Source: Candidatus Danuiimicrobium aquiferis
Lineage (GTDB): Bacteria; Omnitrophota; Omnitrophia; Omnitrophales; Danuiimicrobiaceae
Assembly (NCBI GenBank): GCA_001804285.1
Contig: MHFR01000051.1
Span: 46,926 to 110,925, forward strand
Direction: 5' to 3'
DNA length: 64,000 bases
The translations under genes were made by a program, and so were the position numbers. Of this stretch, positions 1 through 64,000 are shown piece after piece. The notes beneath the pieces were generated by a model that was not told the origin of the DNA, did no database searches, and was given only the letters and a program-made list of their open reading frames with translations. How positions within the stretch are numbered: position 1 is the stretch's first letter; the number at the start of each line of letters is the position of its first letter.

Positions 1-193
1 CAAGATTCTTCGGATGTTGAAAAATGTGTAATCCTAACTCTTTTGCAATCTCAACGGTCCTGTCGCTGCTTTGGTCATCTACAAGCAGGATTTCGTCTAT
101 CATATCAGTTGGGATTTCACTGACTGTTTTGCGCAAGGTTCTTTCGGCGTTGTAAGCGGGTAAAACAACGATAATTTTATGGCCGTTTAACAT
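1..193 (-). CDS. Glycosyltransferase family 2, N-terminal fragment (gene continues past the left edge)
   Basis: Reverse-strand translation from the ATG at ~191-193 gives MLNGHKIIVVLPAYNAERTLRKTVSEIPTDMIDEILLVDDQSSDRTVEIAKELGL. This is the GT2 signature (PAYN ... DDxSxD). There is no stop before the window edge, so it is absent from the ORF track. Confidence 0.6.
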   Translation of the reverse strand, partial: MLNGHKIIVVLPAYNAERTLRKTVSEIPTDMIDEILLVDDQSSDRTVEIAKELGLHIFQHPKNL

Positions 194-246
194 TATTTTA
201 GATTAATGATTGACACGATTAATTAAATTTATTAACCTGTTTCGAT

Positions 247-972
247 ATGAATCAAAATTTTTCAATTAGCTTTATTACCCCGGTTTTTAACGAGGAATAT
301 AACATCCCCAATGTCTTGAGGGATTTACATGAAATCCTTGATAAAAATCCTCACTGGAACGCCGAAGTCATCGTTATTGAAGACGGAAGCAATGATAATA
401 CCCGAAATAGCCTCCTTGAAGCAATAAAAAAATATCCTAAAACACAGCTTATTTTACATGATAAAAACCAGGGATATACCTGCTCGTTAAAAGACGGTAT
501 GGCGATTGCCAAAGGACAATATTTAATGTACGTCGGCGCCGATGAGGAATTCGATTGTTCGGAGATTCCGTCATTTGTCGAACCGATGCTAAGGGGCGAG
601 GCCGATGTTGTGCTCGGCGTCCGTTGGCAACGAAACGCCTATAAGTTATTCCGCTTTTTTCTTTCGGTTATTTATATATTTTTGCTAAATTACCTGTTTA
701 AATTACGGATCAATGACTACAACTGGTCGCAAGCATGGAGTAAAGAGCTGATTAATAAAATTCAAATCCGATCTAAATCCTTATTTGTCTTGCCGGAAAT
801 TATCATCAAAGCCCATGACCTAAAATATAAAATCAAAGAAGTCCCGTCGAATCACCGCGGTCGGCATTGGGGCAAGTCTTCAGTCAATATGGGGATCATG
901 GGATTTGCGTTCCGGGAAGCGATTGAATTTTGGCTGATCCGGAAGTCGAAGAAGTACGATCCGCTAAAATAG
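247..972 (+). CDS. Glycosyltransferase family 2 (polyprenyl-phosphate sugar synthase-like)
   Basis: ISFITPVFNEEYNI ... VIEDGSNDNT is a GT2 N-terminal motif. The 3' end overlaps the convergent gene 896..2881 by ~77 nt. Confidence 0.75.
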   Translation: MNQNFSISFITPVFNEEYNIPNVLRDLHEILDKNPHWNAEVIVIEDGSNDNTRNSLLEAIKKYPKTQLILHDKNQGYTCSLKDGMAIAKGQYLMYVGADEEFDCSEIPSFVEPMLRGEADVVLGVRWQRNAYKLFRFFLSVIYIFLLNYLFKLRINDYNWSQAWSKELINKIQIRSKSLFVLPEIIIKAHDLKYKIKEVPSNHRGRHWGKSSVNMGIMGFAFREAIEFWLIRKSKKYDPLK

Positions 973-2881
973 CAGAATCCCGCAAACGATATATTTCTAT
1001 AATCTGGCCGTTTTCCGTTCGATTGATCAGTTCCTTCCACAAAAACGGGCCGCCGGTCATTGCTTCATGGTCAAATGCCCAAGCAATCGTTTCGTCTTTG
1101 TAGGGCGAAAATCGCTTAACAAGTAAAGCGTTTTTAGTAAGCGCCGAACGAAATTCTTTATTAAGTTCAGGCTGCATTGCCGGCAAAATGACATAGTGGA
1201 CTCCCTCCCTGCGAAGTGTATCGATTGAATATGGAAGCTCCGGTGAAGCAAATAAAAAACTTTCGCCGACAGTTCGGCCGGTTAGAAAAAACAATTCATA
1301 AGCCGGCTTGTTTGACGTTTGCTGGTTGTGAATCAAAATCTCCAGCCTCTTTTTCTGGCTTTCGGAAAAAAATCGCCTTTCCTTTAAACGGCCCATTTTT
1401 TCAATTAATTGTTTTAAATTCATGCCGAGGCGGGGCGTGAAAAATGGAGCCCCTAACGCAATTTTCGAATCAGCGGGAATGTTTAGCTCAACCCACCGGG
1501 CAGCTTCCGTACGGACATCTTCCCTCGCAAACAGCCGATCGGAAAGAATTGATTTCACAAGTGACGGTGCGGCAATTATTAATGCAATCAATATCATTAC
1601 GAATTTACCATAGCGATTGTTGTCTTCGTAATAAGTTCCGCTGCTTCTCATTCCCTCGTTCAGCGAAGCAGCACCGCTCCGTATGTGTTGTGCGCCGGGA
1701 TCCGTGGATTCCCGCTTGCGCGGGAATGACACGATATTCGCGATTCGCTCTAATGCAAGTGTGGCAAGAATGAGTAAAAAAGGAATAATCGGCAGAACAT
1801 AACGGTCATAGGGTTGCCCCTTGAAGACGATCACGGCATAATAGGCTAAAACGAATGACAAAATGATTATTTGTTTTTTGTTTTTAGAAATCAAAGCAAG
1901 AATGCTTCCTGCCGCCGAAAAAACAAGGATTAAATAGCCGACTCCTTCATGTAGTGAATAAGTAAGATGGTGAAGCCACCCCATGAATCCGTGAACCGTT
2001 GATTCGCCGAGTGTTTCGGCAAGAAAAAAATGCCAGTCGAGGAAGACGTACGGATTCAGGACAAAAAACGTCACCGCGCTTATAATAAAGGCGATTAACA
2101 GATTAATTATATCTGTCATTCCCACCCGCTTCGTCCGCGAAGCGAGGCGAGCATGCTTCAGGCGGGAATCTAAAAAGCTCAAAAGGGGACAGGCACAAAT
2201 TTCGTGCCTGTCCCCTTTTTGGTTAACATGCGCAAACATAAACGGAACGAGCAGAAACACGCCGTTATATTTGACTGCCACGGCAAGCCCCAGCAGAAAA
2301 CCGAATTTAACATAATGGCGAAAGTTTCGTTCTTCAGAGATCCTCAAGATCAAATCCATTGCCGAAACCAAAATAAGAATCAACGGAATATCCGTATAAA
2401 TATAATGAGAATCGCGGACATGCAAAAAATTAACCGCAAGAAAAAAACTGCTTAACAGCGCGATTCCTTTTCCGAAATGTTTTTTACATAATCGGTATAA
2501 AAAATAAACAGTGAACGTTCCTATTACCGCTCCGAAAACAATCCGAGCAATTAAGTAAAATGAAGTCGGGTCAGTCACAAACAATTCAAGAAAGGCATCT
2601 TTCCCTGCAATCGCACCGCTAAGTCGAAGAAGAACAAAATAAATCCCGTAGCAAATGAACAACAAATAACTCACGAACGGCGGGACCTTGAAGAAATGCG
2701 GATTGAGGTCTCCGGAACCATATGCCAATGCATGGTTTACGACAATCGGCTCGTCGGCATGGTATTGATAAGGAAGGCCAAAATTGATACCCCAAAGGCG
2801 GAGAGCAAGAGCGAGGAGCAATATGAAGAAGATTGTGAGTTGAGCTCTATTTGAAGGGTACTGATTCTCGCTTGCGATCAT
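896..2881 (-). CDS. GT-C family membrane glycosyltransferase (ArnT/PMT-like, GT39/GT83-like), with two in-frame family-A repeat insertions
   Basis: N-terminus LRLWGINFGLPYQYHADEP is followed by many TM helices and a C-terminal soluble domain. Two stretches, ~1650-1731 and ~2115-2220, are copies of the dispersed GTCATTCCCGC...GCGGGAATGAC repeat. They are read in-frame as ...SFPRKRESTDPGAQHIRSGAASLNEGMRS... and ...ICACPLLSFLDSRLKHARLASRTKRVGMTD... . The call may really be a disrupted gene or two or three fused ORFs. Confidence 0.6.
   Translation of the reverse strand: MIASENQYPSNRAQLTIFFILLLALALRLWGINFGLPYQYHADEPIVVNHALAYGSGDLNPHFFKVPPFVSYLLFICYGIYFVLLRLSGAIAGKDAFLELFVTDPTSFYLIARIVFGAVIGTFTVYFLYRLCKKHFGKGIALLSSFFLAVNFLHVRDSHYIYTDIPLILILVSAMDLILRISEERNFRHYVKFGFLLGLAVAVKYNGVFLLVPFMFAHVNQKGDRHEICACPLLSFLDSRLKHARLASRTKRVGMTDIINLLIAFIISAVTFFVLNPYVFLDWHFFLAETLGESTVHGFMGWLHHLTYSLHEGVGYLILVFSAAGSILALISKNKKQIIILSFVLAYYAVIVFKGQPYDRYVLPIIPFLLILATLALERIANIVSFPRKRESTDPGAQHIRSGAASLNEGMRSSGTYYEDNNRYGKFVMILIALIIAAPSLVKSILSDRLFAREDVRTEAARWVELNIPADSKIALGAPFFTPRLGMNLKQLIEKMGRLKERRFFSESQKKRLEILIHNQQTSNKPAYELFFLTGRTVGESFLFASPELPYSIDTLRREGVHYVILPAMQPELNKEFRSALTKNALLVKRFSPYKDETIAWAFDHEAMTGGPFLWKELINRTENGQIIEIYRLRDSAILADRTSSTSGSAKIQSLPGTQIP
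1650..1731. repeat. Family-A repeat element (degenerate first hairpin + intact second hairpin) inside CDS 896..2881
   Basis: ...CGCCGGGATCCGTGGATTCCCGCTTGCGCGGGAATGACAC. It is read in-frame by the host ORF. Confidence 0.7.
2115..2220. repeat. Family-A-like element plus a strong terminator-like hairpin inside CDS 896..2881
   Basis: GTCATTCCCACCCGCTTCGTCCGCGAAGCGAGG...GGCGGGAATC at 2115-2170. A 12-bp perfect stem GGGGACAGGCAC-aaatttc-GTGCCTGTCCCC then follows, with TTTTT at 2185-2220. Confidence 0.7.
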
Positions 2882-2910
2882 ATTGTAATTTTATCATTCC
2901 CGTGTAGTTC

Positions 2911-2990
2911 TCCTCCCCCTTAATGGGGGAGGACAGAGGTGGGGGTGCGCCCCCCATCCTAACCTTCCCCCACACGGGGGGAAGGAATCT
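2911..2990. repeat. Family-C G/C-rich palindromic repeat (intergenic, between the GT2 and GT-C genes)
   Basis: TCCTCCCCCTTAATGGGGGAGGACAGAGGTGGGGG, followed by TTCCCCCACACGGGGGGAAGG. A near-identical copy is at 32183-32217: CTTCCTCCCCTTGATGGGGGAGGACAGAGGTGAGGG. Confidence 0.65.
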
Positions 2991-3007
2991 ATTACGGTTC
3001 GATTTCC

Positions 3008-3727
3008 TCACACATCATTGATATGCATTACTCGAATTTTAATCAAATCAAAAAACATTTTTATGGGATCCGCCACAACATTCACTTTGCTGGCCGTGGA
3101 ATTTCTCCAAATGACGGGGATCTCAGCGACCTTGAATCCTATCTTCTGGGCCAAGTAAATCACTTCAACGTCGAAGGAAAATCCATCAAGTTTTTGTAGG
3201 GAAAATATTTTTTTCGCGGCTTCCCGTTTAAAACATTTAAAACCGCACTGAGAATCTTTAATTCCTTTAAACGTCAATAGCCGCGCGATTTTATTGAAAA
3301 TTTTCCCCATTAATTCCCGGAAAAAGTTCTGACGAATTTCCACCTTAGAATTCGGAAGCGCCCGCGAGCCAATAGCGACGTCAAATCCATCCTCTAACTT
3401 TGCAATTAACCGCAACGCTTCCTCAATCGGTGTCGACAAATCGGCATCACTAAAAAGAATATAATCACCGGTGGCCTCAAGAACGCCCCGTCGAACGCTA
3501 TACCCCTTTCCCCGGTTCTTCTCGTTCCGCAAAAGCCTGTGCGTTTCATTTTCCCCGCCGCAACAATTTAGCACCACTTCGCATGTCCGGTCGCTGCTGC
3601 CGTCATCCACAACAATGATTTCATGTTCGATATTTATATTTCGAACAAAACTATGAATTGTTTCAAGAGACTTTCCGATCCGTTGTTCTTCGTTGTAACA
3701 AGGGATAACAATCGATAATTTTATCAT
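3008..3727 (-). CDS. Glycosyltransferase family 2 (dolichyl/polyprenyl-phosphate mannose synthase-like)
   Basis: MIKLSIVIPCYNEEQRI ... VVDDGSSDRT is a GT2 motif. Length is 239 aa. Confidence 0.8.
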   Translation of the reverse strand: MIKLSIVIPCYNEEQRIGKSLETIHSFVRNINIEHEIIVVDDGSSDRTCEVVLNCCGGENETHRLLRNEKNRGKGYSVRRGVLEATGDYILFSDADLSTPIEEALRLIAKLEDGFDVAIGSRALPNSKVEIRQNFFRELMGKIFNKIARLLTFKGIKDSQCGFKCFKREAAKKIFSLQKLDGFSFDVEVIYLAQKIGFKVAEIPVIWRNSTASKVNVVADPIKMFFDLIKIRVMHINDV

Positions 3728-3731
3728 TCTA

Positions 3732-4697
3732 TCATCTCAACATGTCGTTTAACGTTTGCCTCAGCGGAATTCGGGGCTCCCAACCACTCAATTGTTTCAT
3801 TTTGCCGGAAGCGAGTGCCATTCTTAGAATTTCATCTTTTGAAGTAAATGCCTCGTTTTTCCGCACTTTGATTTTTTCAATCTTCGAAAGTTCAATTATT
3901 TCCTTTAGGGCATGCCCGATCTTTACAGGCTTCCCGCGGCCGATATTGTAGGCTTCTCCCGGTTTCCCTTTTCCGCTGACCTCTGAAATAGCCTGAATTG
4001 CATCTCTCACGTCAATATAATCCCGGCTCGCTGAAAGGTTGCCGACGTCAATGATGGGCTTTTGTTTTCCAAGAGAGATATTTTTGATTTGATAGGCAAA
4101 ATTCGCAATTGAAAATGTCTTCGATTGATTTCGGCCGACGATATTGCATGGCCGGACGACGCAAATATTAAGTTTGAAATTCTTGGCATAAATTCTCGCA
4201 AAAGAGTCCAAAGCGGCCTTGCTAATGCTATATGGATCCTTGGGTTCCAACCGGTCGCTTTCAAATACTTTTTGTTTGTGATTGTGAGTCTCGCCATAAA
4301 TAGTCCCCGATGAAAAAATAATAATTTTTGACCGCAAAGCCAATTTTTTTGCGATCTCCAAAAGATTAATTCCTCCCACCAAATTAATATTGATGGTCTC
4401 GACCGGATTTGCCCAGGATAAACGAACGGAACTTTGCGCGGCCAGATAATAAATATAATCGGGCTTGATCCGTGCAACCAATCGTTCCATTCCCTGGCGG
4501 TTTCGGACGTCGAGTTGAAACATTCTAACGGAACCCGAAAGTGAAAAACCTTTTTTGTGATGGCGATGATAAGTTCCGAAAACGACTTGGTTCCGCGAAC
4601 ACAAGTCTTTTGCGATTTCGCTTCCCAAGAAACCGGTTGATCCGATTAGGAGGTGTTTTTTACATTTAGCCATTGGCGAGGACTTTAATATCTTCAT
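3732..4697 (-). CDS. NAD-dependent sugar epimerase/reductase (short-chain dehydrogenase fold), likely a GDP-4-keto-6-deoxymannose reductase/epimerase partner of Gmd
   Basis: GSTGFLGSEIAKDL is a Rossmann GxxGxxG motif. It lies immediately downstream of gmd and overlaps it by a few nt. The ORF-track start at 4700 is a TTG codon; the first ATG is at 4695-4697. Confidence 0.65.
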   Translation of the reverse strand: MKILKSSPMAKCKKHLLIGSTGFLGSEIAKDLCSRNQVVFGTYHRHHKKGFSLSGSVRMFQLDVRNRQGMERLVARIKPDYIYYLAAQSSVRLSWANPVETININLVGGINLLEIAKKLALRSKIIIFSSGTIYGETHNHKQKVFESDRLEPKDPYSISKAALDSFARIYAKNFKLNICVVRPCNIVGRNQSKTFSIANFAYQIKNISLGKQKPIIDVGNLSASRDYIDVRDAIQAISEVSGKGKPGEAYNIGRGKPVKIGHALKEIIELSKIEKIKVRKNEAFTSKDEILRMALASGKMKQLSGWEPRIPLRQTLNDMLR

Positions 4698-5631
4698 CAA
4701 CCATTAAATAAACCAGTTCTTCGAAACGCATCTTCGGCTTCCAGCCCAGCACGCGCCGCGCTTTCAAAGCGTTTCCGCAAAGAATATGTAATTCCGTTGG
4801 CCTGACAAGCTTTTGATCGGTTTCGACATATTTTTTCCAGTTAAGCCCGACGTGGTTAAATGCAACTCTCGCGAAATCCTCAACCGTGTGAGCTTCGCCC
4901 GTCGCAACCACATAATCGTCCGGTTTTGGCTGTTGAAGCATCTTCCACATTGCTTCAACATAATCGCCGGCAAATCCCCAATCCCGCTTCGCCTTTAGGT
5001 TACCGAGTGTCAGTTTTTTTTCCAGACCCAATTTGATTTTTGCAACACCCACTGAAATTCTTCGAGAAACAAATTCCTTCCCTCTCCGCGGCGATTCGTG
5101 ATTAAAAAGGATTCCGGAGCATGCAAACATATGGTAGCCTTCCCGGTAAATCACGGTCATCCAATGCCCGTAGGTTTTAGCAACCCCGTAAGGATTTCGC
5201 GGCCGAAGCGGTGTCGTTTCGCTTTGGGGGGTTTCCGCGACTAATCCGAACATTTCGCTCGAAGATGCCTGGTAGAATCGGATTTTTTTGTCGACAAGCC
5301 GAATGGCTTCGAGGATTCGCGCAACGCCTTGCGCTGTAAACTCACCCGTCAACGTTGGCTGTTCAAAGGATGTCGGCACAAACGATTGAGCGGCTAAATT
5401 ATAGACTTCGTGAGGTTTTACCGTTTGTATTAAACGGATGAGAGACATCTGATCAAGCAAATCACCTCGCACCAGTTCTATTCTGCCCATCAGATGGTTA
5501 ATTCGCTCGAAATTTTCCGTACTCGAACGGCGAACCATGCCATAAACTTCATAATCCTTGGTCGCTAATAAGTCGGCCAAATAAGATCCGTCCTGTCCCG
5601 TCACTCCGGTGATAATCGCTCGTTTTTTCAT
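4666..5631 (-). CDS. gmd: GDP-mannose 4,6-dehydratase
   Basis: [22 protein letters not shown] matches the canonical Gmd N-terminus. Length is 321 aa. The ATG at 5629-5631 overlaps the upstream gene's stop (ATGA). Confidence 0.9.
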
Positions 5632-6575
5632 TCTGCCCTCGCCTGAGTTTGTTTAAAATATTCAATGGCCGCCAGCAAGCCCTTTCGGACATCGACTTTC
5701 GGTGCCCATTTCAGAATTTCTTTTGCCCGCCGGATATCCGGATTTCTGACTTTGGGATCATCTTGTGGGAGGACACGATATTCAATTTTACTTTTTGAAC
5801 CCGTCAACTCAATAATCAATTTTGCAAGTTCACCGATTGTCATTTCATCATGTGGGTTGCCGATATTGACCGGCAAATTGAAATTTGAAAACAAAAGCCG
5901 CTGAAGCCCGTCCACCAAGTCGTCAACGTACGTAAAACTTCTTGTTTGTTTCCCGTCGCCGAAAATGGTGATGGGGTTTCCCTTCAGTGCCTGATCGATG
6001 AAATTAGGAATTGCCCGTCCGTCATTATGACGCATTCGCGGCCCGTAGGTATTGAAAATTCGGACAATTTTGGTATCGATACCATGTGTCCGGTGATAGG
6101 CAAGCGTAATGGCTTCCGCGAACCGTTTTGCTTCATCATAAACACCGCGCGGGCCGATCGGATTGACATTCCCCCAATAATCTTCATGCTGAGGGTGAAT
6201 AAGTGGGTCGCCATAAACCTCCGAAGTCGACGCGAGTAAAAAAACCGCTTTTTTAGCTTTCGCGAATCCAAGCGCGTTGTGGGTTCCGAGTGAACCTACC
6301 TTAAGTGTTTGAATCGGATATTTGATATAGTCGGCCGGGCTGGCCGGCGAAGCAAAATGGAGGACATAATCGACAGGCTCATCTACTTTGATTGTTTTTG
6401 AAACGTCATGATTTGTATATATAAAACGATTACAGGTTTGAAACGGCGCAATATTTTCCGGATTTCCAGTTAGCATGTTATCGAGGCAAATGACGCGCTC
6501 GCCTTTTTTTAAGAAATAGTCACACAGGTGTGAGCCGATAAAGCCTGCGCCGCCTGTAATTAAAAATGTTTTCAT
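5628..6575 (-). CDS. uxs: UDP-glucuronate decarboxylase (UDP-xylose synthase)
   Basis: [33 protein letters not shown] ... fits the UXS/ArnA-decarboxylase family pattern. Length is 315 aa. Confidence 0.8.
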
Positions 6576-6642
6576 CTCAAATCTCTCTCTGATATTGTCA
6601 TTACGTTCTAAAGCTCAATTTAGAAGCAGGTTCATAAAGTCT

Positions 6643-6718
6643 GTCATCCCCGCGAACGCGGGGATCCAGTAGAACCTAAAGACAACTTGGCTGGATTCCC
6701 GCTTTCGCGGGAATGACA
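6643..6718. repeat. Family-A palindromic repeat element (twin hairpins, ATTCCC-N8-GGGAAT core), intergenic uxs/rmlD
   Basis: GTCATCCCCGCGAACGCGGGGATCC ...spacer... GGATTCCCGCTTTCGCGGGAATGACA. The termini TGTCAT...ATGACA are inverted. Confidence 0.8.
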
Positions 6719-6755
6719 TAAGAACACAATTTTATTTGCATGCCCAGCATCTTTT

Positions 6756-7640
6756 TCATTGTAAGTATTCTCTCAACGCTTCCTGCCAAGGCCTTAAAGG
6801 TTTCCCAGTTAATGATTGATACTTCTCAAGGCTTAAAACTGAATAAGCCGGCCTCATGGCTGGCCTTGCGAGCTGTTCTGTTGTCATTGCACTGACTTTA
6901 ACGTTTCGTGCTTTTATCTTTAGAATTTCCTTCGCGAAATCACACCACGACGTTTCGCCGTCATTGGCAATGTGGACGATTCCGTGAATCCTATACTCAT
7001 CTGCCCGTTTGCAATAAGCCAATAAATTCTCGATTCCTTCGGCTAAATCAACCGTATAGGTTGGCCGACCGACTTGATCTGCTACGACAGCTAATTCGGA
7101 TTTTAAGTCTGAAAGTTTCAGAATCGTATCGACGAAATTCTTTCCGTTTTTACCGTAAAGCCACGATGTTCGAACAATAGTATACCGTTTCGCTTTTGAT
7201 TTAACATCATTTTCTGCCTCCAGCTTGCTCTGGCCGTATACACTCAAAGGAGTCGGTATATCGCCCTCGTTGTATTGCGTTTTCTTTTTTCCGTCAAAAA
7301 CATAATCGGTGCTGATCAAAATGAAGTATGCATTAATCGCTAAACAAGCATCAACGACGTTTTTCGCCCCTTCAAAATTAATTGCAAATGCTTTCTCGCG
7401 ATTGGTTTCGCAGCCATCGACATCTGTATAAGCGGCTGTGTGAATCACTATGTCGGGCCTAATATCCTCAATTTTAATGAAAACGTCGGCTCGATTGGTG
7501 ATGTCTATCTGAGATGAAATCACACCGGACCTTGACTCGCCGCGATCGCTCAATCCAAAAAGCTCATGTTTTCCCGTCAGTTGCCTAACCAAACCAGTCC
7601 CAAGCATGCCGTCATAACCAGTAATTAATATTTTCATCAT
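6756..7640 (-). CDS. rmlD: dTDP-4-dehydrorhamnose reductase
   Basis: MKILITGYDGMLG ... ISTDYVFDGKK is the RmlD signature. Length is 294 aa. Confidence 0.85.
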   Translation of the reverse strand: MMKILITGYDGMLGTGLVRQLTGKHELFGLSDRGESRSGVISSQIDITNRADVFIKIEDIRPDIVIHTAAYTDVDGCETNREKAFAINFEGAKNVVDACLAINAYFILISTDYVFDGKKKTQYNEGDIPTPLSVYGQSKLEAENDVKSKAKRYTIVRTSWLYGKNGKNFVDTILKLSDLKSELAVVADQVGRPTYTVDLAEGIENLLAYCKRADEYRIHGIVHIANDGETSWCDFAKEILKIKARNVKVSAMTTEQLARPAMRPAYSVLSLEKYQSLTGKPLRPWQEALREYLQ

Positions 7641-7665
7641 TCGAAACCTTTTTCTTCGGGAAGGC

Positions 7666-8643
7666 TTATTTTAAGGTATACCGATCCGCTTTTAACTTTC
7701 GCCACCAGGCTTCGTTTGCGCGGTACCAATCAATGGTTTTGCGGAGATTGTCGTGAATGGTTGATGTGATTTCGAAGCCAAGAGCTTCAAGTTTAGACAT
7801 ATCCAGGCTATACCGGAAATCGTGAGCGAGACGGTCTTTCACATATTGAATCATCTCTTCGCCTTTTCCGAATTCTTTTAAAATCATTCCCGTTAATTCA
7901 ATATTGCTTAATTCACATCTGCCGGCAACATTATAAATTTCGCCGATTTTACCGTGTTCGAAAACAAAACTGACCGCTCTTGCCGTGTCTTCGACATATA
8001 ACCAATCTCTTACATTTCCCCCTTTTGCGTATAAAGGGACCTTTTTCCCTTCAATTAAGTTCGTAATAAAGAGCGGAATCACCTTCTCCGGGAAATGATA
8101 CGGGCCATAGTTATTTGTGCAGCGCATAATGATGACCGGAATGCCGTGTGTTTTGTGATAGGCAAGCGCAAGGAGGTCGCTCGCTGCTTTTGCTGCCGAA
8201 TAAGGGCTGCTGGGGTCAAGTGGAAAGGTCTCAGTAAACGATCCCTGTTTGATTGACCCGTAGACTTCATCAGTCGAAAAATGGATAAATCTCTTAAGTT
8301 TCGCGTTCTTTGCGGCATTTAATAATGTGTTCGTTCCCAGCACATTGGTGCGAACAAATTCATCGGGTGAATCAATCGACCGGTCGACGTGCGTTTCTGC
8401 GGCAAAGTGAATGACGGAATCAACGCGGCTCATGAGGGATTTTACCAATTCGGCATTGCAGATATCGCCGTGGACAAATTCATAACGCGGGTTTGTTTCG
8501 TGTTCGACCGTGTTCGACCGCAGGCCGGCGTAGGTCAGTTTATCGAGATTGATAACGGAAATATCTTTGAACTTGTTCAGGAAATATCTGAGGAAATTCG
8601 AGCCGATAAAGCCCGAACCACCTGTCACTAAAACGCGGTTCAT
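7666..8643 (-). CDS. rmlB: dTDP-glucose 4,6-dehydratase
   Basis: MNRVLVTGGSGFIGSNFLRYF ... YGPYHFPEKVIPLFITNLIEGKKVPLY is the RmlB signature. The start overlaps the rmlA stop by 1 nt. Confidence 0.9.
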   Translation of the reverse strand: MNRVLVTGGSGFIGSNFLRYFLNKFKDISVINLDKLTYAGLRSNTVEHETNPRYEFVHGDICNAELVKSLMSRVDSVIHFAAETHVDRSIDSPDEFVRTNVLGTNTLLNAAKNAKLKRFIHFSTDEVYGSIKQGSFTETFPLDPSSPYSAAKAASDLLALAYHKTHGIPVIIMRCTNNYGPYHFPEKVIPLFITNLIEGKKVPLYAKGGNVRDWLYVEDTARAVSFVFEHGKIGEIYNVAGRCELSNIELTGMILKEFGKGEEMIQYVKDRLAHDFRYSLDMSKLEALGFEITSTIHDNLRKTIDWYRANEAWWRKLKADRYTLK

Positions 8644-9368
8644 TACGATGACTCCGCCTTGAGCGCCGCCAATTTATTTGCGTGCAGCAAAGAATCGAAC
8701 GTTCCGGCATCCGTCCAGTAGCCTTTGAGAATATCATATTGCATGGAACCGTCTTTAATATAGCAGTTATTGACGTCACTGATTTCAAGTTCGCCCCGTT
8801 TTGAAGGTTTTAATTTTCTGCAAAACTCAAATACACGGGAGTCGTACATGTAAATTCCCGTAACGGCATACTGACTTTTGGGCTTTTTTGGTTTTTCCTC
8901 GATATTGACGATTTTTCCGTTTTTAAACACGGGAACGCCGAACCGTTGAGGATCGGTTACTTCTTTTAAAAAAATCCGCGCACCGCGTTTTTGTTTTTCA
9001 AATTTCTGGACGGCTTCTGACAAATTGTCTTCCAGAATATTATCTCCCAGAACAACGACCACCTTGTCACCCGAAACGAAATGTTCAGCCAGGCTCAATG
9101 CTTCGGCAATTCCACCCTCGCCGCGCTGGTAGGTATAATATAAATCCTTCAAACCGAATTCACTTCCGTTTCCCATCAGCTTTAGAAAATCACCGGCCGC
9201 GTTTCCGCCCGTCACAATCATAATATCTTCGATGCCTGATTTAACTAAAGTTTCGACGGGATAATAGATCATCGGTTTATCGTACACAGGAAGCAAATGT
9301 TTATTCGTGACACGGGTCAGCGGTGAAAGCCTCGTCCCCAATCCTCCTGCCAATACAACGCCTTTCAT
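8643..9368 (-). CDS. rmlA: Glucose-1-phosphate thymidylyltransferase (short form)
   Basis: MKGVVLAGGLGTRLSPLTRVTNKHLLPVYDKPMIYYPVETL is a sugar nucleotidyltransferase motif (GGxGTRL). Confidence 0.8.
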   Translation of the reverse strand: MKGVVLAGGLGTRLSPLTRVTNKHLLPVYDKPMIYYPVETLVKSGIEDIMIVTGGNAAGDFLKLMGNGSEFGLKDLYYTYQRGEGGIAEALSLAEHFVSGDKVVVVLGDNILEDNLSEAVQKFEKQKRGARIFLKEVTDPQRFGVPVFKNGKIVNIEEKPKKPKSQYAVTGIYMYDSRVFEFCRKLKPSKRGELEISDVNNCYIKDGSMQYDILKGYWTDAGTFDSLLHANKLAALKAESS

Positions 9369-9455
9369 ATTTCTTTTCTCCTTATTAAAGGGGCTGTTGT
9401 GTTAACTTAGTCATTAGAGAATGCTCAAGACCGGCAAAAGTTTTTTTCTAAAATT

Positions 9456-9533
9456 GTCATCCCCGCAAGCTTTAAGCGGGGATCCAGCAAATCTAAAATG
9501 AACCTGTGGATTCCCGCTTTCGTGGGAATGACA
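9456..9533. repeat. Family-A repeat element, intergenic rmlA/ugd
   Basis: GTCATCCCCGCAAGCTTTAAGCGGGGATCC ... GGATTCCCGCTTTCGTGGGAATGACA. Confidence 0.8.
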
Positions 9534-9578
9534 CCAAAGCTTTACCTAAATCTAATCATTAACAGCTGTCCCCTTTTG

Positions 9579-10868
9579 TTATCTCCCTATCGAATAATAT
9601 CGGAATCCCAGCTTTTCCATTTCAGCGGGACTGTAAATATTCCGCCCGTCAATGACGATGGGACGCTTGAGTAGCTTCTTGACCTTTTTTAAATCTAATT
9701 CCCTGAATTCATTCCACTCCGTTAAAACGAGCATCGCATCCGCGCCCTTGACGGCGTCGTATGGATTCTTTGCGTATTGTATTCCCTTAAAAACCTTTTT
9801 GGCTTCCGCGATGGCTTGCGGATCATAGGCTTTAATTTTCACGCCGTCTTCCTGTAGCTTGTTGATAATGTCAATCGACGGCGCAAAACGCATATCTTCC
9901 GTATCGGGTTTAAATGATAGCCCAAGCACCCCAACGGTTTTTCCGGAAAGATTCCAGAGCGACTGCTCAACTAATTTTACGAAATTTATTTTTTGTGCAT
10001 CGTTTACATTTAATACTTCGCGGAGCAAATTACACGGCACCCCTAATTTTTCGCCGATTCTGATAAATGCCGATAAGTCTTTCGGGAAACAAAACCCGCC
10101 AAAACCGATGCCAGGATTGAGAAATGATTTCGAAATCCGAGTGTCCGCACCGATTCCTTCAGCGACCCGCATCACGTCTGCCCCGACCTTTTTGCAAATC
10201 TGCCCTACCATATTAATAAAAGAAATTTTCATCGCGAGAAATGAATTGGACGCGTGTTTGATTAATTCCGCACTACGGATATCCGTTATGATTATCGGTG
10301 CGCGGAAAGGTTTGTACACATCTTTCAGAATTTTTTCTGCCCGCTTACTTTCGGTGCCGACGACAATCCGGTCCGGATTAAAGAAATCGTACACTGCATT
10401 TCCCTCGCGCAAGAATTCCGGATTCGATGCCACGTCAAACGGAACGTTTTTTCTGATGTTTTCGGCGATGGTCCGTTTGAGTTGCATACCGGTTTCAACC
10501 GGAACGGTGCTTTTTTCAACGATCAAGCGGTATTTTGTTAAACACGCTGCAATGGAATAAGCCACGTGTTCAACAGCAGTCAAGTCAGCATCTCCGCCCT
10601 CGCGCGGTGGTGTCCCAACGCAGATAAACAAGATCTCGGCAAACTTAACGGCTTCGCGAATGCTTGTGGTAAAAATGAGTCTTTTTTTTAAGCGGTTTTT
10701 CTTAAGAAGTTCACTTAAACCGGGTTCATATATAGGAACGCCACCTTTTTTAAGGAGTTGAATTTTTTTCACATCCTGATCCATGCAAATCACATGATTG
10801 CCCAAATCGGCAAAACATGCAGCCGTGACTAATCCCACGTGCCCGGAACCGATAATTCCAATGTTCAT
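9579..10868 (-). CDS. ugd: UDP-glucose 6-dehydrogenase
   Basis: MNIGIIGSGHVGLVTAACFADLGNHVICMD ... is a UDPG dehydrogenase family sequence. The ORF-track N-terminal extension (MKAHRR..., TTG start) would overlap lptD, so the internal MNIGIIG start is the likely true start. The internal-start coordinate is approximate to ±1: reading the printed bases directly, this region does not match the ORF-track frame, so the track is trusted. Confidence 0.85.
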   Translation of the reverse strand: MNIGIIGSGHVGLVTAACFADLGNHVICMDQDVKKIQLLKKGGVPIYEPGLSELLKKNRLKKRLIFTTSIREAVKFAEILFICVGTPPREGGDADLTAVEHVAYSIAACLTKYRLIVEKSTVPVETGMQLKRTIAENIRKNVPFDVASNPEFLREGNAVYDFFNPDRIVVGTESKRAEKILKDVYKPFRAPIIITDIRSAELIKHASNSFLAMKISFINMVGQICKKVGADVMRVAEGIGADTRISKSFLNPGIGFGGFCFPKDLSAFIRIGEKLGVPCNLLREVLNVNDAQKINFVKLVEQSLWNLSGKTVGVLGLSFKPDTEDMRFAPSIDIINKLQEDGVKIKAYDPQAIAEAKKVFKGIQYAKNPYDAVKGADAMLVLTEWNEFRELDLKKVKKLLKRPIVIDGRNIYSPAEMEKLGFRYYSIGR

Positions 10869-10878
10869 ATGCCTTCCT

Positions 10879-13197
10879 TTATACTGTTGTGGTTGATTGA
10901 ATAGCGGAGCGATCCGGAACGGTAGTAACCCAATCCCCCAGCCCAGTACCCTGCGATGAGCCTTCAATGGTATCGCTGATTCGAGGATTGGAATAAGAAG
11001 CTCGGTGTCCCGTGTGAAGATTGATAGCCGGGTAAGCTTTTAGGATTAATTCAACAAATATTTCTTTATTAAGCTGTTTGTCGGCGGCTGTTCTTTCTGA
11101 GTTCCGGACATTCAAGCCGAAGTCGAGCCACCAGTCGTGCAGGTCTCGGCGTGCCCGCAATTCCCATTCTTGCCAGTCAGCTTCTGTGGCTTCGTAGCGC
11201 GCATAACTGCCCAAACTCCAGCGGCTATTTAATTTATACATCGCATCCACGGTGATTTGGTTATCTTTGTTATCAATGGTTCCGGATGTTTCACGTGTCT
11301 TAATATATCGATGGCCAATGGCCAAAAAAAGATTCCCCGGCTCAAAAATTGCGTCGATATTATTAGAAGAAACATTTTGAGAAACGAAATCATAACGTGT
11401 ATCCATTCGGAATGAGAGCCAGTCGTACGGCCTTAAAATGATTTCCTGACGGGCTTCCGTGAATTTATCGGCGCCCGTTCTGGAAGTTTCATTGTGCGGG
11501 CCGAATGAAAGGTCAAGGTATGTATTAAAACTGACTAAATCGACTCGCTGCAGCTGCTCCCCGACGACGTGTTTTGTTTGAATCCGGTTTTCCACACCGA
11601 ACGTAATGACATCCTGAAGGCCAAGATTATCTCCGCGACCCGTCGCAACGACATCAGAAATTTTCTTTGTTACGATTTGGTTTCCGCTAAAGGAAACCAG
11701 AGGCCGCATTAAATGACGGAGTTGATTAATTTCGATTCCTCCAAATTTTCCTTTCGTATCCCATGTTCTATAAAATTTCGTATTGAGATCGATTCCCGAT
11801 CCCGCAGAATACCGGTTAGCGGCGGCTTTTGTGACGCGATCTTTCGTGTAAATGTCATCACGCATATAAACGTAGGGAATGAGATTGTAATGCTTCATGA
11901 TTCGAAACGGATAGGAAATTTCTTGATCCGTGTAAAACTGAACGGTGTTGGGACCATCAGGAGCAAATCTCTGTTTTTGGTTAAAATTAACAAAACCTTC
12001 TTCGTTGGTGTAATAAAATCCTGTCCCAAAAAGAGGTTTTCGCAACCAATCAAAAATAATTTCAGGTGTTTTTTCGCCAACGGTAGAGAAATCGTTCGTT
12101 CTTTTTTGGAAGTTAGCAAGTAAACTATATTGCCGTGCATTCCGGACAATGCTGATGAGAGATTTCGGATCAATTTCTTCGCGGTATTCTCCCTCGAAAA
12201 AGTCCTGCAAAAAGCGTTCATCGCTAATTTCGTTCCATTGCACATCAAGTACCGTGAGCGGATCGAGGCGCATCTTATGATTAATGGTGACTCGTCCTCG
12301 ATATTCCTTTGTTTTTTTCGTGTACGGATTCGTTTCTTTTTCATCCGGAGTTTTTTTGTCATGAATTCCGTATAATTTGATCTGTCCGACTCCTGCACGC
12401 TCAAACTTATAATCAAAATCCACGCCCGCACCGAAGCCCCGTTTTTGATAATAGTCTAAATGCGCAGTGCCTTTGATATTCTTATTAATCGAGAAACCCT
12501 TAGAAGTTAAAACGTAAGCGCCAAAGTCATCGGAATAACCCGGTTGAACATTTAACATGGTGTCATGATTGAGCGGCATTTGGAAATAAGGCCACCAAAA
12601 AACCGGCGTTTCTAAAATCCGGAATGTCACGTTTGTTGCGACAATTTTATCATCGGGATAAATGGTTACATTTTTGGCGTGAATATCGTAATGAGGATGG
12701 GACATGTTACAAGACGTGAAATACGCATCGTGGGCTTTAACTTTGCCTTTGTTGATTTGTTCAATTTTCTCGGCGTATCCATACCATGGATATTGATATA
12801 GCCGCGCGTTATCAAACGTTCCCTTTCGGTCATCGAAATCAAAGTAGGCGCTCTCGCCCGAAATCAGACTATCCTTTCCTTGCCTTAGAACCACGTGCCC
12901 TTTTGACCAACCTTCTTTTGTATCCACGTTAATTGAAACATTATCCGCCGTTAGTTCGATATCGTCCTGTGTCACAACGGCATTTCCGACCCCGATTAAC
13001 TTTCGATTTTGCCGATCAAACTGCAAATCGTCGGCAACTGCTTTAATCTGGTCTTGCTCGATTAAAGTTTCCGAATAAGCTTTGACTAAACAAAGAAAAG
13101 CGAAGATGAGTCCGCACAAAAACGCAAGTGCACGATACCACTTACTCTTTTCATTTAACTTCTGATTGATTCTGTCGGCAGAAAAACTCTCACGCAT
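10879..13197 (-). CDS. lptD: LPS-assembly outer-membrane protein LptD (OstA family)
   Basis: An OstA-like N-terminal domain (LIGVGNAVVTQDDIELTADNVSIN ...), plus YFTSCNMSHPHYDIHAKNVTIYPDDKIVATNVTF and a large beta-barrel region. The first ATG is 3 codons after the TTG at 13206. Confidence 0.8.
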   Translation of the reverse strand: MRESFSADRINQKLNEKSKWYRALAFLCGLIFAFLCLVKAYSETLIEQDQIKAVADDLQFDRQNRKLIGVGNAVVTQDDIELTADNVSINVDTKEGWSKGHVVLRQGKDSLISGESAYFDFDDRKGTFDNARLYQYPWYGYAEKIEQINKGKVKAHDAYFTSCNMSHPHYDIHAKNVTIYPDDKIVATNVTFRILETPVFWWPYFQMPLNHDTMLNVQPGYSDDFGAYVLTSKGFSINKNIKGTAHLDYYQKRGFGAGVDFDYKFERAGVGQIKLYGIHDKKTPDEKETNPYTKKTKEYRGRVTINHKMRLDPLTVLDVQWNEISDERFLQDFFEGEYREEIDPKSLISIVRNARQYSLLANFQKRTNDFSTVGEKTPEIIFDWLRKPLFGTGFYYTNEEGFVNFNQKQRFAPDGPNTVQFYTDQEISYPFRIMKHYNLIPYVYMRDDIYTKDRVTKAAANRYSAGSGIDLNTKFYRTWDTKGKFGGIEINQLRHLMRPLVSFSGNQIVTKKISDVVATGRGDNLGLQDVITFGVENRIQTKHVVGEQLQRVDLVSFNTYLDLSFGPHNETSRTGADKFTEARQEIILRPYDWLSFRMDTRYDFVSQNVSSNNIDAIFEPGNLFLAIGHRYIKTRETSGTIDNKDNQITVDAMYKLNSRWSLGSYARYEATEADWQEWELRARRDLHDWWLDFGLNVRNSERTAADKQLNKEIFVELILKAYPAINLHTGHRASYSNPRISDTIEGSSQGTGLGDWVTTVPDRSAIQSTTTV

Positions 13198-14602
13198 ACG
13201 CAACAACCCTATTTCGCCCTTCTTCTTTAGCGCGATAAAGCGCTTGGTCGGCTTTTTGAATCAGTTCATCCATGATCGCCTGCTGATTATTTTCATCGCC
13301 CGATTTTTCCAGATCATCCGGAAACGCACTCGTTCCAATGCTCACCGTCATTTTAATTTCTTCGTCATAAATCCGCAAATGTTTGCGCGCAACCGAAGAC
13401 CGGATACGTTCGGCCAATTCCATGCTTTTACTTTTATCAATTTCGGGAGCGACAATGATGAATTCTTCCCCGCCAAACCGGCCCAACACGTCGACTCGCC
13501 GGATATTTTCGCGAATGACCTGCGCGACCTGCCGCAAAGCTTTATCGCCCACCAGATGACCGAATTTATCATTATAACTTTTGAAATGATCAACGTCTAC
13601 CATTAAAACGGATAATGGGAATTTGTAACGCAAGGCGCGCCCTAATTCTTCTTCAAAACGTTCCATGAAGTGCCGGCGAACAAAAATTTTTGTTAATCCG
13701 TCGAGAATTGAAATTTCTTTGACGGTTTCATAGAGCTGAATTTTCTGAATTTGCAATGCAAGCTGCGATGCCATGATTTCAAACTTGGGAAAATCCGACA
13801 TGTTCCCTCCCTCGATTACCACGAGTGCGATTGGTTTTTGTTTTACGAGGAGTGGAAATATCCAAAGTGGCATTTCGATTTCGAGAGAGCTCTTATCGAG
13901 AGTGCCATGATCTGATTTTTTTTCAAACTTAATGACTTGGGACGACCCTGTTAGAACTTCCAGACAGAGTTTTGCAAATTCGAGATTTTCTTCGTCATTT
14001 AAGCGTTTATGGTTTCCGAAAGAAAAGACATGCCTGACCTGTTCAGAAACTCCTTCTGTATTTTCGGATAAAATGATAGTCCCTGCAGAAAAAGCCACCT
14101 CCGGTGTCATTTTGCGGTCAATCGCCTGTAGTAATTCCGAGAAGCTTAAACAATCATTAAAATCCCGGGCCATTTCGAAAACCTTGATTAAACCGCTCAC
14201 CTGTCTTTCCAGATAGTTCAAGCTTTCAATCCGGGCATCATAGCGATCTTTGATGGCCTGCATTTCATTAATCGTATTTTGCTTTTTTTCCCCGGACCGT
14301 AGTATTGTTTTCTCCCAAATCTTTTGATGCAAGTAATAGGTGCATAACAAGCCGCTGATAGCCACGGGGATTACTAAATAAAAAAGATTCATGGTTTTAA
14401 TTAACGAAATCGCCATTGCCAGTAAAAGCAAATTTGCCACGAATATTAAAAGGGCCATTTGTTTTCGCATCCACAGCACCAGCATGATTAAAAAAAACGG
14501 AGGCAAAAAGAAAAATAGTTTCGAGGGGTCTTTAAAGGCGGCAATTTGAGCCCACATGAGGAAAGCAATCAAGCTCGTTAAAAGACAGATGCGCTTCAAC
14601 AT
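13190..14602 (-). CDS. Membrane-anchored diguanylate cyclase (TM helices - coiled coil - GAF-like - GGDEF)
   Basis: RHFMERFEEELGRALRYKFPLSVLMVDVDHFKSYNDKFGHLVGDKALRQV ... LGRFGGEEFIIVAP contains an intact GGEEF motif. There are N-terminal TM segments. Confidence 0.8.
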   Translation of the reverse strand: MLKRICLLTSLIAFLMWAQIAAFKDPSKLFFFLPPFFLIMLVLWMRKQMALLIFVANLLLLAMAISLIKTMNLFYLVIPVAISGLLCTYYLHQKIWEKTILRSGEKKQNTINEMQAIKDRYDARIESLNYLERQVSGLIKVFEMARDFNDCLSFSELLQAIDRKMTPEVAFSAGTIILSENTEGVSEQVRHVFSFGNHKRLNDEENLEFAKLCLEVLTGSSQVIKFEKKSDHGTLDKSSLEIEMPLWIFPLLVKQKPIALVVIEGGNMSDFPKFEIMASQLALQIQKIQLYETVKEISILDGLTKIFVRRHFMERFEEELGRALRYKFPLSVLMVDVDHFKSYNDKFGHLVGDKALRQVAQVIRENIRRVDVLGRFGGEEFIIVAPEIDKSKSMELAERIRSSVARKHLRIYDEEIKMTVSIGTSAFPDDLEKSGDENNQQAIMDELIQKADQALYRAKEEGRNRVVAYA

Positions 14603-16086
14603 ACTTTATTCCTGCCTTGTTTCTTTGCTTGATAGAGGCGCTTATCCGCAATTTGGATTAACTCTTCCGAATCAAGTGTGTCATCCGGAATTGAAGCTAC
14701 GCCGATAGAAACGGTGATCGGAATGAATTCACGACGGACGGAAATTTCAAGTTTTGAAACTTTTTCCCGGATCGATTCGGCAAGCGCAAGCCCCTCCTTG
14801 ATTCCGACCTTGGGAAGAAGAATTGCAAATTCTTCTCCGCCGTAACGGGCCACAATCGCATGACTCGCTTCTTTCGCGAGAAGCTCGGCGGTCTTGATAA
14901 GAATAAAATCTCCAATTCCATGGCCATATTTGTCGTTACATTTTTTAAAATGATCAAGATCGCACATCAGAAGCGTCATGGGCGCGTTTGTCAATAAACT
15001 GCGCTTATGTTCGTCCGCGAGGCGCTCCAAGAAATGCCGGTGAACATATAAATTAGTCAGTGAATCGCGGATTGCAAGTTCTTCCGTTTTTCGGAATAGA
15101 ATAGAATTTGATATGGCTGATGACGCCAACATGGACACAGCATCCAGCAGTCGCAAATCGTCGGTCGCAAAGGTTTCGGGTTCTCTCGCGTTTACACGGA
15201 GCGTGCCGACAACCTTCCCTTCATGTAAAAGAGGGGACGCAATGACACTCCTGACGTTTTCAAGGGAAGATGCTTTTTTCATATCGAAGCGGAAATCTTT
15301 CACCGTGTCTGAGATAAGCAACGATTGTTTGTTGCGCAGGATCCAATAGTCAAAAATATCCCCCATTTTCGCTTTCATTTTTTTGTCTCCGGCCGGGCTT
15401 TTGGCCGAGATGAGGGATAAATTTTCATTTTCAGCATCTGCGAGAAACAAAAAACACCAATTTCCTCGTTGGATTAATTCGATTGTTCTGGAGACGATGA
15501 TATCGCTGAGTTCTGAGAGTGATAGACTGGTTGAAAACTCATTTGCGATATTTCGGAGATTATAGTAACTCGCATATTTCTCGAAAGAAACGCTAATGCT
15601 CGTCCCCTTCTCTTTATAGGAAAGCTCAAGATCATTTCGCTCATTGATTGCTTTTTCAATTTCAATTTCATCTGCAATCATTTCTGTCTCCCGTAAACGG
15701 TCGTAGTACATGAGCAACGCAAACAGGATGATTTGCCCCAGAGCGAACACCATGAAATAAACATTAGACGTGAGACTAAATGTTAAAATAGAAAAGAAAA
15801 TTCCCGCGATAAAAAAAAAGATGGCCCCATTTCTCCGGAACGCCAACCATGAAAACAGGGTCGGCATCATAAATAAAAACCCGATCAAGCCCAGATAAAT
15901 TTGTTGAGGCTCGGGAGAAGATCGATATTGGTTGAGTACGTAAATATTGATGACGGCCAAAACAATAACGCTGCATATTGCAAAAAGGAGAAAGATTTTG
16001 CGCTCTATATTCTGAAACTGGAAAACAACACCTTTATCCATTTGATTTAGCACCTTTGAATCGCCAATTAATTCATACTGCGTCAT
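14596..16086 (-). CDS. Membrane-anchored diguanylate cyclase (TM - GAF - GGDEF)
   Basis: RHFLERLADEHKRSLLTNAPMTLLMCDLDHFKKCNDKYGHGIGDFILIKT ... ARYGGEEFAILLP is a GGDEF domain with GGEEF. A GAF-like region precedes it and there are 4+ N-terminal TM helices. Confidence 0.8.
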   Translation of the reverse strand: MTQYELIGDSKVLNQMDKGVVFQFQNIERKIFLLFAICSVIVLAVINIYVLNQYRSSPEPQQIYLGLIGFLFMMPTLFSWLAFRRNGAIFFFIAGIFFSILTFSLTSNVYFMVFALGQIILFALLMYYDRLRETEMIADEIEIEKAINERNDLELSYKEKGTSISVSFEKYASYYNLRNIANEFSTSLSLSELSDIIVSRTIELIQRGNWCFLFLADAENENLSLISAKSPAGDKKMKAKMGDIFDYWILRNKQSLLISDTVKDFRFDMKKASSLENVRSVIASPLLHEGKVVGTLRVNAREPETFATDDLRLLDAVSMLASSAISNSILFRKTEELAIRDSLTNLYVHRHFLERLADEHKRSLLTNAPMTLLMCDLDHFKKCNDKYGHGIGDFILIKTAELLAKEASHAIVARYGGEEFAILLPKVGIKEGLALAESIREKVSKLEISVRREFIPITVSIGVASIPDDTLDSEELIQIADKRLYQAKKQGRNKVC

Positions 16087-16101
16087 TCCGTCAACTTGGA
16101 T

Positions 16102-17205
16102 TTAGAGGATGGCCTTTTCCGTTTTGGCATCGAAGAAGTGCGCTTTTGACATATCAAACACCAATTGAAGATCTTGATTAGCCGTTGCTGTATCCTGATT
16201 GCTGACGCGCGCAATAAAATTATTCCGGCCAACTGAAAAATACAAATAAATTTCAGATCCCATCGGCTCTACCAAATCAACGGTAGCGGTAATGGTAAAG
16301 TCATCGGAGGCATCCTGTGCAAACAACTTATCATAAACATCTTCCGGCCGAATTCCCAACAAGACATCTTGATTTAAATAGGGAGCAAGTAACGTTTCAT
16401 GCTGTTGTAACACTTTGAGCTTAATGCCATTGTCAACGAAATACAAAACACCGTTTTTCTTAATAAGCTTCCCGTTTAAGAAATTAACCGGCGGAGACCC
16501 GATAAAGCCGGCAACGAATTTATTGATAGGCGTTTCGTACAACCGGATCGGATCATCGATTTGCTGGATCAAACCATCTTTCATGACCACAATTCGATCG
16601 CCCAAGGTTAGCGCTTCGATTTGGTCGTGTGTCACATAAATCATGGTGGTTTGCAATCGTTTATGTAATTTCTGAATTTCCATGCGCATTTGGACGCGTA
16701 ATTTTGCGTCCAAATTGCTGAGGGGTTCGTCAAAGAGAAATACTTTTGGTTTCCGGACAATCGCACGCCCAACCGCTACGCGCTGCCGTTCCCCGCCGGA
16801 AAGTTCTTTTGGTTTTCGGCTCAGACGTTCGGTAATACCGAGAATCTCGGCAGCTTCTTTTACGCGACGGTCAATTTCCCGAGAAGGGAAATGCCTGAGT
16901 TTTAATCCGAATGCCATGTTATCATAAACTGTCATGTGGGGGTATAGCGCGTAGTTTTGGAAAACCATGGCGATGTCCCTATTCTTTGCCGGGACATCAT
17001 TGACGATTTGACCGTCTATCTGGATGGTCCCTTTCGTTACCTCTTCCAATCCCGCGACCATTCGAAGGGTCGTCGATTTTCCGCAACCGGACGGGCCGAC
17101 AAGAACGATAAATTCTTTATCCGCAATATTTAAATTAATATTATTGACCGCAACAACACGATTTGGATAAACTTTAAAAACGTCTTTTAAGACAACTTTT
17201 GCCAT
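16102..17205 (-). CDS. ABC transporter ATP-binding protein, MalK/UgpC/MsmK type (sugar importer ATPase with C-terminal TOBE domain)
   Basis: Walker A is VGPSGCGKSTTLRMVAGLE, the LSGGQ-like motif is LSGGERQRVAVGRAIV, and Walker B is VFLFDEP. No permease or binding protein is in the window. Confidence 0.85.
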   Translation of the reverse strand: MAKVVLKDVFKVYPNRVVAVNNINLNIADKEFIVLVGPSGCGKSTTLRMVAGLEEVTKGTIQIDGQIVNDVPAKNRDIAMVFQNYALYPHMTVYDNMAFGLKLRHFPSREIDRRVKEAAEILGITERLSRKPKELSGGERQRVAVGRAIVRKPKVFLFDEPLSNLDAKLRVQMRMEIQKLHKRLQTTMIYVTHDQIEALTLGDRIVVMKDGLIQQIDDPIRLYETPINKFVAGFIGSPPVNFLNGKLIKKNGVLYFVDNGIKLKVLQQHETLLAPYLNQDVLLGIRPEDVYDKLFAQDASDDFTITATVDLVEPMGSEIYLYFSVGRNNFIARVSNQDTATANQDLQLVFDMSKAHFFDAKTEKAIL

Positions 17206-17214
17206 TAGCGGTCC

Positions 17215-18039
17215 TTAATTTTTGTTGACGCCAAAATGAATGATTTGTGCAATCATTTGTTTTAAATCTTTTCTCTCAACAATTAAATCGATCAAACCGT
17301 GTTCCAATAAAAACTCGGAGGTTTGGAAATCGGGTGGTAATTTCTGACGGATTGTTTGCTCGATCACACGCGGCCCGGCAAACCCGATCAAGGCTTTTGG
17401 TTCAGCAATGATAAAATCTCCGAGTGAGGCAAAGCTGGCCATCACTCCGCCCATAGTCGGATGAGTTAAAATAGATAGATATGGAAGATGAGTTTCTGAG
17501 AAGCGCGCCAGTGCAGCTGACGTTTTCGCCATTTGCATTAAACTGAGAACCCCTTCATACATGCGTGCGCCCCCGCCCGAACCCGAAACAATGACTATCG
17601 GCAATTTTTCTTTGAGTGCATGTTCGATAGTCCTTGTAATTTTCTCGCCGACAACAGACCCCATCGAACCCATAATAAACCTTGAATCAGTGACAGCAAT
17701 GGCTATCGATACTTCATTGATCTTTCCGATGCCCGTGATAACAGCTTCGGAAAGGCCGGTTTTAACTTGGTCTTGTTTGATTTTTTGCGTATAGGATTTG
17801 GCGCCTTTAAAATTGAGAGGGTCTTCTGAGTATAAGTTTCCGAATAATTCGGTAAATGTGCCCGGGTCGATAATTTGCTCGAGCCTTTCGCGGGCGCCGA
17901 TCACATAATGATGCCGGCATTTCGGGCAGACCGAAAGATTCTCTCGTAAAGCCTTGGTATAGATCACGTGATTACATGAAGGACATTTTACCCAAAGCCC
18001 TTCAGGCACCCCTTTTTTCTTAACAGTCGCTTGAGCCAT
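17215..18039 (-). CDS. accD: Acetyl-CoA carboxylase carboxyltransferase beta subunit
   Basis: The N-terminal zinc ribbon is CPSCNHVIYTKALRENLSVCPKCRHHY, followed by a carboxyltransferase domain. Length is 274 aa. Confidence 0.9.
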   Translation of the reverse strand: MAQATVKKKGVPEGLWVKCPSCNHVIYTKALRENLSVCPKCRHHYVIGARERLEQIIDPGTFTELFGNLYSEDPLNFKGAKSYTQKIKQDQVKTGLSEAVITGIGKINEVSIAIAVTDSRFIMGSMGSVVGEKITRTIEHALKEKLPIVIVSGSGGGARMYEGVLSLMQMAKTSAALARFSETHLPYLSILTHPTMGGVMASFASLGDFIIAEPKALIGFAGPRVIEQTIRQKLPPDFQTSEFLLEHGLIDLIVERKDLKQMIAQIIHFGVNKN

Positions 18040-18229
18040 TAAGTATCCCCAGCATCACGTTAACGTGGTCTTTTTGAGTGTGTACTTCTTACTTATAAGT
18101 TATAGGCACTAAAATAAGCAGATTATATTCAACCCTTCCCCGTTGTCAATCTTTTCATAACATTCTGTAGCACTTTCATTTAGAAAAAAAATGATGCTTA
18201 ATTTCCCATAAAATAATTTTTTGCTATTT

Positions 18230-18258
18230 TTGACATTTTTTCAAAAAAGTGCTACATT
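18230..18258 (+). promoter_or_regulatory. Candidate sigma-70 promoter for rpoN (TTGACA - 17 nt - TACATT), ending ~6 nt before the ATG (leaderless-type)
   Basis: TTGACA sits at 18230-18235, a 17-nt spacer follows, and TACATT is at 18253-18258. The rpoN ATG is at 18265 and no SD sequence lies between. Confidence 0.3.
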
Positions 18259-18264
18259 TCTTGC

Positions 18265-19701
18265 ATGGATGTTAAGCTGACACAAAATCAAACCCAGAAG
18301 CTTATACTAATACCCCAGTTACGGCAATTTCTAGAACTCCTTGAGATTCCATCGATTGAGCTAATCCAGAGAATCGAGCAAGAACTGGTCCAGAATCCAA
18401 CGCTTGAAGAAAAAAAGTCAGAAGAACAAATCGAACTTCAGGAATCGTCTAAAGAAGAGGAAATTCCGTCAAATGAAAGAGATGAAACGATGCGTGAATA
18501 TCTCGAGGCCATGGACGCGTCTTCCGAAGCGAATCACAACGACGGCTCACTTCAGGATTTGTCGTTTGCATTACCGGCAGATATTCAGAAAAAACAACTC
18601 TATCGGGAGTCTCTACTCACCAACAATCGATCACTTGCGAATTATTTAGAAGGGCAGTTGGGAGTTCTTGACCTTTCCCCCGATGAGTCTAAAATCGCGA
18701 AAGAAGTTATCGGCAATATTGATGATGAAGGCCGGTTGGTTGCGACCAACGAAGAAATAGCAAAAGCCACTTCTTCGACGGCGGAGATTGTTGAAGAAAT
18801 CATCAAAAAAATTCAGCGATTAGACCCACCGGGGGTGGGCGGAAGGAATCTCCAGGAGACTTTGCTTTTGCAACTGCAAAGAAAATCCGGCGATACATCG
18901 TTAACGCGGACGATTGTCGAAAAATATATGCCGCAGCTTGAAAAAAAACAATTTGATCTGATTGCCAGAAGTCTGTCTGTTTCGGCGGAAAAAGTTAAAG
19001 CGGCCTACCGGCAAATCATTGAATTAGAACCGTATCCTGGCCGCATTTTTTTGCAGGACACCTCTCAGGTGATCGTTCCTGACGCCATCGTTGTTCCCAA
19101 TCCAGAAAATGAGGACGAATTTTTAATTGATGTTACCAATGACTATATTCCCCAGCTTCGGATCAATCCCCTCTACCGTCAAATGTTGAAAGACAAGACC
19201 ACGGATCCGGCGACCCGTCAATTTTTAAGAGAAAAAATTCAGGCAGGGCTCGATCTCATCCGGGCCATTCTGCAGAGGAAATCAACCATTCGTCAAATCA
19301 CAGAAGAGCTTGTTCAGAGGCAAAAGGATTTCTTCTCGCTCGGGTTTTCGCATCTCAGGCCTTTGCGCTTGAAAGATATTTCCGAGAAAATTGGTGTTCA
19401 CGAATCAACGGTGAGCCGGGCCATTCAAAATAAATATATTTCAACTCCGCAAGGGACCATTCCCTACAAAAGTTTCTTTTCGTCAAAAATGGAGTCTGAA
19501 AACGGATCGAATGAGTCTCAAAAAAGCGTGATGGAAAGATTAAAGCATATGATCGCGAGCGAAAATAAGTCAAAGCCTTACAGTGATGCGGAGCTCGTTA
19601 AAATGCTCGATAAGGACGGTATTAAAATTTCAAGAAGGACCGTTGCGAAGTACCGCGATCGATTAAAGCTTTTACCCACCTATTTGAGGAAAGAACGATA
19701 A
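18265..19701 (+). CDS. rpoN: RNA polymerase sigma-54 factor
   Basis: MDVKLTQNQTQKLILIPQLRQFLELLEIPSIELIQRIEQELVQNP is a sigma-54 N-terminal activator-interacting region. The C-terminal RpoN box is RRTVAKYRDRLKL. Confidence 0.9.
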   Translation: MDVKLTQNQTQKLILIPQLRQFLELLEIPSIELIQRIEQELVQNPTLEEKKSEEQIELQESSKEEEIPSNERDETMREYLEAMDASSEANHNDGSLQDLSFALPADIQKKQLYRESLLTNNRSLANYLEGQLGVLDLSPDESKIAKEVIGNIDDEGRLVATNEEIAKATSSTAEIVEEIIKKIQRLDPPGVGGRNLQETLLLQLQRKSGDTSLTRTIVEKYMPQLEKKQFDLIARSLSVSAEKVKAAYRQIIELEPYPGRIFLQDTSQVIVPDAIVVPNPENEDEFLIDVTNDYIPQLRINPLYRQMLKDKTTDPATRQFLREKIQAGLDLIRAILQRKSTIRQITEELVQRQKDFFSLGFSHLRPLRLKDISEKIGVHESTVSRAIQNKYISTPQGTIPYKSFFSSKMESENGSNESQKSVMERLKHMIASENKSKPYSDAELVKMLDKDGIKISRRTVAKYRDRLKLLPTYLRKER

Positions 19702-19960
19702 TTGTATGTATATGTGATAGTCTGCGGTTTTATAATGACTTGTATAGCCCACGTCTCTTCCCCCTTTGACTGAAGCTTATTTTGAGATCTTTTAGTGATT
19801 TAATAAGTGTCAGATTTTTTTCACTAAATTTGCACGGAGGCACAGGTGGTGTTAACCTTAAGATAAGAGGTCATGCTGCGGGCATTGGAAAATGAGCAAA
19901 CAGTTCATTTGCTTGATTAAATGCCGATATGTTAAGTGGTAATTTTAAAAAGGTTATCCA

Positions 19961-20470
19961 GTGGAACAAAAACAATTTGTTAAAACACTGAATGGTTTGG
20001 CCGGGAATCAAAAGTCCGGATTTACATTAGCCGAACTTTTGGTTGTCACTGTGATTGTTGGAATTTTGGGGATCCTTTCTATTCCGAAGTTTTATGCCCA
20101 AATCGAAAAGGCGAAAATATCTCAGGCTTTGGGTGTTTTATCGGCCATTCAAAAAAACGAGAAAATTTATCGCGCTGAACATGGTTATTACAAAGCATTA
20201 TATGAGATAGCAAGTACCGCAGATTGGGGAGGGATCGGAATGATGGATCCTTCTCCGTTTCTGCTTTCATCGCCCGATGGTGAGTTTAAGTATGAATTCC
20301 GCTTCTTAATGGACTCATATGGATATTTTGCGTTTGCAACACGCACAACGAAAAATGATTATAAAGGATATTCGGGTAAAAGAATTCGGGTTCGGCATTC
20401 TGACGGAAAAGCGGTCTGTAGCGCTGATCAATCTGACCACCCGTTGATTCCATTTTCAGCGTGTTGGTAG
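19961..20470 (+). CDS. Type IV pilin / pseudopilin paralog 1 (prepilin-type N-terminal cleavage/methylation domain)
   Basis: The ~20-aa leader ends ...NQKSG|FTLAELLVVTVIVGILGILSIPKF, a class III signal with Glu at +5. The C-terminal motif is CSADQSDHPLIPFSAC. Start is a GTG. Confidence 0.75.
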   Translation: MEQKQFVKTLNGLAGNQKSGFTLAELLVVTVIVGILGILSIPKFYAQIEKAKISQALGVLSAIQKNEKIYRAEHGYYKALYEIASTADWGGIGMMDPSPFLLSSPDGEFKYEFRFLMDSYGYFAFATRTTKNDYKGYSGKRIRVRHSDGKAVCSADQSDHPLIPFSACW

Positions 20471-20489
20471 ATTTGATAAAATGAGGTGA

Positions 20490-21002
20490 TTGACAGTGAA
20501 AAAAAATATATTGTACACCGTATTAAAAAACAAAAAAAAAGCGGTGTCAGGCTTTACACTTGCCGAACTTTTAATTGTTACTGTGATTGTGGGAATTTTA
20601 GGGATTATTTCTATGCCGAAGTTTTATGCCCAAAAGGAAACGGCGAAAATATCGGAAGCTTTAAGTATTTTATCAGCAATTCGTCAAAATGAGCGAGCTT
20701 ATTTTCTTGAAAAGGGCTCTTACAAAATAATAGTTCCTAACGCAAATGCGACAGATTGGGGGGAGATCGGAATGCTGGATCCTTCTCCGGATCCGCCCGC
20801 AGGTGAGTTTGACTATGAATTCAAATCCGGGGAGGAGGGGATATACTATGCGTTCGCAACACGCACGGCAAACAATAATTATATGGGATATGCTGGTAAA
20901 TTCGTTCGGGTTCGGGATAGCGATGGAAAAGCTGTCTGTTCTGCTGATACCGATCACCCTTTGATTTCCGATTCAGCGTGTTTGCAGCCTTGGCCGAGTT
21001 GA
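20490..21002 (+). CDS. Type IV pilin paralog 2
   Basis: ...KKKAVSG|FTLAELLIVTVIVGILGIISMPKFYAQKE, with C-terminal CSADTDHPLISDSAC. GAGGTGA RBS at ~20484; the true start is probably the GTG at ~20496. Confidence 0.75.
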   Translation: MTVKKNILYTVLKNKKKAVSGFTLAELLIVTVIVGILGIISMPKFYAQKETAKISEALSILSAIRQNERAYFLEKGSYKIIVPNANATDWGEIGMLDPSPDPPAGEFDYEFKSGEEGIYYAFATRTANNNYMGYAGKFVRVRDSDGKAVCSADTDHPLISDSACLQPWPS

Positions 21003-21016
21003 TAGAAACGAGGTGA

Positions 21017-21562
21017 ATGACAATGAAAGAAAACATATTGCAGGTTTTGTTGAAAAATAGAAAACAACGACTGTCGGGTTTTACACTTGCCGAACTTCTA
21101 ATCGTCATTGTAATTTTGGGCGTATTGGGAGCGATTGCGCTTCCTAAATATTTTCCGCAATCCGAAAAAAGTCGCCTATCCGAGTCATTTGAAATTTTAG
21201 GTGCCATTCGAAAAGGACAGGAAGCATACCGATTAACAACCCCTGGATTTACTTATTTGAGTATGGGCGATTGCAATAGCCCTGCCAACGCTCCGACTTC
21301 CCAAGGTAATAGTGCCAATGCGAACCAGTGGGCGCGTTTAGGAATGGACCGCCCTGCCGGTCAGTTTTTTGATTTCTGCACGAGAAGTGATTCTCCGTAT
21401 ACCACGTTTGTTGCTTATGCGTACAGAAAATCATCAGGGCCCTTTGGGTCTACTTATGGGACAAAATATGTCGGAATTACACAAACTGGTTTTTTTTGCG
21501 GTGATCATCCATTGATTCCGACTTCAGTTTGCCAAAGCGGTACTTGCAGTGCTTGTCCTTAA
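21017..21562 (+). CDS. Type IV pilin paralog 3
   Basis: ...RKQRLSG|FTLAELLIVIVILGVLGAIALPKYF, with C-terminal CGDHPLIPTSVCQSGTCSAC. GAGGTGA RBS; the true start is probably the second ATG at ~21023. Confidence 0.75.
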   Translation: MTMKENILQVLLKNRKQRLSGFTLAELLIVIVILGVLGAIALPKYFPQSEKSRLSESFEILGAIRKGQEAYRLTTPGFTYLSMGDCNSPANAPTSQGNSANANQWARLGMDRPAGQFFDFCTRSDSPYTTFVAYAYRKSSGPFGSTYGTKYVGITQTGFFCGDHPLIPTSVCQSGTCSACP

Positions 21563-21606
21563 TCTGAGGCTTTGCTTTTTTTGATATTTTAAAGGAAACA
21601 GAGCAA

Positions 21607-22116
21607 ATGAAATATTTTTTAAACGGAACCAATCAAAAACTAAGGCGAACCAATTTATTTTCACCTCGGAGTTTTCACTTTGCCCGCATTTCACATTCCG
21701 GTTTTTCTTTGACAGAACTGCTTATTACCGTGACTGTGCTCGGTATTTTAGCCGCTGTATCGGTTCCTGTTTATTTGAATCACCTGGAAAAAGCGCGCAT
21801 TTCTGAAGCGATTCAATTGTTGAACCGGGTTCACATAGGAAAACAGCAATTTGCGGCTATTAGGGGTGCAACAGCAACAACATGGGCTCAAGTTGGAATG
21901 GCTACCCCCACTCCGGTGCCCCCGTGTTGGAGTTATGCAACTCAAAATATCCCCGGCATAGGAATAGTATTTCGCGCAACTCTTAATAATTCTCAAAGCA
22001 AATATAACGGGAACAACATTATACTTTGTAGAACCGGTAAGTTTTGTGGTACCCATCCCCTCATCCCGGGTTCACTATGTGTCAATTCCAGTTGTTCTGA
22101 TTGTACTGGCTGTTAG
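21607..22116 (+). CDS. Type IV pilin paralog 4 (33-aa leader)
   Basis: ...ARISHSG|FSLTELLITVTVLGILAAVSVPVYL, with C-terminal CGTHPLIPGSLCVNSSCSDCTGC. AAGGA RBS. Confidence 0.7.
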   Translation: MKYFLNGTNQKLRRTNLFSPRSFHFARISHSGFSLTELLITVTVLGILAAVSVPVYLNHLEKARISEAIQLLNRVHIGKQQFAAIRGATATTWAQVGMATPTPVPPCWSYATQNIPGIGIVFRATLNNSQSKYNGNNIILCRTGKFCGTHPLIPGSLCVNSSCSDCTGC

Positions 22117-22400
22117 CCTTCAGAAGGTATGATTGGCATCTGGGCGCATCTTCATAACTCATTTCATATCAATAAGTTACATTACAAATATTTGCATTTA
22201 CCACCTTGTTTTTTCATATAAGTGGGTTATACTTTTAATAGGAGTAGCGGTGTAAGGTTTTTTGAGAAGAACAAATTTTTTTTGCCCACTTTTTTAAGAC
22301 TTTTTTAGAAAGACGAAATTAGGAGAAAGATGAGGAGCTAATGGTGAAGACCGGACAGTGGTTCAGTGAAAAACAGAGATATATAAAAAATGTCGGCGGA

Positions 22401-22811
22401 ATGAAGTCTGGATTTTCACTTGTAGAAGTGATTATTAGTATGATGGTCATTGCGATCGTTGCCCTGGGAGCATTTGCTGCTATGAACTATTCTAAAAAAT
22501 CCTCTAAGGATGCTGAAGAAAAAATGATCGCTGTTTCTATCGTTGAGAGAAAACTGAATGAGTTTCGAACTCTCAACGTGTTAGATCTTAACGTCTATAA
22601 CGATTTCCAAAATACAGTAACCCTCGATACCAATACCATCAATGGTGACATTTCATCTTTTCTGAATAATGGGCTCATTCAGGACAGGATTGTGCAGCCA
22701 AATCCCCCAAACGACCCGGCCTATAAAGAGGTGACTGTACAAGTGACATGGCTGGATAGATTGAATTTCTCTCATGAGGTGACTATGACCGTTACTCTTT
22801 TAGCAGCGTAA
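22401..22811 (+). CDS. Minor (pseudo)pilin with short leader
   Basis: MKSG|FSLVEVIISMMVIAIVALGAF is a prepilin-type N-terminus. The internal start is preferred over the ORF-track 22341. Confidence 0.65.
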   Translation: MKSGFSLVEVIISMMVIAIVALGAFAAMNYSKKSSKDAEEKMIAVSIVERKLNEFRTLNVLDLNVYNDFQNTVTLDTNTINGDISSFLNNGLIQDRIVQPNPPNDPAYKEVTVQVTWLDRLNFSHEVTMTVTLLAA

Positions 22812-22929
22812 AAGTTTTCTAATTTTAGGTTTGAAAGGTATTGAGATGGAACTGATTCATCGCGAAAAAAATAATGAAAGCCGTAAATGCGAAGTGAAAC
22901 CCGCACGGGTTATTAGAAGCTTTCATTTG

Positions 22930-23532
22930 ATGCGGGGGTTTACTCTTCTTGAGCTGATTATCGCGATGATATTCGTCTCCATCATTGTGCTGGGAAGCTC
23001 CGCCCTTCAATTTTCCGTTGTTCAGCAAGCGAACAAAGTCGGACTTGAAATGAGAGTCCGGCAACGGATGGATTTCGTTTTTCGACACATGGAACTCATG
23101 TTGGCCAACGCCACAAATGTGAGCGTTACTTATAGTCCTGCCGTTGAAAGTCCCACAGGGTTCAATACCTCAACCTTGTGTTTTACCTATGCAATAGACG
23201 GTATCAACTATTGTTATAAATATTGGTATAACTATGCGGACACTTATGGGAGTACGTCTAATTCTATTCGCCTTGATTCCCCGACCAGATGGATAACCAT
23301 TCTGTATTCTACCGGTGGTAGCACCCCTGATCAAAAGGCTCAAACACGGATTGTGCCGGGACCGGGGACAAGAGGCTTTGAGTTATCACCAGACAAGAAA
23401 ATTGTTTATGTTAGTTTGAAAGGACAGATTGCTATGGGCAAAGTTAATAAGCTCATAACCATGCCAAGCTCATATCGTTACATTGACATGCCGCCAATAC
23501 GCAAATCGATTTATATGCCGATGTCGTCTTAG
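22930..23532 (+). CDS. Minor pilin (PilW/FimT-like)
   Basis: MRG|FTLLELIIAMIFVSIIVLGSSALQF. The ORF-track start at 22831 would give a 36-aa leader, so the true start is uncertain. Confidence 0.6.
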   Translation: MRGFTLLELIIAMIFVSIIVLGSSALQFSVVQQANKVGLEMRVRQRMDFVFRHMELMLANATNVSVTYSPAVESPTGFNTSTLCFTYAIDGINYCYKYWYNYADTYGSTSNSIRLDSPTRWITILYSTGGSTPDQKAQTRIVPGPGTRGFELSPDKKIVYVSLKGQIAMGKVNKLITMPSSYRYIDMPPIRKSIYMPMSS

Positions 23533-23551
23533 AAAGGAGATTGAGAACTGT

Positions 23552-26500
23552 ATGGCAAAGGGACAAGAAGTACTCATCAATCAAAATCCGGCAATCATGA
23601 AAGCGCGCTCCAAGCGTAATAGCAGGAATGCTAATACTTTTGGATTTGCTTTATTGTATGCGATTTTCTTGGCGATAGCGGTTGAAATAGGGATTATCGG
23701 AAGTCTGTACACGATGGCCCGGCATCAAAGAGAGGTGCAGACGGATCTCAATAGAGTTCAAATGCGCATGTTGAACGTTTCTGCCGTGAATGAGGTATTG
23801 AGAAATTTTAAAGAATATTTAGGAACACATCCGAATTTTCCGCAACATGATGTCAATTCAGAGGTGCATGATTTTGATAATCCCTTATCCTCTTGGTATA
23901 ACAATGCAAGTACGGGATTTAAAAATCGTTATTCTCATGTATCCGGATTTTTCGATTTAGACTTATCCAATTTAAAAGTTCGGAAAGTTGCGGAGTCCGA
24001 CGGAGGAGGTGTTTGGTGGCGTGAATATGAGATTTCATCGCGTGTTAAGAGCCTATGGGTACCCATGCAATCTGAGATTAAACAAAAAGTTAGAATTTCG
24101 AACGGCAAATTGTTTGATTTTTCTATTTTTTCGAATGTGGATTTAGAAATTCAGGGCGGCCCGAGTTTTGATCTTCAGGGGCCTATTTTTTCTAACGGTA
24201 ATATTTATTTGATGAACAATCCGGGAAGTCTATTAAAACTACTGCGTCCGAGCAACATTGATAGTCCGGAAAGCCGAGAACCCTATATCATGAGAGCTGC
24301 CGGTAACATCTATTTTGGCCAGAATCGGGCCTTTGCGCCTAATTATCTTTTAACTAATGCCGGATATAGCCAGAACGTCCCTTCAGAGTATACGGACCCG
24401 CTGAACAATGGACTGGAAATTAACGTTGCGATGGATTTAAGTTCATATTTACCGGTTTTCCGTTTTGCTCCCTTTATTTACCACTTTAATAATGGAACTA
24501 GTTTTAAAACTGCTTCGGGAGGAACTCCGGGAAATTCTCCCGAAGTTTGTGTGCAAAACAATCAAAATTGCGTATGGGTGGATACCGGCGGAACATTTAC
24601 TAAGCTGGTGCCTTATCATCCCCCAATGAAATCAATTACATGGTTTTATCCGTCGTATGGCTCGAGGTATTACACAGTGGTCGCGGGGTCCCAATATGGA
24701 GAACCGAGTTCTCAAGGTTTTATTTCTATGTCAAATGCGGTTGATATAAATAATTATCCGGGAATTGACCCCGCTTGGACCCCCGCTGCCCCGACAACTT
24801 ATTCACCCCCTGTTAATCCAAGCTGGCAGAATAGTTTATTTAACGGTTCTGGCGGACAATCAGATGTTATTGCTCAAGGAATGCCCACCAGATCGATCCC
24901 AATTGGTGATCCGGTCAATCCAAGTGGTGCGCATTTATTGATAGAACCCATCATGGATTCTGACACAACGGCAATAAAAGAAAGTAAATTTCAACAGAAG
25001 GCAATCGATTTCGGAAGCGGAATCGGCTTTAATATTCATTGTCTTAAATCAGAAATACTAGAACCGATATACGTAGCGATATACGATTGTGCAGACGCTC
25101 AATATATTTCGCCTGATTTCCAAGCCTTGATAGATCTGAATGTGGCCCAGTATCAAAATACAGCTTCATTTTTTGATTTTCGGATAGCGAGTCCCCGAAC
25201 ATATATTTCTATAGATATCAATAAGCTCTTACAATTTTATCCCCAAGCGAAAATGATCTATGTGAGGTTGTTGAATGGTCTTATGGCGCCTTTTTCTAAG
25301 CCCCCCCGAGCGCTTAGGATAATTAATGCCAAGCGCCTTCCCAAAACCGGCCTCACGATTGCAACAAATGGAAGAATTTATATTCAAGGTAACTATAATA
25401 CTTATTTGTATGAAAATGCTGATGGTTCTTCAAGAATGGCAGCCGATGGTACAACACTTTGTCAAGATATTCCGGCTGAAGACAGTGATTCAGGTAATGC
25501 GGCTCCCTGCTATTGTACCGATACGGAATGGGATAATGATGCATGTGCCCCGCCGCCCGCCGCCATTTTTAGCGACAGTTTTGTTGCTTTGTCTTCTAAT
25601 TGGTCTGATACTTATACATCTACTATGCCGCCGGTAGAAGGTCGTCTTGCCTCTGATACGATAATCAATGTCGGAATCGCAACGGGTATCCGCAGATCGC
25701 AACTTCTTAATTCGACTTATTTCTCGACTTCGTGCGTAGCAGATATGAGCAATTGTGAAGCCAATGGTACTTGGCTTAGTCCAGATGATTCAACGACCTA
25801 TTATAGAGGCTCGGATAAGAGCTATTATTATGTGAATAAATGTTCTGGGAAGTATTTAACTGCCTATGCTACTTCTAAGGCTAAAGCGGGTGGTGATACG
25901 ACTTCAACCAAATTGCCTCCGCCGCCCGTAACCGATTTGAACGATCCTGCTCCGGAGTGTGAGGCATACAATGCGAAAACCGCTACTGAAAAATATAATG
26001 CGGACTCTTGGCGATTACCTATTTTCACCGATATGATCCGTCAACCAGGCGGCGAGTATAGTTGGAAAGATCACAAGTCGGACTCCGCACCAGTGCCGGT
26101 GCGGGCGTTTAAAGGAGTTTATTTCCGGAGATTGAATTCTTCGAGAATATTTTTTGATGGCACTATATGTGTTTTATCCGGTCCTTGTCCGGGAGAAAAT
26201 ACTATCTGCCCGGATGGAACAGTTTGTCAAGGAACGCGGGGCATGATAAATAACTCGCGATGTACTCTGGTGAGTGCTGAGACGGGTGCCTATAGCTGTA
26301 ATTCTTGTGAAACACCTCCCGCTTGCACTTGTTATCAGGGACAGGCGTGTGACCCAAATGCGGCTAACTTTGATCCAACGGTCGTGTATGGCGGGGACTA
26401 TTATTACAATTTATATACTGTTGAATATAGCGGCGGGCTTGAAAATGTTGTTAACCTTCAGGAGAATTGGGCGGGAAAATCATTACGATTTTTGGGGACG

Positions 26501-26677
26501 ACGGCAATCACATGGTATGCAGACGGATTGAATAGCTATCCGTACAAGACAAGTTACTATGTGGCACCGAATCGAAAGTTCAGATATAACGGCCAACGAA
26601 TGGTTATGGATCCGCCGCCCGGAACTCCGGGTACGTTTGCGATGATAAAAAAAGAATCGACCGAGAAAATCTATTAG
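23552..26677 (+). CDS. Large PilX-N-domain protein (1042 aa), putative pilus tip/minor-pilin adhesin with a Cys-rich C-terminal region
   Basis: AAAGGAGA RBS at ~23533-23540, then the ATG at 23552. The N-terminus KRNSRNANTFGFALLYAIFLAIAVEIGIIG is a PilX-like hydrophobic N-domain. The C-terminal third carries many Cys in short spacings (CYCTDTEWDNDAC, CPGENTICPDGTVCQG, CNSCETPPACTCYQGQAC). No PilY1 beta-propeller signature was recognised. Confidence 0.6.
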   Translation: MAKGQEVLINQNPAIMKARSKRNSRNANTFGFALLYAIFLAIAVEIGIIGSLYTMARHQREVQTDLNRVQMRMLNVSAVNEVLRNFKEYLGTHPNFPQHDVNSEVHDFDNPLSSWYNNASTGFKNRYSHVSGFFDLDLSNLKVRKVAESDGGGVWWREYEISSRVKSLWVPMQSEIKQKVRISNGKLFDFSIFSNVDLEIQGGPSFDLQGPIFSNGNIYLMNNPGSLLKLLRPSNIDSPESREPYIMRAAGNIYFGQNRAFAPNYLLTNAGYSQNVPSEYTDPLNNGLEINVAMDLSSYLPVFRFAPFIYHFNNGTSFKTASGGTPGNSPEVCVQNNQNCVWVDTGGTFTKLVPYHPPMKSITWFYPSYGSRYYTVVAGSQYGEPSSQGFISMSNAVDINNYPGIDPAWTPAAPTTYSPPVNPSWQNSLFNGSGGQSDVIAQGMPTRSIPIGDPVNPSGAHLLIEPIMDSDTTAIKESKFQQKAIDFGSGIGFNIHCLKSEILEPIYVAIYDCADAQYISPDFQALIDLNVAQYQNTASFFDFRIASPRTYISIDINKLLQFYPQAKMIYVRLLNGLMAPFSKPPRALRIINAKRLPKTGLTIATNGRIYIQGNYNTYLYENADGSSRMAADGTTLCQDIPAEDSDSGNAAPCYCTDTEWDNDACAPPPAAIFSDSFVALSSNWSDTYTSTMPPVEGRLASDTIINVGIATGIRRSQLLNSTYFSTSCVADMSNCEANGTWLSPDDSTTYYRGSDKSYYYVNKCSGKYLTAYATSKAKAGGDTTSTKLPPPPVTDLNDPAPECEAYNAKTATEKYNADSWRLPIFTDMIRQPGGEYSWKDHKSDSAPVPVRAFKGVYFRRLNSSRIFFDGTICVLSGPCPGENTICPDGTVCQGTRGMINNSRCTLVSAETGAYSCNSCETPPACTCYQGQACDPNAANFDPTVVYGGDYYYNLYTVEYSGGLENVVNLQENWAGKSLRFLGTTAITWYADGLNSYPYKTSYYVAPNRKFRYNGQRMVMDPPPGTPGTFAMIKKESTEKIY

Positions 26678-26715
26678 CCCGGATTTCTCATCACTAATGA
26701 GAGATTCCGCTTTGT
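26676..26715. repeat. Family-B fragment forming a hairpin just 3' of the 1042-aa pilus protein gene
   Basis: TTAGCCCGGATTTCTCATCACTAATGAGAGATTCCGCT matches 39603-39640. The internal palindrome is TCTCAT-cacta-ATGAGA. Confidence 0.6.
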
Positions 26716-26743
26716 AATGAATTAAGTTAATATGGGCTAACAT

Positions 26744-27289
26744 ATGAAAAATGACGTATTAAAAAAATGCATCAAAAAAAAAGAACATCCCGGCAAAGGC
26801 GTGACGCTCACAGAACTGCTGGTAGTGGTGGTGATCGTGGCCATTGGGTCAAGTATGTTTTTACCAAAAATTGATAAGGGGATTGAGAATCAAAAAGCGC
26901 TCAACGCGCTTAATACCCTTCGAACGATTTCCCAGGCGCGGCGGATGTATGTTATGGAAGTGAGCGGACTTTTGACCACGAACGTGCTGCCATCGGGGAA
27001 CCCTATGTGTGTTGCCGGTACTTCAGCAATTGATGAATTAGTTAACAAGGGGTATTTAGATCGAAATGATTTCGCACCCGGTTTTACTTATACTTTTGGT
27101 AATACTAGTGCCTTTTTTGTCAGCAATAGAGATGTTATCGCAAGAACTCCGGAAGGAAGGCAGATTAGTTTTGAAAGTCAGACATGGTGTGCTGGTAATC
27201 CCGGAGGCATCGGAGGAGATAGCTATATCAAAGATAGTGATGGCTACATTGGCCCCACAACAGGATTAGGCTCCGACCAAGATTACTAA
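26744..27289 (+). CDS. Pilin-like protein (prepilin-type N-terminus, G|V variant)
   Basis: ...HPGKG|VTLTELLVVVVIVAIGSSMFLPKI. Length is 181 aa. Confidence 0.55.
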   Translation: MKNDVLKKCIKKKEHPGKGVTLTELLVVVVIVAIGSSMFLPKIDKGIENQKALNALNTLRTISQARRMYVMEVSGLLTTNVLPSGNPMCVAGTSAIDELVNKGYLDRNDFAPGFTYTFGNTSAFFVSNRDVIARTPEGRQISFESQTWCAGNPGGIGGDSYIKDSDGYIGPTTGLGSDQDY

Positions 27290-27344
27290 CGAGGGCTGAG
27301 CTACGTCATACGATACCTTTTGTGGACGACGAACCAAATAAAAA

Positions 27345-27417
27345 AGCTGGCGGTCGGAGTCGAACCGACGACCTGCTGTTTACGAAACAGCTGCTCTGCC
27401 AACTGAGCTACACCAGC
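27345..27417 (-). tRNA. tRNA-Thr (anticodon CGT)
   Basis: The reverse complement is GCTGGTGTAGCTCAGTTGGCAGAGCAGCTGTTTCGTAAACAGCAGGTCGTCGGTTCGACTCCGACCGCCAGCT. The acceptor stem is 7 bp with one G-U pair. The anticodon stem GCTGT/ACAGC encloses loop TTCGTAA, and the T-loop is GGTTCGACTCC. No CCA is encoded, and a T-run follows. Confidence 0.85.
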
Positions 27418-27603
27418 GAGAAAACTACAATAGAACTAATACCAAGAATATATATATCAAAGTTTTCGAGCAGTCCTTGCTGTGTTTTTTACAGCAAGGG
27501 CAGCGAGAATTTGTAACACTCTCCGTGCTCCGCACTCCGAGTGCTGCTACGCGTTTCGCTCCTAACGAAGTTTGCGAATTATACCAAATATTAAAAAAAT
27601 CAT

Positions 27604-28392
27604 CTACGGTAAAACAAAATGATTCACCGGCCCATAGCCATGCCCGATTTTATCGGCTTTTTCAATGGCCAGCTGAATAAACTTTTTACTCAAATCGATG
27701 GCGGGCTTCAAATCCAAACCTTTCGCCAGATTCGCCGTAATCGCGGCGGAATAGGTACATCCCGTCCCGTGAGTGTTCGTGCTTAGAATTCTGGGTGAAC
27801 GGAAACATTCAAATTCAACCCCATCCCAAAAAAGATCGATTGCGTCGGCTTCTGCGAATTTAAAATGGCCACCCTTGATAAGCACGGCCGACATTCCCAA
27901 CCCTTTAATTTTTTTGGCGGCGGTTTTCATTTCTTCGAAATTTTCTATGGTGTGGCCAGAAAGGCTCTCGGCTTCGTGAATATTGGGAGTGACTAAAGTA
28001 GCCAGCGGGAGCAGTTCTGTTTTTAAGGCATCGATTGAATGTTGATCGAGCAAAGCTTTGTCGTGCTTGCTAATCATAACGGGATCCACCACAAGCGGAA
28101 TGTGTAGGTGCCGGATAGAGTCAGCTACGGCCCTGATAATTGTCTCATTTCCCAGAGCCCCGGTTTTGATTGCGTTAGGCGGGATATCTTCAAGTACCGC
28201 CTCGATTTGGGCTCGTACCATGGACGGTTCTATCAATAAAACATCTTTTACGCGCGTGGTGTTCTGAACCGTCAGGAGTGTAATGGCAGTCATTCCGTAA
28301 ACACCAAACTGGTGAAACGTCTTAAGATCGGCTTGTATCCCTGCCCCGCCGGACGGATCAGAACCGGCAATGGTTAATGCAGTCGGTCTCAT
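27604..28392 (-). CDS. thiD: Hydroxymethylpyrimidine/phosphomethylpyrimidine kinase
   Basis: MRPTALTIAGSDPSGGAGIQADLKTFHQFGVYGMTAITLLTVQNT matches the ThiD/PdxK family N-terminus. Confidence 0.85.
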   Translation of the reverse strand: MRPTALTIAGSDPSGGAGIQADLKTFHQFGVYGMTAITLLTVQNTTRVKDVLLIEPSMVRAQIEAVLEDIPPNAIKTGALGNETIIRAVADSIRHLHIPLVVDPVMISKHDKALLDQHSIDALKTELLPLATLVTPNIHEAESLSGHTIENFEEMKTAAKKIKGLGMSAVLIKGGHFKFAEADAIDLFWDGVEFECFRSPRILSTNTHGTGCTYSAAITANLAKGLDLKPAIDLSKKFIQLAIEKADKIGHGYGPVNHFVLP

Positions 28393-29003
28393 GTAGGATT
28401 TGTAAGCACAAAAATTGCGTTCAACGCAAACATGTTCGGGAAAAAATTCATTTCCTTTTTGTGGGCTAAATAAAACGATTTTAACACTTTCAGTTTTTTG
28501 TCGTGTGCGTAATCCTGAAAATCCTTAATGCTGAGAAAGTGAAGGTTTGGTGTCGTATACCAATGGTATGGAAGCGACCGTGTAATGGGTACCCGCCCGC
28601 GAAAGAAGATCCGGAAGCGTGCCTTGAAATACGCGAAATTCGGAAACCCGACAATAATTTTTGTTCCGACACGAAGCGCTTCATGAATGACAAATTCAAC
28701 ATTCTTGGTTTCCTGCATGCTCTGGTTCAGGAGCACATAATCGAAGGATTTATCGGGATATCCTTTCAGCCCGACTTCAATATCGCCGTGGAAAACGCTG
28801 ACGCCTTTTTCGACGCATTTATAAATTGCGCCTTCGTTGAGTTCAATCCCCTGGACCTTTGCTTTTCGCTCAACCGCAAGGTGGTAAAGCAAATCGCCGT
28901 CTCCGCAGCCGAGATCCAGGACTCGCGCTTCCGGTTCAATCAAGTCGCAGATGATTTTGTGATCCAACCGCTCGATTTTATGAATCTTTTTTACGCCATC
29001 CAT
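28389..29003 (-). CDS. metW: Methionine biosynthesis protein MetW
   Basis: LDLGCGDGDLLYHL is a methyltransferase-like fold. It sits directly downstream of metX, which is the canonical metXW pairing. Confidence 0.8.
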   Translation of the reverse strand: MDGVKKIHKIERLDHKIICDLIEPEARVLDLGCGDGDLLYHLAVERKAKVQGIELNEGAIYKCVEKGVSVFHGDIEVGLKGYPDKSFDYVLLNQSMQETKNVEFVIHEALRVGTKIIVGFPNFAYFKARFRIFFRGRVPITRSLPYHWYTTPNLHFLSIKDFQDYAHDKKLKVLKSFYLAHKKEMNFFPNMFALNAIFVLTNPT

Positions 29004-29032
29004 AAAAAACTCCTTCCGAAAAAACAGGAAAG

Positions 29033-30166
29033 CTACTGTTGATAGGTTGCGTGCAGAAAATGTTTAATCAGTTGTGTTTGCTCGTCGATTTCCAACAAAA
29101 ACGCATCGTGCCCGTAGGTCGACTTAATTTCACAATACGTGACGTCTACATGTCTCATCCGGAGCTGTTGAACAATTTCTTTGGACTGGTAAGACGGATA
29201 AAGCCAGTCCGATTTAAATGCAATGACCAAAAACCGGGTCGATACCGTTGTTCCTTTCGGAAACAGCTTATCTTCCGACAAATCAAAGTAATCCATCGCT
29301 TTCGTGATATATAAATAGGAATTTGCGTCGAATCTCTTAACGAAATTATCCCCGCGCGAACGCAAATAGCCCTCGACTTCAAAATCCGCCTTAAAACTGA
29401 AACTGTAATTATCCGTTTTCAGTTTCCTGGAAAATTTTGCTTCCATCGATTGATCGCTCATATAGGTGATATGACCGATCATCCGGGCAACCGAAAGCCC
29501 GCGTTCAGGCTGGCGGCCGCTGTCGTAATAATGTCCTTCCTGCCAATCCGGGTCAGACATGACCGCTTGACGTCCCACCTCATCGAACGCAATCTGCTGA
29601 GGAGAATGTTTGAGCGTACACGCAATCGGAATAGAACACCTCACCATTTCCGGGAAGTTGGCCACCCATTGAAGCGCCTGCATCCCGCCCATCGACCCGC
29701 CTGTGACACATAAAAGTTTTTCAATTCCCAAATGTTCAATTAAATGTTTTTGCGCATTCACCATATCGGAAACTGTGATAATGGGAAAATCAAGCGCGTA
29801 GGGTTTGTGTGTTTTGGGATTAATGGACGCCGGTCCCGTACTTCCCTTGCAACCGCCGATGACATTTGAGCAAATCACAAAATATTTTGTGGTATCAAAC
29901 GCTTTTCCGGGACCGATCATGTTGTCCCACCAGCCGGGTTTGTCGTCGTCTTCGTGATAACCAGCGGCGTGCGCATCGCCGGAAAACGCCTGTAAAATTA
30001 AAATGGCATTTGTTTTATCGCCATTTAATTCACCGTAAGTTTCATACGCGAGCGTAAGGGGCCCAAGTTTTTCACCGGATTCGAGCGTGAGCTCGTCCGG
30101 TGCTTCCGCGAATGTGAAAAATCGAGGTTCAACAATTCCAACGTTATTTTGATCTGTACGGCTCAT
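29033..30166 (-). CDS. metX: Homoserine O-acetyltransferase
   Basis: [32 protein letters not shown] ... is the MetX alpha/beta-hydrolase family signature. The internal ATG (MSRTDQ) abuts the metY stop. The ORF-track start at 30235 would overlap metY. Confidence 0.85.
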
Positions 30167-30167
30167 T

Positions 30168-31472
30168 TTAACTTTTCCCTTTTGACTTAGCGAGAGCCTG
30201 TTCAATATCGGAAATGACATCATCAATATGTTCAAGCCCGATCGAAAGCCGGATAAAATCCTCCGTGACGCCCGTTGCTAATTGTTCCTCTTTTGAAAGC
30301 TGCTGATGGGTCGTGCTTGCCGGATGAATCGCCAGTGTTTTTGCGTCGCCAACATTGGCAACATGCGAAATCAACTCAAGCGAATCAATAAACGCCTTCC
30401 CGCTTGCAGCGCCGCCCTTAATCCCAAACCCGATAATTGCACCCGCACCTTTTGGCAAATATTTTTTTACTTTCGCAAGTTCCGGGCTCGAGGCAAGGCC
30501 CGGATAATTCACCCAACCGACAGCCGGATGTTTTTCTAAATACTGGGCGACGGCTAACGCATTCTCCGAGTGGCGCGGCATCCGAAGATGCAGGGTTTCC
30601 AATCCCTGCAAAAATAAAAAGGCATTAAACGGTGACATGGCCGGCCCCATATCCCGTAACAACGTGACGCGCGCTTTGATAATATAAGCAATGTTTCCGA
30701 TCGGTTTCAATGCCTCTACAAAGTTAATTCCATGATAGCTTGGGTCAGGATCTGCGATCAGTGGAAACTTTCCGTTCGTCCAGTCAAATTTCCCGGAATC
30801 GACAATGACGCCGCCGATCGACGTTCCGTGCCCGCCGATAAATTTGGTCGCGGAATAAGTAATAATATCGGCTCCGTAATCAAAGGGCTTCAAAAGATAG
30901 GGCGAAACCGTATTATCAATCACGAGCGGTATGCCGTTTTGCCGGGCAATTTCGCTAAGTGCTCCGATATCCGTAACGTTCAGTTTTGGGTTCCCAATCG
31001 ACTCGGCATAAATCGCTTTGGTTTTGGGCGAGATCGCTTTCTTGAACCCGTCCATATCCCCCGATTTGACAAACTTCACATCAATACCAAAACGCTTGAA
31101 GGTATAGTTTAAGAGTGTATAGGTTCCACCATACAAATTATCAGCAGAAACAATCTCGTCTCCGCTCTTCGCAATATTGAGGAGCGCAATGGTAAGGGCT
31201 GATTGGCCGCTCGCAACACCGAGGGCCCCGATACCGCCATCAAGCGCGGCGATTCGCTTTTCAAGAACATCCGTTGTCGGATTCATGAGGCGCGTGTAAA
31301 TATTGCCGAACTCTTTTAATCCGAATAGATTCGCCGCATGTTCGGAATTCTTGAATTGGTAGGAGGTCGTTTGATAAATGGGGACTGCACGCGAGCCCGT
31401 TACCGGATCCGGTTCCTGGCCTGCATGCAGTGCCAGTGTTTCAGGTTTTAATTTTTTCTCGTTTTTTGTCAT
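30168..31472 (-). CDS. metY: O-acetylhomoserine aminocarboxypropyltransferase (sulfhydrylase), PLP-dependent
   Basis: [29 protein letters not shown] fits the Cys/Met-metabolism PLP enzyme family. Length is 434 aa. Confidence 0.85.
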
Positions 31473-31508
31473 GTTTTTCTCCCAATCGGGGATGACAGAC
31501 TTATTAAA

Positions 31509-32135
31509 TTAGCATTTCCCTAAAGTCTTCAGATCGGAACGATGCATCACAACGACACCTGATTTTTTCATGCTTTCAAATGCATTTTCGACATCGTCCG
31601 GACGCAATTTAACCCCTTTTACCGCATCCTGAATCACACAGGTTTGATACCCTAAACCAGCCGCGTCAATGGCCGTGTACTTTACACAATAATCGGTTGC
31701 CAGTCCAACAATATAAACCTCCCTAACATTTTGATTCTTTAAATAATCGTCCAAGCCCGTGGCGCTTTTTCTACCATCATCAAAAAAACCGCTGTAGCTG
31801 TCAATTTTAGGATCGGCTCCTTTATAAAACACCCGCTCAATCCTTTCCGGGTTCAAATGGTCAACAAATTCAGCCCCCTTTGTGTTTTGGACACAATGAT
31901 CCGGCCATAGGATGTGCTTGATACCGTCAGTTTCGATAACTTCCCCTGTTTTTTTACCGTGCGTCGATGCAAAACTAATATGATTTTTAGGATGCCAATC
32001 CTTCGTTGCCACAACGATGTCAAAGCATGTTTGCAATTGATTAATCACCCGAATGATTGAAACTCCATCCGGAACCGCCAACGATCCCCCCTGAACAAAA
32101 TCTTTTTGCAGATCGACGATAATAAGCGCTTTCAT
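31509..32135 (-). CDS. pncA: Nicotinamidase / isochorismatase-family hydrolase
   Basis: MKALIIVDLQKDFVQGGSLAVPDG ... ATKDWHPKNHISFA ... ATDYCVKYTAID gives the D/K/C catalytic triad context. It is adjacent to pncB. Confidence 0.8.
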   Translation of the reverse strand: MKALIIVDLQKDFVQGGSLAVPDGVSIIRVINQLQTCFDIVVATKDWHPKNHISFASTHGKKTGEVIETDGIKHILWPDHCVQNTKGAEFVDHLNPERIERVFYKGADPKIDSYSGFFDDGRKSATGLDDYLKNQNVREVYIVGLATDYCVKYTAIDAAGLGYQTCVIQDAVKGVKLRPDDVENAFESMKKSGVVVMHRSDLKTLGKC

Positions 32136-32182
32136 AAGGCATATTCTCTCAAATTATTGTATCTATGCATTGCTCCAGTTAC

Positions 32183-32217
32183 TTCCTCCCCTTGATGGGG
32201 GAGGACAGAGGTGAGGG
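32183..32217. repeat. Family-C palindromic repeat, intergenic pncA/pncB
   Basis: CTTCCTCCCCTTGATGGGGGAGGACAGAGGTGAGGG. Confidence 0.65.
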
Positions 32218-32259
32218 AAATCTGTTAATCACTTCAAAACACTAAATAATTACCCAATA

Positions 32260-33741
32260 TTAAACAGCTGCTTGGTGCAGTTTTTTTGTTTTTAATACCA
32301 AATTTGTTTTTAAATCAAATAGCGACTTTTCAATCCCGGCCGGATATCGGTGGGGATTAACAAAACGTTTAATCCCTGAATGAAACCGCTCAAGTTCATC
32401 GTGAACTTTTATGCGAATATCCCGAATGGATGGCATCTCGTATACGCATTTCCCGCTCCGGAAAACAGGAACTAACAAATCCGAAAAACTTGTACTGGCT
32501 TCAATTATTTTTTGCCTCGTCATATCCGTCTGATCAACAATTGTACAACCCTTCGACAAATCCGTTCCTTCGTCGTAAATAACATCGGCAATATTTTCCC
32601 CCGCTTTGAAATAGCGCCTGACCTGATGAATGCCGGGATTATTAATTTTAATGGTTTGTTCTGAAATTTTAACTTTATATTGCCATTTTTCATTCCGGTT
32701 CCGGATTGCGGACAATTTGTAAATGCCGCCGAGCGCCGGATCATCGTGAGCAGTTACAAGTTTCGTTCCGATTCCCCAAATGTCTACTTTTCCCCCTTCA
32801 TGCTTAACACTGGCGATCGTATGTTCGTCGAGTTCATTGCTGACAACCACTTTAACGTTCGGAAAGCCCGCGTCATCGAGCATTTTCCGAGCCAGCCGGC
32901 TTAGGTAAGCCAGATCGCCTGAATCCAAACGGATTCCGATCAATTTATGCCCCTCGGCCCGCATTTCCTTCGCGACGTGAATGGCACGATTAATCCCATC
33001 GATTGAATCATAGGTATCTACAAGAAATATACAATTATTCGGAATTGCCTTTGCATACGCCCGAAACGCTTCCAATTCATCGCCAAACGCCATGACCCAA
33101 CTATGAGCATGCGTTCCCTTGACCGGAATGCCGAACAACTTTCCCGCAAGCACATTGCTGGTAGACGAACACCCGCCTATATAGGATGCTCTGCTCGCGG
33201 CGAGTGCGCCATCAATGCCTTGCGCGCGCCTCATCCCAAATTCAACCACATCATCACCTTCCGCAGCAAGACAAACCCGGGCGGCTTTCGTGGCGATTAA
33301 TGTTTGAAAATTGATAAAGTTTAAAAATACCGATTCCAAAATTTGGCTCTGAATGAGCGGCCCTTTGACGCGAACAAGCGGTTCGTGAGGAAACACAACC
33401 GTTCCTTCCGGGACAGCGTCCAAGTCGCATTCAAAACGGAAGCCGGAGAGATATTTTAAAAATTCAGAATTAAAAATCGGCTTGCCGTCTATCCCGTGAA
33501 ATGACGCCAAATGATTTAAATCGTCATCCGCAAACCGGAAATGCTTCAAATAATCAATCACATACTCAAGTCCGCACGCGACGGCAAAACCGCCCTGAAA
33601 TGGATTGTTCCGGAAAGTCAGATGAAAGACGGCTTCTTTGTCTTGAATGCCTGCTTTCCAATAGCCGTAGGCCATGGTCAGTTCATAAAAATCCGTGAAC
33701 AGCGCGAGCGATGGATGGAAAAGCAGTTTTTGTTCGGCCAT
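32260..33741 (-). CDS. pncB: Nicotinate phosphoribosyltransferase
   Basis: FHPSLALFTDFYELTMAYGYWKAGIQDKEAVFHLTFRNNPFQGGFAVACGLE matches the NAPRTase N-terminus. Confidence 0.85.
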   Translation of the reverse strand: MAEQKLLFHPSLALFTDFYELTMAYGYWKAGIQDKEAVFHLTFRNNPFQGGFAVACGLEYVIDYLKHFRFADDDLNHLASFHGIDGKPIFNSEFLKYLSGFRFECDLDAVPEGTVVFPHEPLVRVKGPLIQSQILESVFLNFINFQTLIATKAARVCLAAEGDDVVEFGMRRAQGIDGALAASRASYIGGCSSTSNVLAGKLFGIPVKGTHAHSWVMAFGDELEAFRAYAKAIPNNCIFLVDTYDSIDGINRAIHVAKEMRAEGHKLIGIRLDSGDLAYLSRLARKMLDDAGFPNVKVVVSNELDEHTIASVKHEGGKVDIWGIGTKLVTAHDDPALGGIYKLSAIRNRNEKWQYKVKISEQTIKINNPGIHQVRRYFKAGENIADVIYDEGTDLSKGCTIVDQTDMTRQKIIEASTSFSDLLVPVFRSGKCVYEMPSIRDIRIKVHDELERFHSGIKRFVNPHRYPAGIEKSLFDLKTNLVLKTKKLHQAAV

Positions 33742-33742
33742 A

Positions 33743-34603
33743 TTAAACTCCTGCGGTATTTTTTATTATACCACTTTCGATAATGATCTTTTCAAATTCC
33801 TTAATCCGTTCTGCATTTCCCCGTTTCTTCGCACCCTCGAGGACAATCTGACATTTCCGCCTAAGTTCGGCAAACGTTAATTCAACATGGGCTTGAGTGA
33901 GAATTCCCGACTGCAACATTTTCATCATCGCATAAACCCGGTAGCGGTCTAGTGTGTCAATTGTTCGGGAGAGCTGATCTTCATGTCCACCATATTTAAT
34001 CACGAATGCTTCGTCAATTAATCCGACTTGATATTTTGCACTGATCCGGAGCCACAGATCATAATCTTCACAGGCCGGAAACGATTCGTCAAAAAGGCCG
34101 GTTTCATCGAAAATGGTGCGGTGCATCATCACGGCCGAAGGACTAATCACGCACAAAGAAAGACATTTTTCGTAAATCCAGCCGCCAAATTTTTGATGTT
34201 TTTTCATCGGGTTGACGCGTTTCCCGTTTCTGATCCAAATTTCTTCCGTCTGGCAAATCAGGCAGTCCGGGTTCTTTTTAAAAAACCGGATTTGTGCATC
34301 GATCTTTCCGGATTTCCATTCATCATCCGAATCCAGAAATGAAATTAACTTGGCCCTCGAATTCTGGATGCCTAAATTGCGCGCGGCTGCAGGTCCTTTA
34401 TTGGGTTGATGCAGATATTTGATTTCAGAATGCTGTTTAGATAACCTGTCAATCATCGCAGCGGTTTCATCCGTAGAACCATCATCAACAATAATAAGCT
34501 CGAAAGATGAGCCTTCTTGCGTGAATACAGAATTGATTGCGCGCCGCAGAACGTGCGCGCGATTGTAAGTGGGAATGATTACGCTAACGGATGGAAAGGC
34601 CAT
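33743..34603 (-). CDS. Glycosyltransferase family 2
   Basis: MAFPSVSVIIPTYNRAHVLRRAINSVFTQEGSSFELIIVDDGSTDET. The internal ATG is preferred because the ORF-track start would overlap lpxL. Confidence 0.8.
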   Translation of the reverse strand: MAFPSVSVIIPTYNRAHVLRRAINSVFTQEGSSFELIIVDDGSTDETAAMIDRLSKQHSEIKYLHQPNKGPAAARNLGIQNSRAKLISFLDSDDEWKSGKIDAQIRFFKKNPDCLICQTEEIWIRNGKRVNPMKKHQKFGGWIYEKCLSLCVISPSAVMMHRTIFDETGLFDESFPACEDYDLWLRISAKYQVGLIDEAFVIKYGGHEDQLSRTIDTLDRYRVYAMMKMLQSGILTQAHVELTFAELRRKCQIVLEGAKKRGNAERIKEFEKIIIESGIIKNTAGV

Positions 34604-34608
34604 ATGAA

Positions 34609-35550
34609 TCAGATATCTTTGGGCCGTTTTTTCCACCGACGGTGGTACCAAGCCCATTGCCACGGATATTGTTTAATAAGATCTTCAAAAAAGTGATTTA
34701 TTTTAAGCGTTGTTTCGTATTCCCAATTTTCGGATGATTGATCGACCCGAAATTCGGGACTGATGACAAGCCTATATTTTCCGGGTTTTATTCGCACACA
34801 GGAAATCGCAACGATCGGCGCTTGACACTTTACCGCCAACCGAACCGGAAATGTGGTAGTGGCTGTCGGAACATTAAAGAATGGAATCCACTTTCCGTCT
34901 GAGCCCGCCCATTGGTCAATCAAAAGCGCGATCACTTCGTTGTTTTTAATTTTCCGCATAATTACCCGGATGGATTCGTTTTTATCCGCGTACTTAAGAC
35001 CGGTTGAGTGGCGCAGATGTTCAATCCACCGATACAAATAACGATTCCGGAAACTTTTACCGATCACCGTACAAGTAAATTTTAGCAAATGTGGAATAAA
35101 GGCGGTATATTCCCACGAGCCCAAATGTGCCATGACAAACACAACGCCCTTTCCTTCCAAAAGCCCGTTTGACAAATGTTCTCCGCCGGAAAGCGTAAAA
35201 CGATCTTTCTGATCTGCAATGGTTTTTTCCGTGCGCATGAATTCCATGACGGATGTTATTAAATTCTGAAAAGATTTTCGCGCGATTCGTTTTTTCTCGT
35301 TGGCCGGGATCGTGTTGCCGTACGCAAGGTCTAAATTGTAAAGCGCAATCTTTCGTCTCTTCCCGGCAACAAAATAAGCAAGATCACCGATCCGGCAAGA
35401 AATCCATGACGCCCATTCAATCGGAATCACACCAATTCCAAACGCGACGAGCCGGATAACGCAATAAATCAAAAATTCAAGCGGCGGCAAATCAAGCCTC
35501 CGCTTCGGCTGATTTTGTTTTTCAATAAATTTTGGTAAGCTGTTTGACAT
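34609..35550 (-). CDS. Lipid A biosynthesis lauroyl/myristoyl acyltransferase (LpxL/HtrB family)
   Basis: There is an N-terminal TM segment. The family pattern IALYNLDLAYGN ... VMAHLGSWEY ... is present. Confidence 0.75.
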   Translation of the reverse strand: MSNSLPKFIEKQNQPKRRLDLPPLEFLIYCVIRLVAFGIGVIPIEWASWISCRIGDLAYFVAGKRRKIALYNLDLAYGNTIPANEKKRIARKSFQNLITSVMEFMRTEKTIADQKDRFTLSGGEHLSNGLLEGKGVVFVMAHLGSWEYTAFIPHLLKFTCTVIGKSFRNRYLYRWIEHLRHSTGLKYADKNESIRVIMRKIKNNEVIALLIDQWAGSDGKWIPFFNVPTATTTFPVRLAVKCQAPIVAISCVRIKPGKYRLVISPEFRVDQSSENWEYETTLKINHFFEDLIKQYPWQWAWYHRRWKKRPKDI

Positions 35551-35574
35551 GGTTTTTAAAAAGTAGTGGATGAT

Positions 35575-36450
35575 TTAGACGGGTTGAGTTTTTGTTTGAA
35601 CCGGCACGGCAAATGTGTTTCGGATCGGTTGTGTGATTTCCAGAAATGTGGTTGCATCGGGTACGTAATTGTTTTTCATGGTTTGCGTGGATTCGAAAGT
35701 TTTCGAGATCCGGTTTAGACGGTCAGTGGAAATGGGATGCGTTTGAAGATAATCATAAACATATGCATGATTCAAATCATTCACATCCGTTAACCGTTCA
35801 AACAGTTCGATTAGCACCGTCGGATCATAGCCGCTTTTGAGTAGATATTGAATTGCGTGTTCATCCGCGTCATAGATTCGGTCTTCCTGTGATTTCACCG
35901 AACCGAGCTTCTTACTCATAAAAGCAAGCCCGATCGTTGCGAATGATCCGTAAGGGGGAAAAGCCGGTGCGACCATTGTCCCTGCATTGAGTACCCCTTG
36001 TAGAATCTTTTTCATCCTTGAGGTTCGCGGGTCGCGGTATTGGAGCGCACCGATTTCAATCGCTAAAATCGCAGCAAGATCCTGTTCGTTTTTTAAAATC
36101 CGGAAAGCGCCTGTTGTCAAATAAATATACCCACCCGGTGCGTTTAGTGCGTAAACCCGCTCATCATTGAGTAATATAAATTGGTATTGCAGATCCCTTC
36201 GTTCAGCAAAAGCAGAGACATTGCGACCGACGGTATTGACATACTCAGAAATCAGGGGCTGATCGTAAACGGGCACCATCCCCAAGATTTGCTGATTGAT
36301 CGTTTTTCCGACTTCAGATTCTGCAGGCAGAAAAGAAGTGCTTACCGGCACATGATCATCAACTTGATTTATTGTGCACCCAAAGAGAAAGAAAACAATG
36401 CAGATTGCGAGTTCGTTTCTAACGATATTTATCCGGATAGGTTTATTCAT
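35575..36450 (-). CDS. M48-like lipoprotein, predicted catalytically inactive (HExxH degenerated)
   Basis: The lipobox-like N-terminus is ICIVFFLFGC. The M48 fold context is YALNAPGGYIYLTTGAF ... EQDLAAILAIEIGALQY, where the canonical HEIGH reads AIEIGAL. Downstream EHAIQYLLKSGYDPTVLIELF keeps the third-ligand Glu region. Confidence 0.6.
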   Translation of the reverse strand: MNKPIRINIVRNELAICIVFFLFGCTINQVDDHVPVSTSFLPAESEVGKTINQQILGMVPVYDQPLISEYVNTVGRNVSAFAERRDLQYQFILLNDERVYALNAPGGYIYLTTGAFRILKNEQDLAAILAIEIGALQYRDPRTSRMKKILQGVLNAGTMVAPAFPPYGSFATIGLAFMSKKLGSVKSQEDRIYDADEHAIQYLLKSGYDPTVLIELFERLTDVNDLNHAYVYDYLQTHPISTDRLNRISKTFESTQTMKNNYVPDATTFLEITQPIRNTFAVPVQTKTQPV

Positions 36451-36544
36451 CAGAATTTAATCATTGGTAATCGCCCCGTATAAGACATTCGGGACGGTTT
36501 GAAGGTTTTTAATTGATATTTCTTGTCGTTCGTTGTTTCTCAAC

Positions 36545-36860
36545 TTCTAAAAATCCGAATTCCCGAATATCGCCCGCCACAAAGAGTTGGCGGGTCCGCC
36601 ATGTTGTGTGGTGGAACATCCGAAACAAGCCCTAAATTCGAATACCTCAATATTTTAAATAACTTTTGTGATATTTGAATTTTGGATTTCGGATTTGCTT
36701 CGGATTCCGTAATTTCGTGCTTCGAAATTAACCTAACAAACCCTATGCGAATTTGTGAAACAAGGTAATGATAACCTGCGCCCGCCCCGCATAAAACACG
36801 CGGGACAGGTTGTCCGCCACTAAAGCTTAGGCGGATCCACCAACGATTTGTGGTGGACAA
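36545..36860. repeat. Family-B related composite repeat region adjacent to tRNA-Arg
   Basis: It shares TCCGAAACAAGCCCTAAATTCGAAT (reverse complement of 39822-39847), ATATTTGAATTTTGGATTTCGGATTTG (reverse complement of ~39545-39590) and TTTCG.GCTTCGAAATTAACC with the right copy. Short CCGCCAC..N..TGGCGG hairpins also recur at 36569-36600, 36812-36840 and 37323-37350. Confidence 0.65.
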
Positions 36861-36890
36861 ATTTTGATCGATGTTTATTTACAAGTAATT

Positions 36891-36964
36891 TGCGCCCGCC
36901 GAGGATCGAACTCGGAACCTACAGGTTCGAAGCCTGTCACTCTATCCAATTGAGCTACGGGCGC
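36891..36964 (-). tRNA. tRNA-Arg (anticodon TCG)
   Basis: The reverse complement is GCGCCCGTAGCTCAATTGGATAGAGTGACAGGCTTCGAACCTGTAGGTTCCGAGTTCGATCCTCGGCGGGCGCA. The acceptor is GCGCCCG/CGGGCGC. The anticodon stem ACAGG/CCTGT encloses loop CTTCGAA. Confidence 0.85.
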
Positions 36965-37907
36965 ACTAACGGTAATACTTTACTAATGCTTAGGTTATCC
37001 CGCCATAGAATTTTATTTGCAAGATAACCTTTATCGGCCGTCCTTTAGGGCGGGCGCTTTGAAATCTTTTATTTGTAACCCTCAACGGGTTCTTATATAT
37101 GTAAGTGATTGGGTTGTCATGACTTCTTATCAATGAATTAGATTTATTTAAATGTAAGTCATGGCTATCCAGCCGAGCTACAATCTGACATAACCACAAC
37201 CTCTAATTGCCGTTATTTTAACAATTTACAACGATTTATCAAACATTTCTTTCCCCTGAATTTCTTTCCTTGTAAAAAGCAAGGAACTTGCGGATCGTCT
37301 CATTTTGAAAAGCCTTATACTTGTCCGCCACTATTGCGTTGGCGGATCAGCCTTTGGCTGAAAGCGGGGATCCAAAAAATAATTCAAATTCAAATACTGG
37401 ATTTCTGCCTACTGCCTGCGGGAATCTTCCTCTTGCCTTTTCCAATACTAATTTTCGGACGGGTATCTGACATCTATCTTAAAACAACTTACATGATGGT
37501 TAAATGCCGCGTCGAGATCAAGAAATCGCCTTCGCATTTCAAAGCAATCAGATGTCTGTTGCGTTGGCGTGAAATAATTCAGGCATGCATTGTTATCATC
37601 GCCGGACTCAAGATTTTATAACGACTGTAGAAATCAAACTGCGCCAATTTCTAAATACGATTTGGGGCCACGATTTGGGGAAATAAGTATCTTTTTGAAG
37701 GTTTCAGAGGTACTATTGTCTTGCAAAGTAACGCGAGAAGGCGAGGTTTTGCCGCGCGATTGGCGAGCAGACCATTCTGCAAACGGTTTTCATCTTTGTC
37801 TTGAGCCTCTTGCTTGGGTCATTCTGATTTTGTTTAAACTGCGAGTTTTATTCCTGATTTATGAGAATTCTTGCAATGATAATATCGAGATTAAGAAAGG
37901 ACACGGC

Positions 37908-38378
37908 ATGATAAAAAAACCTCATCCAGAGAAAAAATATTCTAAGGTGGATTTGGAAAAGATACGGACGAGAGCGAGGGAAATATGGAAGAGGAAATGT
38001 CAATCACTTAATACTGCGCTTGACGATTGGCTTCAAGCAGAACGGGAACTTCGGAAACAACTTGGGATAGAGCATAAAAGTTCTGCGGATTATACCGCTG
38101 AAGAAGTTAGACAAATAAAAGAAAGGGCGGAAGCTGTCCGACAAGAAAAGATCGGGACATTGCGCACGGCATTTAACGACTGGATCGAAGCAGAGCAAGA
38201 GCTCAAAGCGGAATTAAAGAAAAGGATTAATGTAAACGGCCTTTTTGATTTATGGTTTGGAGAAGCATCTTCCCGTGTTACCTTGATATTAAAAACAAAT
38301 CCCGTGGCCTCTTCGATTGCTATTGATGAAATTTTGGGGCAGCAATATGTTGAATTAATGGCAAAGTGTATGACCTGA
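37908..38378 (+). CDS. DUF2934-like small protein with two DWxxAExEL repeats
   Basis: AAGGACAC RBS, then the ATG at 37908. The repeats are RAREIWKRKCQSLNTALDDWLQAERELRKQLG and RAEAVRQEKIGTLRTAFNDWIEAEQELKAELKK. The ORF-track upstream extension from 37590 is probably non-coding. Confidence 0.5.
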   Translation: MIKKPHPEKKYSKVDLEKIRTRAREIWKRKCQSLNTALDDWLQAERELRKQLGIEHKSSADYTAEEVRQIKERAEAVRQEKIGTLRTAFNDWIEAEQELKAELKKRINVNGLFDLWFGEASSRVTLILKTNPVASSIAIDEILGQQYVELMAKCMT

Positions 38379-38394
38379 ACGATATTTAAAAAAT

Positions 38395-38560
38395 TGCGAG
38401 CGAAAAGTTGCTAACCCGACCTTCTCATCGATTTTGCGACTCAACGAGAAGGCCGCTTTTGGCGTAATATGTTGCGCCAAAAGTTTTGCGCGCTTGTTAA
38501 ATCAGGGCTTACGAGCGGAATTTCTTATTGGGGATGAGAAATCCGGGCTAACAGTACGCT
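38395..38560. repeat. Family-B repeat, left copy (inverted orientation), immediately 3' of the ROK kinase gene
   Basis: Its reverse complement aligns with 39597-39800: TTAGCCCGGATTTCTCATC..AATAAGAAATTCCGCTCGTAAG / CCCTGATTTAACAAG.GCGCAAAACTTT.G.GCGCAAC ... CAAAATCGATGAGAA.GTCGGGTTAG. Confidence 0.75.
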
Positions 38561-39511
38561 TTAGGGTGCGATTTTCCGCGATTCCAGAACGAGTGCCAAA
38601 ACGCCGAAATCCGCAACTTTATCTTTCAATTTTGACCGGATAATTTTACAAGTTTTATAAACCGCCGGCCAGGTTTCCCTTTTAATGGCCGCAATCATTG
38701 GATCCCAAAAATAGTGAACTTCTGACATCACTCCACCGCCTAAAATAATCGCTTCCGGATTCAATAGGTTAATCACATTTGCCAGGCCAATACCTAAATA
38801 ATCAGCAGCAATCAATCTGGCGCGAATCGAAAGCCGATCACCTTTTTTAGCCGCTTGGGCAATGGCCGAACCGTTCACAGACGTTTTGTGATTTAGATTC
38901 TTTTTTACATAATTCTCAATCGCTGTTCCGCTTGCATAAGCTTCAAGGCAACCGCGCTTTCCGCAATTGCATTTGATTCCGTTCGGGACAACTGTCATAT
39001 GACCAAGCTCCCCTGCAACTCCCGACGTTCCTCTCACCAAACGTCCATTGGCAAAAATTCCGGAGCCGATACCTGTGCTGACGGTAACATACAAAAAATC
39101 GCTGAATTTTCTACCTTCGCCAAAATAGCTTTCTCCCAGTGCGGTTACATTTGCATCGTTATCGACGAAAACAGGTAATTTTAATTTCTTCCGAAGAATT
39201 GATTTAAGCGCGAGCCCGCGCCATCCGGGTAAATTAGGCGATTTTAGTACGATTCCATTTTGAACATCAATATGTCCGGGAACAGCAACTCCAACACCCA
39301 AGATTTTGTTTTTCGATAGATGATATTTCGAGACAAGAGAATGAATGGCGTCACAAATTTCCGAAATGGATTGAACCGGTTTTTGTCCGGATCGTGAAGA
39401 GAAACGGTTATGATCTAAAATCTTTCCTTTGGTGGTTCCCAAAGTCACAGAGGTTTTGGTTCCGCCAATATCAATCCCGATGAGATATTTTTTCTTTATG
39501 TGTGCCATCAT
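38561..39511 (-). CDS. ROK-family sugar kinase (glucokinase-like)
   Basis: MAHIKKKYLIGIDIGGTKTSVTLGT ... plus the ROK Cys motif region CNCGKRGCLEAYASG. The ORF-track N-terminal extension (MIFEFEISDFGIREF...) translates a family-B repeat, so the internal start is used. Confidence 0.8.
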   Translation of the reverse strand: MMAHIKKKYLIGIDIGGTKTSVTLGTTKGKILDHNRFSSRSGQKPVQSISEICDAIHSLVSKYHLSKNKILGVGVAVPGHIDVQNGIVLKSPNLPGWRGLALKSILRKKLKLPVFVDNDANVTALGESYFGEGRKFSDFLYVTVSTGIGSGIFANGRLVRGTSGVAGELGHMTVVPNGIKCNCGKRGCLEAYASGTAIENYVKKNLNHKTSVNGSAIAQAAKKGDRLSIRARLIAADYLGIGLANVINLLNPEAIILGGGVMSEVHYFWDPMIAAIKRETWPAVYKTCKIIRSKLKDKVADFGVLALVLESRKIAP

Positions 39512-39519
39512 ATTAGTGC

Positions 39520-39870
39520 GATGCTTCTTAATTCGCAAAATGCCGAAAAATCCGAATTCGCGAATACCAAAATCCGAAATCTCAAATTCAAATATCACAA
39601 AAACTGTTTTAGCCCGGATTTCTCATCGCTAATGAGAAATTCCGCTCGTAAGAGCTGTGGCGCAAAGATGGTTTGCATCTTTGCGACGCAGGGCTTATCT
39701 TTTGCACCCTGATTTAACAAGGGCGCAAAACTTTGTGCGCAACTGATTGCGCCCAAAGCGACTTTCTTGTCGATTCACAAAATCGATGAGAAAGTCGGGT
39801 TAGAAATTGAGACATTCGAATTTAGGGCTTGTTTCGGATTTCACAATTTCGCGTTTCGAAATTAACCTTG
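39520..39870. repeat. Family-B repeat, right copy, immediately 5' of the ROK kinase gene. It carries a ~55-bp internal insertion relative to the left copy
   Basis: ...AAAATCCGAAATCTCAAATTCAAATATCAC ... TTTTAGCCCGGATTTCTCATCGCTAATGAGAAATTCCGCTCGTAAG ... CCCTGATTTAACAAGGGCGCAAAACTTTGTGCGCAAC ... CAAAATCGATGAGAAAGTCGGGTTAG ... ATTCGAATTTAGGGCTTGTTTCGGATTTCAC. Confidence 0.75.
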
Positions 39871-39908
39871 GAAAACAGTACCCGTACTTTGGGAAGGGGT
39901 ATCGTTGT

Positions 39909-40493
39909 TTACTCATTTTGAGAGGCTTTAATCGCAATGGCCAGGTAATTAGCCACTGCTTTTTTCTTCAAATCGGCCGTTAACTGATTTCTGAAAGAAT
40001 CTGAGCCTTCATATTGCGTTCCGATTTTTTTATAATATTTTTGTAGGTCCTCATAACTCTTATCCTCGATGACGTTGATCTCTTTTCCGTCAGTATCATA
40101 CTGCCAAAGCGCTGCCTGAACGAAACCGTTTTCATCAACCGCACATTTTATGTAATAAGATCCTGCGCCACCCAAGTATGTAAATGCAGTCGAAAGCTCG
40201 TTCGGCGAGACAAAATACTTGCAATCTTTTCTATCGGCCAGAGAACCGTCCGCATACAGCGGAACAGGAATTTGTTCCCCGTTTCGCACTTTACCGGTCT
40301 TGATTGCAATAAAATTATTAATTTTTTGCGCAAGAATAGACTCTATGTTTCGATTTTCGGCGCTGTCCCGAGGTGCGGCCACTTCTTTAATTTCATTTCG
40401 TCCCAATAAAGGATTTTTCGCAAACGCTTCGGGCAACACGCATATTTGCGCTATTCCCGCAATCAGCATTATTTTAAATAAAACATTTTTCAT
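39909..40493 (-). CDS. Hypothetical secreted protein (signal peptide)
   Basis: MKNVLFKIMLIAGIAQICVLPEAFA looks like a signal peptide. No family was recognised. It is flanked by family-B repeat fragments. Confidence 0.5.
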   Translation of the reverse strand: MKNVLFKIMLIAGIAQICVLPEAFAKNPLLGRNEIKEVAAPRDSAENRNIESILAQKINNFIAIKTGKVRNGEQIPVPLYADGSLADRKDCKYFVSPNELSTAFTYLGGAGSYYIKCAVDENGFVQAALWQYDTDGKEINVIEDKSYEDLQKYYKKIGTQYEGSDSFRNQLTADLKKKAVANYLAIAIKASQNE

Positions 40494-40531
40494 TATTTCT
40501 CCCTTTTTCGCCCTGATTTAACAACGGCGGG

Positions 40532-41770
40532 TTAGGGTCTGACAATTAACATGCAACCCTCAATATCCATCCGGATTACTTTCAAAAAGACATCGTCTCC
40601 TTTAAAATTCACTTTATCAACAATTCCGCCATCATCGTCATAATCAAACGTCCCGTTACCGCCGACATTCAAAAGGTCGTAGCCTTGCCTGATGGATGCC
40701 TCTTGAAAACTGTCAAACATCAGCTTGTTTTCCGGATAGAAGATTTCTTGTCCTTTTATAACGGGGCTCCCATCCGCAATTCCCAGTTGCAATTTAATCC
40801 GCCAAGATTGCTGATCTGTTTTAGAATAAATCTTCAATTCGATCATCGCGCCTTCTCGAATCTCTGAGAAGTTGAGTAACTGAAGCGCCCGGATATCTTC
40901 ACTATTCGGAATCGGAAATTCTAAACCCTCTTTTAAAAGGATCCCTTGCCCCGATTTCCCCAGGGCCCTTACATTAATAAATGAATTTGATTTTCGTTCC
41001 AATTCTTTCCCGCGAAAGACGATGTTGCTTTCGACGGCAGTCACCTGGACCAACTGATTTGCGTCAAGGTGATCCTTGTCTTTTAATTCAAGGAGCCGGT
41101 CATACCCATCGTAATATTCGAAAGCAGCATCGGTGACATGAACGGAAGATCGATTCAAATCGAAATCAGCCACTTCGTCATTATAATGCCGGAAAATTGT
41201 GCTTTTTTCTTTGTCCCACTCATAACGCATAAGGGTTTCCGGATTTTTTCGATAATCCGGATGATAGGCAATCCGGACAGCATTTCCTTTTGAAATGGGG
41301 AATCCAAACTCGATCCATTCTTCCGTGCCGGAGTCACTTGTGTGAACAAAAGCTCTGTACGTATGAAACTCTGTTTCACCGCGAAATTTGACTTCGCCAA
41401 TAGGCGGCGCAGACCCTTTCCGAATCCGGTTGCTTAAATAAAACCGATTTCCTTTCGTCGGCTGATCGAACGCATCGAGCCACAAAGGAACGAAACTTAC
41501 CGATTTTTTTTGCGCATCTACTATTTCAACGGCATCTCGAAGGCCCTGAAGTTCGTAGTCACCTTCTGACATTCTTCGCGTCACATCTTCCGCCATTTTT
41601 GAAACAACCGCTTCTTCAATGGAATATCTCCATGCGGTAAGAGCCGTATCCAAAAGGCGCTCAATCCCAGCCGTCAATATCGACGCGATGGAAACGGCGA
41701 CCAAAACCTCAATGAGTGTTAATCCTTTTTCCTTGCGATCTGTTCTCATATTCCCCATGCAAGTCATCAT
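40532..41770 (-). CDS. Large pseudopilin (prepilin-type N-terminus; GspK-like size)
   Basis: ...RKEKG|LTLIEVLVAVSIASILTAGIERLL. Length is ~400 aa. The start is among several N-terminal Met codons. Confidence 0.6.
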   Translation of the reverse strand: MMTCMGNMRTDRKEKGLTLIEVLVAVSIASILTAGIERLLDTALTAWRYSIEEAVVSKMAEDVTRRMSEGDYELQGLRDAVEIVDAQKKSVSFVPLWLDAFDQPTKGNRFYLSNRIRKGSAPPIGEVKFRGETEFHTYRAFVHTSDSGTEEWIEFGFPISKGNAVRIAYHPDYRKNPETLMRYEWDKEKSTIFRHYNDEVADFDLNRSSVHVTDAAFEYYDGYDRLLELKDKDHLDANQLVQVTAVESNIVFRGKELERKSNSFINVRALGKSGQGILLKEGLEFPIPNSEDIRALQLLNFSEIREGAMIELKIYSKTDQQSWRIKLQLGIADGSPVIKGQEIFYPENKLMFDSFQEASIRQGYDLLNVGGNGTFDYDDDGGIVDKVNFKGDDVFLKVIRMDIEGCMLIVRP

Positions 41771-42171
41771 TATAAATCTTCGAGCAACGTCACAAAATCG
41801 ATGAGCGGTTTTTTCAAATTCTCAGCACGGAAAACCTCAATATGCATTTCAAGCGGATCGGTTCCACTTACCGGCCGGCGCAAAATCCGCCATTTCATAT
41901 CATTTAATTCAATGGGGGGCTTATCGACAGGAGGTTCCCAAGCTTCGCCCATCCGCATGAGTTGAGATTTAGAACCCCGGTAATTTTTGATATGTTCCAT
42001 GGCATTTCGTCCAAGCTGTGTCGCGATCCCAACTTCTGTATATTGAGATACCTCACTTACAGACTGTGTAAACATTTGCAGCAGAGGGACAAAACACAAT
42101 GCCATCAACGAAATAACAACAAGCATTTCAATATACGTAAAACCGCTTTCCGCCGTTCTAAATGCCTTCAT
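41770..42171 (-). CDS. Minor pseudopilin (GspI/J-like)
   Basis: MKAFRTAESG|FTYIEMLVVISLMALCFVPLL. The internal start is used because the ORF-track extension overlaps the next gene. Confidence 0.6.
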   Translation of the reverse strand: MKAFRTAESGFTYIEMLVVISLMALCFVPLLQMFTQSVSEVSQYTEVGIATQLGRNAMEHIKNYRGSKSQLMRMGEAWEPPVDKPPIELNDMKWRILRRPVSGTDPLEMHIEVFRAENLKKPLIDFVTLLEDL

Positions 42172-42535
42172 AAAAAATCCGGATTCTTCTTTGAATATCA
42201 TTGACTTCACCAATTCCGGTAATCGATAAGGTGTTTGGATCGTGAATCGCGAAATAGATTCCTTTTCCCAGTTTTCGCTTGGGAATCGATCCGAATCCAT
42301 CACCATCTCTGTCACGCATGGACTTGACCTCATTAATTCCGGCGGCAAGGCCTGCATCGGCCAAATAAAGAGCTTGAAGACGGTCCTCTTCCAAAGTCAC
42401 ATGAATCGACCGCTCATAAACCGCGCTGACTAACACTCCGCCATAAATTGCAAGCGTCGCCAAAATAATGAGAACGACGATAAGAATGGAGCCCGTTTCT
42501 GAGGATTTACCATTTTGACGGATTTTGTCCTTCAT
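42158..42535 (-). CDS. Pseudopilin-like protein (GspK-N-like hydrophobic N-terminus)
   Basis: GSILIVVLIILATLAIYGGVLVSAVYE ... ALYLADAGLAAGINEV. Length is 125 aa. Confidence 0.5.
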   Translation of the reverse strand: MKDKIRQNGKSSETGSILIVVLIILATLAIYGGVLVSAVYERSIHVTLEEDRLQALYLADAGLAAGINEVKSMRDRDGDGFGSIPKRKLGKGIYFAIHDPNTLSITGIGEVNDIQRRIRIFYEGI

Positions 42536-42956
42536 AATCTTCCCATGCCTTATCTAATTTTAAATCATAATTGACTACAACGTCTGCCTTATCCGTTAAA
42601 TAAAGCCAGCCGCCGGTGTTCGAAAAAGGCTGGTTGCTTGTCTGATTCTTTACGGTGTTATTTCCCCTCTTATCGGTGACTAACTCCGAAGGCATGGAAT
42701 TTAAATACGGTTTTTCAACCCCGACATCATTAAATGTTTGCGTCAAGAGCCCCTCCAATGTCTCGGGATATTTCCCCTCCTTCGCACGGAATAATGAAAT
42801 GCGATTCCGAAGCATGGAAAGATTGCTTTTAGTCGTTACCGCGCGGGCATCAATATCAAAACCGACAAAGTTTGGTACGATTGCCAACGCCAAAATGGCG
42901 ATAATCGCAACGACGATCAAAATTTCAATTAAGGTGAATCCAGATTTACGGGCCAT
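42507..42956 (-). CDS. gspG: Major pseudopilin GspG-like
   Basis: MARKSG|FTLIEILIVVAIIAILALAIVPNFVGF ... LSMLRNRISLFRAKEGKYPETLEGL follows the GspG pattern. Confidence 0.75.
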   Translation of the reverse strand: MARKSGFTLIEILIVVAIIAILALAIVPNFVGFDIDARAVTTKSNLSMLRNRISLFRAKEGKYPETLEGLLTQTFNDVGVEKPYLNSMPSELVTDKRGNNTVKNQTSNQPFSNTGGWLYLTDKADVVVNYDLKLDKAWEDYEGQNPSKW

Positions 42957-43350
42957 CGCTATCTACCTTTCTTTGGTAAGTTAAATAGTCTCTTGTTCCT
43001 TCCATCAAATAAACAGGATGAATGATGGGTGGTTGGGGATATAGAAAAGAAACAACCTCATAAGCTCCGACAGAAAATCTCCCGACAGTATTAAAAATAC
43101 CGCGAATGGGATCAAGCAGAATCATTTTGTCAATACGCGTTTCGACAAGCCCTGTTTCAACCGCTCGCGGCAATTCTAACGGTGAGTAAACAATGTTATA
43201 CAAACCACGCCCGAGCTTTTTTGCCGCTCGAAACACATAAAGATCCTTGCACCAACCGGTTGAACTAAACAAAAATAAAAAAAGCAAAAGCAATGAAATG
43301 AATTTATTTCCCAACCTTGCCATGAGACCGTTCCTTTCTATTATATTCAA
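42946..43350 (-). CDS. Hypothetical exported protein
   Basis: The N-terminus is hydrophobic (FISLLLLFLFLFSSTGW). No family was recognised. It is embedded in the secretion cluster. Confidence 0.4.
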   Translation of the reverse strand: MNIIERNGLMARLGNKFISLLLLFLFLFSSTGWCKDLYVFRAAKKLGRGLYNIVYSPLELPRAVETGLVETRIDKMILLDPIRGIFNTVGRFSVGAYEVVSFLYPQPPIIHPVYLMEGTRDYLTYQRKVDSDGP

Positions 43351-43364
43351 CCTGACCGATTTTT

Positions 43365-43492
43365 GTCATTCCCGCATGTTTTAGGCGGGAATCCATTGTA
43401 CCAATAGATGCTAATTGACTTATGGATCCCCGATTCCCTGGAAATACAGGGCCGGCCCTCGTCTTACCGAGGGAAAGCATTCGGGAATGACA
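43365..43492. repeat. Family-A repeat element (long variant), between the hypothetical gene and gspF
   Basis: GTCATTCCCGCATGTTTTAGGCGGGAATCC ... GGATCCCCGATTCCCTGG...CCCTCGTCTTACCGAGGG...CATTCGGGAATGACA. Confidence 0.75.
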
Positions 43493-43501
43493 CAACTCAA
43501 G

Positions 43502-44725
43502 TTACTGTTTAAAAACTTTGACCAAATTAAACACCGGCATCAAAACTGCCAATGCAATAAATCCGACGACAAATCCCATAAATAAGAGCAACAGGGGTTC
43601 CAGTGATGAAGATAAATTTCTAAGTGTGTATTCCAATTCTGTTTCATAAAACTTGGCAACTTCTCCCAGCATTTCGTCCAATTTTCCGGTATTTTCCCCC
43701 ACCGATACCATCTGTACAACCATCGGCGGGAAAATTTCTGCTTTTTGAAATAGTTCTGCCAAGTCTTTCCCTTGGCTTACGCCAATCCGGATTTGTTCAA
43801 CCGCAGCTTTCATGATGACATTGTTCAGAATACTTTTCGAAATATCAAGAGCCCTCAAAATCGGGATTCCGCTTTTGGTGAGCGCGCTCACGGTCCGCGT
43901 AAATCGCGCAATGACAATTTTCGTATAAAGTTCCCCAAAAACCGGAATCCGTAAAATGACGCCATCAAAAAAAGTCCGTCCTTTTTCGGTGCGGTAAAAA
44001 CCATTTAACAAAACAATTCCTGTCACAGTCAAAACGATAATTAAAAACCAAAACTGGCGAAAAAACGTGCTGGTGTTAAGCAAAATCATCGTGATGAAAG
44101 GCAACTCGCTGTTCGAAGCACGAAAGATGTCTAAGAATTTCGGCACAGCACCGATTAAAAGAAAACCGACCACAAAGAACGCAACACAAAGCAGGATAAT
44201 GGGATACGTAAACGCCGATTGGACCTTTGTCCGGATGTCGAGCTCTTGCATACCGATTTGTGCCAGGCGTTCCAGAACGTCGTCAAGAATACCCGCGGCC
44301 TCGCCGGATTCAATCATTCCGGTGTATAAATTCGAAAACAAATGCGGAAATTTACTGATCGCATCTTTAAACGACCGCCCTTTTTCAATGTCGTTTTTAA
44401 TAGTTTCAATAATGGCTTTAAATTTCGGATTGCGCTCCTGCCATGCAAGACTTTCCAATGCTTTAGGAAGAGGCAACCCTGAACGGACAAGGGTTGAGAG
44501 CTGTCGTGTGAAGTAGATCACATTTTCCCGCCGGACGCCTGATAGAATATCTTGAAGCTGAAAAAAAAGAAAATCTAATTGAGTGGCAGGTTCAATCGAG
44601 AGAACCCGGTACTTCCTTTCACGAAGCACTTCAATCAGCCCGGAACGGTCTTCTGCTCTCGCCACCCCTTTTATGGTTTTGCCGTACGTATCTTGAACCA
44701 CATATTTAAATGCATTCATAGGCAC
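43502..44725 (-). CDS. gspF: Type II secretion / type IV pilus inner-membrane platform protein (GspF/PilC family)
   Basis: Two GspF-type repeats and three TM segments over 407 aa, including LSTLVRSGLPLPKALESLAWQERNPKFK. Confidence 0.8.
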   Translation of the reverse strand: MPMNAFKYVVQDTYGKTIKGVARAEDRSGLIEVLRERKYRVLSIEPATQLDFLFFQLQDILSGVRRENVIYFTRQLSTLVRSGLPLPKALESLAWQERNPKFKAIIETIKNDIEKGRSFKDAISKFPHLFSNLYTGMIESGEAAGILDDVLERLAQIGMQELDIRTKVQSAFTYPIILLCVAFFVVGFLLIGAVPKFLDIFRASNSELPFITMILLNTSTFFRQFWFLIIVLTVTGIVLLNGFYRTEKGRTFFDGVILRIPVFGELYTKIVIARFTRTVSALTKSGIPILRALDISKSILNNVIMKAAVEQIRIGVSQGKDLAELFQKAEIFPPMVVQMVSVGENTGKLDEMLGEVAKFYETELEYTLRNLSSSLEPLLLLFMGFVVGFIALAVLMPVFNLVKVFKQ

Positions 44726-44740
44726 CGCAATTTAGTTGAT

Positions 44741-44875
44741 GTCATGCCCGCACGCTTAAAGCGGGCATCCACAGCTTCTGGATTCCCGCTTTCGCGGGAA
44801 TGACAAAGAAACATATGCCCTTTTACAGATAATTGCTTCAAAGTATTAAACAAATACAGTTATTTAGCCTTCTCT
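44741..44875. repeat. Family-A repeat element + conserved ~55-bp extension, between gspF and the secretin
   Basis: GTCATGCCCGCACGCTTAAAGCGGGCATCCACAGCTTCTGGATTCCCGCTTTCGCGGGAATGACAAAG, then ...CCCTTTTACAGATAATTGCTTCAAAGTATTAAACAAATAC. It is near-identical to 50770..50905. Confidence 0.8.
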
Positions 44876-46620
44876 TTTTTTCCTGCTTTTTTACTTTCGC
44901 GAGAAAATTGACGATCAAACGTTTTGGATAAATAAAGACTGTCGGGATAATTTTTTTTGAGTTTCTGCCACATCGCAGCCGCTTCTGCATGATTCATAAA
45001 AAAGTCAGCATACAACTTCCCAAGTTGATAATAAGCATCATCGGCCCATTCAGAGTCCGGATAATTTCTCGTGATCATCTTAAAGAAACCGACCGCTTCG
45101 CTATTCCTTTGATATTCACTTTTCCCCAATGATTCAATTCCATATTCCTCTAACAAGCGAACCCCCCGATTATATAAAGCCCGGGGAGACAGTTCATCCG
45201 AAACAGGCTTATTCTCTTCCGGTTTCATAGGCCGTACGATATAGGGGGTGATAAATACCGACAATTCGCGGGTCACATATTTGGTGCTTTTATTCCGAAA
45301 TGCTACCCCCACAAGAGGAATACTTCCTAAAATGGGGATCCTTTGCTGAATTACAGACTGGTCATGCCTCGTTAATCCGCCAATCACAACAGTTTGCCCG
45401 TTTTTAACCAGCACTTTTGTGGTAGCTTCCCGAGTATCAATTCGCGGGCCGGCATCGAGCGACTGATTTAACGAGCTCACCTCAGGATGTAATTCGAGTA
45501 AAATATCATCCCCGCCAACGACTCGTGGAATGACTCGTAAAGCAGTACCGATATCGATAAACTTAGTTGTTTCAGTTGTTCCCACTGCCGTTAATGTGTT
45601 TTCGCGAAACGGAAATTTTTCACCGATGATAATTTTTGCTTCTTCCCCATCGAGCGCGCAAATGGTCGGACTTGCGAGTAAAGATGCTTTATTTTTCCGG
45701 ATCAACGCATCAATCGTACTGGTTGCATGACCTTTCCCGAGCGTCAAGCCGTATTTCAGCTGTCCACCGGTTAAATCGGTAGAAGTTTCGGGCATCGATA
45801 GCGCAAAATCAGCTGAGTTATTTGTGGTTGTTGTCGTCGCGGTTGAAGCGGCTCCCGGCGGAAGATAGGTGCGCGCCCCTTCGGGTGTCCAATCCGATTC
45901 AATTCCCTTAAGCATACCTCGTAAATTCGCATTTCCAGTCCAAGTCACCCCCATTGCGGTTAAATCAGAAATTTCAACTTCAATCAGTCTCGCCTCAATC
46001 AATATCTGGTATGGCGCATGGTCTAATTTTTGGGCCTCTTCAAGAAGCGTTTTCATTTTAGTCGGCAAATCCCTAATGATTAACCGATTTTCTTCGTCTA
46101 CAGCTTCAATACTTCCCTTGTTACTCGAAAACGCCGACAACGACGTTTTAACAGAGGATGGTTTTACGTAGGTTACGGGAATAATTTCCGTCGCAAGTTC
46201 GTTTTCTGGCGCCACCACCGTAATAATATTATCTTTCACTCGATAGACATACCCTTTCGACTCCAAAATGAAATCCAGGGCATCCTCTAAACGGACATCT
46301 TTTAAGGTGATGGTGACGGTTCCCTTCACATCTTCTCCGGCTACGATATTTAAATCGAACGACTCCGCAAGCCCTCGTAAAGCGCCTCGAATATCAGCCT
46401 CCTGCACGTCCAATGAAATACGTGTATCTAAAATATTAACATTTTTTTCTTCTTTAATTTCCTCAGCGAAGAGGACTCCTGTTTTAACCTGGAATAGGCA
46501 TAACAATAGCGATAAAAACAATGGCAGAACTTTTCTTTGTCCCAAACAGACTGTTTTTGCAATGGTTCGCAAGAAGGATTTGATTTTTGCTTTGGATTTC
46601 ATTTCCATTGTTTTCTCCAT
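44860..46620 (-). CDS. Secretin (GspD/PilQ family) with C-terminal TPR-like extension
   Basis: The secretin C-domain is VVIGGLTRHDQSVIQQRIPILGSIPLVGVAFRNKSTKYVTRELSVFITPYIV. There is a signal peptide. The C-terminus YYQLGKLYADFFMNHAEAAAMWQKLKKNYPDS looks TPR-like. Confidence 0.85.
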   Translation of the reverse strand: MEKTMEMKSKAKIKSFLRTIAKTVCLGQRKVLPLFLSLLLCLFQVKTGVLFAEEIKEEKNVNILDTRISLDVQEADIRGALRGLAESFDLNIVAGEDVKGTVTITLKDVRLEDALDFILESKGYVYRVKDNIITVVAPENELATEIIPVTYVKPSSVKTSLSAFSSNKGSIEAVDEENRLIIRDLPTKMKTLLEEAQKLDHAPYQILIEARLIEVEISDLTAMGVTWTGNANLRGMLKGIESDWTPEGARTYLPPGAASTATTTTTNNSADFALSMPETSTDLTGGQLKYGLTLGKGHATSTIDALIRKNKASLLASPTICALDGEEAKIIIGEKFPFRENTLTAVGTTETTKFIDIGTALRVIPRVVGGDDILLELHPEVSSLNQSLDAGPRIDTREATTKVLVKNGQTVVIGGLTRHDQSVIQQRIPILGSIPLVGVAFRNKSTKYVTRELSVFITPYIVRPMKPEENKPVSDELSPRALYNRGVRLLEEYGIESLGKSEYQRNSEAVGFFKMITRNYPDSEWADDAYYQLGKLYADFFMNHAEAAAMWQKLKKNYPDSLYLSKTFDRQFSRESKKAGKKEKAK

Positions 46621-46653
46621 ATACTTTTATCTCGCCCGAGTTTTAAAAATGAT

Positions 46654-47502
46654 TTATGATTTCTTTTTGCTGAGCGCCAGAACGTATTCCGTACCGCTTT
46701 CCGAAAACCAAACGCCATCGCGTTCGATGCGAACTAATTTTTTGTTGTCAATCAGGGCCCCCACTGACACAATCTTCCCATCAATCAAAGCAACCGGTTT
46801 TTTTGTGTTCCACACAATCATGGTCACCTGATGATTCCCCGGGAGTGTATTATCACGCGGCTTATTTCCCAAAAGAAACGGGTCTTGTTTCGGCGGAACA
46901 ATCTGCGCGTCCGTTTCCTTGGCTTTTACTTTCGAATGACCGCTCAGAATCGAAAAAAGGTTAACGGTTACCAGAGGTAAAGGGTTCACCTCAGAATCGG
47001 ATTCCATGCTCAACGATTGCACGCCAAGGAGAATCTTTCCTTTTTCAATTCGTTCAAGGTACGACGCAACATCAGTGTACCCGCCATAAAACTTAACTTC
47101 GATGTGAATTGCATCAGCAATCCCGCCTTCTTCCGAACGCGCGATCGTGGGTTCTACGGAAACAAATTTTGTATCCAGCCCCTGAAACGCTGCCGTGAGT
47201 CCTTCGAGAAGCTCGGCCATATCTTTCCGTGAAGGTAGTTTATCTTCCATTTGTGTCACTTCTTCATTCATTTTATTAAACTCATCATACCGTTCCGAAT
47301 AAATTTTTTGATCCTTGTTATAGCCTTCTCTTTTGTTTTCCACGGTTTGCAATTCACTTTTTATCGCAAGGGTTTCCTGTCCTATTATTTTCTTTTTATG
47401 TTCGATCGGCTTCACAATGTTAGAAAAAAATACATAAAAGATAATCGCATAAAGCGCCAAGATAATCGCAGCTTGTGTATTCCTGCTCATTCGCACAACC
47501 AT
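46654..47502 (-). CDS. PilO/PilP-like (or GspM-like) bitopic assembly protein
   Basis: An N-terminal TM segment and a coiled coil precede a periplasmic domain. Position is between pilN and the secretin. Confidence 0.55.
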   Translation of the reverse strand: MVVRMSRNTQAAIILALYAIIFYVFFSNIVKPIEHKKKIIGQETLAIKSELQTVENKREGYNKDQKIYSERYDEFNKMNEEVTQMEDKLPSRKDMAELLEGLTAAFQGLDTKFVSVEPTIARSEEGGIADAIHIEVKFYGGYTDVASYLERIEKGKILLGVQSLSMESDSEVNPLPLVTVNLFSILSGHSKVKAKETDAQIVPPKQDPFLLGNKPRDNTLPGNHQVTMIVWNTKKPVALIDGKIVSVGALIDNKKLVRIERDGVWFSESGTEYVLALSKKKS

Positions 47503-47512
47503 TGTGTCGTCC

Positions 47513-48094
47513 TCAAATATTTTTTAGTTCAAATGAAATCTCGAAAAAAATAACACTTTCCTTGTTGACCGTATTCGATTCGGTCCGGACAAAAGTAGCG
47601 TTTGAAAAATACTCACTCTCATTTAAATTGGCGATGAATTTGCTCACATCGGCATTGCTATATGTTCCGCCGAACACTTGACACTTTGAAGTTTCCAATA
47701 TCAATTTATCCGCCCACGCCCGGTCCGGCAGTGATTGCTTGAATTCTGAAAGAATTTGTGACCATTGGGTTCGCGTCACATCTAATCGGGCTAATTGTTC
47801 GCGTTTTTTTCTTAAAACCACAATTCTGTCTTCAATATTTTTTAGCTGGTCGGCTGAACTTTGTTTCGTACTTTCGGCCTCTTCGATTTGGGCACTGATG
47901 TGACTTAGTTTTTCATCTACGGCCTGCTTCTTTTGCTTCCCATAGTTTAAACTAATGGTCGAGTAAATCGCGATCAAAGCCATAATCACAACAAGGACAA
48001 CAGCCCCTATCACCGCCTGCATCAACAGCCCTGACTCAACAAGAGCTTTTTTTCCGGATGCGAACTCTGGTGGTATCAGATTAATTCTTTTCAT
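47513..48094 (-). CDS. pilN: PilN-like (GspL-periplasmic-like) bitopic protein
   Basis: MKRINLIPPEFASGKK ... plus a TM segment and a coiled coil. The INLLP-type N-terminus is the PilN signature. Confidence 0.7.
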   Translation of the reverse strand: MKRINLIPPEFASGKKALVESGLLMQAVIGAVVLVVIMALIAIYSTISLNYGKQKKQAVDEKLSHISAQIEEAESTKQSSADQLKNIEDRIVVLRKKREQLARLDVTRTQWSQILSEFKQSLPDRAWADKLILETSKCQVFGGTYSNADVSKFIANLNESEYFSNATFVRTESNTVNKESVIFFEISFELKNI

Positions 48095-48136
48095 GATTTC
48101 TGCTTTTTCCTTTTTGCTTAAAACTTATAACCCTCT

Positions 48137-49420
48137 TCATGGCATACCCAGTCCAAATGGTAATATTGCCCATTCGTCTATTTTCAGGGCTAATCCTAAT
48201 GCGACCGGTGAAAGTGTTTTCTTTTTATCAAAGCCATTCAGGGTTTTAAATTTCTCATCAAGGTGGTACGGTTTCCATAAATCGATCGGGTTGATATCTA
48301 CATTCAAACTTCCACAAACATATTCCCTGAAACCGGTCATGTCTGAACTGCCGCCTAATAGATAGGCCCGATGAACTTTCCCACCTTCGGATCCAACTTC
48401 TTTTGAGAATGAAAACTGAAGTGAGCGGTTCACTTCTGCTAATAATTTATTTATTTCGTCCAAGAGTACCCCGCTTACAGCGAAAGCTTCATCGCTTAAA
48501 TTCGATTCCTTAATTCCCGCTTTAGAGATAGCCGACAAACCATAAGTCTTTTTTAACTCTTCTGCTTTTGAAAAATTGCAGTTTAATTTTTCGGAAAGTG
48601 CTACCGAAAACCGGTTTCCGGCTATCGGAATCAATCGCCCAAATAGGATGCGTTGACCTGCAACAATTAATAAGCTGGTGAAACGCGCTCCAACATCAAG
48701 AATGACGACACGTTCATTTTTTTCCCAACGCTCTGTCCTGAGCAGCGCTTGCCAGCTTGCCAGCGGATTGGTTTCGATAGAAAGGACGCGAAAGCCCGCG
48801 CTTTGAACGACTTCAAATTGACGATAGATTAATTCTCGGGGTATTGCTACCAAAAAAAGTTTTTGAATGCTGCTCGCATTATCGGAATTCTGTTCAGGAA
48901 TATAATCAAAGAAATTGGTTTTAGGATCAATCAAGTGTTGATCGCTCATCTCTTTTTTGATCGATTCCCGCACTTCCTCATTTGTCCCTTTAGGCACTGC
49001 CATCTCCCCCAGAAAGACAGATTGATCATAAACACTAATTCCCACGCGTGTCTTTGGTTTTATCCTCGAAGAAATTTTAACTAAACAATTAACCACTTCT
49101 TTCATGGGATCCTCAGGCTGGCTGCCGTCCGATAATTTTTGAAGGGGTTCAACCTGATAATCTTTAATGCAGATCCCTTTACTTTTTTTGCTGAGAAGGA
49201 TAAATTTAATAGAATCCCCACCGACATCAATCCCCGCAAATTCATTGTGATAAACCGCATTCTCAAACCCTGCCCGTATGGCTTGAAAAAATCCGGGCCC
49301 GCTTTTTAAAGGGGTGCTTTCAATAGATTTTGAGCCTTCCTGTTTTTTCAGCTTTCCCGAAGTGTCAGGATCAAATATCCGCGAAATCAGCTTCTTTGAA
49401 TCAATTCGATTTTGTGACAA
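48137..49420 (-). CDS. pilM: PilM-like actin-fold ATPase (GspL-cytoplasmic-like)
   Basis: FAGIDVGGDSIKFILL ... is an actin-like ATPase fold. There is a ~60-aa N-terminal extension. Confidence 0.75.
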   Translation of the reverse strand: MSQNRIDSKKLISRIFDPDTSGKLKKQEGSKSIESTPLKSGPGFFQAIRAGFENAVYHNEFAGIDVGGDSIKFILLSKKSKGICIKDYQVEPLQKLSDGSQPEDPMKEVVNCLVKISSRIKPKTRVGISVYDQSVFLGEMAVPKGTNEEVRESIKKEMSDQHLIDPKTNFFDYIPEQNSDNASSIQKLFLVAIPRELIYRQFEVVQSAGFRVLSIETNPLASWQALLRTERWEKNERVVILDVGARFTSLLIVAGQRILFGRLIPIAGNRFSVALSEKLNCNFSKAEELKKTYGLSAISKAGIKESNLSDEAFAVSGVLLDEINKLLAEVNRSLQFSFSKEVGSEGGKVHRAYLLGGSSDMTGFREYVCGSLNVDINPIDLWKPYHLDEKFKTLNGFDKKKTLSPVALGLALKIDEWAILPFGLGMP

Positions 49421-50321
49421 GGGCCAAAACCTCCTCGGCTAACTGCTGATACTCAATCGCGCCCAACGAAGTTGGCGCATACGTGATCACCGATTGCTGG
49501 ACCATCGGTGACTCAATTAATTTCACATTGTTGTGAATGACCGTCTTGAACATTTGACTTCCGAAATAATCCCTCAGCGCATGTAACACTTCTTCTGCGA
49601 TTTTGATCCGCTTATCATAAAGGGTCGCAAGAATGCCCAATGTCTCGAGTCCGGGATTAAATTGCTGTTTAACGGATTCGATGGTCCGGAAAAGCTCCTT
49701 CATGCCTTCCAACGCATAATAATGAGTCTGCACGGGAATTAAGACTTTTGATGCATAGCACAATGCATTTAATGTCAATAAATTCAATGTCGGAGGACAA
49801 TCTAATAAAATGAAATCGTAATGTTGCTGAACATTCTGCAATTTAGACCGAAGGGCTTGCTCTCCTGCTTGTATATCGGCCAGCTCAAGTTGCGCGCTTG
49901 CCAAACGGCTCGCAGAAGGCAAAATATGAAGCCCCGGAATCTGACATGGCCGCATCACATCCCCAAAAACCACATTGGGATTGACAAGCAGATCGTAAAC
50001 CGATCGCTGCAACTTATCAACAGATACGCCAAGCCCTAATGTCGCATGTGCTTGCGGATCTAAATCCACCACCAAAACCTTTCCACCCTTTATGGCCAAA
50101 GCAGCGCTAAGATTGACAACCGTTGTGGTTTTCCCGCAACCGCCTTTTTGGTTCATCACAGTTATCGTCACGGGCCGGCTTCCCTCCGGAAGTCCAAAAG
50201 AACTTTGAAGATCTCGCTTTAACTCCCCTTCACGGAGCCACCCAAAAATACTTCTGAATTTGAACCCTGCTTTTTTTGGGGGTTCCTCTGTAGAAATCGT
50301 ACTCTCCAGTAATTCACTCAT
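49401..50321 (-). CDS. ParA/MinD-family P-loop ATPase
   Basis: The deviant Walker A is NQKGGCGKTTTVVNLSAALAIKGGKVLVVDLDPQA. The internal ATG overlaps the merR stop (ATGA). Confidence 0.75.
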   Translation of the reverse strand: MSELLESTISTEEPPKKAGFKFRSIFGWLREGELKRDLQSSFGLPEGSRPVTITVMNQKGGCGKTTTVVNLSAALAIKGGKVLVVDLDPQAHATLGLGVSVDKLQRSVYDLLVNPNVVFGDVMRPCQIPGLHILPSASRLASAQLELADIQAGEQALRSKLQNVQQHYDFILLDCPPTLNLLTLNALCYASKVLIPVQTHYYALEGMKELFRTIESVKQQFNPGLETLGILATLYDKRIKIAEEVLHALRDYFGSQMFKTVIHNNVKLIESPMVQQSVITYAPTSLGAIEYQQLAEEVLALVTKSN

Positions 50322-50605
50322 ATGGAATCCTCCTTGGAACCCTTGACTTTCAATGCAGCCGCGCACAGTGTATAGCCTTCGTTCAAAAGCTGCTTAATCC
50401 GCAGCAATACGTTAATATCTGATTGCGAAAACCTTCTATATTCATACGAACCGAATTGTTCATAAATGGGCTTAACGATTCCAAGCTGTTCCCAATAATA
50501 AAGTTGCCGGCTTGAAACTCCAACGAGCTTTGCTGTCGAAGAAATACTGTAGTACAGCGCACCTGAATGGACTATGTCTAACATCTGTTGCAAATTTTGC
50601 GTCAT
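50318..50605 (-). CDS. MerR-family HTH transcriptional regulator, minimal (95 aa, no effector domain)
   Basis: YSISSTAKLVGVSSRQLYYWEQLGIVKP is a MerR-type HTH. Confidence 0.7.
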   Translation of the reverse strand: MTQNLQQMLDIVHSGALYYSISSTAKLVGVSSRQLYYWEQLGIVKPIYEQFGSYEYRRFSQSDINVLLRIKQLLNEGYTLCAAALKVKGSKEDSI

Positions 50606-50769
50606 AATAGTTAACCTTTTGTTTTACAAGTATGTCTATGGTTTGACATCCTTGTTATATGCGTGAATCGACCGAAGGCAGAGAAACTTTATTGATTTTT
50701 ATTTGAAATGGGGTGTTTACCCGGAGGCTGCCATTGGTAATTGTTTAGCGTTCTGAAGTGGCAAACACG

Positions 50770-50905
50770 CCAGGTTCGTGTCATGCCCGCATGCTTAAGG
50801 CGGGCATCCACAGTTTCTGGATTCCCGCTTTCGCGGGAATGACAAAAAATCAGAGGCCCTTTTACAGATAATCGCTTCAAAACGCTAAACAAATACTGCC
50901 ATTGA
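50770..50905. repeat. Family-A repeat element + conserved extension, between merR and gspE
   Basis: GTCATGCCCGCATGCTTAAGGCGGGCATCCACAGTTTCTGGATTCCCGCTTTCGCGGGAATGACAAAA ... CCCTTTTACAGATAATCGCTTCAAAACGCTAAACAAATAC. Confidence 0.8.
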
Positions 50906-50920
50906 AGTGATTACTAAAAT

Positions 50921-50967
50921 CCCCTCACCCCTACCCTCTCCCCGTGGGAGAGGGTAGGGGTGAGGGC
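50921..50967 (-). terminator. Perfect 21-bp-arm GC-rich palindrome directly 3' of the gspE stop (candidate intrinsic terminator / family-C repeat)
   Basis: CCCTCACCCCTACCCTCTCCC cgtg GGGAGAGGGTAGGGGTGAGGG. On the minus strand it is followed by ATTTTAGTAATC. Confidence 0.4.
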
Positions 50968-50974
50968 AACCGGA

Positions 50975-52681
50975 CTACGAGTCCTGTGTCACTCTCAGGA
51001 CCTCGTCGATGGTGGAAACGCCCTGCTGGGCTTTGAGGAGGCCTTCTTCTTTTAAGGTTTTCATGCCAAGCGCAATCGCTTTTCTTTTAATGACTTCCGC
51101 GGATTCTTTTTTAACAATAGACGCGCGAATATCATCCGTTGGAACCATGAACTCAAATATGCCCGTTCTTCCCTGATAACCCGTTCCTTTGCATCGGTCA
51201 CAACCGACCTTTTCATAGAACTCGGATTTAACATTCTTTGCTCCGATGTGACCGCTCACTTCCATTAATAATGCTTTTTCAGGGAGATACGGTTTTCTGC
51301 AATGAGTACACAGCTTACGAACAAGCCGCTGCGCGATGACACAGCTTAGAGATGACGAAATCAAAAATGGCTCGACCCCCATATCAAGCAACCTGGTAAT
51401 GGCTGCCGGCGCATCGTTGGTGTGTAAGGTGCTTAGCACCAGATGCCCCGTCAATGCGGCTTGAATGGCAATCGTTGCCGTTTCCAAATCACGGATTTCA
51501 CCGATCATAATCACATCGGGATCCTGTCGCATAATCGAACGCAATCCCTTGGCGAAGGTCAACCCGCTTTTCAGATCAATTTGTGATTGCCGGACTCTTT
51601 CCAACCGGGACTCAACCGGATCTTCTAAGGTAATGATATGCTTCTCGACGGAATTAATTCGGTTTAAACAAGCGTATAACGTGCTTGTTTTTCCGCTACC
51701 GGTCGGACCCGTGACTAAAATAATTCCGTGCGGATATTGAAGGATTTTTTCGAATTGAATCAATGCCTGTTGCTGCATCCCGAGATCCTCAAGCGAAATT
51801 ACAGACTCTGACCGGTCCAAGACACGGATGACCACATTTTCACCATAAATGGTCGGGAAGGTGGAGATACGAAGATTCACGTCTCTATCTTTCATCTGAT
51901 ATTGAATCCGTCCGTCTTGAGGCAGCCGTTTTTCGGCAATATCCATATTGGCCATAATTTTGATGCGGGAAATAATTGACGATTCCATCGATTTCGGAGG
52001 CAGGGGCGAATAATCGTACAAAACCCCGTCAATCCGGTAACGCACGTACAATGCCTTTTCCGCAGGCTCCAAATGAATATCGCTTGCATGATTTTCGAGT
52101 GCTTTTTCAATCAGTAAATTGACAATATTAACAGCGGGCGCATTCTGGGTTGATTCGCCTATGATTTTATCTTTCGATTCTCCGGAAACTGAACCGCCAT
52201 CTCCTCCGATTCCACGGATGGCTTTCCCAAGATGATCTTCCGTCCCAAAGAGTTGATTGATTTTTCGGAGAATGGCTTCTTCATCGGAAAAAACCGGAGA
52301 AATTTCGCACTTGGCATATTGTCCGAGGCGGTCGAGCAGAACGACATCAAGAGGATCAATCATGGCCATAGTCAAAACGTTCTTTTCTTTTTTGATCGGT
52401 AAAACTTTGAAGTAACGGATTAATTTTTCAGGAATCAATTTAATCGTTTCGGGATCAAGAGAAGGAATTTGATCCAAATCAAGGAATGAAATGCGGTAAA
52501 ATTCACTGATCAGCTTAAGAACTTCTACTCGGGAACGACCTTCGAGACACGGCAAAACATCAATAAAACGTTTTCCTGCTTTACCGCGTTCTTCAAAAAG
52601 CTTGTCTTTTTCGGGTTGCGTTAACATATGCCCCGAGGAAAGTTTTTCTTTCAGATACGTTTCTAATTCCTTTTCAATCAC
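50975..52681 (-). CDS. gspE: Type II secretion / type IV pilus assembly ATPase (GspE/PilB family)
   Basis: N-terminal MshEN-like domain, Walker A GPTGSGKTSTLYA, the Asp/His boxes, and the tetracysteine motif CTHCRKP...CDRCKGTGY. Confidence 0.9.
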   Translation of the reverse strand: MIEKELETYLKEKLSSGHMLTQPEKDKLFEERGKAGKRFIDVLPCLEGRSRVEVLKLISEFYRISFLDLDQIPSLDPETIKLIPEKLIRYFKVLPIKKEKNVLTMAMIDPLDVVLLDRLGQYAKCEISPVFSDEEAILRKINQLFGTEDHLGKAIRGIGGDGGSVSGESKDKIIGESTQNAPAVNIVNLLIEKALENHASDIHLEPAEKALYVRYRIDGVLYDYSPLPPKSMESSIISRIKIMANMDIAEKRLPQDGRIQYQMKDRDVNLRISTFPTIYGENVVIRVLDRSESVISLEDLGMQQQALIQFEKILQYPHGIILVTGPTGSGKTSTLYACLNRINSVEKHIITLEDPVESRLERVRQSQIDLKSGLTFAKGLRSIMRQDPDVIMIGEIRDLETATIAIQAALTGHLVLSTLHTNDAPAAITRLLDMGVEPFLISSSLSCVIAQRLVRKLCTHCRKPYLPEKALLMEVSGHIGAKNVKSEFYEKVGCDRCKGTGYQGRTGIFEFMVPTDDIRASIVKKESAEVIKRKAIALGMKTLKEEGLLKAQQGVSTIDEVLRVTQDS

Positions 52682-52835
52682 GAATCAACCCGTTGGTTAT
52701 GATGATATGATGAGCTTTGTGTTTCAGAATTACAATTTTGACAATTTAACCTGAACCCCTCATTAAATCAAGAAAAAAGTGCCCAATCAAAGCCATGACA
52801 CCCTTGATTTAAATTTTGTGTTTTGCAAAATTTAT

Positions 52836-52907
52836 GTCATTCCCGCAAGCTTTAAGCGGGAATCCAGAAAAAATATGGATCCCCGATAGAAACATTCGGG
52901 GATGACA
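52836..52907. repeat. Family-A repeat element, between gspE and the giant gene
   Basis: GTCATTCCCGCAAGCTTTAAGCGGGAATCC ... GGATCCCCGATAGAAACATTCGGGGATGACA. Confidence 0.8.
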
Positions 52908-52971
52908 AATCATTCATTGTCAAAGAGTTGTGATTATTACACCATAAAAAGCGCAGAATTCACGTTGAAAT

Positions 52972-55900
52972 TTATTTCTTTTCCGGCGGTTTCATTTCAG
53001 CCGGCATTTCTTTCCATGTAACAATCCTCAAATTCCGGCTCCCGACGGATCCGAAATTAATAACGCCCCTCTTTTCAGAAACAGTGACGGCCGATTCCGG
53101 CATCACAGCCGCACCCACGTAAATCGTTTCAACGGCCGAAGATTTCATCTCGAAAGTACAAACTCCATTTTTCATCACAAATTCCGTTTGCTTTGGCAGC
53201 GTTAACGACGGAAGCAGCGAATCTCCGGTTTGCCCGACCGGCTTTCCTTCCGGCAAATAATATTGAACTGTCACACGCGTCGAATCGGTTTTAATCACTT
53301 GCCCCTTGGAATCAACCACCTTTATCGTCACCTTCACCGGCTCGTTCAGCGCTCCGTAAGACGATTCAATCACGATAGTCGCTTTAACCACCTCTGCTTT
53401 AGGAGACGATTCTCCCTCGGCATCAGCATCCTCGGCTGTAATTGAAAACTCAGGCAAATCTCCGGGCCCGATGATGTTGAAAACGTGGATCCCCTGATCA
53501 GAACCTGTAAATTCATATTCTTCGGGTAGCCCCAACTCGACTCCGGAAGATAGTCCAATCTTCCCGGCATAGTTCGTGATTGCCTGATTATTGAAATCAA
53601 ACGCACTCACGGTTGCCGTGAATTTCTCTCCGTCATAATAAGTATAAAGATCAGCTTGTGCCCGCGAAGCATCCGCCGGCTTTGAAAGCTCGATCTGAAA
53701 CTTGGAAGCAACAAACGAGACGGATTCGGATGTTCCGAAAAGCAATTCCGGATATTGTGTATCGATTACTTTCAAAGATACTTCCCCCCAGGCGTTAAAC
53801 CGGTTGGTCAATGTAACGGTACCGTTTGATATTGAACTCAAATTGGTTACGGCAAGATTTTCGACTGTTCCGCCGTCTTCAGTCACAACCGTCACATCTG
53901 CTGCGCCGTCATAATTCGAAGTCACTTCCCCGCTTTGATTTACCGCCGTCACCGTCATTTCAAAATCTTTCCCGACGGCGAATGATTTTTCATCTACCAC
54001 CACTTTATATTCATACGGAATAACCGTGAGATTTCCCGAGACGCCCTTAATCACCCCGTCCGCGCTGTCACTTGCCAGCACTTGAATGATTCCGGCATCG
54101 TCATATTGAAGCGAGGCCGTGGCAATCCCGCCTGAAAAGTTGGACACGACGGCCGGCACGAACTGCTTGGTCCCGGCCGTAGGGTTAATATATTGCACTC
54201 CCAAATTGGCCGTTCCGCTGTAAGACACAACCGCTTTATTTCCGCCCGCCCCGGTTTCAACAGCAGAAATCCTTACATCAAACGGCGTGCCGGCTTTTAC
54301 CAGTCCTTGAGTGAGAAGTTCTATCAAATAACTCACTGAACCAAAAGTCACCGTATCCGTGCTGGTATCCGTACTGTCATTCGAATCCGTATAGGTCACC
54401 GTCACCAAATCTCCTCCGCCGCTCACCTCAAGGGTCCCGTTATCTACATGCCCCGTCCGGTTTTGTACGGTCGGAAATGGATTATACGGTACGGAACTCG
54501 TATTGATGAAAATACCGCTATCGACATCGCTTTCAAGCAAGTTAATTTCCTCAGAATCGCCTGTTGCCGGATTGCTCACCGTTACTTTGATCGCATCTTT
54601 AACTAACGGATCCCGATTCCGGTCCGCATCCAGAACTTTCACATAGACATAGTCACCGATCGAATAATTCGACACTTCGATTCCGCTCACATTCACAAAA
54701 TGGATCTCCGATCTGGTTGAAGTCACAGTAATTTCACTTGATAAAACGGGGGCGATTAAATCATTCCCGACCAGTTCCGCTTTCAATTTAATCACGCCGC
54801 CTTCGTTGTAAGACACGTTTGAAAAAGTGGCCACACCGCCGGTGACGGTGATCGTGTTATCTTCATCGAGTGCACTTGATGACAAAGTCCCCGGAGCTAC
54901 GGTTGTTCCGTCCGAAGCCAAAACTGCCGTCAGCTTAATCCGGGAGATTGAATCCGAAGAAATGGCGTTTCCGGCTTCGTCCAAGATCGAAACCACCGGC
55001 TGAGTCGTAAATACACTTCCAGCAAAAATCGATGCCGGGGCCGGTGCGGTCGAAAACTGGATTGCCGAGGCGGTCAGTGAACCGACCACAAGATCTAAAT
55101 CATAATCGGCGCTTCCCGTCGAATCATACGTCCCGTCACTTGCATCCAAAGAGACCGTTTCGGCAGTATAGAGCGTTACATCCGTTTCCGCCTTACAACT
55201 TCCTCCGCCGCACAGAAAATCCAGCAACGTCGAAGAGCCGATATTGACCACAATCCCGTTCTTGTCCCGCGCAAAAGGCGTTTTCCCGTTCGTTGCCGTC
55301 GGGCCGCTAAACGTAATGGATTTTTCCCCGGAATAAGTCGCTAAAATCGGAACGCCGCCATTGTCGTATGGCGTGACGCGGACCGTTATCGTATTTCCGC
55401 TTGCGATCGTTCCCGGACTCGTAGACGTCACCACGAAATGGTCGAGGGATTGATGGAATAGCCAATTCGTATTATTTCCCGAATTGGTACCGCTATAGCA
55501 ATCAATTATTTTTTCCGATTTTTGATCTTTGACGTCCACATCGAAACACGCAAACGTTCCTGTTCCGGACCACAACCGCTGAACGCCTTCCACCGTCGAC
55601 CGGATTTTAATTACATCGGAATCTCCGCCGCCGGAAGCGCCGCCCGCGCCGTTCAGACTCACTGTTCCCGCATTCACGAGCCCGCCTTCACCGATCGTAA
55701 TGGTGGCTTCGTCCGATGAACTGCCGCCCGCATGGGTCCATGCGCCGTCTGTTTCAATCACCACTTTATAAGCATTTAACTCAACATTTTCCTCCTGAAC
55801 CAGTTCGCCGTCTAAAATGGTGAGTGTCCCATTCACCACCAGATTTTTTGTGGACACATTCACATCGTCCGCATCGCCAACGCCTGACTTTTCGATCACT

Positions 55901-58900
55901 AAATTGTAGAATGAATTCCCGGTTGATATCAGCTCGGCTGCCGCTGTTCCCGTTAATGTCACTGTTTCCGTTGTATGCGCAAAGGTCCCCGTCGCAAAAT
56001 TCCAGTTACCGGACACCGTAATATCTTTTCCGTTCGGATCAAATGTTCCCGTTGATGAATTGGTAAAATCTCCGTTCACCACCAATGCATCCTGCAGCTC
56101 AACCGTTCCCGTTCCGCTTTCCGTAAAATTGTAAAGTTCAGCGCCGTTTAGTGTCATGGCAACCGAACCGCTGTCGTTCACTTCAATCGTCGAATTTCCG
56201 GGGGTGAATGTTGCATCCGGATCGATTTCAAGTTTTCCGGCAACGGTGATGATGGTATTTTCAGATCCGGCATCGGATGCGTCCAACGTTCCCGCAACCG
56301 TCAAGCCGTCAGAACCGGTAATTTCGATATCGTAACCATTCGTGACTAACGTATCCGTCTCATTAATCGTAACCGATTCTGTCAGAATGTCAGATCCGAG
56401 CTCTACCGTTTCAGGAGAAGCTCCGATCACTAATTTCCCGAGGTTCTGTTTCGTGGTGTTGCTATCCGTAATCGTCACGTTGCCTTGGACCCATGTTTTC
56501 CCGTCACCTGTCGAAGGCGTAAATGAAGCGCCGTTCGCAATCGTCATATCCCCCTTCACAATCAGATTCTGATCGTCATCCGCCACAAACGTACCGCTCG
56601 TCACCGCAAAGTCACCTTCCACCGTCATTTCGCTTGAATCGTCAAATTGATATGTTCCGCCGCCGCCAAACACGACGTCTTTAAACACATTTCCTTTCGG
56701 CGCAATCTTGTGCGTTCCTGTTCCGTTAAAATGGACAGGCGCATTGTTGTGTGTGAATGTAGATCCGTTAGCGAGAGAAAAATCTCCCGTCACGTCCATC
56801 GGTTTCCCTTCAACGCCCACCAACGTCCCGCGCATGTCCACATCCGGAAATTCGGTTTCTTCACTGGCCTTGAAAACCGTTCCCGGCCAAATAAAAAGCT
56901 TTAATCCCTCCCCAAAGAACAATTTCTTTTGGCCATTGGTTGTCCTGGGCGTAAATCCCATATATTGCCCAAAGGTGGGATTCGTTCCCGTCGCGCAACC
57001 GCCCGCCGGATTATTGGGATTCGGCACGCACGCCTCGCCGCCATTAAATCCTTGATGCATCCTGTCAAAATCGATGATCGGAATGACAGAACTGTATTCA
57101 TTGCGGATAATCACGTGATTCAGGTAAATATCCATTCCGCTCTTGCTTCCTGCGTCCGTCACAAACGTTAAAACACCTTTTTTGAAATTAGACGGCGGCA
57201 CATAATTTCCGTTAAACGGATCGCAACTTGTGCATGTAGGTTCAACAAAAACGGTCACCAAATCGCCGGCAAGAACAAACATATGCATTTCATATTGGCC
57301 GTTTTGATTCGTGACAATATGATTTCCCAAACCGAACCCATAAGCAAACGCGCCTTTGTCCGCCAAATTCACCCGCGCACCGGCAAGCGGCGTCACGCCC
57401 GCATCGGAATAAACCGTTCCCTGAAGTACAATCTCTACCCCGAATTTCCAATTCATATTCCGTCCGCCGTCAATCGCATGCTGTCCGTACGTAATCACCG
57501 GCGCCGGATTGACATTTAATGAATCCGTAATGCTGATCCAACTAACCACTCTCGTCCCGCGCGGGTCGATTTTCCATTGGGTTTCAGGCTCACTGCTCAC
57601 CAGCGAAATATTTCCCGTTTCCGTGCCCTTCAGATCCGTCGTGTGTAAAACAATCTGCAGTTTACCGGCTTCAAACGTGAGCGTATCCGCCACCGCCACA
57701 TTTTTCTTTAAATCATAGAAAGTCGTCTCGCCCAATATCGATTGGCCGGTTCCGTTTAGCGTTACCATGTTCTGCCGCGGTAAAAATACATCCCGATTAA
57801 CCCAGTTGCCCGCTACATTTATTGGGAAGTTTCCGTCTAATTGGGCATCCAACGTGCCGCCGGTAATGGTTAAATCGCCGCTGACGGTTAGTGGCCCTTG
57901 CAGAATAAAAATAGCGGCCCCGCCCCCGTCATCAAACGTTAAATCATGAAATGCGGAAATTCCGGGCGCAAGTTGAAGCTGACCGGCCTGCGCATTTAAC
58001 AAGACTTTGCCGGCCTGCGCATTAAACGCTCCCGCATTCAGCCACTTTCCGCCCACATTGATCTGAAAACTGTTCTCGCTCGCATCCAATGTTCCGGCCG
58101 TAATATTCAAATCACCGGCCACAACAAGAGGCGCCCCAAGTTGAAACGTGTCTTGATTTGTTTCGGATGGATCATTGACCGTTAAATGATGGAACGTCGT
58201 TGCAATATCCGTAAGAATGTGCGTCGTTGCCGCCGAATCTCCGTCACCGACAAAAGTCACGATGGAACCTTCATGGTTTGTTAAGAGGACTGAAAGGCTT
58301 TCACTGCCTTGAAGTTGAATATTGCCGGAATTATTAATGGCTGTGGCAGACGAAATGTTGTGCCCGTTCAGATCGAGCGTCCCGGCCGTCAGAGTCAGTT
58401 CTCCGTCAACGTCCAAATGATTCGTATCAAGCTGTACCGTTCCGGTGGCTTTATTAATGACAACCGTGTTGAAATCCTGACTGTCTTCCGTCCCGCCACT
58501 AATGATTTTTGTGGTATTTGGGCCGGCAATCGGATTGACGAAATTAACCACTCCCGTGCCGGACACAAAACTTCCCTGGTTCGTCCAATCGCCGGCAACA
58601 AAAATATTATAATTAAGTCCGTCAGCCGTAAAGGATGCGGCAGGTTTAATCGTAAAACTTCCATCCACACGAAGCGTGCCGCCCGCCGGTGCAAAGGTTC
58701 CGCTGATTTCCAATCCGCCTGTTCCGACAATTACATTTCCGTTCGGCGAAAATGTCGAACCGGCATTGATCAGGAGTTTAACACCATTTTCGACCGTCAG
58801 GATTTTCGGGATTCCGTTGTCCGCGTTGTAAAGCATATTCACGGCATCCTGGTCGTTGTCGTAATCAATCAGATTCGGAATCGCAACCGGATTGGCCCCG

Positions 58901-61900
58901 TTATCGGAACGCAGAATCACGGCATTTTGAATAAGATGTAAATTTGTTAGCGGAGAAATTCCGTCGGTGATTGTTACCGTATTCGCTTTTGCCGAACCGG
59001 TCGAATAGACGGTCAGCCGGTCACCGGCATTGGCTTTTACACCAAGCACCGTGAAACTTCCGTCCGTCGCAGAGCAGCTTGCCGTTGTTACGCTTCCGCC
59101 GTTTACCCGAAGCGAAATATTTTCCGCATTTCCGTCACAAATGCCACCGTTCCCCGACGTTGCGGGCGTTGTTCCATCTTGCAAATAAAAAATGCCTCGT
59201 AGCGTCACCCACCCCCAATTCAAATTGTTGCCACTATCGATCGCGTTGGTATGCTGGACGAATAATCCACTGCGAGCATCACTATCCTGCGCATCCACAT
59301 AATCAATCGCAAACGCTCCCATCGCCGCAAGCAGCCACTGGGCTCCCGGAACATTCGACCGCAAATTAATCCGGTCGTCCGTATCCAAACCATCCAATGT
59401 CAGCGTACCCAAAATCGTTTGCGTGGCAGCATTGTCAAACGTCAATGTCACATCCGTCGAATCATTCGTCGGTTCAATCTTCATTAAATGATTGAATGTA
59501 TTTGTTCCGCTGATCGCTTGATTCGTTCCGTCGAAACGAACGGTTCCGGTATTGTGATCGAAGACAGATGTGCCCGTATGTATCCAGTCGCCGGAAACGG
59601 TAAACCGGTCTCCGTTCGGCGCTGTCATCGTTCCGGTATCGGAAAGCGTAAAGTTACCGTTCACATCCGTATTTCCGGCACCGCCCGTATAAGAGCCGCT
59701 TGAAATTGTAAGGCCGCCGTTAAAGTTTTGTTGTGCGACACCCGCGGTACAAGTTCCGCCGTTAACAGTTGCAAGACCCGTTACGGTTGTAATTTGACCG
59801 TTTGCGTTATACGTTGCCGAAGTGACATTCAGTGTACCGGCAATCGTGAGTGCTCCCCCCGCAATAAATGTCCGCTTTGTCGCATTGATATCATTAATCA
59901 CCAAATTGTAATAATCCGTCGCGCCGAAATCTTTAATCGTCAGATTCCCGGCTGTGTTATCGCCCGCATATGAATAAGTACCGCTATCAATATCATTCGC
60001 CGCCCAGAACAAAGTTTCGTTTCCTGTTAATTTAATGGTTCCTGCAATATTTCCACGGGTCGGCGCACCGGCGCCGGAGCCATCAATCACATTCTTTCCA
60101 TTTAAATCAAAAATACCGTCCGTAACCGTCAGCGTACCGTTCACACCCAAATGATTCGTAATCAATTGCAGTGTCCCGCCTGGCTTGTTCACTGTGAAAT
60201 GCTGGAAGTCGAAAACGTCCGTTGTTCCGCCGGTATTAATAGTAGCCGTGTTAGCTCCGGCAGACGGGTTGTCAAAAAATACGGTACTCTTCGTCAGCGC
60301 CGGATCCGCATTATAAACGCCTGCGCCCGAAGTGAAGGTTCCCGCATTCGTCCAGTTCCCGCCGACATTGATGTTGAATGTACTACCGCCGGTAGACAAT
60401 GTAGAAGCCGCATTAATCGTCACATTTCCTTCAACATCTAAATTGCCACCCAATGTAATCGAGGCTACACCAACGATAATATTTCCAAATGACATCGTTG
60501 CTGCCGCACCTTGTCCATCCAGTGTCGATGACACATAAAATCCAACCGTCGAATTGTTTGTAATCGCATCTACCGTTCCGGCAGTATATGTCCAGTTTTG
60601 TCCGGAAGAAATGGTGCAGTTTGCGGAAGCACAAAGCGTAAGCGTTCCAGCAGTTTTATTGACCTCGATTTTCGGCAAACGGCCCTGACCTGCCGCGCCG
60701 CTGCTGGTTAACGTCTGATTACCGTCTGAACTTGCCCCTTCACCCGCACCTGCGACAATGTTGATCGTCGCCGTCCCACCACCGCCCGCAAACGTATTTG
60801 TCACGGTAATATTCCCTTTGGCATTTATTTCAATGCCGTCCGAATCATTCGTGTTAATGGTCACGCCATTATTTCCGCCAATCGTTAGCGTCCCCGGGAC
60901 CGTTAATACCGTTCCGGAGGCAAATGTAAACGTCCTTGCCGAGGTAAATCCGTTAAACTGAACATCATTCAGCGTTTGGCTCCCTGTAATTGTAGAAGTG
61001 CCCGATAATGCCTGGAACGCAATGGTTGTATTGGCAACGCTGAACGTTCCGCCAACACGTGTAAATGTCCAGCTATTGTTGGAAACGATGTTTCCGGTCA
61101 GCGTCAAATCCCCGGCTGTTTTATTGATCCAAACCTGCGGCAGTCCGCCTTGCGTAATCGTTATATTGCTGGTCAATGTTTGATCTCCCGTGCCGTCAAT
61201 AATCAGCTTTGCCGTCCCACCACTGGCGGCATTGGCGGCCGTATTGGTGTAATTGATAGCAGCTCCGCGCGCATAAAGATTCCCGGTGTTCAGCGTCAGT
61301 GCACCGGCACCGGATAGAGTCAATGTCCCATTCGCGATGACATTCGCACCGAGCAATGTATACGTACGCGCTGCAGCAGCGGTAAATTCCAAATTATTAA
61401 ATGTCAGGTTCCCCGTAATGGTGCACGCAACACTAAAAATCTGGTTTGTCGGCGGATTGGTTAACGTTCCGCCAACCGCATCAAAATTTCCATTCATCGT
61501 AATCGTTCCGGAGCCGTCGCCGCCATTCCATGTACCATTCAAATCAATACCGCCCGTTCCCGTCGTCACATTTCCACCCGGCACAAAGATGTCACCCGCT
61601 TGAATCCAAAGTTCGGTACCCGCCACCGCACTGAGAGTCAACGTATTCGGAGAACCAGAAACCGCATCAAACAACATATTCGTCGTATCATTCCCGTTCG
61701 GGCTCGCGCGGTCATAATCAACTAAATCCGGAATCGCAATTGCCGCCGCCGCACTGTCATTCCGGACAATCACATGCGCGCCCATAATCGCTATGTCTGT
61801 AATATTTGTCGTGCCATCCGTAATAGCAACCGTATTTCCCTTTGTTGCACCGGTCAAATAAAATGTCAGTGTCTGGCCCGCAACCGCGGAAACATTATTA

Positions 61901-64000
61901 AAGTTAAAAGCCCCGACCGCATCCGTTGTCGTGGTGGCAAGCCCCGTTCCGTCAATCCGCATTGCCACCGCGGCGGAGGCAATGGGCGTGACCTCGTCAG
62001 ACGTATAAACCGTTCCCGTGATATTGAATCCCGCAAAGCCCCAGTTAACGTTATTGCCGCCATTCGACGCATTGGAATGTGTCATCACCGTTGCATTAAT
62101 ATTGTTTGAATTGGAAACAGTCACGTAGGAAATATTGCGCTCGCCCTGAGGATCGATCCGCCAGCGGCCGGTGCCGCTTGTCCAGCGGTTCAATACAATG
62201 TTATTGTCTTGCACCCCGTTTATTGTCCACGTTCCGGCAATAATATTCGCGTGCGTAGTGCTCGGCTCGAAAGTGATCGTCTTTCCCGCAGTCGTACATT
62301 TAAAATGATTAAATGTCGTAAATCCCGTCAGCACACTGGCACTTGCGCTGTCAAAGGTTACCGTCCCGGTTGAGGGCGTAAACGTACCGCCGCTGTATGT
62401 CCAATCTTCGGCAACTGTAAACCGCTCGCCGTCCGGAGCAATTAATGTCCCGCTGGTAATCGATACATCCGTTGCATCGATGGTGCCGCCTGTCGCATCA
62501 AGTGTTCCACCGGCAATCGACAATGTCCCGTTCGATGTCAATGTCGCTGTGTTGGTGCTGATATCCAATGTCCCATTCGTCAGGGTCAACGTATTGTTCA
62601 CCGTCAAATTTTGTCCGGCCATCACCTGCCACACCCCCCCCGATCCGCTAAGAGTAAGGTTATTAAATGCCGACGCTCCGGGACTGACGGATTTAGTTGA
62701 AGTGGCCGAAAACACAACGCTCCCTGTATACGAATTGAGCGTAGCAGAGTTGCTCCATCCACCCGCAACCGTAAGGGTTTTAGCATTTACTGAAAAACTG
62801 CCTCCTGACATCGCAAAATCTCCGGAAACAGTTAAGTTCGCCCCAAGAGAGATGGTCCCCCCGAACCCCTCATCTGCGGTAAGGTCCTTAATCGTTGTGG
62901 CAGTAGAATTCATGCTGACAGAGCCTGCCCCTGAGTTCCCATCAAAATATGCTGATTCAGTGCTCGTATCAGGCACGCCGGCTCCGCCCGGGCCGCCTGA
63001 GGTCGATGCCCAATTGTATGAATTCGACCAATTTCCGCCGCTTGGGCTGCCGACCCAATAATAGGTGCCGGAGAAATCCCAATCCGTATTGGTTCCCGCG
63101 TCCGTACTGTTAACCGCCGGCCTTGTAATCTCAGAAATATTATTCGAATCCTTCAGATCAACATATTGAACGTTTGTGTGTGTCGGGTCAACGTTCCATT
63201 GATCGTCGGCACTATTGTCATCGTCGTCTTCACTGCTCCGTACCGATAATAGCGCACCGGCACTTCCGGTCAGGGTCAACGTACCCATAACCGTTTGAGT
63301 CGATCCCTTTTGAAACGTCAGCGTCTTTGCAGACGTAACTGTTTTTGTTAAGTTATAAAATGTATTACTTCCAGAAATGGATTGATCTCCTCCAAGCAAT
63401 AATACGGCACCAGTCGATACCGTAAACGCCCCCCCAGACCTTGACCAATTTCCAGACAATTCGATATTCCTATTATTTTGTGCCAACGACCCACCGTTCA
63501 TTGTAAAGTTTCCCGAAACCGTCATACCAACGCTCAATGATATCTGTCCGGGGTAATCGGCAGTAATCGTAACATTTCTCGCCGTAAGCCAACAATTAGT
63601 CTGCATTGAGCTTGAGCCTGAATTCCCATCGAATACCACATCTGTTCCCGACGTGGGCGCTCCTGCCCCGCCCGGGCCTCCAGAACTGGTTGCCCACGAA
63701 GAGCTATTACACCAACTCGCAGTACCACCCACCCAATAATAAGTCGGAGTATCCGAAATGCTCCAGTTCGTATTCGTTCCCGAATCGGTACTTTGATAAA
63801 CGGTGATTGCGGTTGCATTGGAGTTATTTGAATCCTTCACATCTACATAGGAAATAGTGCGCGTCCCCGAAGGATTAATCGTCCATTGATCGGCAACATC
63901 ATTATCGCCGTCATTTTCACTGCTTCGCAGAGACAATAACGCCCCGGCAGCACCTCGCAAAGTCAATGTGCCAGATATGGTTTGGGTGGAACTCTTCTGA
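52972..64000 (-). CDS. Giant secreted/surface repeat protein (>3,664 aa within the window; the 5' end lies beyond the window). It is a beta-helical passenger-type repeat protein with carboxypeptidase-regulatory-like and Ig-like domains
   Basis: A single ORF of 10,995 nt ends at 52972. Translation upstream of the printed M (a TTG) continues in-frame to the window edge. The composition is dominated by G/T/N/S/A. Repeats resemble autotransporter-associated beta-strand repeats: (I/V)NKTAGTLTL..GN and VNKPGGTLQLITNHLGVNGTLTVTDGIFDLNGKNVI. A higher-order module recurs at least five times, ending ...GTLTLTGSAGALLSVRSSEDDDDNSADDQWNVDPTHTNVQYVDLKDSNN ... NW.F. Each is followed by a GTVYxxDxxTPxAxAxV beta-sandwich. 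The C-terminal ~900 aa carry Ig-like (Big-type) repeats. Confidence 0.85.
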   Translation of the reverse strand, partial: QKSSTQTISGTLTLRGAAGALLSLRSSENDGDNDVADQWTINPSGTRTISYVDVKDSNNSNATAITVYQSTDSGTNTNWSISDTPTYYWVGGTASWCNSSSWATSSGGPGGAGAPTSGTDVVFDGNSGSSSMQTNCWLTARNVTITADYPGQISLSVGMTVSGNFTMNGGSLAQNNRNIELSGNWSRSGGAFTVSTGAVLLLGGDQSISGSNTFYNLTKTVTSAKTLTFQKGSTQTVMGTLTLTGSAGALLSVRSSEDDDDNSADDQWNVDPTHTNVQYVDLKDSNNISEITRPAVNSTDAGTNTDWDFSGTYYWVGSPSGGNWSNSYNWASTSGGPGGAGVPDTSTESAYFDGNSGAGSVSMNSTATTIKDLTADEGFGGTISLGANLTVSGDFAMSGGSFSVNAKTLTVAGGWSNSATLNSYTGSVVFSATSTKSVSPGASAFNNLTLSGSGGVWQVMAGQNLTVNNTLTLTNGTLDISTNTATLTSNGTLSIAGGTLDATGGTIDATDVSITSGTLIAPDGERFTVAEDWTYSGGTFTPSTGTVTFDSASASVLTGFTTFNHFKCTTAGKTITFEPSTTHANIIAGTWTINGVQDNNIVLNRWTSGTGRWRIDPQGERNISYVTVSNSNNINATVMTHSNASNGGNNVNWGFAGFNITGTVYTSDEVTPIASAAVAMRIDGTGLATTTTDAVGAFNFNNVSAVAGQTLTFYLTGATKGNTVAITDGTTNITDIAIMGAHVIVRNDSAAAAIAIPDLVDYDRASPNGNDTTNMLFDAVSGSPNTLTLSAVAGTELWIQAGDIFVPGGNVTTGTGGIDLNGTWNGGDGSGTITMNGNFDAVGGTLTNPPTNQIFSVACTITGNLTFNNLEFTAAAARTYTLLGANVIANGTLTLSGAGALTLNTGNLYARGAAINYTNTAANAASGGTAKLIIDGTGDQTLTSNITITQGGLPQVWINKTAGDLTLTGNIVSNNSWTFTRVGGTFSVANTTIAFQALSGTSTITGSQTLNDVQFNGFTSARTFTFASGTVLTVPGTLTIGGNNGVTINTNDSDGIEINAKGNITVTNTFAGGGGTATINIVAGAGEGASSDGNQTLTSSGAAGQGRLPKIEVNKTAGTLTLCASANCTISSGQNWTYTAGTVDAITNNSTVGFYVSSTLDGQGAAATMSFGNIIVGVASITLGGNLDVEGNVTINAASTLSTGGSTFNINVGGNWTNAGTFTSGAGVYNADPALTKSTVFFDNPSAGANTATINTGGTTDVFDFQHFTVNKPGGTLQLITNHLGVNGTLTVTDGIFDLNGKNVIDGSGAGAPTRGNIAGTIKLTGNETLFWAANDIDSGTYSYAGDNTAGNLTIKDFGATDYYNLVINDINATKRTFIAGGALTIAGTLNVTSATYNANGQITTVTGLATVNGGTCTAGVAQQNFNGGLTISSGSYTGGAGNTDVNGNFTLSDTGTMTAPNGDRFTVSGDWIHTGTSVFDHNTGTVRFDGTNQAISGTNTFNHLMKIEPTNDSTDVTLTFDNAATQTILGTLTLDGLDTDDRINLRSNVPGAQWLLAAMGAFAIDYVDAQDSDARSGLFVQHTNAIDSGNNLNWGWVTLRGIFYLQDGTTPATSGNGGICDGNAENISLRVNGGSVTTASCSATDGSFTVLGVKANAGDRLTVYSTGSAKANTVTITDGISPLTNLHLIQNAVILRSDNGANPVAIPNLIDYDNDQDAVNMLYNADNGIPKILTVENGVKLLINAGSTFSPNGNVIVGTGGLEISGTFAPAGGTLRVDGSFTIKPAASFTADGLNYNIFVAGDWTNQGSFVSGTGVVNFVNPIAGPNTTKIISGGTEDSQDFNTVVINKATGTVQLDTNHLDVDGELTLTAGTLDLNGHNISSATAINNSGNIQLQGSESLSVLLTNHEGSIVTFVGDGDSAATTHILTDIATTFHHLTVNDPSETNQDTFQLGAPLVVAGDLNITAGTLDASENSFQINVGGKWLNAGAFNAQAGKVLLNAQAGQLQLAPGISAFHDLTFDDGGGAAIFILQGPLTVSGDLTITGGTLDAQLDGNFPINVAGNWVNRDVFLPRQNMVTLNGTGQSILGETTFYDLKKNVAVADTLTFEAGKLQIVLHTTDLKGTETGNISLVSSEPETQWKIDPRGTRVVSWISITDSLNVNPAPVITYGQHAIDGGRNMNWKFGVEIVLQGTVYSDAGVTPLAGARVNLADKGAFAYGFGLGNHIVTNQNGQYEMHMFVLAGDLVTVFVEPTCTSCDPFNGNYVPPSNFKKGVLTFVTDAGSKSGMDIYLNHVIIRNEYSSVIPIIDFDRMHQGFNGGEACVPNPNNPAGGCATGTNPTFGQYMGFTPRTTNGQKKLFFGEGLKLFIWPGTVFKASEETEFPDVDMRGTLVGVEGKPMDVTGDFSLANGSTFTHNNAPVHFNGTGTHKIAPKGNVFKDVVFGGGGTYQFDDSSEMTVEGDFAVTSGTFVADDDQNLIVKGDMTIANGASFTPSTGDGKTWVQGNVTITDSNTTKQNLGKLVIGASPETVELGSDILTESVTINETDTLVTNGYDIEITGSDGLTVAGTLDASDAGSENTIITVAGKLEIDPDATFTPGNSTIEVNDSGSVAMTLNGAELYNFTESGTGTVELQDALVVNGDFTNSSTGTFDPNGKDITVSGNWNFATGTFAHTTETVTLTGTAAAELISTGNSFYNLVIEKSGVGDADDVNVSTKNLVVNGTLTILDGELVQEENVELNAYKVVIETDGAWTHAGGSSSDEATITIGEGGLVNAGTVSLNGAGGASGGGDSDVIKIRSTVEGVQRLWSGTGTFACFDVDVKDQKSEKIIDCYSGTNSGNNTNWLFHQSLDHFVVTSTSPGTIASGNTITVRVTPYDNGGVPILATYSGEKSITFSGPTATNGKTPFARDKNGIVVNIGSSTLLDFLCGGGSCKAETDVTLYTAETVSLDASDGTYDSTGSADYDLDLVVGSLTASAIQFSTAPAPASIFAGSVFTTQPVVSILDEAGNAISSDSISRIKLTAVLASDGTTVAPGTLSSSALDEDNTITVTGGVATFSNVSYNEGGVIKLKAELVGNDLIAPVLSSEITVTSTRSEIHFVNVSGIEVSNYSIGDYVYVKVLDADRNRDPLVKDAIKVTVSNPATGDSEEINLLESDVDSGIFINTSSVPYNPFPTVQNRTGHVDNGTLEVSGGGDLVTVTYTDSNDSTDTSTDTVTFGSVSYLIELLTQGLVKAGTPFDVRISAVETGAGGNKAVVSYSGTANLGVQYINPTAGTKQFVPAVVSNFSGGIATASLQYDDAGIIQVLASDSADGVIKGVSGNLTVIPYEYKVVVDEKSFAVGKDFEMTVTAVNQSGEVTSNYDGAADVTVVTEDGGTVENLAVTNLSSISNGTVTLTNRFNAWGEVSLKVIDTQYPELLFGTSESVSFVASKFQIELSKPADASRAQADLYTYYDGEKFTATVSAFDFNNQAITNYAGKIGLSSGVELGLPEEYEFTGSDQGIHVFNIIGPGDLPEFSITAEDADAEGESSPKAEVVKATIVIESSYGALNEPVKVTIKVVDSKGQVIKTDSTRVTVQYYLPEGKPVGQTGDSLLPSLTLPKQTEFVMKNGVCTFEMKSSAVETIYVGAAVMPESAVTVSEKRGVINFGSVGSRNLRIVTWKEMPAEMKPPEKK

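Follow-up and report, generated by a model that had tools for sequence, protein, structure and literature searches.

In-frame palindromic repeats in a GT39 glycosyltransferase gene of an Omnitrophota bacterium are probably tolerated as added peptide

CGTC REPs are defined by an unpaired terminal CGTC, with TGTC and CCTC variants allowed, a stem of 8-9 bp in which the first two positions are complementary A and T, a loop of 4-5 nt (other lengths occur in some families) and a 3-nt unpaired tail, mostly CCA (Di Nocera, De Gregorio & Rocco 2013, BMC Genomics 14:522, PMC3733652). They occur mostly as head-head (HH) dimers, with the tags outside, in the intergenic space between unidirectional or convergent ORFs, and a dedicated transposase is not known for them (PMC3733652). 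In-frame copies have also been documented, both singles and dimers, of 20-30 aa and sometimes two per ORF; CGTC-1 includes the Neisseria dRS3 element and RPE-6 of Rickettsia conorii, and RPE-4 is CGTC-4 (PMC3733652). The Rickettsia palindromic elements (RPEs; Ogata et al. 2000, as summarized in PMC10969869) are palindromic selfish DNA located in frame in functional genes, and the classical RPE-1 is ~100-150 bp long and carries a conserved peptide of its own.

The window analyzed here is a stretch of 64,000 nt from Candidatus Danuiimicrobium aquiferis (contig MHFR01000051.1). A first-pass annotation, made from the sequence alone, had noted that a glycosyltransferase ORF in this window runs through two copies of a repeat, and had offered three readings: tolerated in-frame insertions in loops, as with RPEs; a fresh disruption of the gene; or a split gene restarted from ATGs provided by the elements. 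The evidence from orthologues, reading frame, predicted fold and recurrence favors the first of these, and we consider it likely that three small palindromic repeats in this GT39 gene are tolerated as in-frame added peptide. The gene and its borders are as follows.

896..2881, minus strand: GT39/PMT_2 GT-C glycosyltransferase ORF (ORF call, Pfam, orthologue alignments, AF2, Foldseek)
896..973, minus strand: C-terminal extension of ~25 aa (aa 637-661) and stop codon (alignments, AF2)
2885..2995, no strand assigned: a different palindromic element (GGGGGAGGACAGAGGTG... type), context (sequence)

The ORF encodes a full-length protein of 661 aa that matches the Pfam families PMT_2 (7e-14, 52.7 bits; cut-off 26.1) and PMT (2e-10, 41 bits; cut-off 22.7), both above the gathering score. 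Searched with Foldseek, its AF2 model (pLDDT 87.5, pTM 0.88) retrieves ALG12, STT3, ArnT, PglB and Pmt4 at probability 1.0, that is, the GT-C fold, so that Pfam and Foldseek together bear out the ArnT/PMT-like identity originally proposed for the protein. The predicted architecture is a multi-TM core followed by a C-terminal periplasmic domain. The H-A-D-E-P motif, with the acidic DE in the first periplasmic loop, is present in the query with all five residues; H41, D43, E44 and P45 are invariant and A42 nearly invariant in alignment A1, and H41-A42-D43-E44-P45 are all nearly invariant (>=90%) in alignment A2. Once the insertions are set aside, the query keeps 96.7% of the columns conserved at >=90%, a value equal to the orthologue median (rank 48/85), and its mean identity is 45.9% (orthologue range 43-51%, n=84). 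A second GT39 copy was not found within the window.

The orthologues (~560 aa) span 91-96% of the ORF, which is ~100 aa longer, the excess consisting of three repeat-encoded segments and the C-terminal extension. This extension (aa 637-661) runs past the C-terminus of every orthologue, falls below pLDDT 50 from aa 647 in the AF2 model and reaches into the 3' end of the convergent plus-strand GT2 gene (247..972). The presence of three elements together with a C-terminal extension could also mean relaxed constraint on the gene. On the other side, the GT39 start codon and the upstream GT2 gene (3008..3727, minus strand) are 126 nt apart, and this space is taken up by the palindromic element at 2885..2995.

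The repeat, here called family A, is abundant in the window: GGGAATGACA, with at most one mismatch, occurs 25 times compared to 4.7 expected, and none of 100 shuffles reaches 25. There are 14 canonical units, all with the unpaired terminal tag TGTC and an 8-bp, AT-initiated stem, ATNCCCNN, with no more than one mismatch; this stem exists in four compensatory variants (ATTCCCGC, ATCCCCGC, ATGCCCGC and ATCCCCGA). The loops are of 4 nt (GAAA, GAAC or GCAA) in six units, 9 nt in six and large in two, the large loops being due to nested insertions, and the CCA tail is present in 13/14 units, the exception being 2114-2172, which ends in CTA. Family A is a CGTC-type REP as defined by Di Nocera 2013. 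A MITE identity was rejected because a flanking target-site duplication is absent at all 8 copies (no direct repeat flanks any of them), as was a GTAG REP or REPIN-RAYT identity, given that the tag is TGTC and not GT[AG]G. An Rfam search of positions 800-3100 yielded only sub-threshold, miRNA-like hairpin matches, all far under the gathering scores.

As the first-pass annotation had it, these repeats are otherwise intergenic: 12 of the 14 units lie outside ORFs, and two lie inside the GT39 ORF. They form six full HH dimers, all intergenic and each between minus-strand ORFs, plus one degenerate HH dimer and one singlet, both in the ORF. Because 12/14 units are confined to the ~7% of the window outside long ORFs (ORFs of at least 150 aa cover ~93%), intragenic copies of family A are exceptional. 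Of the frames of the intergenic dimers, only 11/36 are open, and the length is a multiple of 3 in no more than half of these dimers.

Within the ORF, the following elements and the corresponding protein segment were delimited.

1646..1731, minus strand: CGTC-type REP HH dimer (repeat comparison, unit scan, translation)
1610..1720, minus strand: insertion B as defined by protein alignment, aa 388-424 (84-orthologue alignment, AF2)
2114..2172, plus strand: CGTC-type REP singlet (repeat comparison, unit scan, translation)
2124..2150, no strand assigned: putative insertion of 27 nt, ACCCGCTTCGTCCGCGAAGCGAGGCGA, nested in the left stem of the singlet and forming a small hairpin of its own (sequence reading; inference)
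2181..2219, no strand assigned: terminator-like palindrome AAAAGGGGACAGGCAC-N7-GTGCCTGTCCCCTTTT (palindrome scan, fold, translation)

The canonical unit of the dimer (1705-1731, 27 nt) reads TGTC ATTCCCGC GCAA GCGGGAAT CCA and has a perfect stem; its degenerate partner (1646-1704) has the head GAGA, three stem mismatches and a large loop. The dimer is translated as V384-R412 (VSFPRKRESTDPGAQHIRSGAASLNEGMR). The RNA fold of the region 1646-1731 (z = -1.7) is no longer significant, compared to -6 to -8 for the intergenic copies, and because this REP copy has decayed while the ORF is intact, the gene appears to have survived for some time with the insertion. The singlet, TGTC ATTCCC..GC ATGCTTCAG GCGGGAAT C with one stem mismatch, is a 30-nt unit with a 9-nt loop plus the nested 27-nt hairpin, which was deduced by comparison with the units at 50779-50810 and 43364-43395; translated from the minus strand, it corresponds to D238-T256 (DSRLKHARLASRTKRVGMT).

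The ORF does run through both copies, at 1646-1731 and at 2114-2170 or 2172, each translated in frame, and the in-frame methionines previously traced to the element termini are M255 and M411, each derived from the GGA ATG A with which its element ends. All three elements (hairpin, singlet and dimer) are stop-free in the ORF frame. The intragenic elements are open in 4/6, 5/6 and 6/6 frames, and the chance that two or three random insertions leave the ORF open is roughly 1-5%. The 86 nt of the dimer are not divisible by 3, and one has to suppose that a change of 1-2 nt accompanied the insertion or that native sequence was replaced.

The third element is the perfect 12-bp stem with T-runs on both strands that had been described next to the singlet. 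Its arms, at 2185-2196 and 2204-2215, extend to 18 pairs with the A/T flanks (2181-2219). On the minus (sense) strand, 18 pairs, nine of them GC, enclose a loop of 3, and CCCCTTTT is followed by the tail GAGCTTTTTA; the 12 G+C-rich pairs followed by UUUUGAGCUUUUU are typical of intrinsic terminators. The 136 nt around it fold at z = -6.8, and it ranks first among terminator-like sites in 1-8000, although termination at this site would be an expectation from sequence only. The hairpin is single-copy in the window, open in all six frames and translated as Q221/K222-L234 (KGDRHEICACPLL).

Beyond the window, this hairpin is one of a second family of widespread palindromes, with a perfect 12-bp arm, GGGGACAGGCAC, common to at least 120 metagenome stretches. 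The family covers 43-72% GC, and its members have variable loops and flanks and are sometimes in frame. Because most matches lie on contigs of 65-72% GC, where long spurious ORFs are common, the evidence from spanning ORFs was restricted to low-GC cases confirmed with Pfam; the A/T-flanked hairpin is in frame in an MqnA/D-like gene, with an end-to-end Pfam match, and in a PAS/GAF sensor gene. GTAG tagging of this family, suspected from members with a CGCG loop, was rejected: a GTA flank is present in only 7/126, and the copy in the window has AAAG. A literature search for GGGACAGGCAC and GTGCCTGTCCC returned only unrelated eukaryotic primer sequences, and no description of the GGGGACAGGCAC family was found in the searchable literature.

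Comparison with orthologues shows where the additional peptides lie in the protein. The segments aa 226-232, 240-259 and 388-424 occupy alignment columns that are filled by less than 10% of the 84 orthologues, and the block aa 388-424 is missing from the orthologues inspected. Insertion A lies in the loop between helices H205-219 and H247-275, with a gain of ~13 + 19 aa (hairpin and singlet), and insertion B in the loop between H359-384 and H423-451, with a gain of ~29 aa. AF2 models both as loops of low confidence (block mean pLDDT 49-57), flanked by helices that exceed pLDDT 90; alignment and model thus agree that the inserted peptides separate contiguous TM segments, as was originally suggested, and that the insertions map to loops. 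From the counts of K/R (8 and 7) and the parity relative to the periplasmic C-terminal domain, both loops are predicted to be cytoplasmic, so that the two insertions would occupy K/R-rich cytoplasmic loops and be compatible with the fold.

Eighteen contigs, derived from several samples and by several assemblers, carry the identical insertion-bearing allele. The population comparison proposed at the outset yielded no insertion-free variant: no empty-site allele was found among seven loci compared, in all of which the gene DNA is identical, and no orthologue exceeds 50% identity. The boundaries of the insertions are only approximate because no close relative or empty-site allele was found. P0001, with 660 aa and 99% identity, is a further record of this gene, with a start that diverges at a contig edge.

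Insertion in this part of the protein is not unique to the query. Three orthologues carry other CGTC-tagged palindromes in frame, two of them in the loop of insertion A: P0003 and P0090 have palindromic dimers of the ATTGCGAGG type, tagged TGTC/CGTC, in that loop, and P0097 has one such dimer in the preceding cytoplasmic loop, so that the recurrence is independent. This survey drew on full-length proteins only, and out-of-frame cases would escape it. P0004/L011 likewise has additional residues in the loop of insertion A, but its DNA contains no recognizable tagged palindrome, and it was not counted. In other genes, the exact CGTC unit is found in frame in a class I tRNA synthetase gene of a Rickettsia endosymbiont genome, in a DNA methylase gene (Nanoarchaeota) and in PrmC (Patescibacteria), and a further copy is located within a Wzy-family ORF. 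Verbatim copies of the CGTC-1 unit, and likewise of the GGGGACAGGCAC palindrome, are present in numerous unrelated genomes, those with the CGTC-1 unit including CPR bacteria and a Nanoarchaeon.

These observations are consistent with the following scenario. Three non-autonomous palindromes, namely an HH dimer, a singlet with a nested mini-hairpin and a palindrome of the second family, would have landed in the GT39 gene; each insertion would have preserved the frame and, being stop-free in the frame used, would be read through as protein. The added peptides are basic, predicted to be disordered and cytoplasmic, and would face away from the periplasmic H-A-D-E-P active site and the C-terminal domain. 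Transcription would read through the hairpin, probably aided by translating ribosomes. The copies that we observe may be a survivor set: REPs would normally persist only between genes, and within genes purging would spare only in-frame, stop-free copies in permissive loops. How the elements spread, we can only infer. The insertion-bearing enzyme most likely retains its fold and its activity.

Among the alternatives, that of recent silencing fares best. Under this explanation, the still-perfect hairpin stops transcription after approximately codon 235, and the ORF has not yet had the time to decay. The hairpin is indeed the strongest terminator-like site in 1-8000, with 18 pairs and a T-run, and as a perfect palindrome it may be recent and could already reduce the amount of full-length mRNA; moreover, the load of three elements and a C-terminal extension is unusual, and the identical DNA offers no polymorphism for testing selection. 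However, three in-frame, stop-free insertions are expected by chance in only ~1-5% of cases, the older, decayed REP copy indicates that the gene remained intact after at least one insertion, and the A/T-flanked hairpin is in frame in the MqnA/D-like and PAS/GAF sensor genes. Translating ribosomes can suppress intragenic intrinsic terminators, which also argues against silencing. We regard this explanation as improbable, although worth retaining. Of the two further readings in the first-pass annotation, disruption is thus kept on account of the perfect hairpin, whereas the split gene finds no support beyond the ATGs.

A bolder combination, under which the cytoplasmic loop between the predicted helices TM6 and TM7 of this Omnitrophota GT39 family is a recurrent landing site for palindromes and the hairpin is a translation-dependent attenuator, appears to us quite unlikely. 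If true, it would make this loop a DNA-level hot spot for unrelated palindromes and not just the product of a selection filter, and the attenuator would set the amount of full-length glycosyltransferase, as a repeat-borne switch inside a coding region.

The possibility that two or three polypeptides are restarted from M255 and M411 and assemble in the membrane has very little to recommend it. The in-frame ATGs follow G-rich runs (GGGTGGGA ATG and CGAGGGA ATG), and the terminator-like hairpin is located just upstream of the first element ATG. Against this, a continuous frame would not be needed, yet 661 codons are open; only ~2 nt separate the SD-like runs from the ATGs; the ATG arises incidentally from the GAATGACA terminus and is equally found in orthologue insertions (LAMTV in P0090); and the upstream fragment has no stop codon for release. 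Finally, native lineage-specific loops that merely resemble repeats, or an assembly artefact, would fit with the failure to find an insertion-free close relative and with the variable length of both loops among orthologues, but this least probable reading is largely refuted by the perfect-stem 27-nt unit (1705-1731) and the one-mismatch unit within the segments, by the perfect 12-bp arm shared with at least 120 metagenome stretches and by the identity of the DNA across 18 contigs that differ in run and assembler.

If tolerated insertion is the correct reading, in-frame, peptide-adding REP insertions are not limited to Rickettsia and the Proteobacteria of the 2013 survey but extend to an uncultured lineage of Omnitrophota and to cytoplasmic loops of an integral membrane enzyme. 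The extra segments of 30-40 aa (SFPRKRES..., DSRL...GMT, KGDRH..CPL) are repeat-encoded, and in annotation they should be taken neither for new domains nor for evidence of a pseudogene. The insertion of different palindromes in one loop across orthologues would serve as a natural guide to where GT39 enzymes accept insertions, and the verbatim copies of CGTC-1 and GGGGACAGGCAC in unrelated genomes could be of use for studies of REP spread. The GT39 finding by itself raises no new question. In-frame insertion of palindromes is already known from Rickettsia and other bacteria, and the GT39 case is a clear new example.

Compared to described systems, the host protein shares the Pfam match, the H-A-D-E-P motif and the TM core with a periplasmic domain with the ArnT, PMT and PglB/STT3-fold GT39/PMT_2 enzymes. 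The hairpin shares with a known terminator-like repeated element the appearance of an intrinsic terminator and the tendency of small repeats to cluster and insert into one another; however, there is no sequence relation between the two, and here a bare 12-bp arm is spread over many unrelated metagenomic genomes. With the RAYT-mobilized GTAG REPs and REPINs, our elements have in common short hairpins, inverted doublets that form one long hairpin, intergenic location and the lack of a target-site duplication, but family A has no GTAG tag, and a GTAG-like flank accompanies the hairpin family in only 7/126. The closest match is to the CGTC-1 REPs, which share with family A the TGTC tag variant, the 8-bp AT stem, the CCA tail, HH dimers with variable spacers, the location mainly between co-directional genes, occasional in-frame copies and the absence of target-site duplication. 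In loop length the agreement is partial, with 4 nt in 6/14 units and 9 nt in 6/14. Family A differs in having two units with nested hairpins, in its Omnitrophota host, a phylum absent from the 2013 list, and in that the invaded gene encodes a membrane GT-C enzyme instead of the replication and repair functions that the 2013 paper stresses. The GT39 insertions share with the RPEs an in-frame peptide at positions compatible with the fold (here predicted), whereas the elements are REP units of 30-86 nt and the host is free-living or environmental, not obligate intracellular. The identity of family A as a CGTC-type REP, the superfamily that includes Neisseria dRS3 as well as RPE-4 and RPE-6, brings the analogy with Rickettsia closer.

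The ORF at 896..2881 lies in a sugar-modification cluster that includes GT2 genes and several epimerases/dehydratases. As the first-pass annotation had proposed, its product is a GT-C glycosyltransferase, and we conclude that it is full-length because several lines of evidence agree. Both Pfam PMT_2 and PMT score above their curated cut-offs, and a database search returned 439 relatives; those listed are mostly ~560 aa long, with 39-45% identity at 91-96% query coverage, and those with a named source are Omnitrophota/Omnitrophica GT39 proteins. The AlphaFold2 (AF2) model, built from 85 sequences, has a mean pLDDT of 87.5 and a pTM of 0.88, and Foldseek links it to ALG12, STT3, ArnT, PglB and Pmt4. 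The gene and the elements within it are the following.

896..2881, minus strand: GT39 ORF, 661 aa (ORF call)
1705-1731: REP unit with a perfect stem, its degenerate partner reaching 1646 (structural search)
2114-2172: REP unit with a nested 27-nt mini-hairpin at 2124-2150 (structural search)
2181-2219: hairpin with perfect 12-bp arms (GGGGACAGGCAC / GTGCCTGTCCCC) and a 7-nt loop (palindrome and terminator search, folding)
Q221/K222-L234: hairpin peptide KGDRHEICACPLL (codon-to-DNA mapping)
D238-T256: REP singlet peptide DSRLKHARLASRTKRVGMT (codon-to-DNA mapping)
V384-R412: REP dimer peptide VSFPRKRESTDPGAQHIRSGAASLNEGMR (codon-to-DNA mapping)

The REP units belong to family A, the CGTC-type repeats of the window. 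Allowing up to one mismatch, the window has 25 occurrences of GGGAATGACA compared to 4.7 expected, a count reached in none of 100 shuffles. A structural search detected 14 units consisting of TGTC, an 8-bp stem (ATNCCCNN), a loop, the complementary stem and a 3-nt tail, with CCA as the tail of 13 units. The loops are of 4 nt (n = 6), 9 nt (n = 6) or large (n = 2), and the stems show compensatory variants (ATTCCCGC/GCGGGAAT, ATCCCCGC/GCGGGGAT, ATGCCCGC/GCGGGCAT, ATCCCCGA/TCGGGGAT). Twelve units form six canonical dimers with the TGTC tags outward, each folding as a single long hairpin (z = -6.4 to -7.9) and each located between co-directional genes, in a window of which ~93% is covered by stop-to-stop ORFs of at least 150 aa. 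The remaining two canonical units lie within the GT39 ORF, in agreement with the earlier description of repeats that are intragenic here and intergenic elsewhere. Comparison of the flanks revealed no target-site duplication at any of the 8 family A copies.

Without its nested 27 nt, the unit at 2114-2172 is a perfect 30-nt unit with a 9-nt loop. Such small hairpins nested within a REP stem or loop are present in this intragenic singlet (2124-2150) and in the intergenic unit at 43423-43492, where a nested insertion creates a 47-nt loop, which suggests that REP hairpins themselves are targets of further small palindromes. The dimers at 44735-44864 and 50774-50903 are 87% identical across 130 nt, including ~60 nt of flank outside the dimer; here, the duplicated unit exceeds the REP dimer in size.

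Orthologues lack the translated elements: in an alignment of 85 sequences, the columns of query residues 226-232, 240-259 and 388-424 are filled in less than 10% of the orthologues, which bears out the claim of inserted peptides. The REP singlet (57 nt, 30 + 27) and the hairpin (39 nt) are each a multiple of three in length. The dimer spans 86 nt, so either its boundary is only approximate or there was a small accompanying change. The predicted in-frame methionines were also found, with the element termini GGA ATG A supplying M255 and M411. Outside the insertions, the protein retains the consensus residue in 96.7% of the columns with at least 90% conservation, which is the median value among orthologues (rank 48 of 85), and its mean identity to the others is 45.9% (orthologue range, 43-51%). 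At the C-terminus, the ORF extends ~25 aa beyond the end of 84/84 orthologues (896-973); this tail (aa 637-661) is modelled with low confidence and occupies columns filled in less than 10% of the orthologues. The ORF and the 3' end of the convergent GT2 gene 247..972 share 77 nt, and the extension may have originated by loss of a stop codon.

Both insertion sites are low-confidence coil in the AF2 model and are thus predicted to be loops, as one of the initial readings supposed. Averaged over blocks of 10 residues, pLDDT is 54-57 across residues 221-250 and 49-57 across residues 391-420; it exceeds 90 in the flanking helices, H205-219 and H247-275 at site A (the loop with hairpin and REP singlet, aa ~221-259) and H359-384 and H423-451 at site B (the REP dimer). 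Counting membrane passes backwards from the C-terminal soluble domain, which is periplasmic after the last TM helix in this fold, and considering the charge pattern, both loops are predicted to be cytoplasmic. They contain 8 and 7 K+R, respectively, and the 5-residue loop 332-336 contains 3; loop 276-312, which carries the conserved NP..D and HH..YS residues, contains none. Given this placement, the conserved H-A-D-E-P loop and the periplasmic domain are predicted to be on the other side of the membrane from the insertions.

Extra peptide in the insertion loops is present in four orthologues, whose DNA was retrieved. In P0090, a complete CGTC...GACG dimer of another palindrome type (ATTGCGAGG...) lies in-frame in the loop of insertion A; P0003 carries a TGTC-tagged, partly degenerate ATTGCGAGG-type dimer in the same loop, and P0097 a CGTC...GACA dimer in the cytoplasmic loop preceding it. 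For the extra peptide of P0004, no repeat was assignable in the retrieved DNA. The ATTGCGAGG motif was found in unrelated loci too. Because these cases were drawn from intact proteins, they show tolerance of insertions rather than their frequency.

The window unit, TGTCATTCCCGC-N4-9-GCGGGAATCCA, was found verbatim in GTDB species genomes, in at least 119 stretches (L012-L130). The matches listed come from many phyla, including Omnitrophota, Planctomycetota, Nitrospirota, Chloroflexota and Patescibacteria, and also from a Nanoarchaeon and a Rickettsia endosymbiont; this range is far wider than that reported for CGTC REPs in 2013, when five phyla were listed. The exact unit is in-frame in three Pfam-confirmed genes of low-GC genomes, namely a class I tRNA synthetase of the Rickettsia endosymbiont (a full dimer), an N6/N4 DNA methylase of Nanoarchaeota and PrmC of Patescibacteria. 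It also occurs in an O-antigen-ligase-family (Wzy_C) ORF, ahead of the part that matches Pfam, and close to the C-terminal end of a histidine kinase from an Omnitrophota MAG, where the peptide, VSFPRKRESTNPG, is nearly that of insertion B.

Search and folding confirmed the perfect 12-bp stem at 2181-2219, and with the adjacent A and T runs it resembles a terminator on either strand. It occurs once in the window. When JGI metagenome contigs were scanned for both arms at a distance of 3-9 nt, at least 120 stretches (126 hairpins; L131-L250) matched; among the matches listed, the loops (3-9 nt) and flanks vary, contig GC ranges from 43 to 72%, and A/T-run flanks like those of the window copy accompany 9 of the 126 hairpins. 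Because the arms are so widely shared, we assign the hairpin to a second family of palindromic repeats and do not regard it as a stray terminator. We found no description of the GGGGACAGGCAC palindrome in the searchable literature. A/T-flanked copies are in-frame in an MqnA/D-like gene, inside a Pfam match spanning the whole model, and in a PAS/GAF sensor gene. Some samples (Ga0193712, Ga0163150) contain many copies, and in L131, L141, L157 and L192 the arm palindrome is the core of far longer perfect palindromes.

Among the three readings offered initially, tolerated, in-frame, peptide-adding insertion into loops, as with Rickettsia palindromic elements, is the best supported, and we consider it probable. 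The intergenic dimers (n = 6) are stop-free in 11 of 36 frames and divisible by three in 3 of 6 cases; for the intragenic pieces, 4/6, 5/6 and 6/6 frames are open, and the chance of the ORF staying open after two or three random insertions is ~1-5%. Copy B folds with z = -1.7 vs -6 to -8 for the intergenic copies; this loss of the palindromic fold while the surrounding ORF stayed intact argues that the gene has carried insertion B for some time. The hairpin, by contrast, remains a perfect palindrome and could be recent, as would suit recent transcriptional silencing of the gene by this element, which we view as a possible but less probable alternative. A split gene restarted from the element-provided ATGs is very unlikely, and the 18 contigs from several runs and assemblers, all with identical DNA, leave essentially no room for native sequence or an assembly artefact.

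The window contains other repeats. Another family of intergenic palindromes (…CCTCCCCCTTAATGGGGGAGGACAGAGGTGGGGGTG… type) is present at 2885-2995, 32197-32237 and 50902-50960. The first copy occupies the interval from the upstream GT2 gene to the start codon of the GT39 ORF, and the sequence that brackets it, ATCATTCCCG…GGAAGGAATC, looks like a disrupted REP unit; the family also adjoins a REP dimer at ~50900. Inverted repeats of ~100-150 nt, 85-90% complementary, at 38408-38554 and 39601-39806 surround a 1.2-kb segment with a 345-aa ORF, by motif a candidate ROK-family sugar kinase; further partial copies lie at 26666-26711 and 36618-36734 (families I1-I5, D11, D16). Diverged direct repeats at 20014-20992 (~76% identity, period ~520-532 nt; families D1, D5, D14) probably encode a repeated protein domain. 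A giant 3664-aa ORF (52972-63966, minus strand) has internal repeats (D6, D7, D15), and a REP dimer (52835-52907) lies directly downstream of its stop codon.

CGTC-type REPs have been described as having a terminal CGTC, TGTC or CCTC tag, a stem of 8-9 bp that starts with A and T, a loop of 4-5 nt, a CCA tail and head-head dimers, with Neisseria dRS3 and Rickettsia RPE-6 and RPE-4 placed in this group (Di Nocera et al. 2013, PMC3733652). The same study found the type without a dedicated transposase and reported intragenic singles and dimers that encode 20-30 aa, sometimes two per ORF; a 2024 review (PMC10969869) gives a summary of in-frame RPE insertion and names SPRITE as an example of a terminator-like repeat. 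Family A fits each of these sequence criteria but one, half of its loops being of 9 nt. It falls outside the definitions of GTAG/REPIN and of MITEs. Accordingly, the kind of event is already known and the GT39 gene leaves existing knowledge unchanged; what it adds is a clear case with several hits, from a new lineage and in a membrane enzyme, in which one loop is affected recurrently.

Follow-up and report, generated by a model that had tools for sequence, protein, structure and literature searches.

Four tandem HPxxP-type prepilin genes at the head of a pilin operon in Candidatus Danuiimicrobium aquiferis (Omnitrophota)

Analysis of a 64,000-nucleotide stretch of Candidatus Danuiimicrobium aquiferis DNA, referred to here as the window, revealed four adjacent prepilin genes, P1 to P4, whose products carry a C-terminal motif of the His-Pro-x-x-Pro (HPxxP) type. 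These genes are probably full-length, translation-competent HPxxP paralogs that head an eight-gene operon, arose by lineage-specific duplication, and are used together or alternately. The array as such is most likely a lineage-specific expansion of structural pilins. The presence of four tandem paralogous pilins, proposed in an initial annotation, is borne out by four intact + strand ORFs, each with a class III signal peptide:

19961-20470, + strand: P1, HPxxP-type type IVa prepilin, GTG start, 169 aa, 20-aa leader, two Cys (C153, C168)
20483-20489, + strand: GAGGTGA Shine-Dalgarno of P2; the same element, at the same spacing, precedes P3 at 21010-21016
20496-21002, + strand: P2 (A3G33_03400), HPxxP-type prepilin, GTG start, 168 aa, 19-aa leader MKKNILYTVLKNKKKAVSG, loop HPLIS
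21023-21562, + strand: P3 (A3G33_03405), HPxxP-type prepilin, ATG start, 179 aa, 19-aa leader MKENILQVLLKNRKQRLSG, six Cys
21607-22116, + strand: P4 (A3G33_03410), HPxxP-type prepilin, ATG start, 169 aa, predicted 32-aa leader, seven Cys

P2, P3 and P4 match the deposited proteins A3G33_03400, A3G33_03405 and A3G33_03410 without any difference. For P2 and P3, the mechanical ORFs start at TTG 20490 and ATG 21017, the better-supported starts being 20496 and 21023. The genes are adjacent as first described, but the gaps, initially given as 14-44 nt, amount to 25, 20 and 44 nt with the best-supported starts, the value of 14 stemming from longer ORFs. Sequence reading and alignment both identify the near-identical region said to precede P2 and P3, namely a common GAGGTGA-N-TGACA-N-TG element with identical spacing at 20483-20498 and 21010-21025. 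The common leader pattern of these two genes was likewise recovered, with 11 of the 19 positions identical between MKKNILYTVLKNKKKAVSG and MKENILQVLLKNRKQRLSG, and five conserved residues (N, L, N, S, G) encoded by different synonymous codons. Each of the four genes has its own ribosome-binding site, that of P1 being a weak AAGG located 7 nt upstream of the GTG; an internal TTG start would instead give P1 an 8-aa leader. P4 harbours no other in-frame ATG, GTG or TTG ahead of the cleavage site. The predicted leaders measure 20, 19, 19 and 32 aa in P1 to P4, which upholds the lower end of the 19-33 aa range first reported and shortens its upper end by one residue. The best identity between paralogs is 76% at the DNA level. 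P1 and P2 share 60% protein identity, and P3 and P4 share 30-35% with P1, in keeping with the earlier view of an alike pair and two more diverged members.

All four proteins match PF07963 N_methyl (23.2-28.8 bits, gathering score 21.2) and TIGR02532 (18.4-27, cut-off 16.3), and a motif scan found G|F(T/S)L(A/T)ELL in each of them. Their predicted fold is the type IVa 'lollipop', a long N-terminal helix on an antiparallel beta-sheet, as expected for the superfamily, with the Cys-rich tails of P3 and P4 modelled at low confidence (pLDDT 56). The array agrees with the type IVa class in Phe+1, in the prepilin size criterion of 140-170 aa and in a head fold nearest to type IVa pilins, and departs from it in the historical criterion of a leader of less than 10 aa. 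Type IVa pilins with 18-aa leaders have already been described (PMC4471445; bioRxiv 10.1101/459388), and a review that reports type IVa leaders of up to 18 aa quotes a range of 6-26 aa and regards length criteria as no longer valid (PMC4471445). The leaders, described initially as unusually long for this class, are indeed long, but only the predicted 32 residues of P4 exceed the range quoted in that review. A type IVb assignment, which calls for a long leader, a mature protein of ~180-200 aa, a variable +1 residue and a large D-region, does not fit. If the predicted starts are right, the array offers a further example of type IVa-fold pilins with leaders as long as those of type IVb.

Comparison with the type IVa major pilins PilE of N. 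gonorrhoeae (1ay2), PilA of P. aeruginosa (8tum, 1qve) and FimA of D. nodosus (3sok) points to the same Gly-1, Phe+1 and Glu+5. The models further predict an alpha1 helix of ~50 residues followed by a four-strand sheet in a mature protein of 137-160 aa, a normal size for the class, so that the mature domains can no longer be called short. A C-terminal loop pinned by a disulfide is also common to both, as a prediction in the case of the array. Unlike these pilins, P1 to P4 have leaders of 19-32 aa instead of less than 10, and an invariant HPxxP for which no counterpart has been described. Their heads show no detectable similarity to solved structures: a sequence search against the PDB gave no match for the head domain, and no Pfam head domain was found in any of the four. 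The PAK D-region C-TSDQDEQFIPKG-C resembles C-SADQSDHPLIPFSA-C of P1, which may serve as a lead.

The C-terminal loops are located as follows:

20417-20464, + strand: P1 Cys-bracketed loop, C153-C168, containing HPLIP, equivalent of the D-region
20937-20981, + strand: P2 matching loop
21497-21556, + strand: P3 matching loop with its Cys-rich tail, C-GD-HPLIP-TSV-C-QSGT-C-SA-C-P
22045-22113, + strand: P4 matching loop with its tail, C-GT-HPLIP-GSL-C-VNSS-C-SD-C-TG-C

An HPLI(P/S)-x-S-x-C ending is present in four of the four array pilins. The residues between the first Cys and the His are SADQSD in P1, SADTD in P2, GD in P3 and GT in P4; the conserved bracketed loop of the initial C-x(3-5)-HPLIP-x-S-x-C pattern is therefore retained, with a spacing corrected to 2-6 residues. 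In P3 and P4, the Cys-stapled loop is followed by tails rich in CxxC motifs. Among distant paralogs, the loop is the best-conserved segment of the head, keeping 7-9 of 13-17 positions, compared with 6-9 of about 45 in the sheet. Such conservation is the opposite of what antigenic variation would predict. In the predicted fold, the family C-terminal motif sits past the last beta-strand, and a two-Cys bracket encloses it in P1 to P4. It is conceivable, though doubtful, that the invariant His-Pro-x-x-Pro constitutes a pilin functional site without earlier description, acting as a metal-binding site, an adhesive surface or a subunit latch in Omnitrophota pili.

The HPxxP motif marks a whole pilin family and is not a peculiarity of the array. 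The family-wide C-terminal motif reads G-x-[WYF]-x-G-x-H-P-x-x-P, of which HPLIP is the local form, and membership was defined by this motif together with a profile score of about 95 bits or more. P1 to P4 score 119-147 bits against the family profile and carry HPLI(P/S), the last motif position of P2 being Ser in place of Pro. The family comprises no fewer than 66 clusters at E<=1e-30, a number that rises above 150 at E<=1e-23, and all its named members belong to Omnitrophota. In a 43-sequence alignment, conservation reaches 90% or more at H160 and P164. The Cys bracket and long leaders are minority traits within the family. Passages located by keyword in two papers on Omnitrophota loci (PMC10066038; bioRxiv 10.1101/2023.11.21.568195) enumerate such systems and make no mention of an HPxxP pilin family or motif. 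The family is new to description, and pilin genes in tandem are commonplace.

P1 to P4 open a pilin operon of eight genes reaching 27289, in which they are followed by I-like, J-like, giant K-like and H-like members:

22341-22811, + strand: P5, PilV/GspI-like minor pilin, 156 aa, N_methyl match
22831-23532, + strand: P6, PilW/GspJ-like minor pilin (mechanical ORF 233 aa; 228 aa from the start at ~22846 chosen by gene callers)
23483-26677, + strand: large protein occupying the PilX/GspK position (mechanical ORF 1064 aa; called gene about 1041 aa)
26744-27289, + strand: P8, pilin closing the operon at the H-like position (181 aa; G|VTLTELL; without HPxxP)

P5 matches gspI (3.7e-7) and pilV (6.6e-7), each below the cut-off, and is homologous to a 137-aa gene of locus L082. 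In the same locus, the large protein, which has no Pfam family and only a faint HpsA match, finds a homolog in a 1333-aa protein encoded after the minor pilins (blastp, E 2e-56), and P8 finds one in a 183-aa gene (blastp, E 5e-15). The 19-aa leader of P8, MKNDVLKKCIKKKEHPGKG, resembles those of P2 and P3. Folding of the P4-P5 spacer was no better than that of shuffled sequence (z +1.09).

In seven related loci, PilB-PilC is succeeded by three pilin types in a set order, with the HPxxP type present once or twice, and in at least three of the seven an I/J/K/H-like minor-pilin block comes next. In these relatives, the HPxxP copies are flanked by two other pilin types, both of which are absent from the array of the window; there, four HPxxP copies precede the same minor-pilin block (22341-27289). 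Among the matches listed in the genome scan for related loci, which were dominated by generic pilins through the conserved N-terminal helix, the head domain was covered only in loci L001, L003 and L074; genomic context was taken from exact-protein look-ups. The pilin module of the window also lies away from machine genes and after rpoN, in contrast to that of the relatives, which follows pilB-pilC. Two neighbouring features are relevant in this respect:

18265-19701, + strand: rpoN (sigma-54), with Sigma54_AID, Sigma54_CBD and Sigma54_DBD
40.5-52.7 kb, - strand: assembly machine (PilB/M/N/O/secretin/PilC), the only one in the window, 18 kb from the array

The position of the array directly downstream of rpoN, as first noted, is substantiated by these domain matches. 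Nevertheless, the adjacency looks incidental, since the relatives' array follows pilB-pilC and no -24/-12 element with intact GG and GC was found upstream of P1, P2, P3, P5, P8 or the relatives' first pilin. The best sigma-54 candidates upstream of P1 lack GG (19819) or GC (19839), and TGGCAC-N5-TTGCW matches in the window number 28 versus 26.6 expected by chance. Sigma-70 promoter-like sites (16 versus 18.0 by chance) are absent from the 259-nt rpoN-P1 gap, and terminator-like sites, about twice as frequent as in shuffled sequence (16 versus a mean of 7.5), are absent from the gaps 19700-19960 and 22117-22340. With regard to assembly, no Peptidase_A24 prepilin peptidase match was obtained among the 45 window ORFs scanned. 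The machine at 40.5-52.7 kb differs in gene order from that of the relatives and has its own short-leader GspG-like pilins. Horizontal acquisition of the array was considered and rejected, its G+C content (0.39-0.46) being not anomalous, even though a tRNA-Thr gene abuts the operon.

An alternative to the joint or alternate use of four structural subunits is that a single member of P1 to P4 builds the bulk of the filament, the others being low-abundance accessory pilins that tune adhesion or another function, by analogy with the major-pilin-shaped PilE of P. aeruginosa or PilV, PilX and ComP of Neisseria. We regard this division as possible, at clearly lower odds than the joint or alternate use. 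The 30-35% identity of P3 and P4 to P1 would accord with it, as would the three pilin types kept in fixed order in the relatives, which suggest a division of labour. On the other hand, all four proteins retain the full family signature, with 119-147 bits against the family profile, and they are already followed by a complete and distinct set of I/J/K/H-like minor pilins.

It is rather unlikely that P1 to P4 are pseudopilins of a type II secretion-like system, forming a short periplasmic endopilus that pushes out exoproteins. The major pseudopilin GspG shares with the array a homologous N-terminal helix and a four-member minor-pilin set, the latter being canonical for type II secretion systems too, and the N-terminal halves of P1 to P4 match TIGR01710 GspG at 1e-9 to 8e-6. 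The UniRef label of P1 is 'GspG C-terminal domain-containing protein', the relatives' cluster adjoins a Glycoamylase/CBM9 gene, and West-Roberts et al. 2023 call comparable Omnitrophota loci type II secretion system-like (bioRxiv 10.1101/2023.11.21.568195). However, the TIGR01710 scores (25.9-38.5 bits) are far below the cut-off of 88.85 and cover 43-59 profile positions, within 1-59 only. Further, the PF08334 T2SSG domain gave no match, the fold match to GspG is poorer, and the relatives' clusters contain PilM_2 and PilO, which are alignment proteins of the type IVa pilus type.

The array is not an assembly artefact, because independent assemblies repeat it: 9.4 kb around it are identical, or differ by 3 mismatches, in four independently assembled contigs. 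The four compared places represent 20 of the 24 P2-carrying contigs read, and each shows the identical set of four genes as far as its contig extends. The DNA identity between paralogs likewise speaks against the duplication artefact envisaged in the initial annotation. These data also bear on the suggestion of an antigenic cassette, in which neighbouring donor copies would diversify a single expressed gene through gene conversion, as in Neisseria pilE/pilS antigenic or phase variation. Although tandem paralogs with variable central regions might evoke such a system, it appears highly improbable here and the suggestion is largely refuted. All four copies are complete, with leader, start codon and ribosome-binding site, and neither pilS-like truncated silent copies nor long shared tracts were found in the array. 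The longest exact shared DNA is 19 nt (P1/P2), with at most 9 nt in the other pairs measured, P2/P3 not being counted. No G4 motif occurs in 18-23 kb, the C-terminal loop is conserved and not variable, and four assemblies from different samples show the array without variation.

The concept of conductive 'e-pilins' is itself disputed. A role of this kind in extracellular electron transfer is equally improbable for P1 to P4, which are full-size with globular heads, unlike the truncated Geobacter-like pilins, and show within the window no link to respiration, even though their mature forms contain 8.8-16.1% aromatic residues plus His and Seymour et al. 2023 (PMC10066038) predict conductive pilins in many Omnitrophota.

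The initial proposal of alternative or co-assembled subunits remains the best reading of the sequences, since all four genes look expression-competent. A known parallel is that of Streptococcus sanguinis, whose tandem paralogous major pilins PilE1 and PilE2, with long leaders (18 aa), are both incorporated into one heteropolymeric pilus (bioRxiv 10.1101/459388). That organism differs from the array host in being monoderm and in having two copies instead of four, and co-assembly has been demonstrated in S. sanguinis, whereas for the array it is an inference. Thermus thermophilus PilA4 and PilA5, in contrast, are structurally distinct from each other and do not form a tandem single-family set. 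Within the phylum, the type IVa pilus/type II secretion-like loci reported in PMC10066038 and bioRxiv 10.1101/2023.11.21.568195 are clusters of the same kind, in which several genes with class III signal peptides come after PilM-secretin-PilB-PilC; they differ from the array, where the module is detached, lies after rpoN and has four HPxxP copies in place of a triad.

We can propose that each prepilin inserts into the inner membrane while its basic leader of 19-32 aa stays in the cytoplasm, and that a prepilin peptidase encoded elsewhere would cut after Gly-1. A PilB/PilC/PilMNO/secretin machine would then polymerise the mature subunits on a tip complex of the four minor pilins, with the four HPxxP subunits either combined in a mixed filament or employed in alternation. 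P2 and P3, which have the strongest Shine-Dalgarno sequences, would likely be the most abundant. The HPxxP loop may act as a D-region latch, here disulfide-stapled, fixing the C-terminus to the sheet, and may present a conserved surface for subunit packing or adhesion. The array itself would have arisen by lineage-specific duplication of an HPxxP gene and not as a recombination cassette.

The array leaves the current view of how type IV pili work unchanged. It singles out a lineage where the HPxxP type has undergone a four-fold amplification and now lies apart from the assembly genes, against a background where many Omnitrophota have in common a pilin family whose C-terminal signature is fixed, as well as three pilin types arranged in order. 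The family profile and motif provide a handle for finding and comparing Omnitrophota filaments in metagenomes. These uncultured, mostly ultra-small bacteria are believed to attach to other cells or to prey on them, a contact for which pili are prime candidates. A metal-binding, adhesive or latch role of the motif would concern the pili of ultra-small, host-dependent or predatory organisms and, if the motif is indeed a functional site, the four-fold expansion and 19-aa leaders would denote a heteropolymeric filament that is specialised and processed by a route of its own.

Four tandem pilin genes, P1 to P4, follow rpoN in the window and are arranged as listed below.

The pilin array and its upstream gene
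18265-19701, rpoN, upstream of P1, identity confirmed
19961-20470, forward strand, P1, GTG start, 169 aa
20496-21002, forward strand, P2, GTG start, 168 aa
21023-21562, forward strand, P3, ATG start, 179 aa
21607-22116, forward strand, P4, ATG start, 169 aa

The initial annotation had described four paralogous pilins with long leaders and a Cys-bracketed HPLI(P/S) loop, directly downstream of rpoN; ORFs, profile matches and alignment agree on the array, and the place of rpoN was confirmed. All four proteins score above the curated cut-offs of Pfam N_methyl and TIGR02532, carry the cleavage-site sequence G|F(T/S)L(A/T)ELL, and end in C-x(2-6)-HPLI(P/S)-x-S-x-C, the Cys-to-His spacing being 2-6 residues rather than the 3-5 first given. 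The mature parts, after predicted cleavage, comprise 149 (P1), 149 (P2), 160 (P3) and 137 (P4) residues, for which the earlier word 'short' is inaccurate. Extra Cys are found in the tails beyond the loop of P3 (two) and P4 (three). P1 and P2 share 60% protein identity, and the remaining pairs 30-35%. With regard to the starts, mechanical ORFs are two codons longer for P2 (TTG at 20490) and P3 (ATG at 21017), with start codons directly abutting GAGGTGA (20483-20489 and 21010-21016); the favoured starts lie 6 nt past this sequence, and are those of the deposited A3G33_03400 and A3G33_03405. P1 is deposited as A3G33_03395, a hypothetical protein.

The array is genuine and not an assembly artefact. 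The copies are at most 76% identical at the DNA level, which makes a collapse or duplication artefact implausible, and identical gene content and order were found in four assemblies that differ in sample and pipeline (ENA ERZ27254836, ENA ERZ4903070, Logan SRR3989338 and NCBI GCA_001804155.1); over up to 9.4 kb, their agreement with the window is 100% or short of it by 3 mismatches. The exact P2 protein is present on 24 contigs.

The same operon continues with a block of minor-pilin-like genes.

Genes downstream of P4
22341-22811, forward strand, P5, PilV/GspI-like
22831-23532, forward strand, P6, PilW/GspJ-like
23483-26677, forward strand, 1064-aa protein without Pfam family
26744-27289, forward strand, P8, pilin-like

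Homologues are present in the related locus L082, namely, a 137-aa gene for P5 (E 8e-7), a 1333-aa protein for the 1064-aa protein (2e-56) and a 183-aa gene for P8 (5e-15). The 1064-aa protein, in a K-like position, has in common with its L082 homologue the block LFDFSIF..DLEI..GP....GPIF.NG..YLM, and faintly matches cyanobacterial HpsA; a tip-located giant minor pilin or adhesin is its probable identity. A tRNA-Thr(CGT) gene (27345-27417, reverse strand) adjoins the operon end, 56 nt beyond P8. The operon G+C is not anomalous, so a genomic island is not clearly indicated. A P4 variant of 96 aa (P0046), on a 1.1 kb ENA contig, is identical to P4 up to residue 69 (...ARISEAI) and then continues with unrelated sequence, the result either of chimeric assembly or of a rearrangement within P4 at strain level.

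AlphaFold models with family alignments predict for P1 (pLDDT 87.2, pTM 0.75) a helix at residues 23-74 and strands at 109-116, 121-128 and 141-145, followed by a C-terminal loop at pLDDT 87-88. The P4 model (pLDDT 78.4) has the same topology, its Cys-rich tail reaching a pLDDT of only 56. Structure comparison of P4 ranked PilE (8.3) above EpsG (3.1) and the type IVb CFA/III pilin (2.9); P1 gave the same ranking, and Foldseek the same result, more weakly. Sequence matches to solved pilins are confined to the N-terminal helix, and the head domain alone found no match in a sequence search against the PDB. P1-P4 belong to the type IV pilin superfamily, their predicted fold being that of type IVa, and they depart from this subclass only in leader length, an obsolete criterion. 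Type IVb identity and a pilE/pilS system were rejected, as was GspG identity (score under the cut-off, no T2SSG domain). In function, the closest parallel is the tandem pair PilE1/PilE2 of S. sanguinis, with long leaders and a heteropolymeric pilus (bioRxiv 10.1101/459388).

The four proteins belong to a family that we term HPxxP pilins, with the C-terminal motif G-x-[WYF]-x-G-x-H-P-x-x-P. A profile search gave about 45 clear relatives, and an exhaustive search 66 clusters (50% identity) at E<=1e-30 and more than 150 at E<=1e-23; source names, where given, are all Omnitrophica or Omnitrophota. In a 43-sequence alignment (P1 numbering), conservation is 90% or more at His160, Pro164 and W89 and along the N-terminal helix, and G93 and R128 are identical in all 43. 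Passages of Omnitrophota papers retrieved by keyword search mention type IVa pili, type II secretion-like loci and class III signal peptide genes (PMC10066038; bioRxiv 10.1101/2023.11.21.568195), with no mention in them of this family or motif.

Predicted leaders measure 20 (P1), 19 (P2), 19 (P3) and 32 aa (P4). As P4 has no other in-frame ATG, GTG or TTG ahead of the cleavage site, any canonical start yields the 32-aa leader; that of P1 is the least secure (GTG start with an AAGG site), an internal TTG giving 8 aa. P2 and P3 have the ribosome-binding site in common, and their leaders both follow MK-NIL---LKN-K---SG, with agreement at 11 of 19 residues. At five of the shared positions (N, L, N, S, G) the two genes differ in their choice of synonymous codon, which points to purifying selection on the translated leader rather than a recent DNA copy. 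The 19-aa leader of P8, MKNDVLKKCIKKKEHPGKG, is similar. Class III leaders span 6-26 aa overall, those of type IVa up to 18 aa, and leader length no longer separates pilin subclasses (PMC4471445); S. sanguinis PilE1 and PilE2 leaders have 18 aa (bioRxiv 10.1101/459388). Among 173 HPxxP relatives, called leaders have a median of 7 aa (quartiles 6 and 12), and only 26 reach at least 19 aa, part of them probably over-extended gene calls. The long T4a-type leaders claimed earlier, as predicted here, have precedent to 18 aa, and they are a trait of the operon, not of the family.

Context look-ups covered six relatives, the P0042 contig as a gene table only. The recurring order is PilM, PilN/O-like, secretin, PilB, PilC, and then 3-5 tandem pilins, followed in some by genes of ~135-155, ~230-258, ~1300 and ~163-183 aa; further on come genes for a response regulator, for a Glycoamylase/CBM9 protein and for an HTH protein. 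When all pilin ORFs of seven related loci were classified, a fixed triad emerged. Type 1 ends in ...C..G...GC; type 2 is the HPxxP pilin, with one copy per locus (two in L081); type 3 ends in ...YWPF or a similar W-P sequence in five loci out of seven, the L090 gene being unclassified and the L091 tail differing.

Pilin triads after pilB-pilC in related loci
L081, 3905-5940
L082, 9506-11095
L084, 8822-10985
L089, 759-2284
L090, 6861-8944
L091, 4855-8943

This fixed order suggests three non-redundant subunits; literature passages from a keyword search hold no description of such a triad. The window, in contrast, has four HPxxP pilins and neither other triad type, and its module follows rpoN instead of pilC, a position that no examined related locus shows for its pilin array. 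The array would accordingly represent a lineage-specific expansion and relocation, as judged from copy number and gene order. A sigma-54 promoter was looked for and none found; a regulatory link between array and rpoN is unsupported.

Other genes adjoin the relatives' arrays. An STT3-family oligosaccharyltransferase and four glycosyltransferase-related genes follow in L089 (2313-8208), and two polytopic membrane proteins of ~490 aa each in L081 (5985-8935), which hints at pilin glycosylation in some lineages. A response regulator and a Glycoamylase/CBM9 protein (Glycoamylase domain PF10091 called in four of five loci) recur immediately after the pilin module, and both are lacking from that of the window.

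Response regulator and Glycoamylase/CBM9 genes in related loci
L082, 17108-20242
L084, 11071-16178
L090, 9233-12104
L091, 14759-16456
L001, 1012-3678

No prepilin peptidase was found in the window (Peptidase_A24, 45 ORFs scanned). A complete type IV pilus/type II secretion-like machine lies at 40532-52681 (reverse strand), in the transcription order PilB/GspE, ParA-like ATPase, PilM, PilN, PilO, secretin (TPR-tailed) and PilC/GspF. After PilC/GspF come a GspG-like pilin, whose leader has 6 aa (MARKSG|FTLIE), and other class III genes. The PilB and PilC of this machine are 43% and 34% identical to the relatives' proteins, and its gene order differs; it is only a possible partner of P1-P4. Directly upstream is a giant ORF of 3664 aa (52972-63966, reverse strand), almost without Pfam content. 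The PilB-type ATPase (50975-52681) carries an MshEN domain, which is among c-di-GMP targets (PMC12448109). Two adjacent GGDEF diguanylate cyclases, one with GAF, are encoded at 13190-16086 on the reverse strand, ~2 kb upstream of rpoN and opposite to it. A sugar-nucleotide and glycosyltransferase cluster (247-9368) includes RmlA/B/D-like and GDP-mannose dehydratase-like enzymes, two GT2 and a PMT_2 family transferase.

Across the 92 motif-bearing relatives, the consensus of the motif is G-[TV]-[WYF]-x-G-[TDN]-H-P-[FNYL]-[KGR]-P, and its usual distance from the C-terminus is 2 residues (173 relatives). Cys flank it on both sides in only 13 of the 173, and 61 have none; at least one Cys follows the motif in 21 of the 92, and at least two in 8. 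Because of this consensus and these counts, HPLIP can be read as the local spelling of the family signature, and the Cys bracket and Cys-rich tails as a recurring minority variant. In the predicted structure, the loop comes behind the final strand, with two Cys to staple it, and in this position it corresponds to the type IVa D-region. In other pilins, the D-region disulfide is replaceable by other contacts (PMC4471445), which fits the many Cys-free relatives. The antigenic variation suggested earlier as a possibility is not borne out, as the loop is the best-conserved head segment between distant window paralogs; this conservation argues against immune-type diversification and favours a role in structure or binding. 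The array is real and now better defined, and its pilins belong to a known superfamily.

Follow-up and report, generated by a model that had tools for sequence, protein, structure and literature searches.

The window, the whole 64,000-nt stretch of contig MHFR01000051.1 that was analysed, contains a cluster of pilin genes on the forward strand, and one of these genes is far larger than the others. Its open reading frame covers 23483–26677 (+) and the start is ATG 23552, with an AAAGGAG ribosome-binding site 5' of it. The product of 23552–26677 has 1041 residues; the length of 1042 given in the original prediction had counted the stop codon. The identical product is found in GenBank as OGW79403.1 ('hypothetical protein A3G33_03425') from Omnitrophica bacterium RIFCSPLOWO2_12_FULL_44_17/Candidatus Danuiimicrobium aquiferis. 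In public records this protein and the named relatives that were checked are labelled only as hypothetical or uncharacterized. The surrounding genes are as follows.

19961–20470, 20490–21002, 21017–21562 and 21607–22116, plus strand: four tandem pilin genes (N_methyl matches, motif scan)
22341..22811, plus strand: GspI/PilV-like minor pilin, GFSLVEV (NCBIfam GspI E = 3.7e-7, PilV E = 6.6e-7, both under the model cutoff)
22831..23532, plus strand: GspJ/PilW-like minor pilin, GFTLLEL (weak matches to prepilin peptidase-dependent protein and GspJ)
26744..27289, plus strand: downstream pilin, GVTLTEL with Glu5 present (weak N_methyl, TIGR02532 and GspG-type matches)
39909..52681, minus strand: type IV filament machinery (Pfam, reading of the open reading frames)

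Each of the four tandem pilins carries GF(T/S)L(A/T)EL, with the predicted cut after the Gly and with Glu5, and gives GspG/PilA-type NCBIfam matches under each model's cutoff; their sequences make them candidates for major or auxiliary pilins. The order of pilins, GspI-like, GspJ-like, large protein and pilin recurs in related Omnitrophota loci. There, a gene of ~150 aa with GFS(L/M)xEV takes the place of the GspI-like gene, a G(L/M)TLLEL gene lies immediately upstream of the large gene (L001, L005, L006, L010, L014 and L016), and a ~180-aa G(V/I)T(L/M)LE gene lies 3' of it (L006 and L011). The spacer between the GspJ-like gene and the large gene is 19 nt in the window. The large gene directly follows GspI-/GspJ-class genes in the window and in L001, L005, L006, L010, L011, L014 and L016. 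The order of two minor pilins, large gene and pilin had been read correctly from the outset, in a cluster that is bigger than was noted, with four more pilins upstream. The further claim that the gene takes the position of PilY1 does not hold. It lies directly 3' of the GspI- and GspJ-like genes, and no separate PilX/GspK gene was found in the window's pilin cluster, suggesting that the large protein is the GspK/PilX-class subunit itself.

The machinery on the minus strand includes a T2SSE/MshEN ATPase, a ParA-like ATPase, PilM, PilN, PilO, a secretin at 44860–46620 and a T2SSF platform protein, together with a second small pseudopilin set. Judged from its genes, it could assemble the pilins of the cluster. 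It has its own small PilX_N-like gene (42158–42535), so the large protein may cap the filament of this machinery or a different one.

The large protein itself divides into nine segments, all on the plus strand.

23552..23644, plus strand: leader, residues 1–31, ending at Gly31, with the predicted prepilin-peptidase site between Gly31 and FALLY
23636..23827, plus strand: helix α1, residues 29–92 (AF2 model, hydropathy maximum, PilX_N/GspK matches in relatives)
23957..24103, plus strand: three-stranded antiparallel sheet of the pilin-like domain, residues 136–184
24107..24337, plus strand: start of the β-solenoid, residues 186–262, the family's most conserved block (pLDDT 76–91)
24338..24901, plus strand: insertion region 1, residues ~263–450, mostly missing from short forms (low to moderate AF2 confidence)
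24902..25705, plus strand: central solenoid core, residues 451–718, common to long and short forms (pLDDT mostly 80–96)
25706..26398, plus strand: Cys-rich insertion 2, residues 719–949, absent from short forms, with 14 of the 22 Cys
26399..26614, plus strand: conserved C-terminal solenoid end, residues 950–1021, with invariant or near-invariant columns
26615..26677, plus strand: C-terminal strand segment (AF2 strand 1029–1040; short-form counterpart 554–564; ComZ topology, PMC6561018; model of β-strand addition in cis, PMC13533445)

The hydropathy peak of the protein spans residues ~30–53, after Gly31, and the first half of α1 (residues ~32–53) is hydrophobic. A cleavable Sec-type pattern is absent and the hydrophobic helix runs on to residue 92. 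The proposed PilX-like hydrophobic N-domain in place of a signal peptide is borne out by this pilin-type N-terminus and by PilX_N matches in 15 of 47 relatives, these being shorter forms (Pfam). The Pfam and NCBIfam scans with the 1041-aa protein itself gave no match to PilX_N (PF14341) or GspK (NF037980), and its link to PilX/GspK appears to run through its relatives and its predicted fold. In the alignment columns 31 of 33 long forms have Gly(-1), and none of the 33 has Glu at +5. A motif scan finds Glu5 in all seven neighboring pilins of the window, compared with none in the large protein.

The AF2 model (pLDDT 72.5, pTM 0.72) shows a helix at 29–92, a sheet at 136–184, numerous short strands of the solenoid and a last strand at 1029–1040. 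A GspK-like pilin domain (α1 helix plus antiparallel sheet) and a triangular β-solenoid like that of ice-binding proteins are both present. In the long and the short form alike, the three-strand sheet is followed by the solenoid and then by the terminal strand after PPGTP; we propose that this strand pairs with the sheet. The closest structural match is ComZ of Thermus thermophilus (PDB entry 6qvi), which consists of a GspK-like pilin domain and an ice-binding-protein-like solenoid (PMC6561018). Foldseek against the PDB also puts ComZ at the top, with weak matches only. ComZ shares the element order, including a final strand after the solenoid. Its gene likewise lies between upstream GspI/GspJ-like pilins and a downstream pilin (pilA1-pilA2-pilA3-comZ-pilA4), and as a pilin it is missed by standard sequence motifs, like the protein described here. 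The similarity to ComZ is not detectable by sequence, as PDB sequence and profile searches found nothing. Compared with ComZ, the 1041-aa protein is twice as long, has two extra insertions and 22 Cys, is acidic, and comes from a metagenome-assembled genome of a mesophilic aquifer Omnitrophota.

Other structural likenesses are less informative. The best solenoid matches are of the ice-binding-protein and tapirin types and no catalytic family was matched, so a pectate-lyase-type enzyme was rejected. PDB matches to Rtt109 and disintegrin are weak (E > 0.4) and were dismissed as chance. The tapirins of Caldicellulosiruptor and the DUF3494 ice-binding proteins have no pilin anchor, and the similar fold says nothing about the ligand. 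The 1041-aa protein has no Pfam or NCBIfam match to either of these families; one of 47 relatives matches tapirin with E = 1.8e-5.

An exhaustive search for homologues gave 519 cluster representatives and was required, as word-indexed searches with the single sequence or a profile found only 5–6 relatives. Long and short forms align over their full length in hhalign (probability 100%, E = 4.6e-71). A ~570-aa core is widespread, and the Omnitrophota long forms consist of this core and two insertions; on sequence comparison, the core is an old, widespread family. In the solenoid start its signature is LFDFSIFSN-DLEI-GP-F-LQGPIFSNGNIYL. The central core has HLLIEP, LRIINA-LP-GLTIATNGRIYIQGNYN, a conserved C655...C665 loop and PPAAIFSDSF-LS-NW, and the C-terminal solenoid end has YSGGLEN-NLQENW-G and Y-AP-R-F-Y. 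Pfam scans cover the body of the family with no model. Direct Pfam and NCBIfam scans of the 1041-aa protein returned a local HpsA match (residues 192–223, 20.3 bits) and nothing else.

The family is homologous to the cyanobacterial PilX/HpsA/PilX-EPS proteins (NF038301, IPR049774), and these sequence-level relatives have a matching reported architecture. The HpsA model matches 43 of 47 short or medium forms and 23 of 33 long forms (66 of 80 overall). The matches are collinear at three conserved motifs; in relatives they include the central core, and model positions 1327–1397 match the equivalent of residues 950–1021 in relative P0004. The GspK model matches 10 of the 47 short or medium forms and six of the 33 long forms; a nine-protein NCBIfam scan for the GspK-matching region found HpsA matches only. 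The curated HpsA cutoff of 400 bits is reached neither by the 1041-aa protein, with its local match, nor by the best relative (E = 1.5e-27). The protein is therefore not an HpsA orthologue. In cyanobacterial PilX/HpsA a solenoid like that of ice-binding proteins splits the pilin fold, separating its last strand from the penultimate one, and expanded versions of cyanobacterial PilX carry extra undefined domains (bioRxiv 10.64898/2026.02.12.705559). The present family differs from them in phylum and in its Cys-rich insertions, which are confined to the long forms.

With GspK/PilX ('PilK') caps the protein has in common the slot after I and J, Gly(-1), the lack of Glu5 and the PilX_N/GspK matches of its relatives. 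GspK differs in having an α-helical insertion elsewhere in the sheet. In CpaL/TadG and other PilK homologues a pilin-like domain at the N-terminus is followed by a large middle region, and a strand at the extreme C-terminus completes the sheet in cis (PMC13533445). The layout logic is the same, while the fold of the middle domain and the filament clade (Tad) are different. We conclude, with a probability of roughly 0.75, that the 1041-aa protein is an enlarged GspK/PilX ('PilK') cap subunit of a type IV filament, of the ComZ/PilX-solenoid class. The structural class and the GspK/PilX slot by themselves are firmer still and very probably correct. The large protein represents no new kind of system; it is an enlarged form of the known ComZ/PilX-solenoid tip pilins.

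Cysteines are the most distinctive feature of the long form. As originally predicted, the C-terminal region is Cys-dense: 18 of the 22 Cys fall within residues 637–933, and all four Cys motifs that had been quoted are present in the protein. Cys makes up 6.1% of this stretch, as against 0.84% in the window's 33 other genes (binomial P = 1.5e-10). The Cys-rich insertions are common to the 32 other aligned long forms and absent from short forms; the named genomic loci of long forms are all from Omnitrophota. Cys is present in at least 16 of the 33 long forms at ten positions (497, 513, 655, 665, 728, 735, 879, 904, 916 and 919), and two more conserved Cys columns of the long forms are both substituted in the 1041-aa protein. 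The Cys outside the ~10 conserved positions lie in hypervariable loops that are poorly predicted by AlphaFold. Insertion 2 is acidic (pI ~4.5) and combines a conserved scaffold with such loops. Low confidence and poor conservation of the Cys-rich part, named in the original prediction as signs against it, are each seen for a portion: residues 871–937, the densest Cys stretch, have pLDDT < 50, as do 795–815, and about 10 of the 22 Cys are conserved. In insertion 1, residues 318–388 have pLDDT of 44–62. On the predicted model, the Cys-dense region is a lineage-specific insertion (~719–949) in the solenoid and not a discrete, confidently folded domain. The insert has no Foldseek match in the PDB. 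An independent mobile Cys-rich domain was also considered and rejected, since none of the best 150 of the 519 exhaustive-search matches fits the 719–949 insert alone. Tandem paralogues share 66–80% identity at the N-terminus and 38–69% at the C-terminus, but only 8–30% in the inserts.

A possible mode of action for such a cap can be drawn from these parts. The prepilin-type N-terminus, with Gly(-1) and no Glu5, and the long α1 would anchor the protein in the inner membrane. The small pilin sheet would dock on the GspI-like/GspJ-like pair encoded just upstream and so nucleate the filament, leaving the large protein at the distal tip, where we infer it to reside. The triangular solenoid would be inserted ahead of the last pilin strand, and the strand that follows the conserved PPGTP at the extreme C-terminus would come back to complete the pilin sheet in cis. 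The solenoid would then form a bulky tip head, which in the Omnitrophota version bears two lineage-specific insertions. The second of these is likely held by conserved disulfides, and its hypervariable acidic loops make a putative ligand-binding surface for adhesion to a host cell or other surface. The ~110-kDa head may be too wide for the secretin channel.

The same evidence bears on what such a tip would do. The closest solved structure, ComZ, binds DNA and is essential for transformation, and on this precedent the large protein could sit at the end of a competence pilus as a receptor for DNA. We regard this as unlikely here: the mature protein has a pI of 5.4 and the Cys-rich insert is more acidic still (pI 4.5), the examined parts of the window showed no competence genes, and hypervariable loops with tandem paralogues suit varied ligands more than DNA.

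The related loci would also fit another role. In L011 and L014 the pilin cluster comes directly after secretin, T2SSE ATPase and T2SSF platform genes (Pfam), and in L016 open reading frames with sizes matching machinery genes lie upstream. An order of secretin, GspE, GspF, G-like pilins, I, J and large protein, some relatives matching the GspK model, and a head that might fail to pass a secretin would all agree with a true GspK equivalent, that is, the periplasmic tip of a type II secretion pseudopilus that pushes or selects secreted substrates. This too is improbable, as the window's machinery has PilM, PilN and PilO, type IVa pili are reported to be near-universal and expressed in Omnitrophota (PMC10066038), and a piston does not readily account for a hypervariable, disulfide-braced head that comes in tandem paralogues.

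The original prediction raised a novel tip adhesin or a PilX fused to a PilY1 analogue. On such a reading the protein is an analogue of PilY1/PilC, or a separate PilY1-like adhesin module has been joined to a PilX anchor. Its size, its place in a minor-pilin operon and the lack of another obvious tip adhesin close by speak for this, and PilX solenoids have been proposed to take the 'plug' role of PilY1, replacing it in cyanobacteria (bioRxiv 10.64898/2026.02.12.705559). The reading, as analogue or as fusion, has little chance of being right. As had been noted, PilY1 hallmarks are lacking: no propeller, vWA or Ca-site match is found by sequence or fold, including the C-terminal β-propeller of PF05567. 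The gene occupies the GspK/PilX slot and does not follow a PilX. The protein's conserved N- and C-terminal modules are both parts of a single ancient family of ~570 aa. As in ComZ, a β-solenoid of the ice-binding type forms the body within a pilin framework; because the solenoid of ComZ sits inside the pilin fold as an insert, it is unlikely that two proteins were fused. What stands of that prediction is a component of the pilus tip whose N-terminus is PilX-type and which plausibly provides a PilY1-like tip head. PilY1/PilC is its likely functional counterpart as a bulky distal head; no PilY1 gene is present in the cluster, and the two are not homologous, the large protein being anchored by a pilin segment of its own where PilY1/PilC has a signal peptide. 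Proteobacterial PilX, in comparison, is small and depends on PilY1 in trans (PMC13533445).

Last, an HpsA-like component that binds or helps to export extracellular polysaccharide is very improbable: collinear local similarity to the HpsA model, sugar-nucleotide and glycosyltransferase genes elsewhere in the window and the proposed binding of PilX-EPS to the polysaccharide track of its own cell (bioRxiv 10.64898/2026.02.12.705559) speak for it, but the match of 20 bits is set against a 400-bit equivalog cutoff, hps-type glycosyltransferase genes do not adjoin the pilin cluster, and HpsA's own function is defined by genetics only.

Placing the protein in the ComZ/PilX-solenoid class gives a family of hypothetical proteins a role, that of a filament cap with a tip head. 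The architecture had so far been described from Thermus and recently from cyanobacteria; it now extends to Omnitrophota and, via short forms, at least to Verrucomicrobiota. This agrees with the idea that, where PilY1 is missing, a lineage makes the tip head part of its PilK-class subunit. The head of the large protein is probably adhesive, though for this function we put the odds at about even. Type IV pili are presumed to serve Omnitrophota for attachment to other cells, and the variable Cys-rich head is a candidate attachment determinant, whose loops may decide the binding target of the pilus. More speculatively, the Omnitrophota long forms could be exchangeable, disulfide-braced tip heads whose acidic loops pick the host cell or surface, with tandem paralogues giving one machine several specificities. 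If so, they would be a host-recognition determinant of an uncultured nanobacterial phylum of ultra-small, possibly parasitic cells.

As for transcription signals, sigma-70 promoter matches are no more frequent than in shuffled sequence, and matches to a sigma-54 promoter, sought downstream of rpoN, are within chance. Terminator-like sites exceed those in shuffles (16 vs 7.3).

The large protein of the window is encoded by an ORF spanning 23483-26677 on the forward strand. Its ATG at 23552, with AAAGGAG ahead, gives a 1041-aa product, which is the protein of GenBank entry OGW79403.1 ('hypothetical protein A3G33_03425'; Omnitrophica bacterium RIFCSPLOWO2_12_FULL_44_17 / Candidatus Danuiimicrobium aquiferis, phylum Omnitrophota), and UniRef labels it 'Uncharacterized protein'. 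The protein is best read as a cap subunit of the GspK/PilX class, built on the ComZ/PilX-solenoid plan and grown by two insertions in Omnitrophota. The original prediction, a PilX-like N-terminus and a Cys-dense C-terminal region among minor pilin genes, is confirmed except for the length (1042 aa), and all its Cys motifs are found. The single strongly hydrophobic segment, residues ~30-53, lies right behind Gly31. The surrounding pilin cluster is as follows.

19961-22116, forward strand: four pilin genes, GFTLAEL-type, upstream of the large gene
22341-22811, forward strand: GspI/PilV-like gene, also upstream
22831-23532, forward strand: GspJ/PilW-like gene, ending 19 nt before the large gene
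26744-27289, forward strand: further pilin gene, starting 66 nt past the large gene

Two of the four upstream pilins (21017-21562 and 21607-22116, forward strand) have Cys-rich tails (CQSGTCSACP; CVNSSCSDCTGC) and 6-7 Cys each, against the usual 2 in the other pair. Immediately upstream of the cluster is rpoN (sigma-54; 18265-19701, forward strand); sigma-54 promoter consensus matches across the window show no excess over chance. A tRNA-Thr(CGU) gene (27345-27417, reverse strand) lies right behind the last pilin gene and a tRNA-Arg(UCG) gene (36890-36965, reverse strand) further downstream.

Pfam models give zero matches to the large protein, and its sole NCBIfam match is a local one to HpsA (20 bits, at LFDFSIFSN...GPIFSNGNIYL). 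Word-indexed searches find six relatives only; an exhaustive HMMER search gives 519 cluster representatives at E <= 1e-3. E <= 1e-30 is reached by 34 of these, almost all of them long forms (900-1330 aa), and short forms (550-600 aa) are numerous among the rest. A profile of 33 long forms aligns with one of 47 short and medium forms from N- to C-terminus (probability 100%, E = 4.6e-71). The shared core comprises an N-terminal G|F-A-L hydrophobic helix, LFDF-IF-N-DLEI-GP...GPIFSNGNIYL, HLLIEP, LR-VNG-LP-GLT-A-G-YIQGDYN, PPAAIFSDSF-LS-W, SGG-EN...E-W-G, and Y-P-R-F-Y...PPGTP followed by a terminal strand. Compared with the short forms, the extra length of the large protein lies mainly in residues ~277-442, 618-639 and 719-949. 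The named genomic loci of long forms are all from Omnitrophota MAGs, several of which carry at least two copies; one short form is encoded by a Limisphaerales (Verrucomicrobiota) MAG. Pfam PilX_N matches 15/47 shorter relatives. Below their curated cutoffs, the NCBIfam HpsA model matches 43/47 short/medium and 23/33 long forms, collinearly at three of the core motifs, and the GspK model matches 10/47 and 6/33; the large protein itself is below the reach of the PilX_N and GspK models. It is an unannotated, enlarged, Cys-rich Omnitrophota variant, and its family numbers at least 34 cluster representatives of the long form.

Where related Omnitrophota loci extend far enough to reveal neighbors, several GFTLxEL pilins are followed by a ~150-aa GFS(L/M)xEV pilin, a 180-270-aa G(L/M)TLLEL pilin and then the large protein, sometimes in two or three tandem copies. 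A ~180-aa pilin follows it in several of them. In two loci (L011 and L014) genes for a secretin, a T2SSE ATPase and a T2SSF platform protein lie immediately ahead of the block, and in L016 the upstream ORFs match machinery genes in size. Because of this gene order, the large protein occupies the GspK/PilX slot and not, as originally proposed, the PilY1 slot behind a PilX. Gly(-1) is retained in 31/33 long forms. Glu at +5 is absent from every long or short form examined and present in 7/7 neighboring pilins of the window; its absence is the recognized mark of the terminal GspK/PilX-class subunit (summarized in bioRxiv 10.64898/2026.02.12.705559, a cyanobacterial preprint). The large protein probably sits at the filament tip. 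The locus of a distant relative (P0005) encodes a second large protein of 590 aa (L003 660-2432, reverse strand; Pfam DUF7305) with a PilX_N-like N-terminus, behind its own pilin-like gene set on the opposite strand.

The AlphaFold2 model, built on the 33-sequence alignment (mean pLDDT 72.5, pTM 0.72), consists of a long helix (residues 29-92), three antiparallel strands (136-184), numerous short strands typical of a β-solenoid and a last strand of 12 residues (1029-1040). Confidence is low in, among other places, patches of 318-388, all of 795-815 and 871-937, and the last of these has the highest Cys density. The model matches ComZ (15.1), ice-binding proteins (9.4-10.3), tapirins (6.1-8.1), GspK (5.7), GspI (5.6), meningococcal PilX (5.1), XcpX (5.1) and FimU (5.0). 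Foldseek ranks three ComZ chains at the top, weakly (E = 6e-3 to 9.5e-3, probability 0.2-0.35), and gives no match with the Cys-rich part. The lack of a PilY1 propeller noted originally agrees with the fold-match lists, none of which contains a PilY1/PilC propeller or vWA structure. A literal PilY1 analogue, or its fusion with PilX, was rejected, as membership tests did not place the protein there.

The likeness to ComZ is by fold only. In ComZ, a triangular solenoid of ~380 residues, most similar in fold to an ice-binding protein, accompanies a GspK-like pilin domain; the gene for ComZ follows pilA1-pilA2-pilA3, and the authors argue for a tip subunit (PMC6561018). Cyanobacterial PilX homologues are all reported to have ComZ-type architecture, with one expanded subfamily that is homologous to HpsA, and the solenoid is proposed to stand in place of the PilY1 'plug' (bioRxiv 10.64898/2026.02.12.705559). 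PilK-class subunits require a final β-strand, supplied in trans by PilY1/PilC or in cis by the subunit itself, and several such systems have a large insertion ahead of the cis strand (2026 PNAS, PMC13533445). Residues 1029-1040, by a putative strand pairing, would complete the pilin sheet in cis. The kind already has known precedents in ComZ (2019) and cyanobacterial PilX/HpsA (2026), and a type IV pilus specialist would not be greatly surprised.

The large protein has 22 Cys, 18 of them within residues 637-933, where they make up 6.1% of residues versus 0.84% in 33 other window genes (binomial P = 1.5e-10). Across the 33 long forms, Cys is conserved at ten positions: 497 and 513 (kept in 22-23), 655 and 665 (30-31), 728 and 735 (29-31), 879 (21), 904 (27), 916 (16) and 919 (29). 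These may form disulfides. Two more Cys columns, conserved in 29-30 relatives, are both substituted in the large protein (LSPD, TTYY), which is consistent with a lost pair; its other Cys are lineage-specific. Realignment of 640-960, an acidic region (pI 4.5) that includes the insert, reveals a conserved scaffold (C..EWD...C.PPAAIFSDSF; S.C; G.YYVN; LP.C; RIPIF.D; P..GV.F) separated by loops very variable in length and sequence, which are putative ligand-binding elements. One loop of the Cys-rich region carries dockerin/EF-hand-like DxNGDGxVD repeats in some homologues (P0003, P0015, P0012), and Pfam EF-hand models match 1/33 long forms; this insert is absent from the large protein of the window. 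Single Omnitrophota MAGs carry two or three paralogues, tandem or nearby (L010 6896-13915 and 17833-21324; L007 1758-7516). Identity between the tandem paralogues is 66-80% in the first 50 residues, 38-69% at the C-terminus and 8-30% in the insert regions; the ends, the expected site of the pilin module, are conserved, and the presumably exposed head diverges.

The favored putative role is adhesion, either to a host cell or to a surface, because Omnitrophota reportedly depend on type IV pili to attach (PMC10066038), because the head is hypervariable and present as paralogues, and because the acidic insert counts against a DNA receptor like ComZ. That receptor role, for all the likeness in fold, is unlikely. 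The head may be too large to pass through a secretin. A periplasmic T2SS-type tip is improbable. An HpsA-like polysaccharide binder, with HpsA model matches below cutoff, is very unlikely. As a putative adhesin, the large protein is a concrete candidate for determining attachment in an uncultured phylum of nanobacteria. PMT_2-family glycosyltransferases in the window (896-2881, reverse strand) and inside the pilin cluster of a related locus (L001 2615-4129, reverse strand) hint at pilin glycosylation.

The window also encodes complete type IV filament machinery, clustered at 39909-52681 on the reverse strand; no PilT-like retraction ATPase is found among the window ORFs scanned.

50975-52681, reverse strand: T2SSE/MshEN ATPase
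49401-50366, reverse strand: ParA/MinD-like ATPase
48137-49420, reverse strand: PilM
47513-48094, reverse strand: PilN
46654-47502, reverse strand: PilO
44860-46620, reverse strand: secretin with STN and TPR domains
43502-44725, reverse strand: T2SSF
42507-42956, reverse strand: GspG-like pilin
42158-42535, reverse strand: PilX_N-like ORF, 125 aa, part of a second small pseudopilin set
41770-42357, reverse strand: pilin-like ORF
40532-41770, reverse strand: N_methyl protein, 412 aa

A 3664-aa ORF (52972-63966, reverse strand), whose sole Pfam match is a weak CarboxypepD_reg-like one, lies immediately upstream of the gene for the PilB-like ATPase; GC content rises from ~0.43 to ~0.50 across it. 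Giant ORFs with poor annotation are a reported trait of Omnitrophota. Sugar-nucleotide and envelope genes lie at 3008-10967 and 33743-35550 (both reverse strand). The sugar-nucleotide genes encode GDP-mannose dehydratase-type epimerases, RmlD, UDP-glucose dehydrogenase and GT2 glycosyltransferases, and the envelope genes encode LptD (10879-13206) and a lipid A acyltransferase; together they confirm a diderm envelope.
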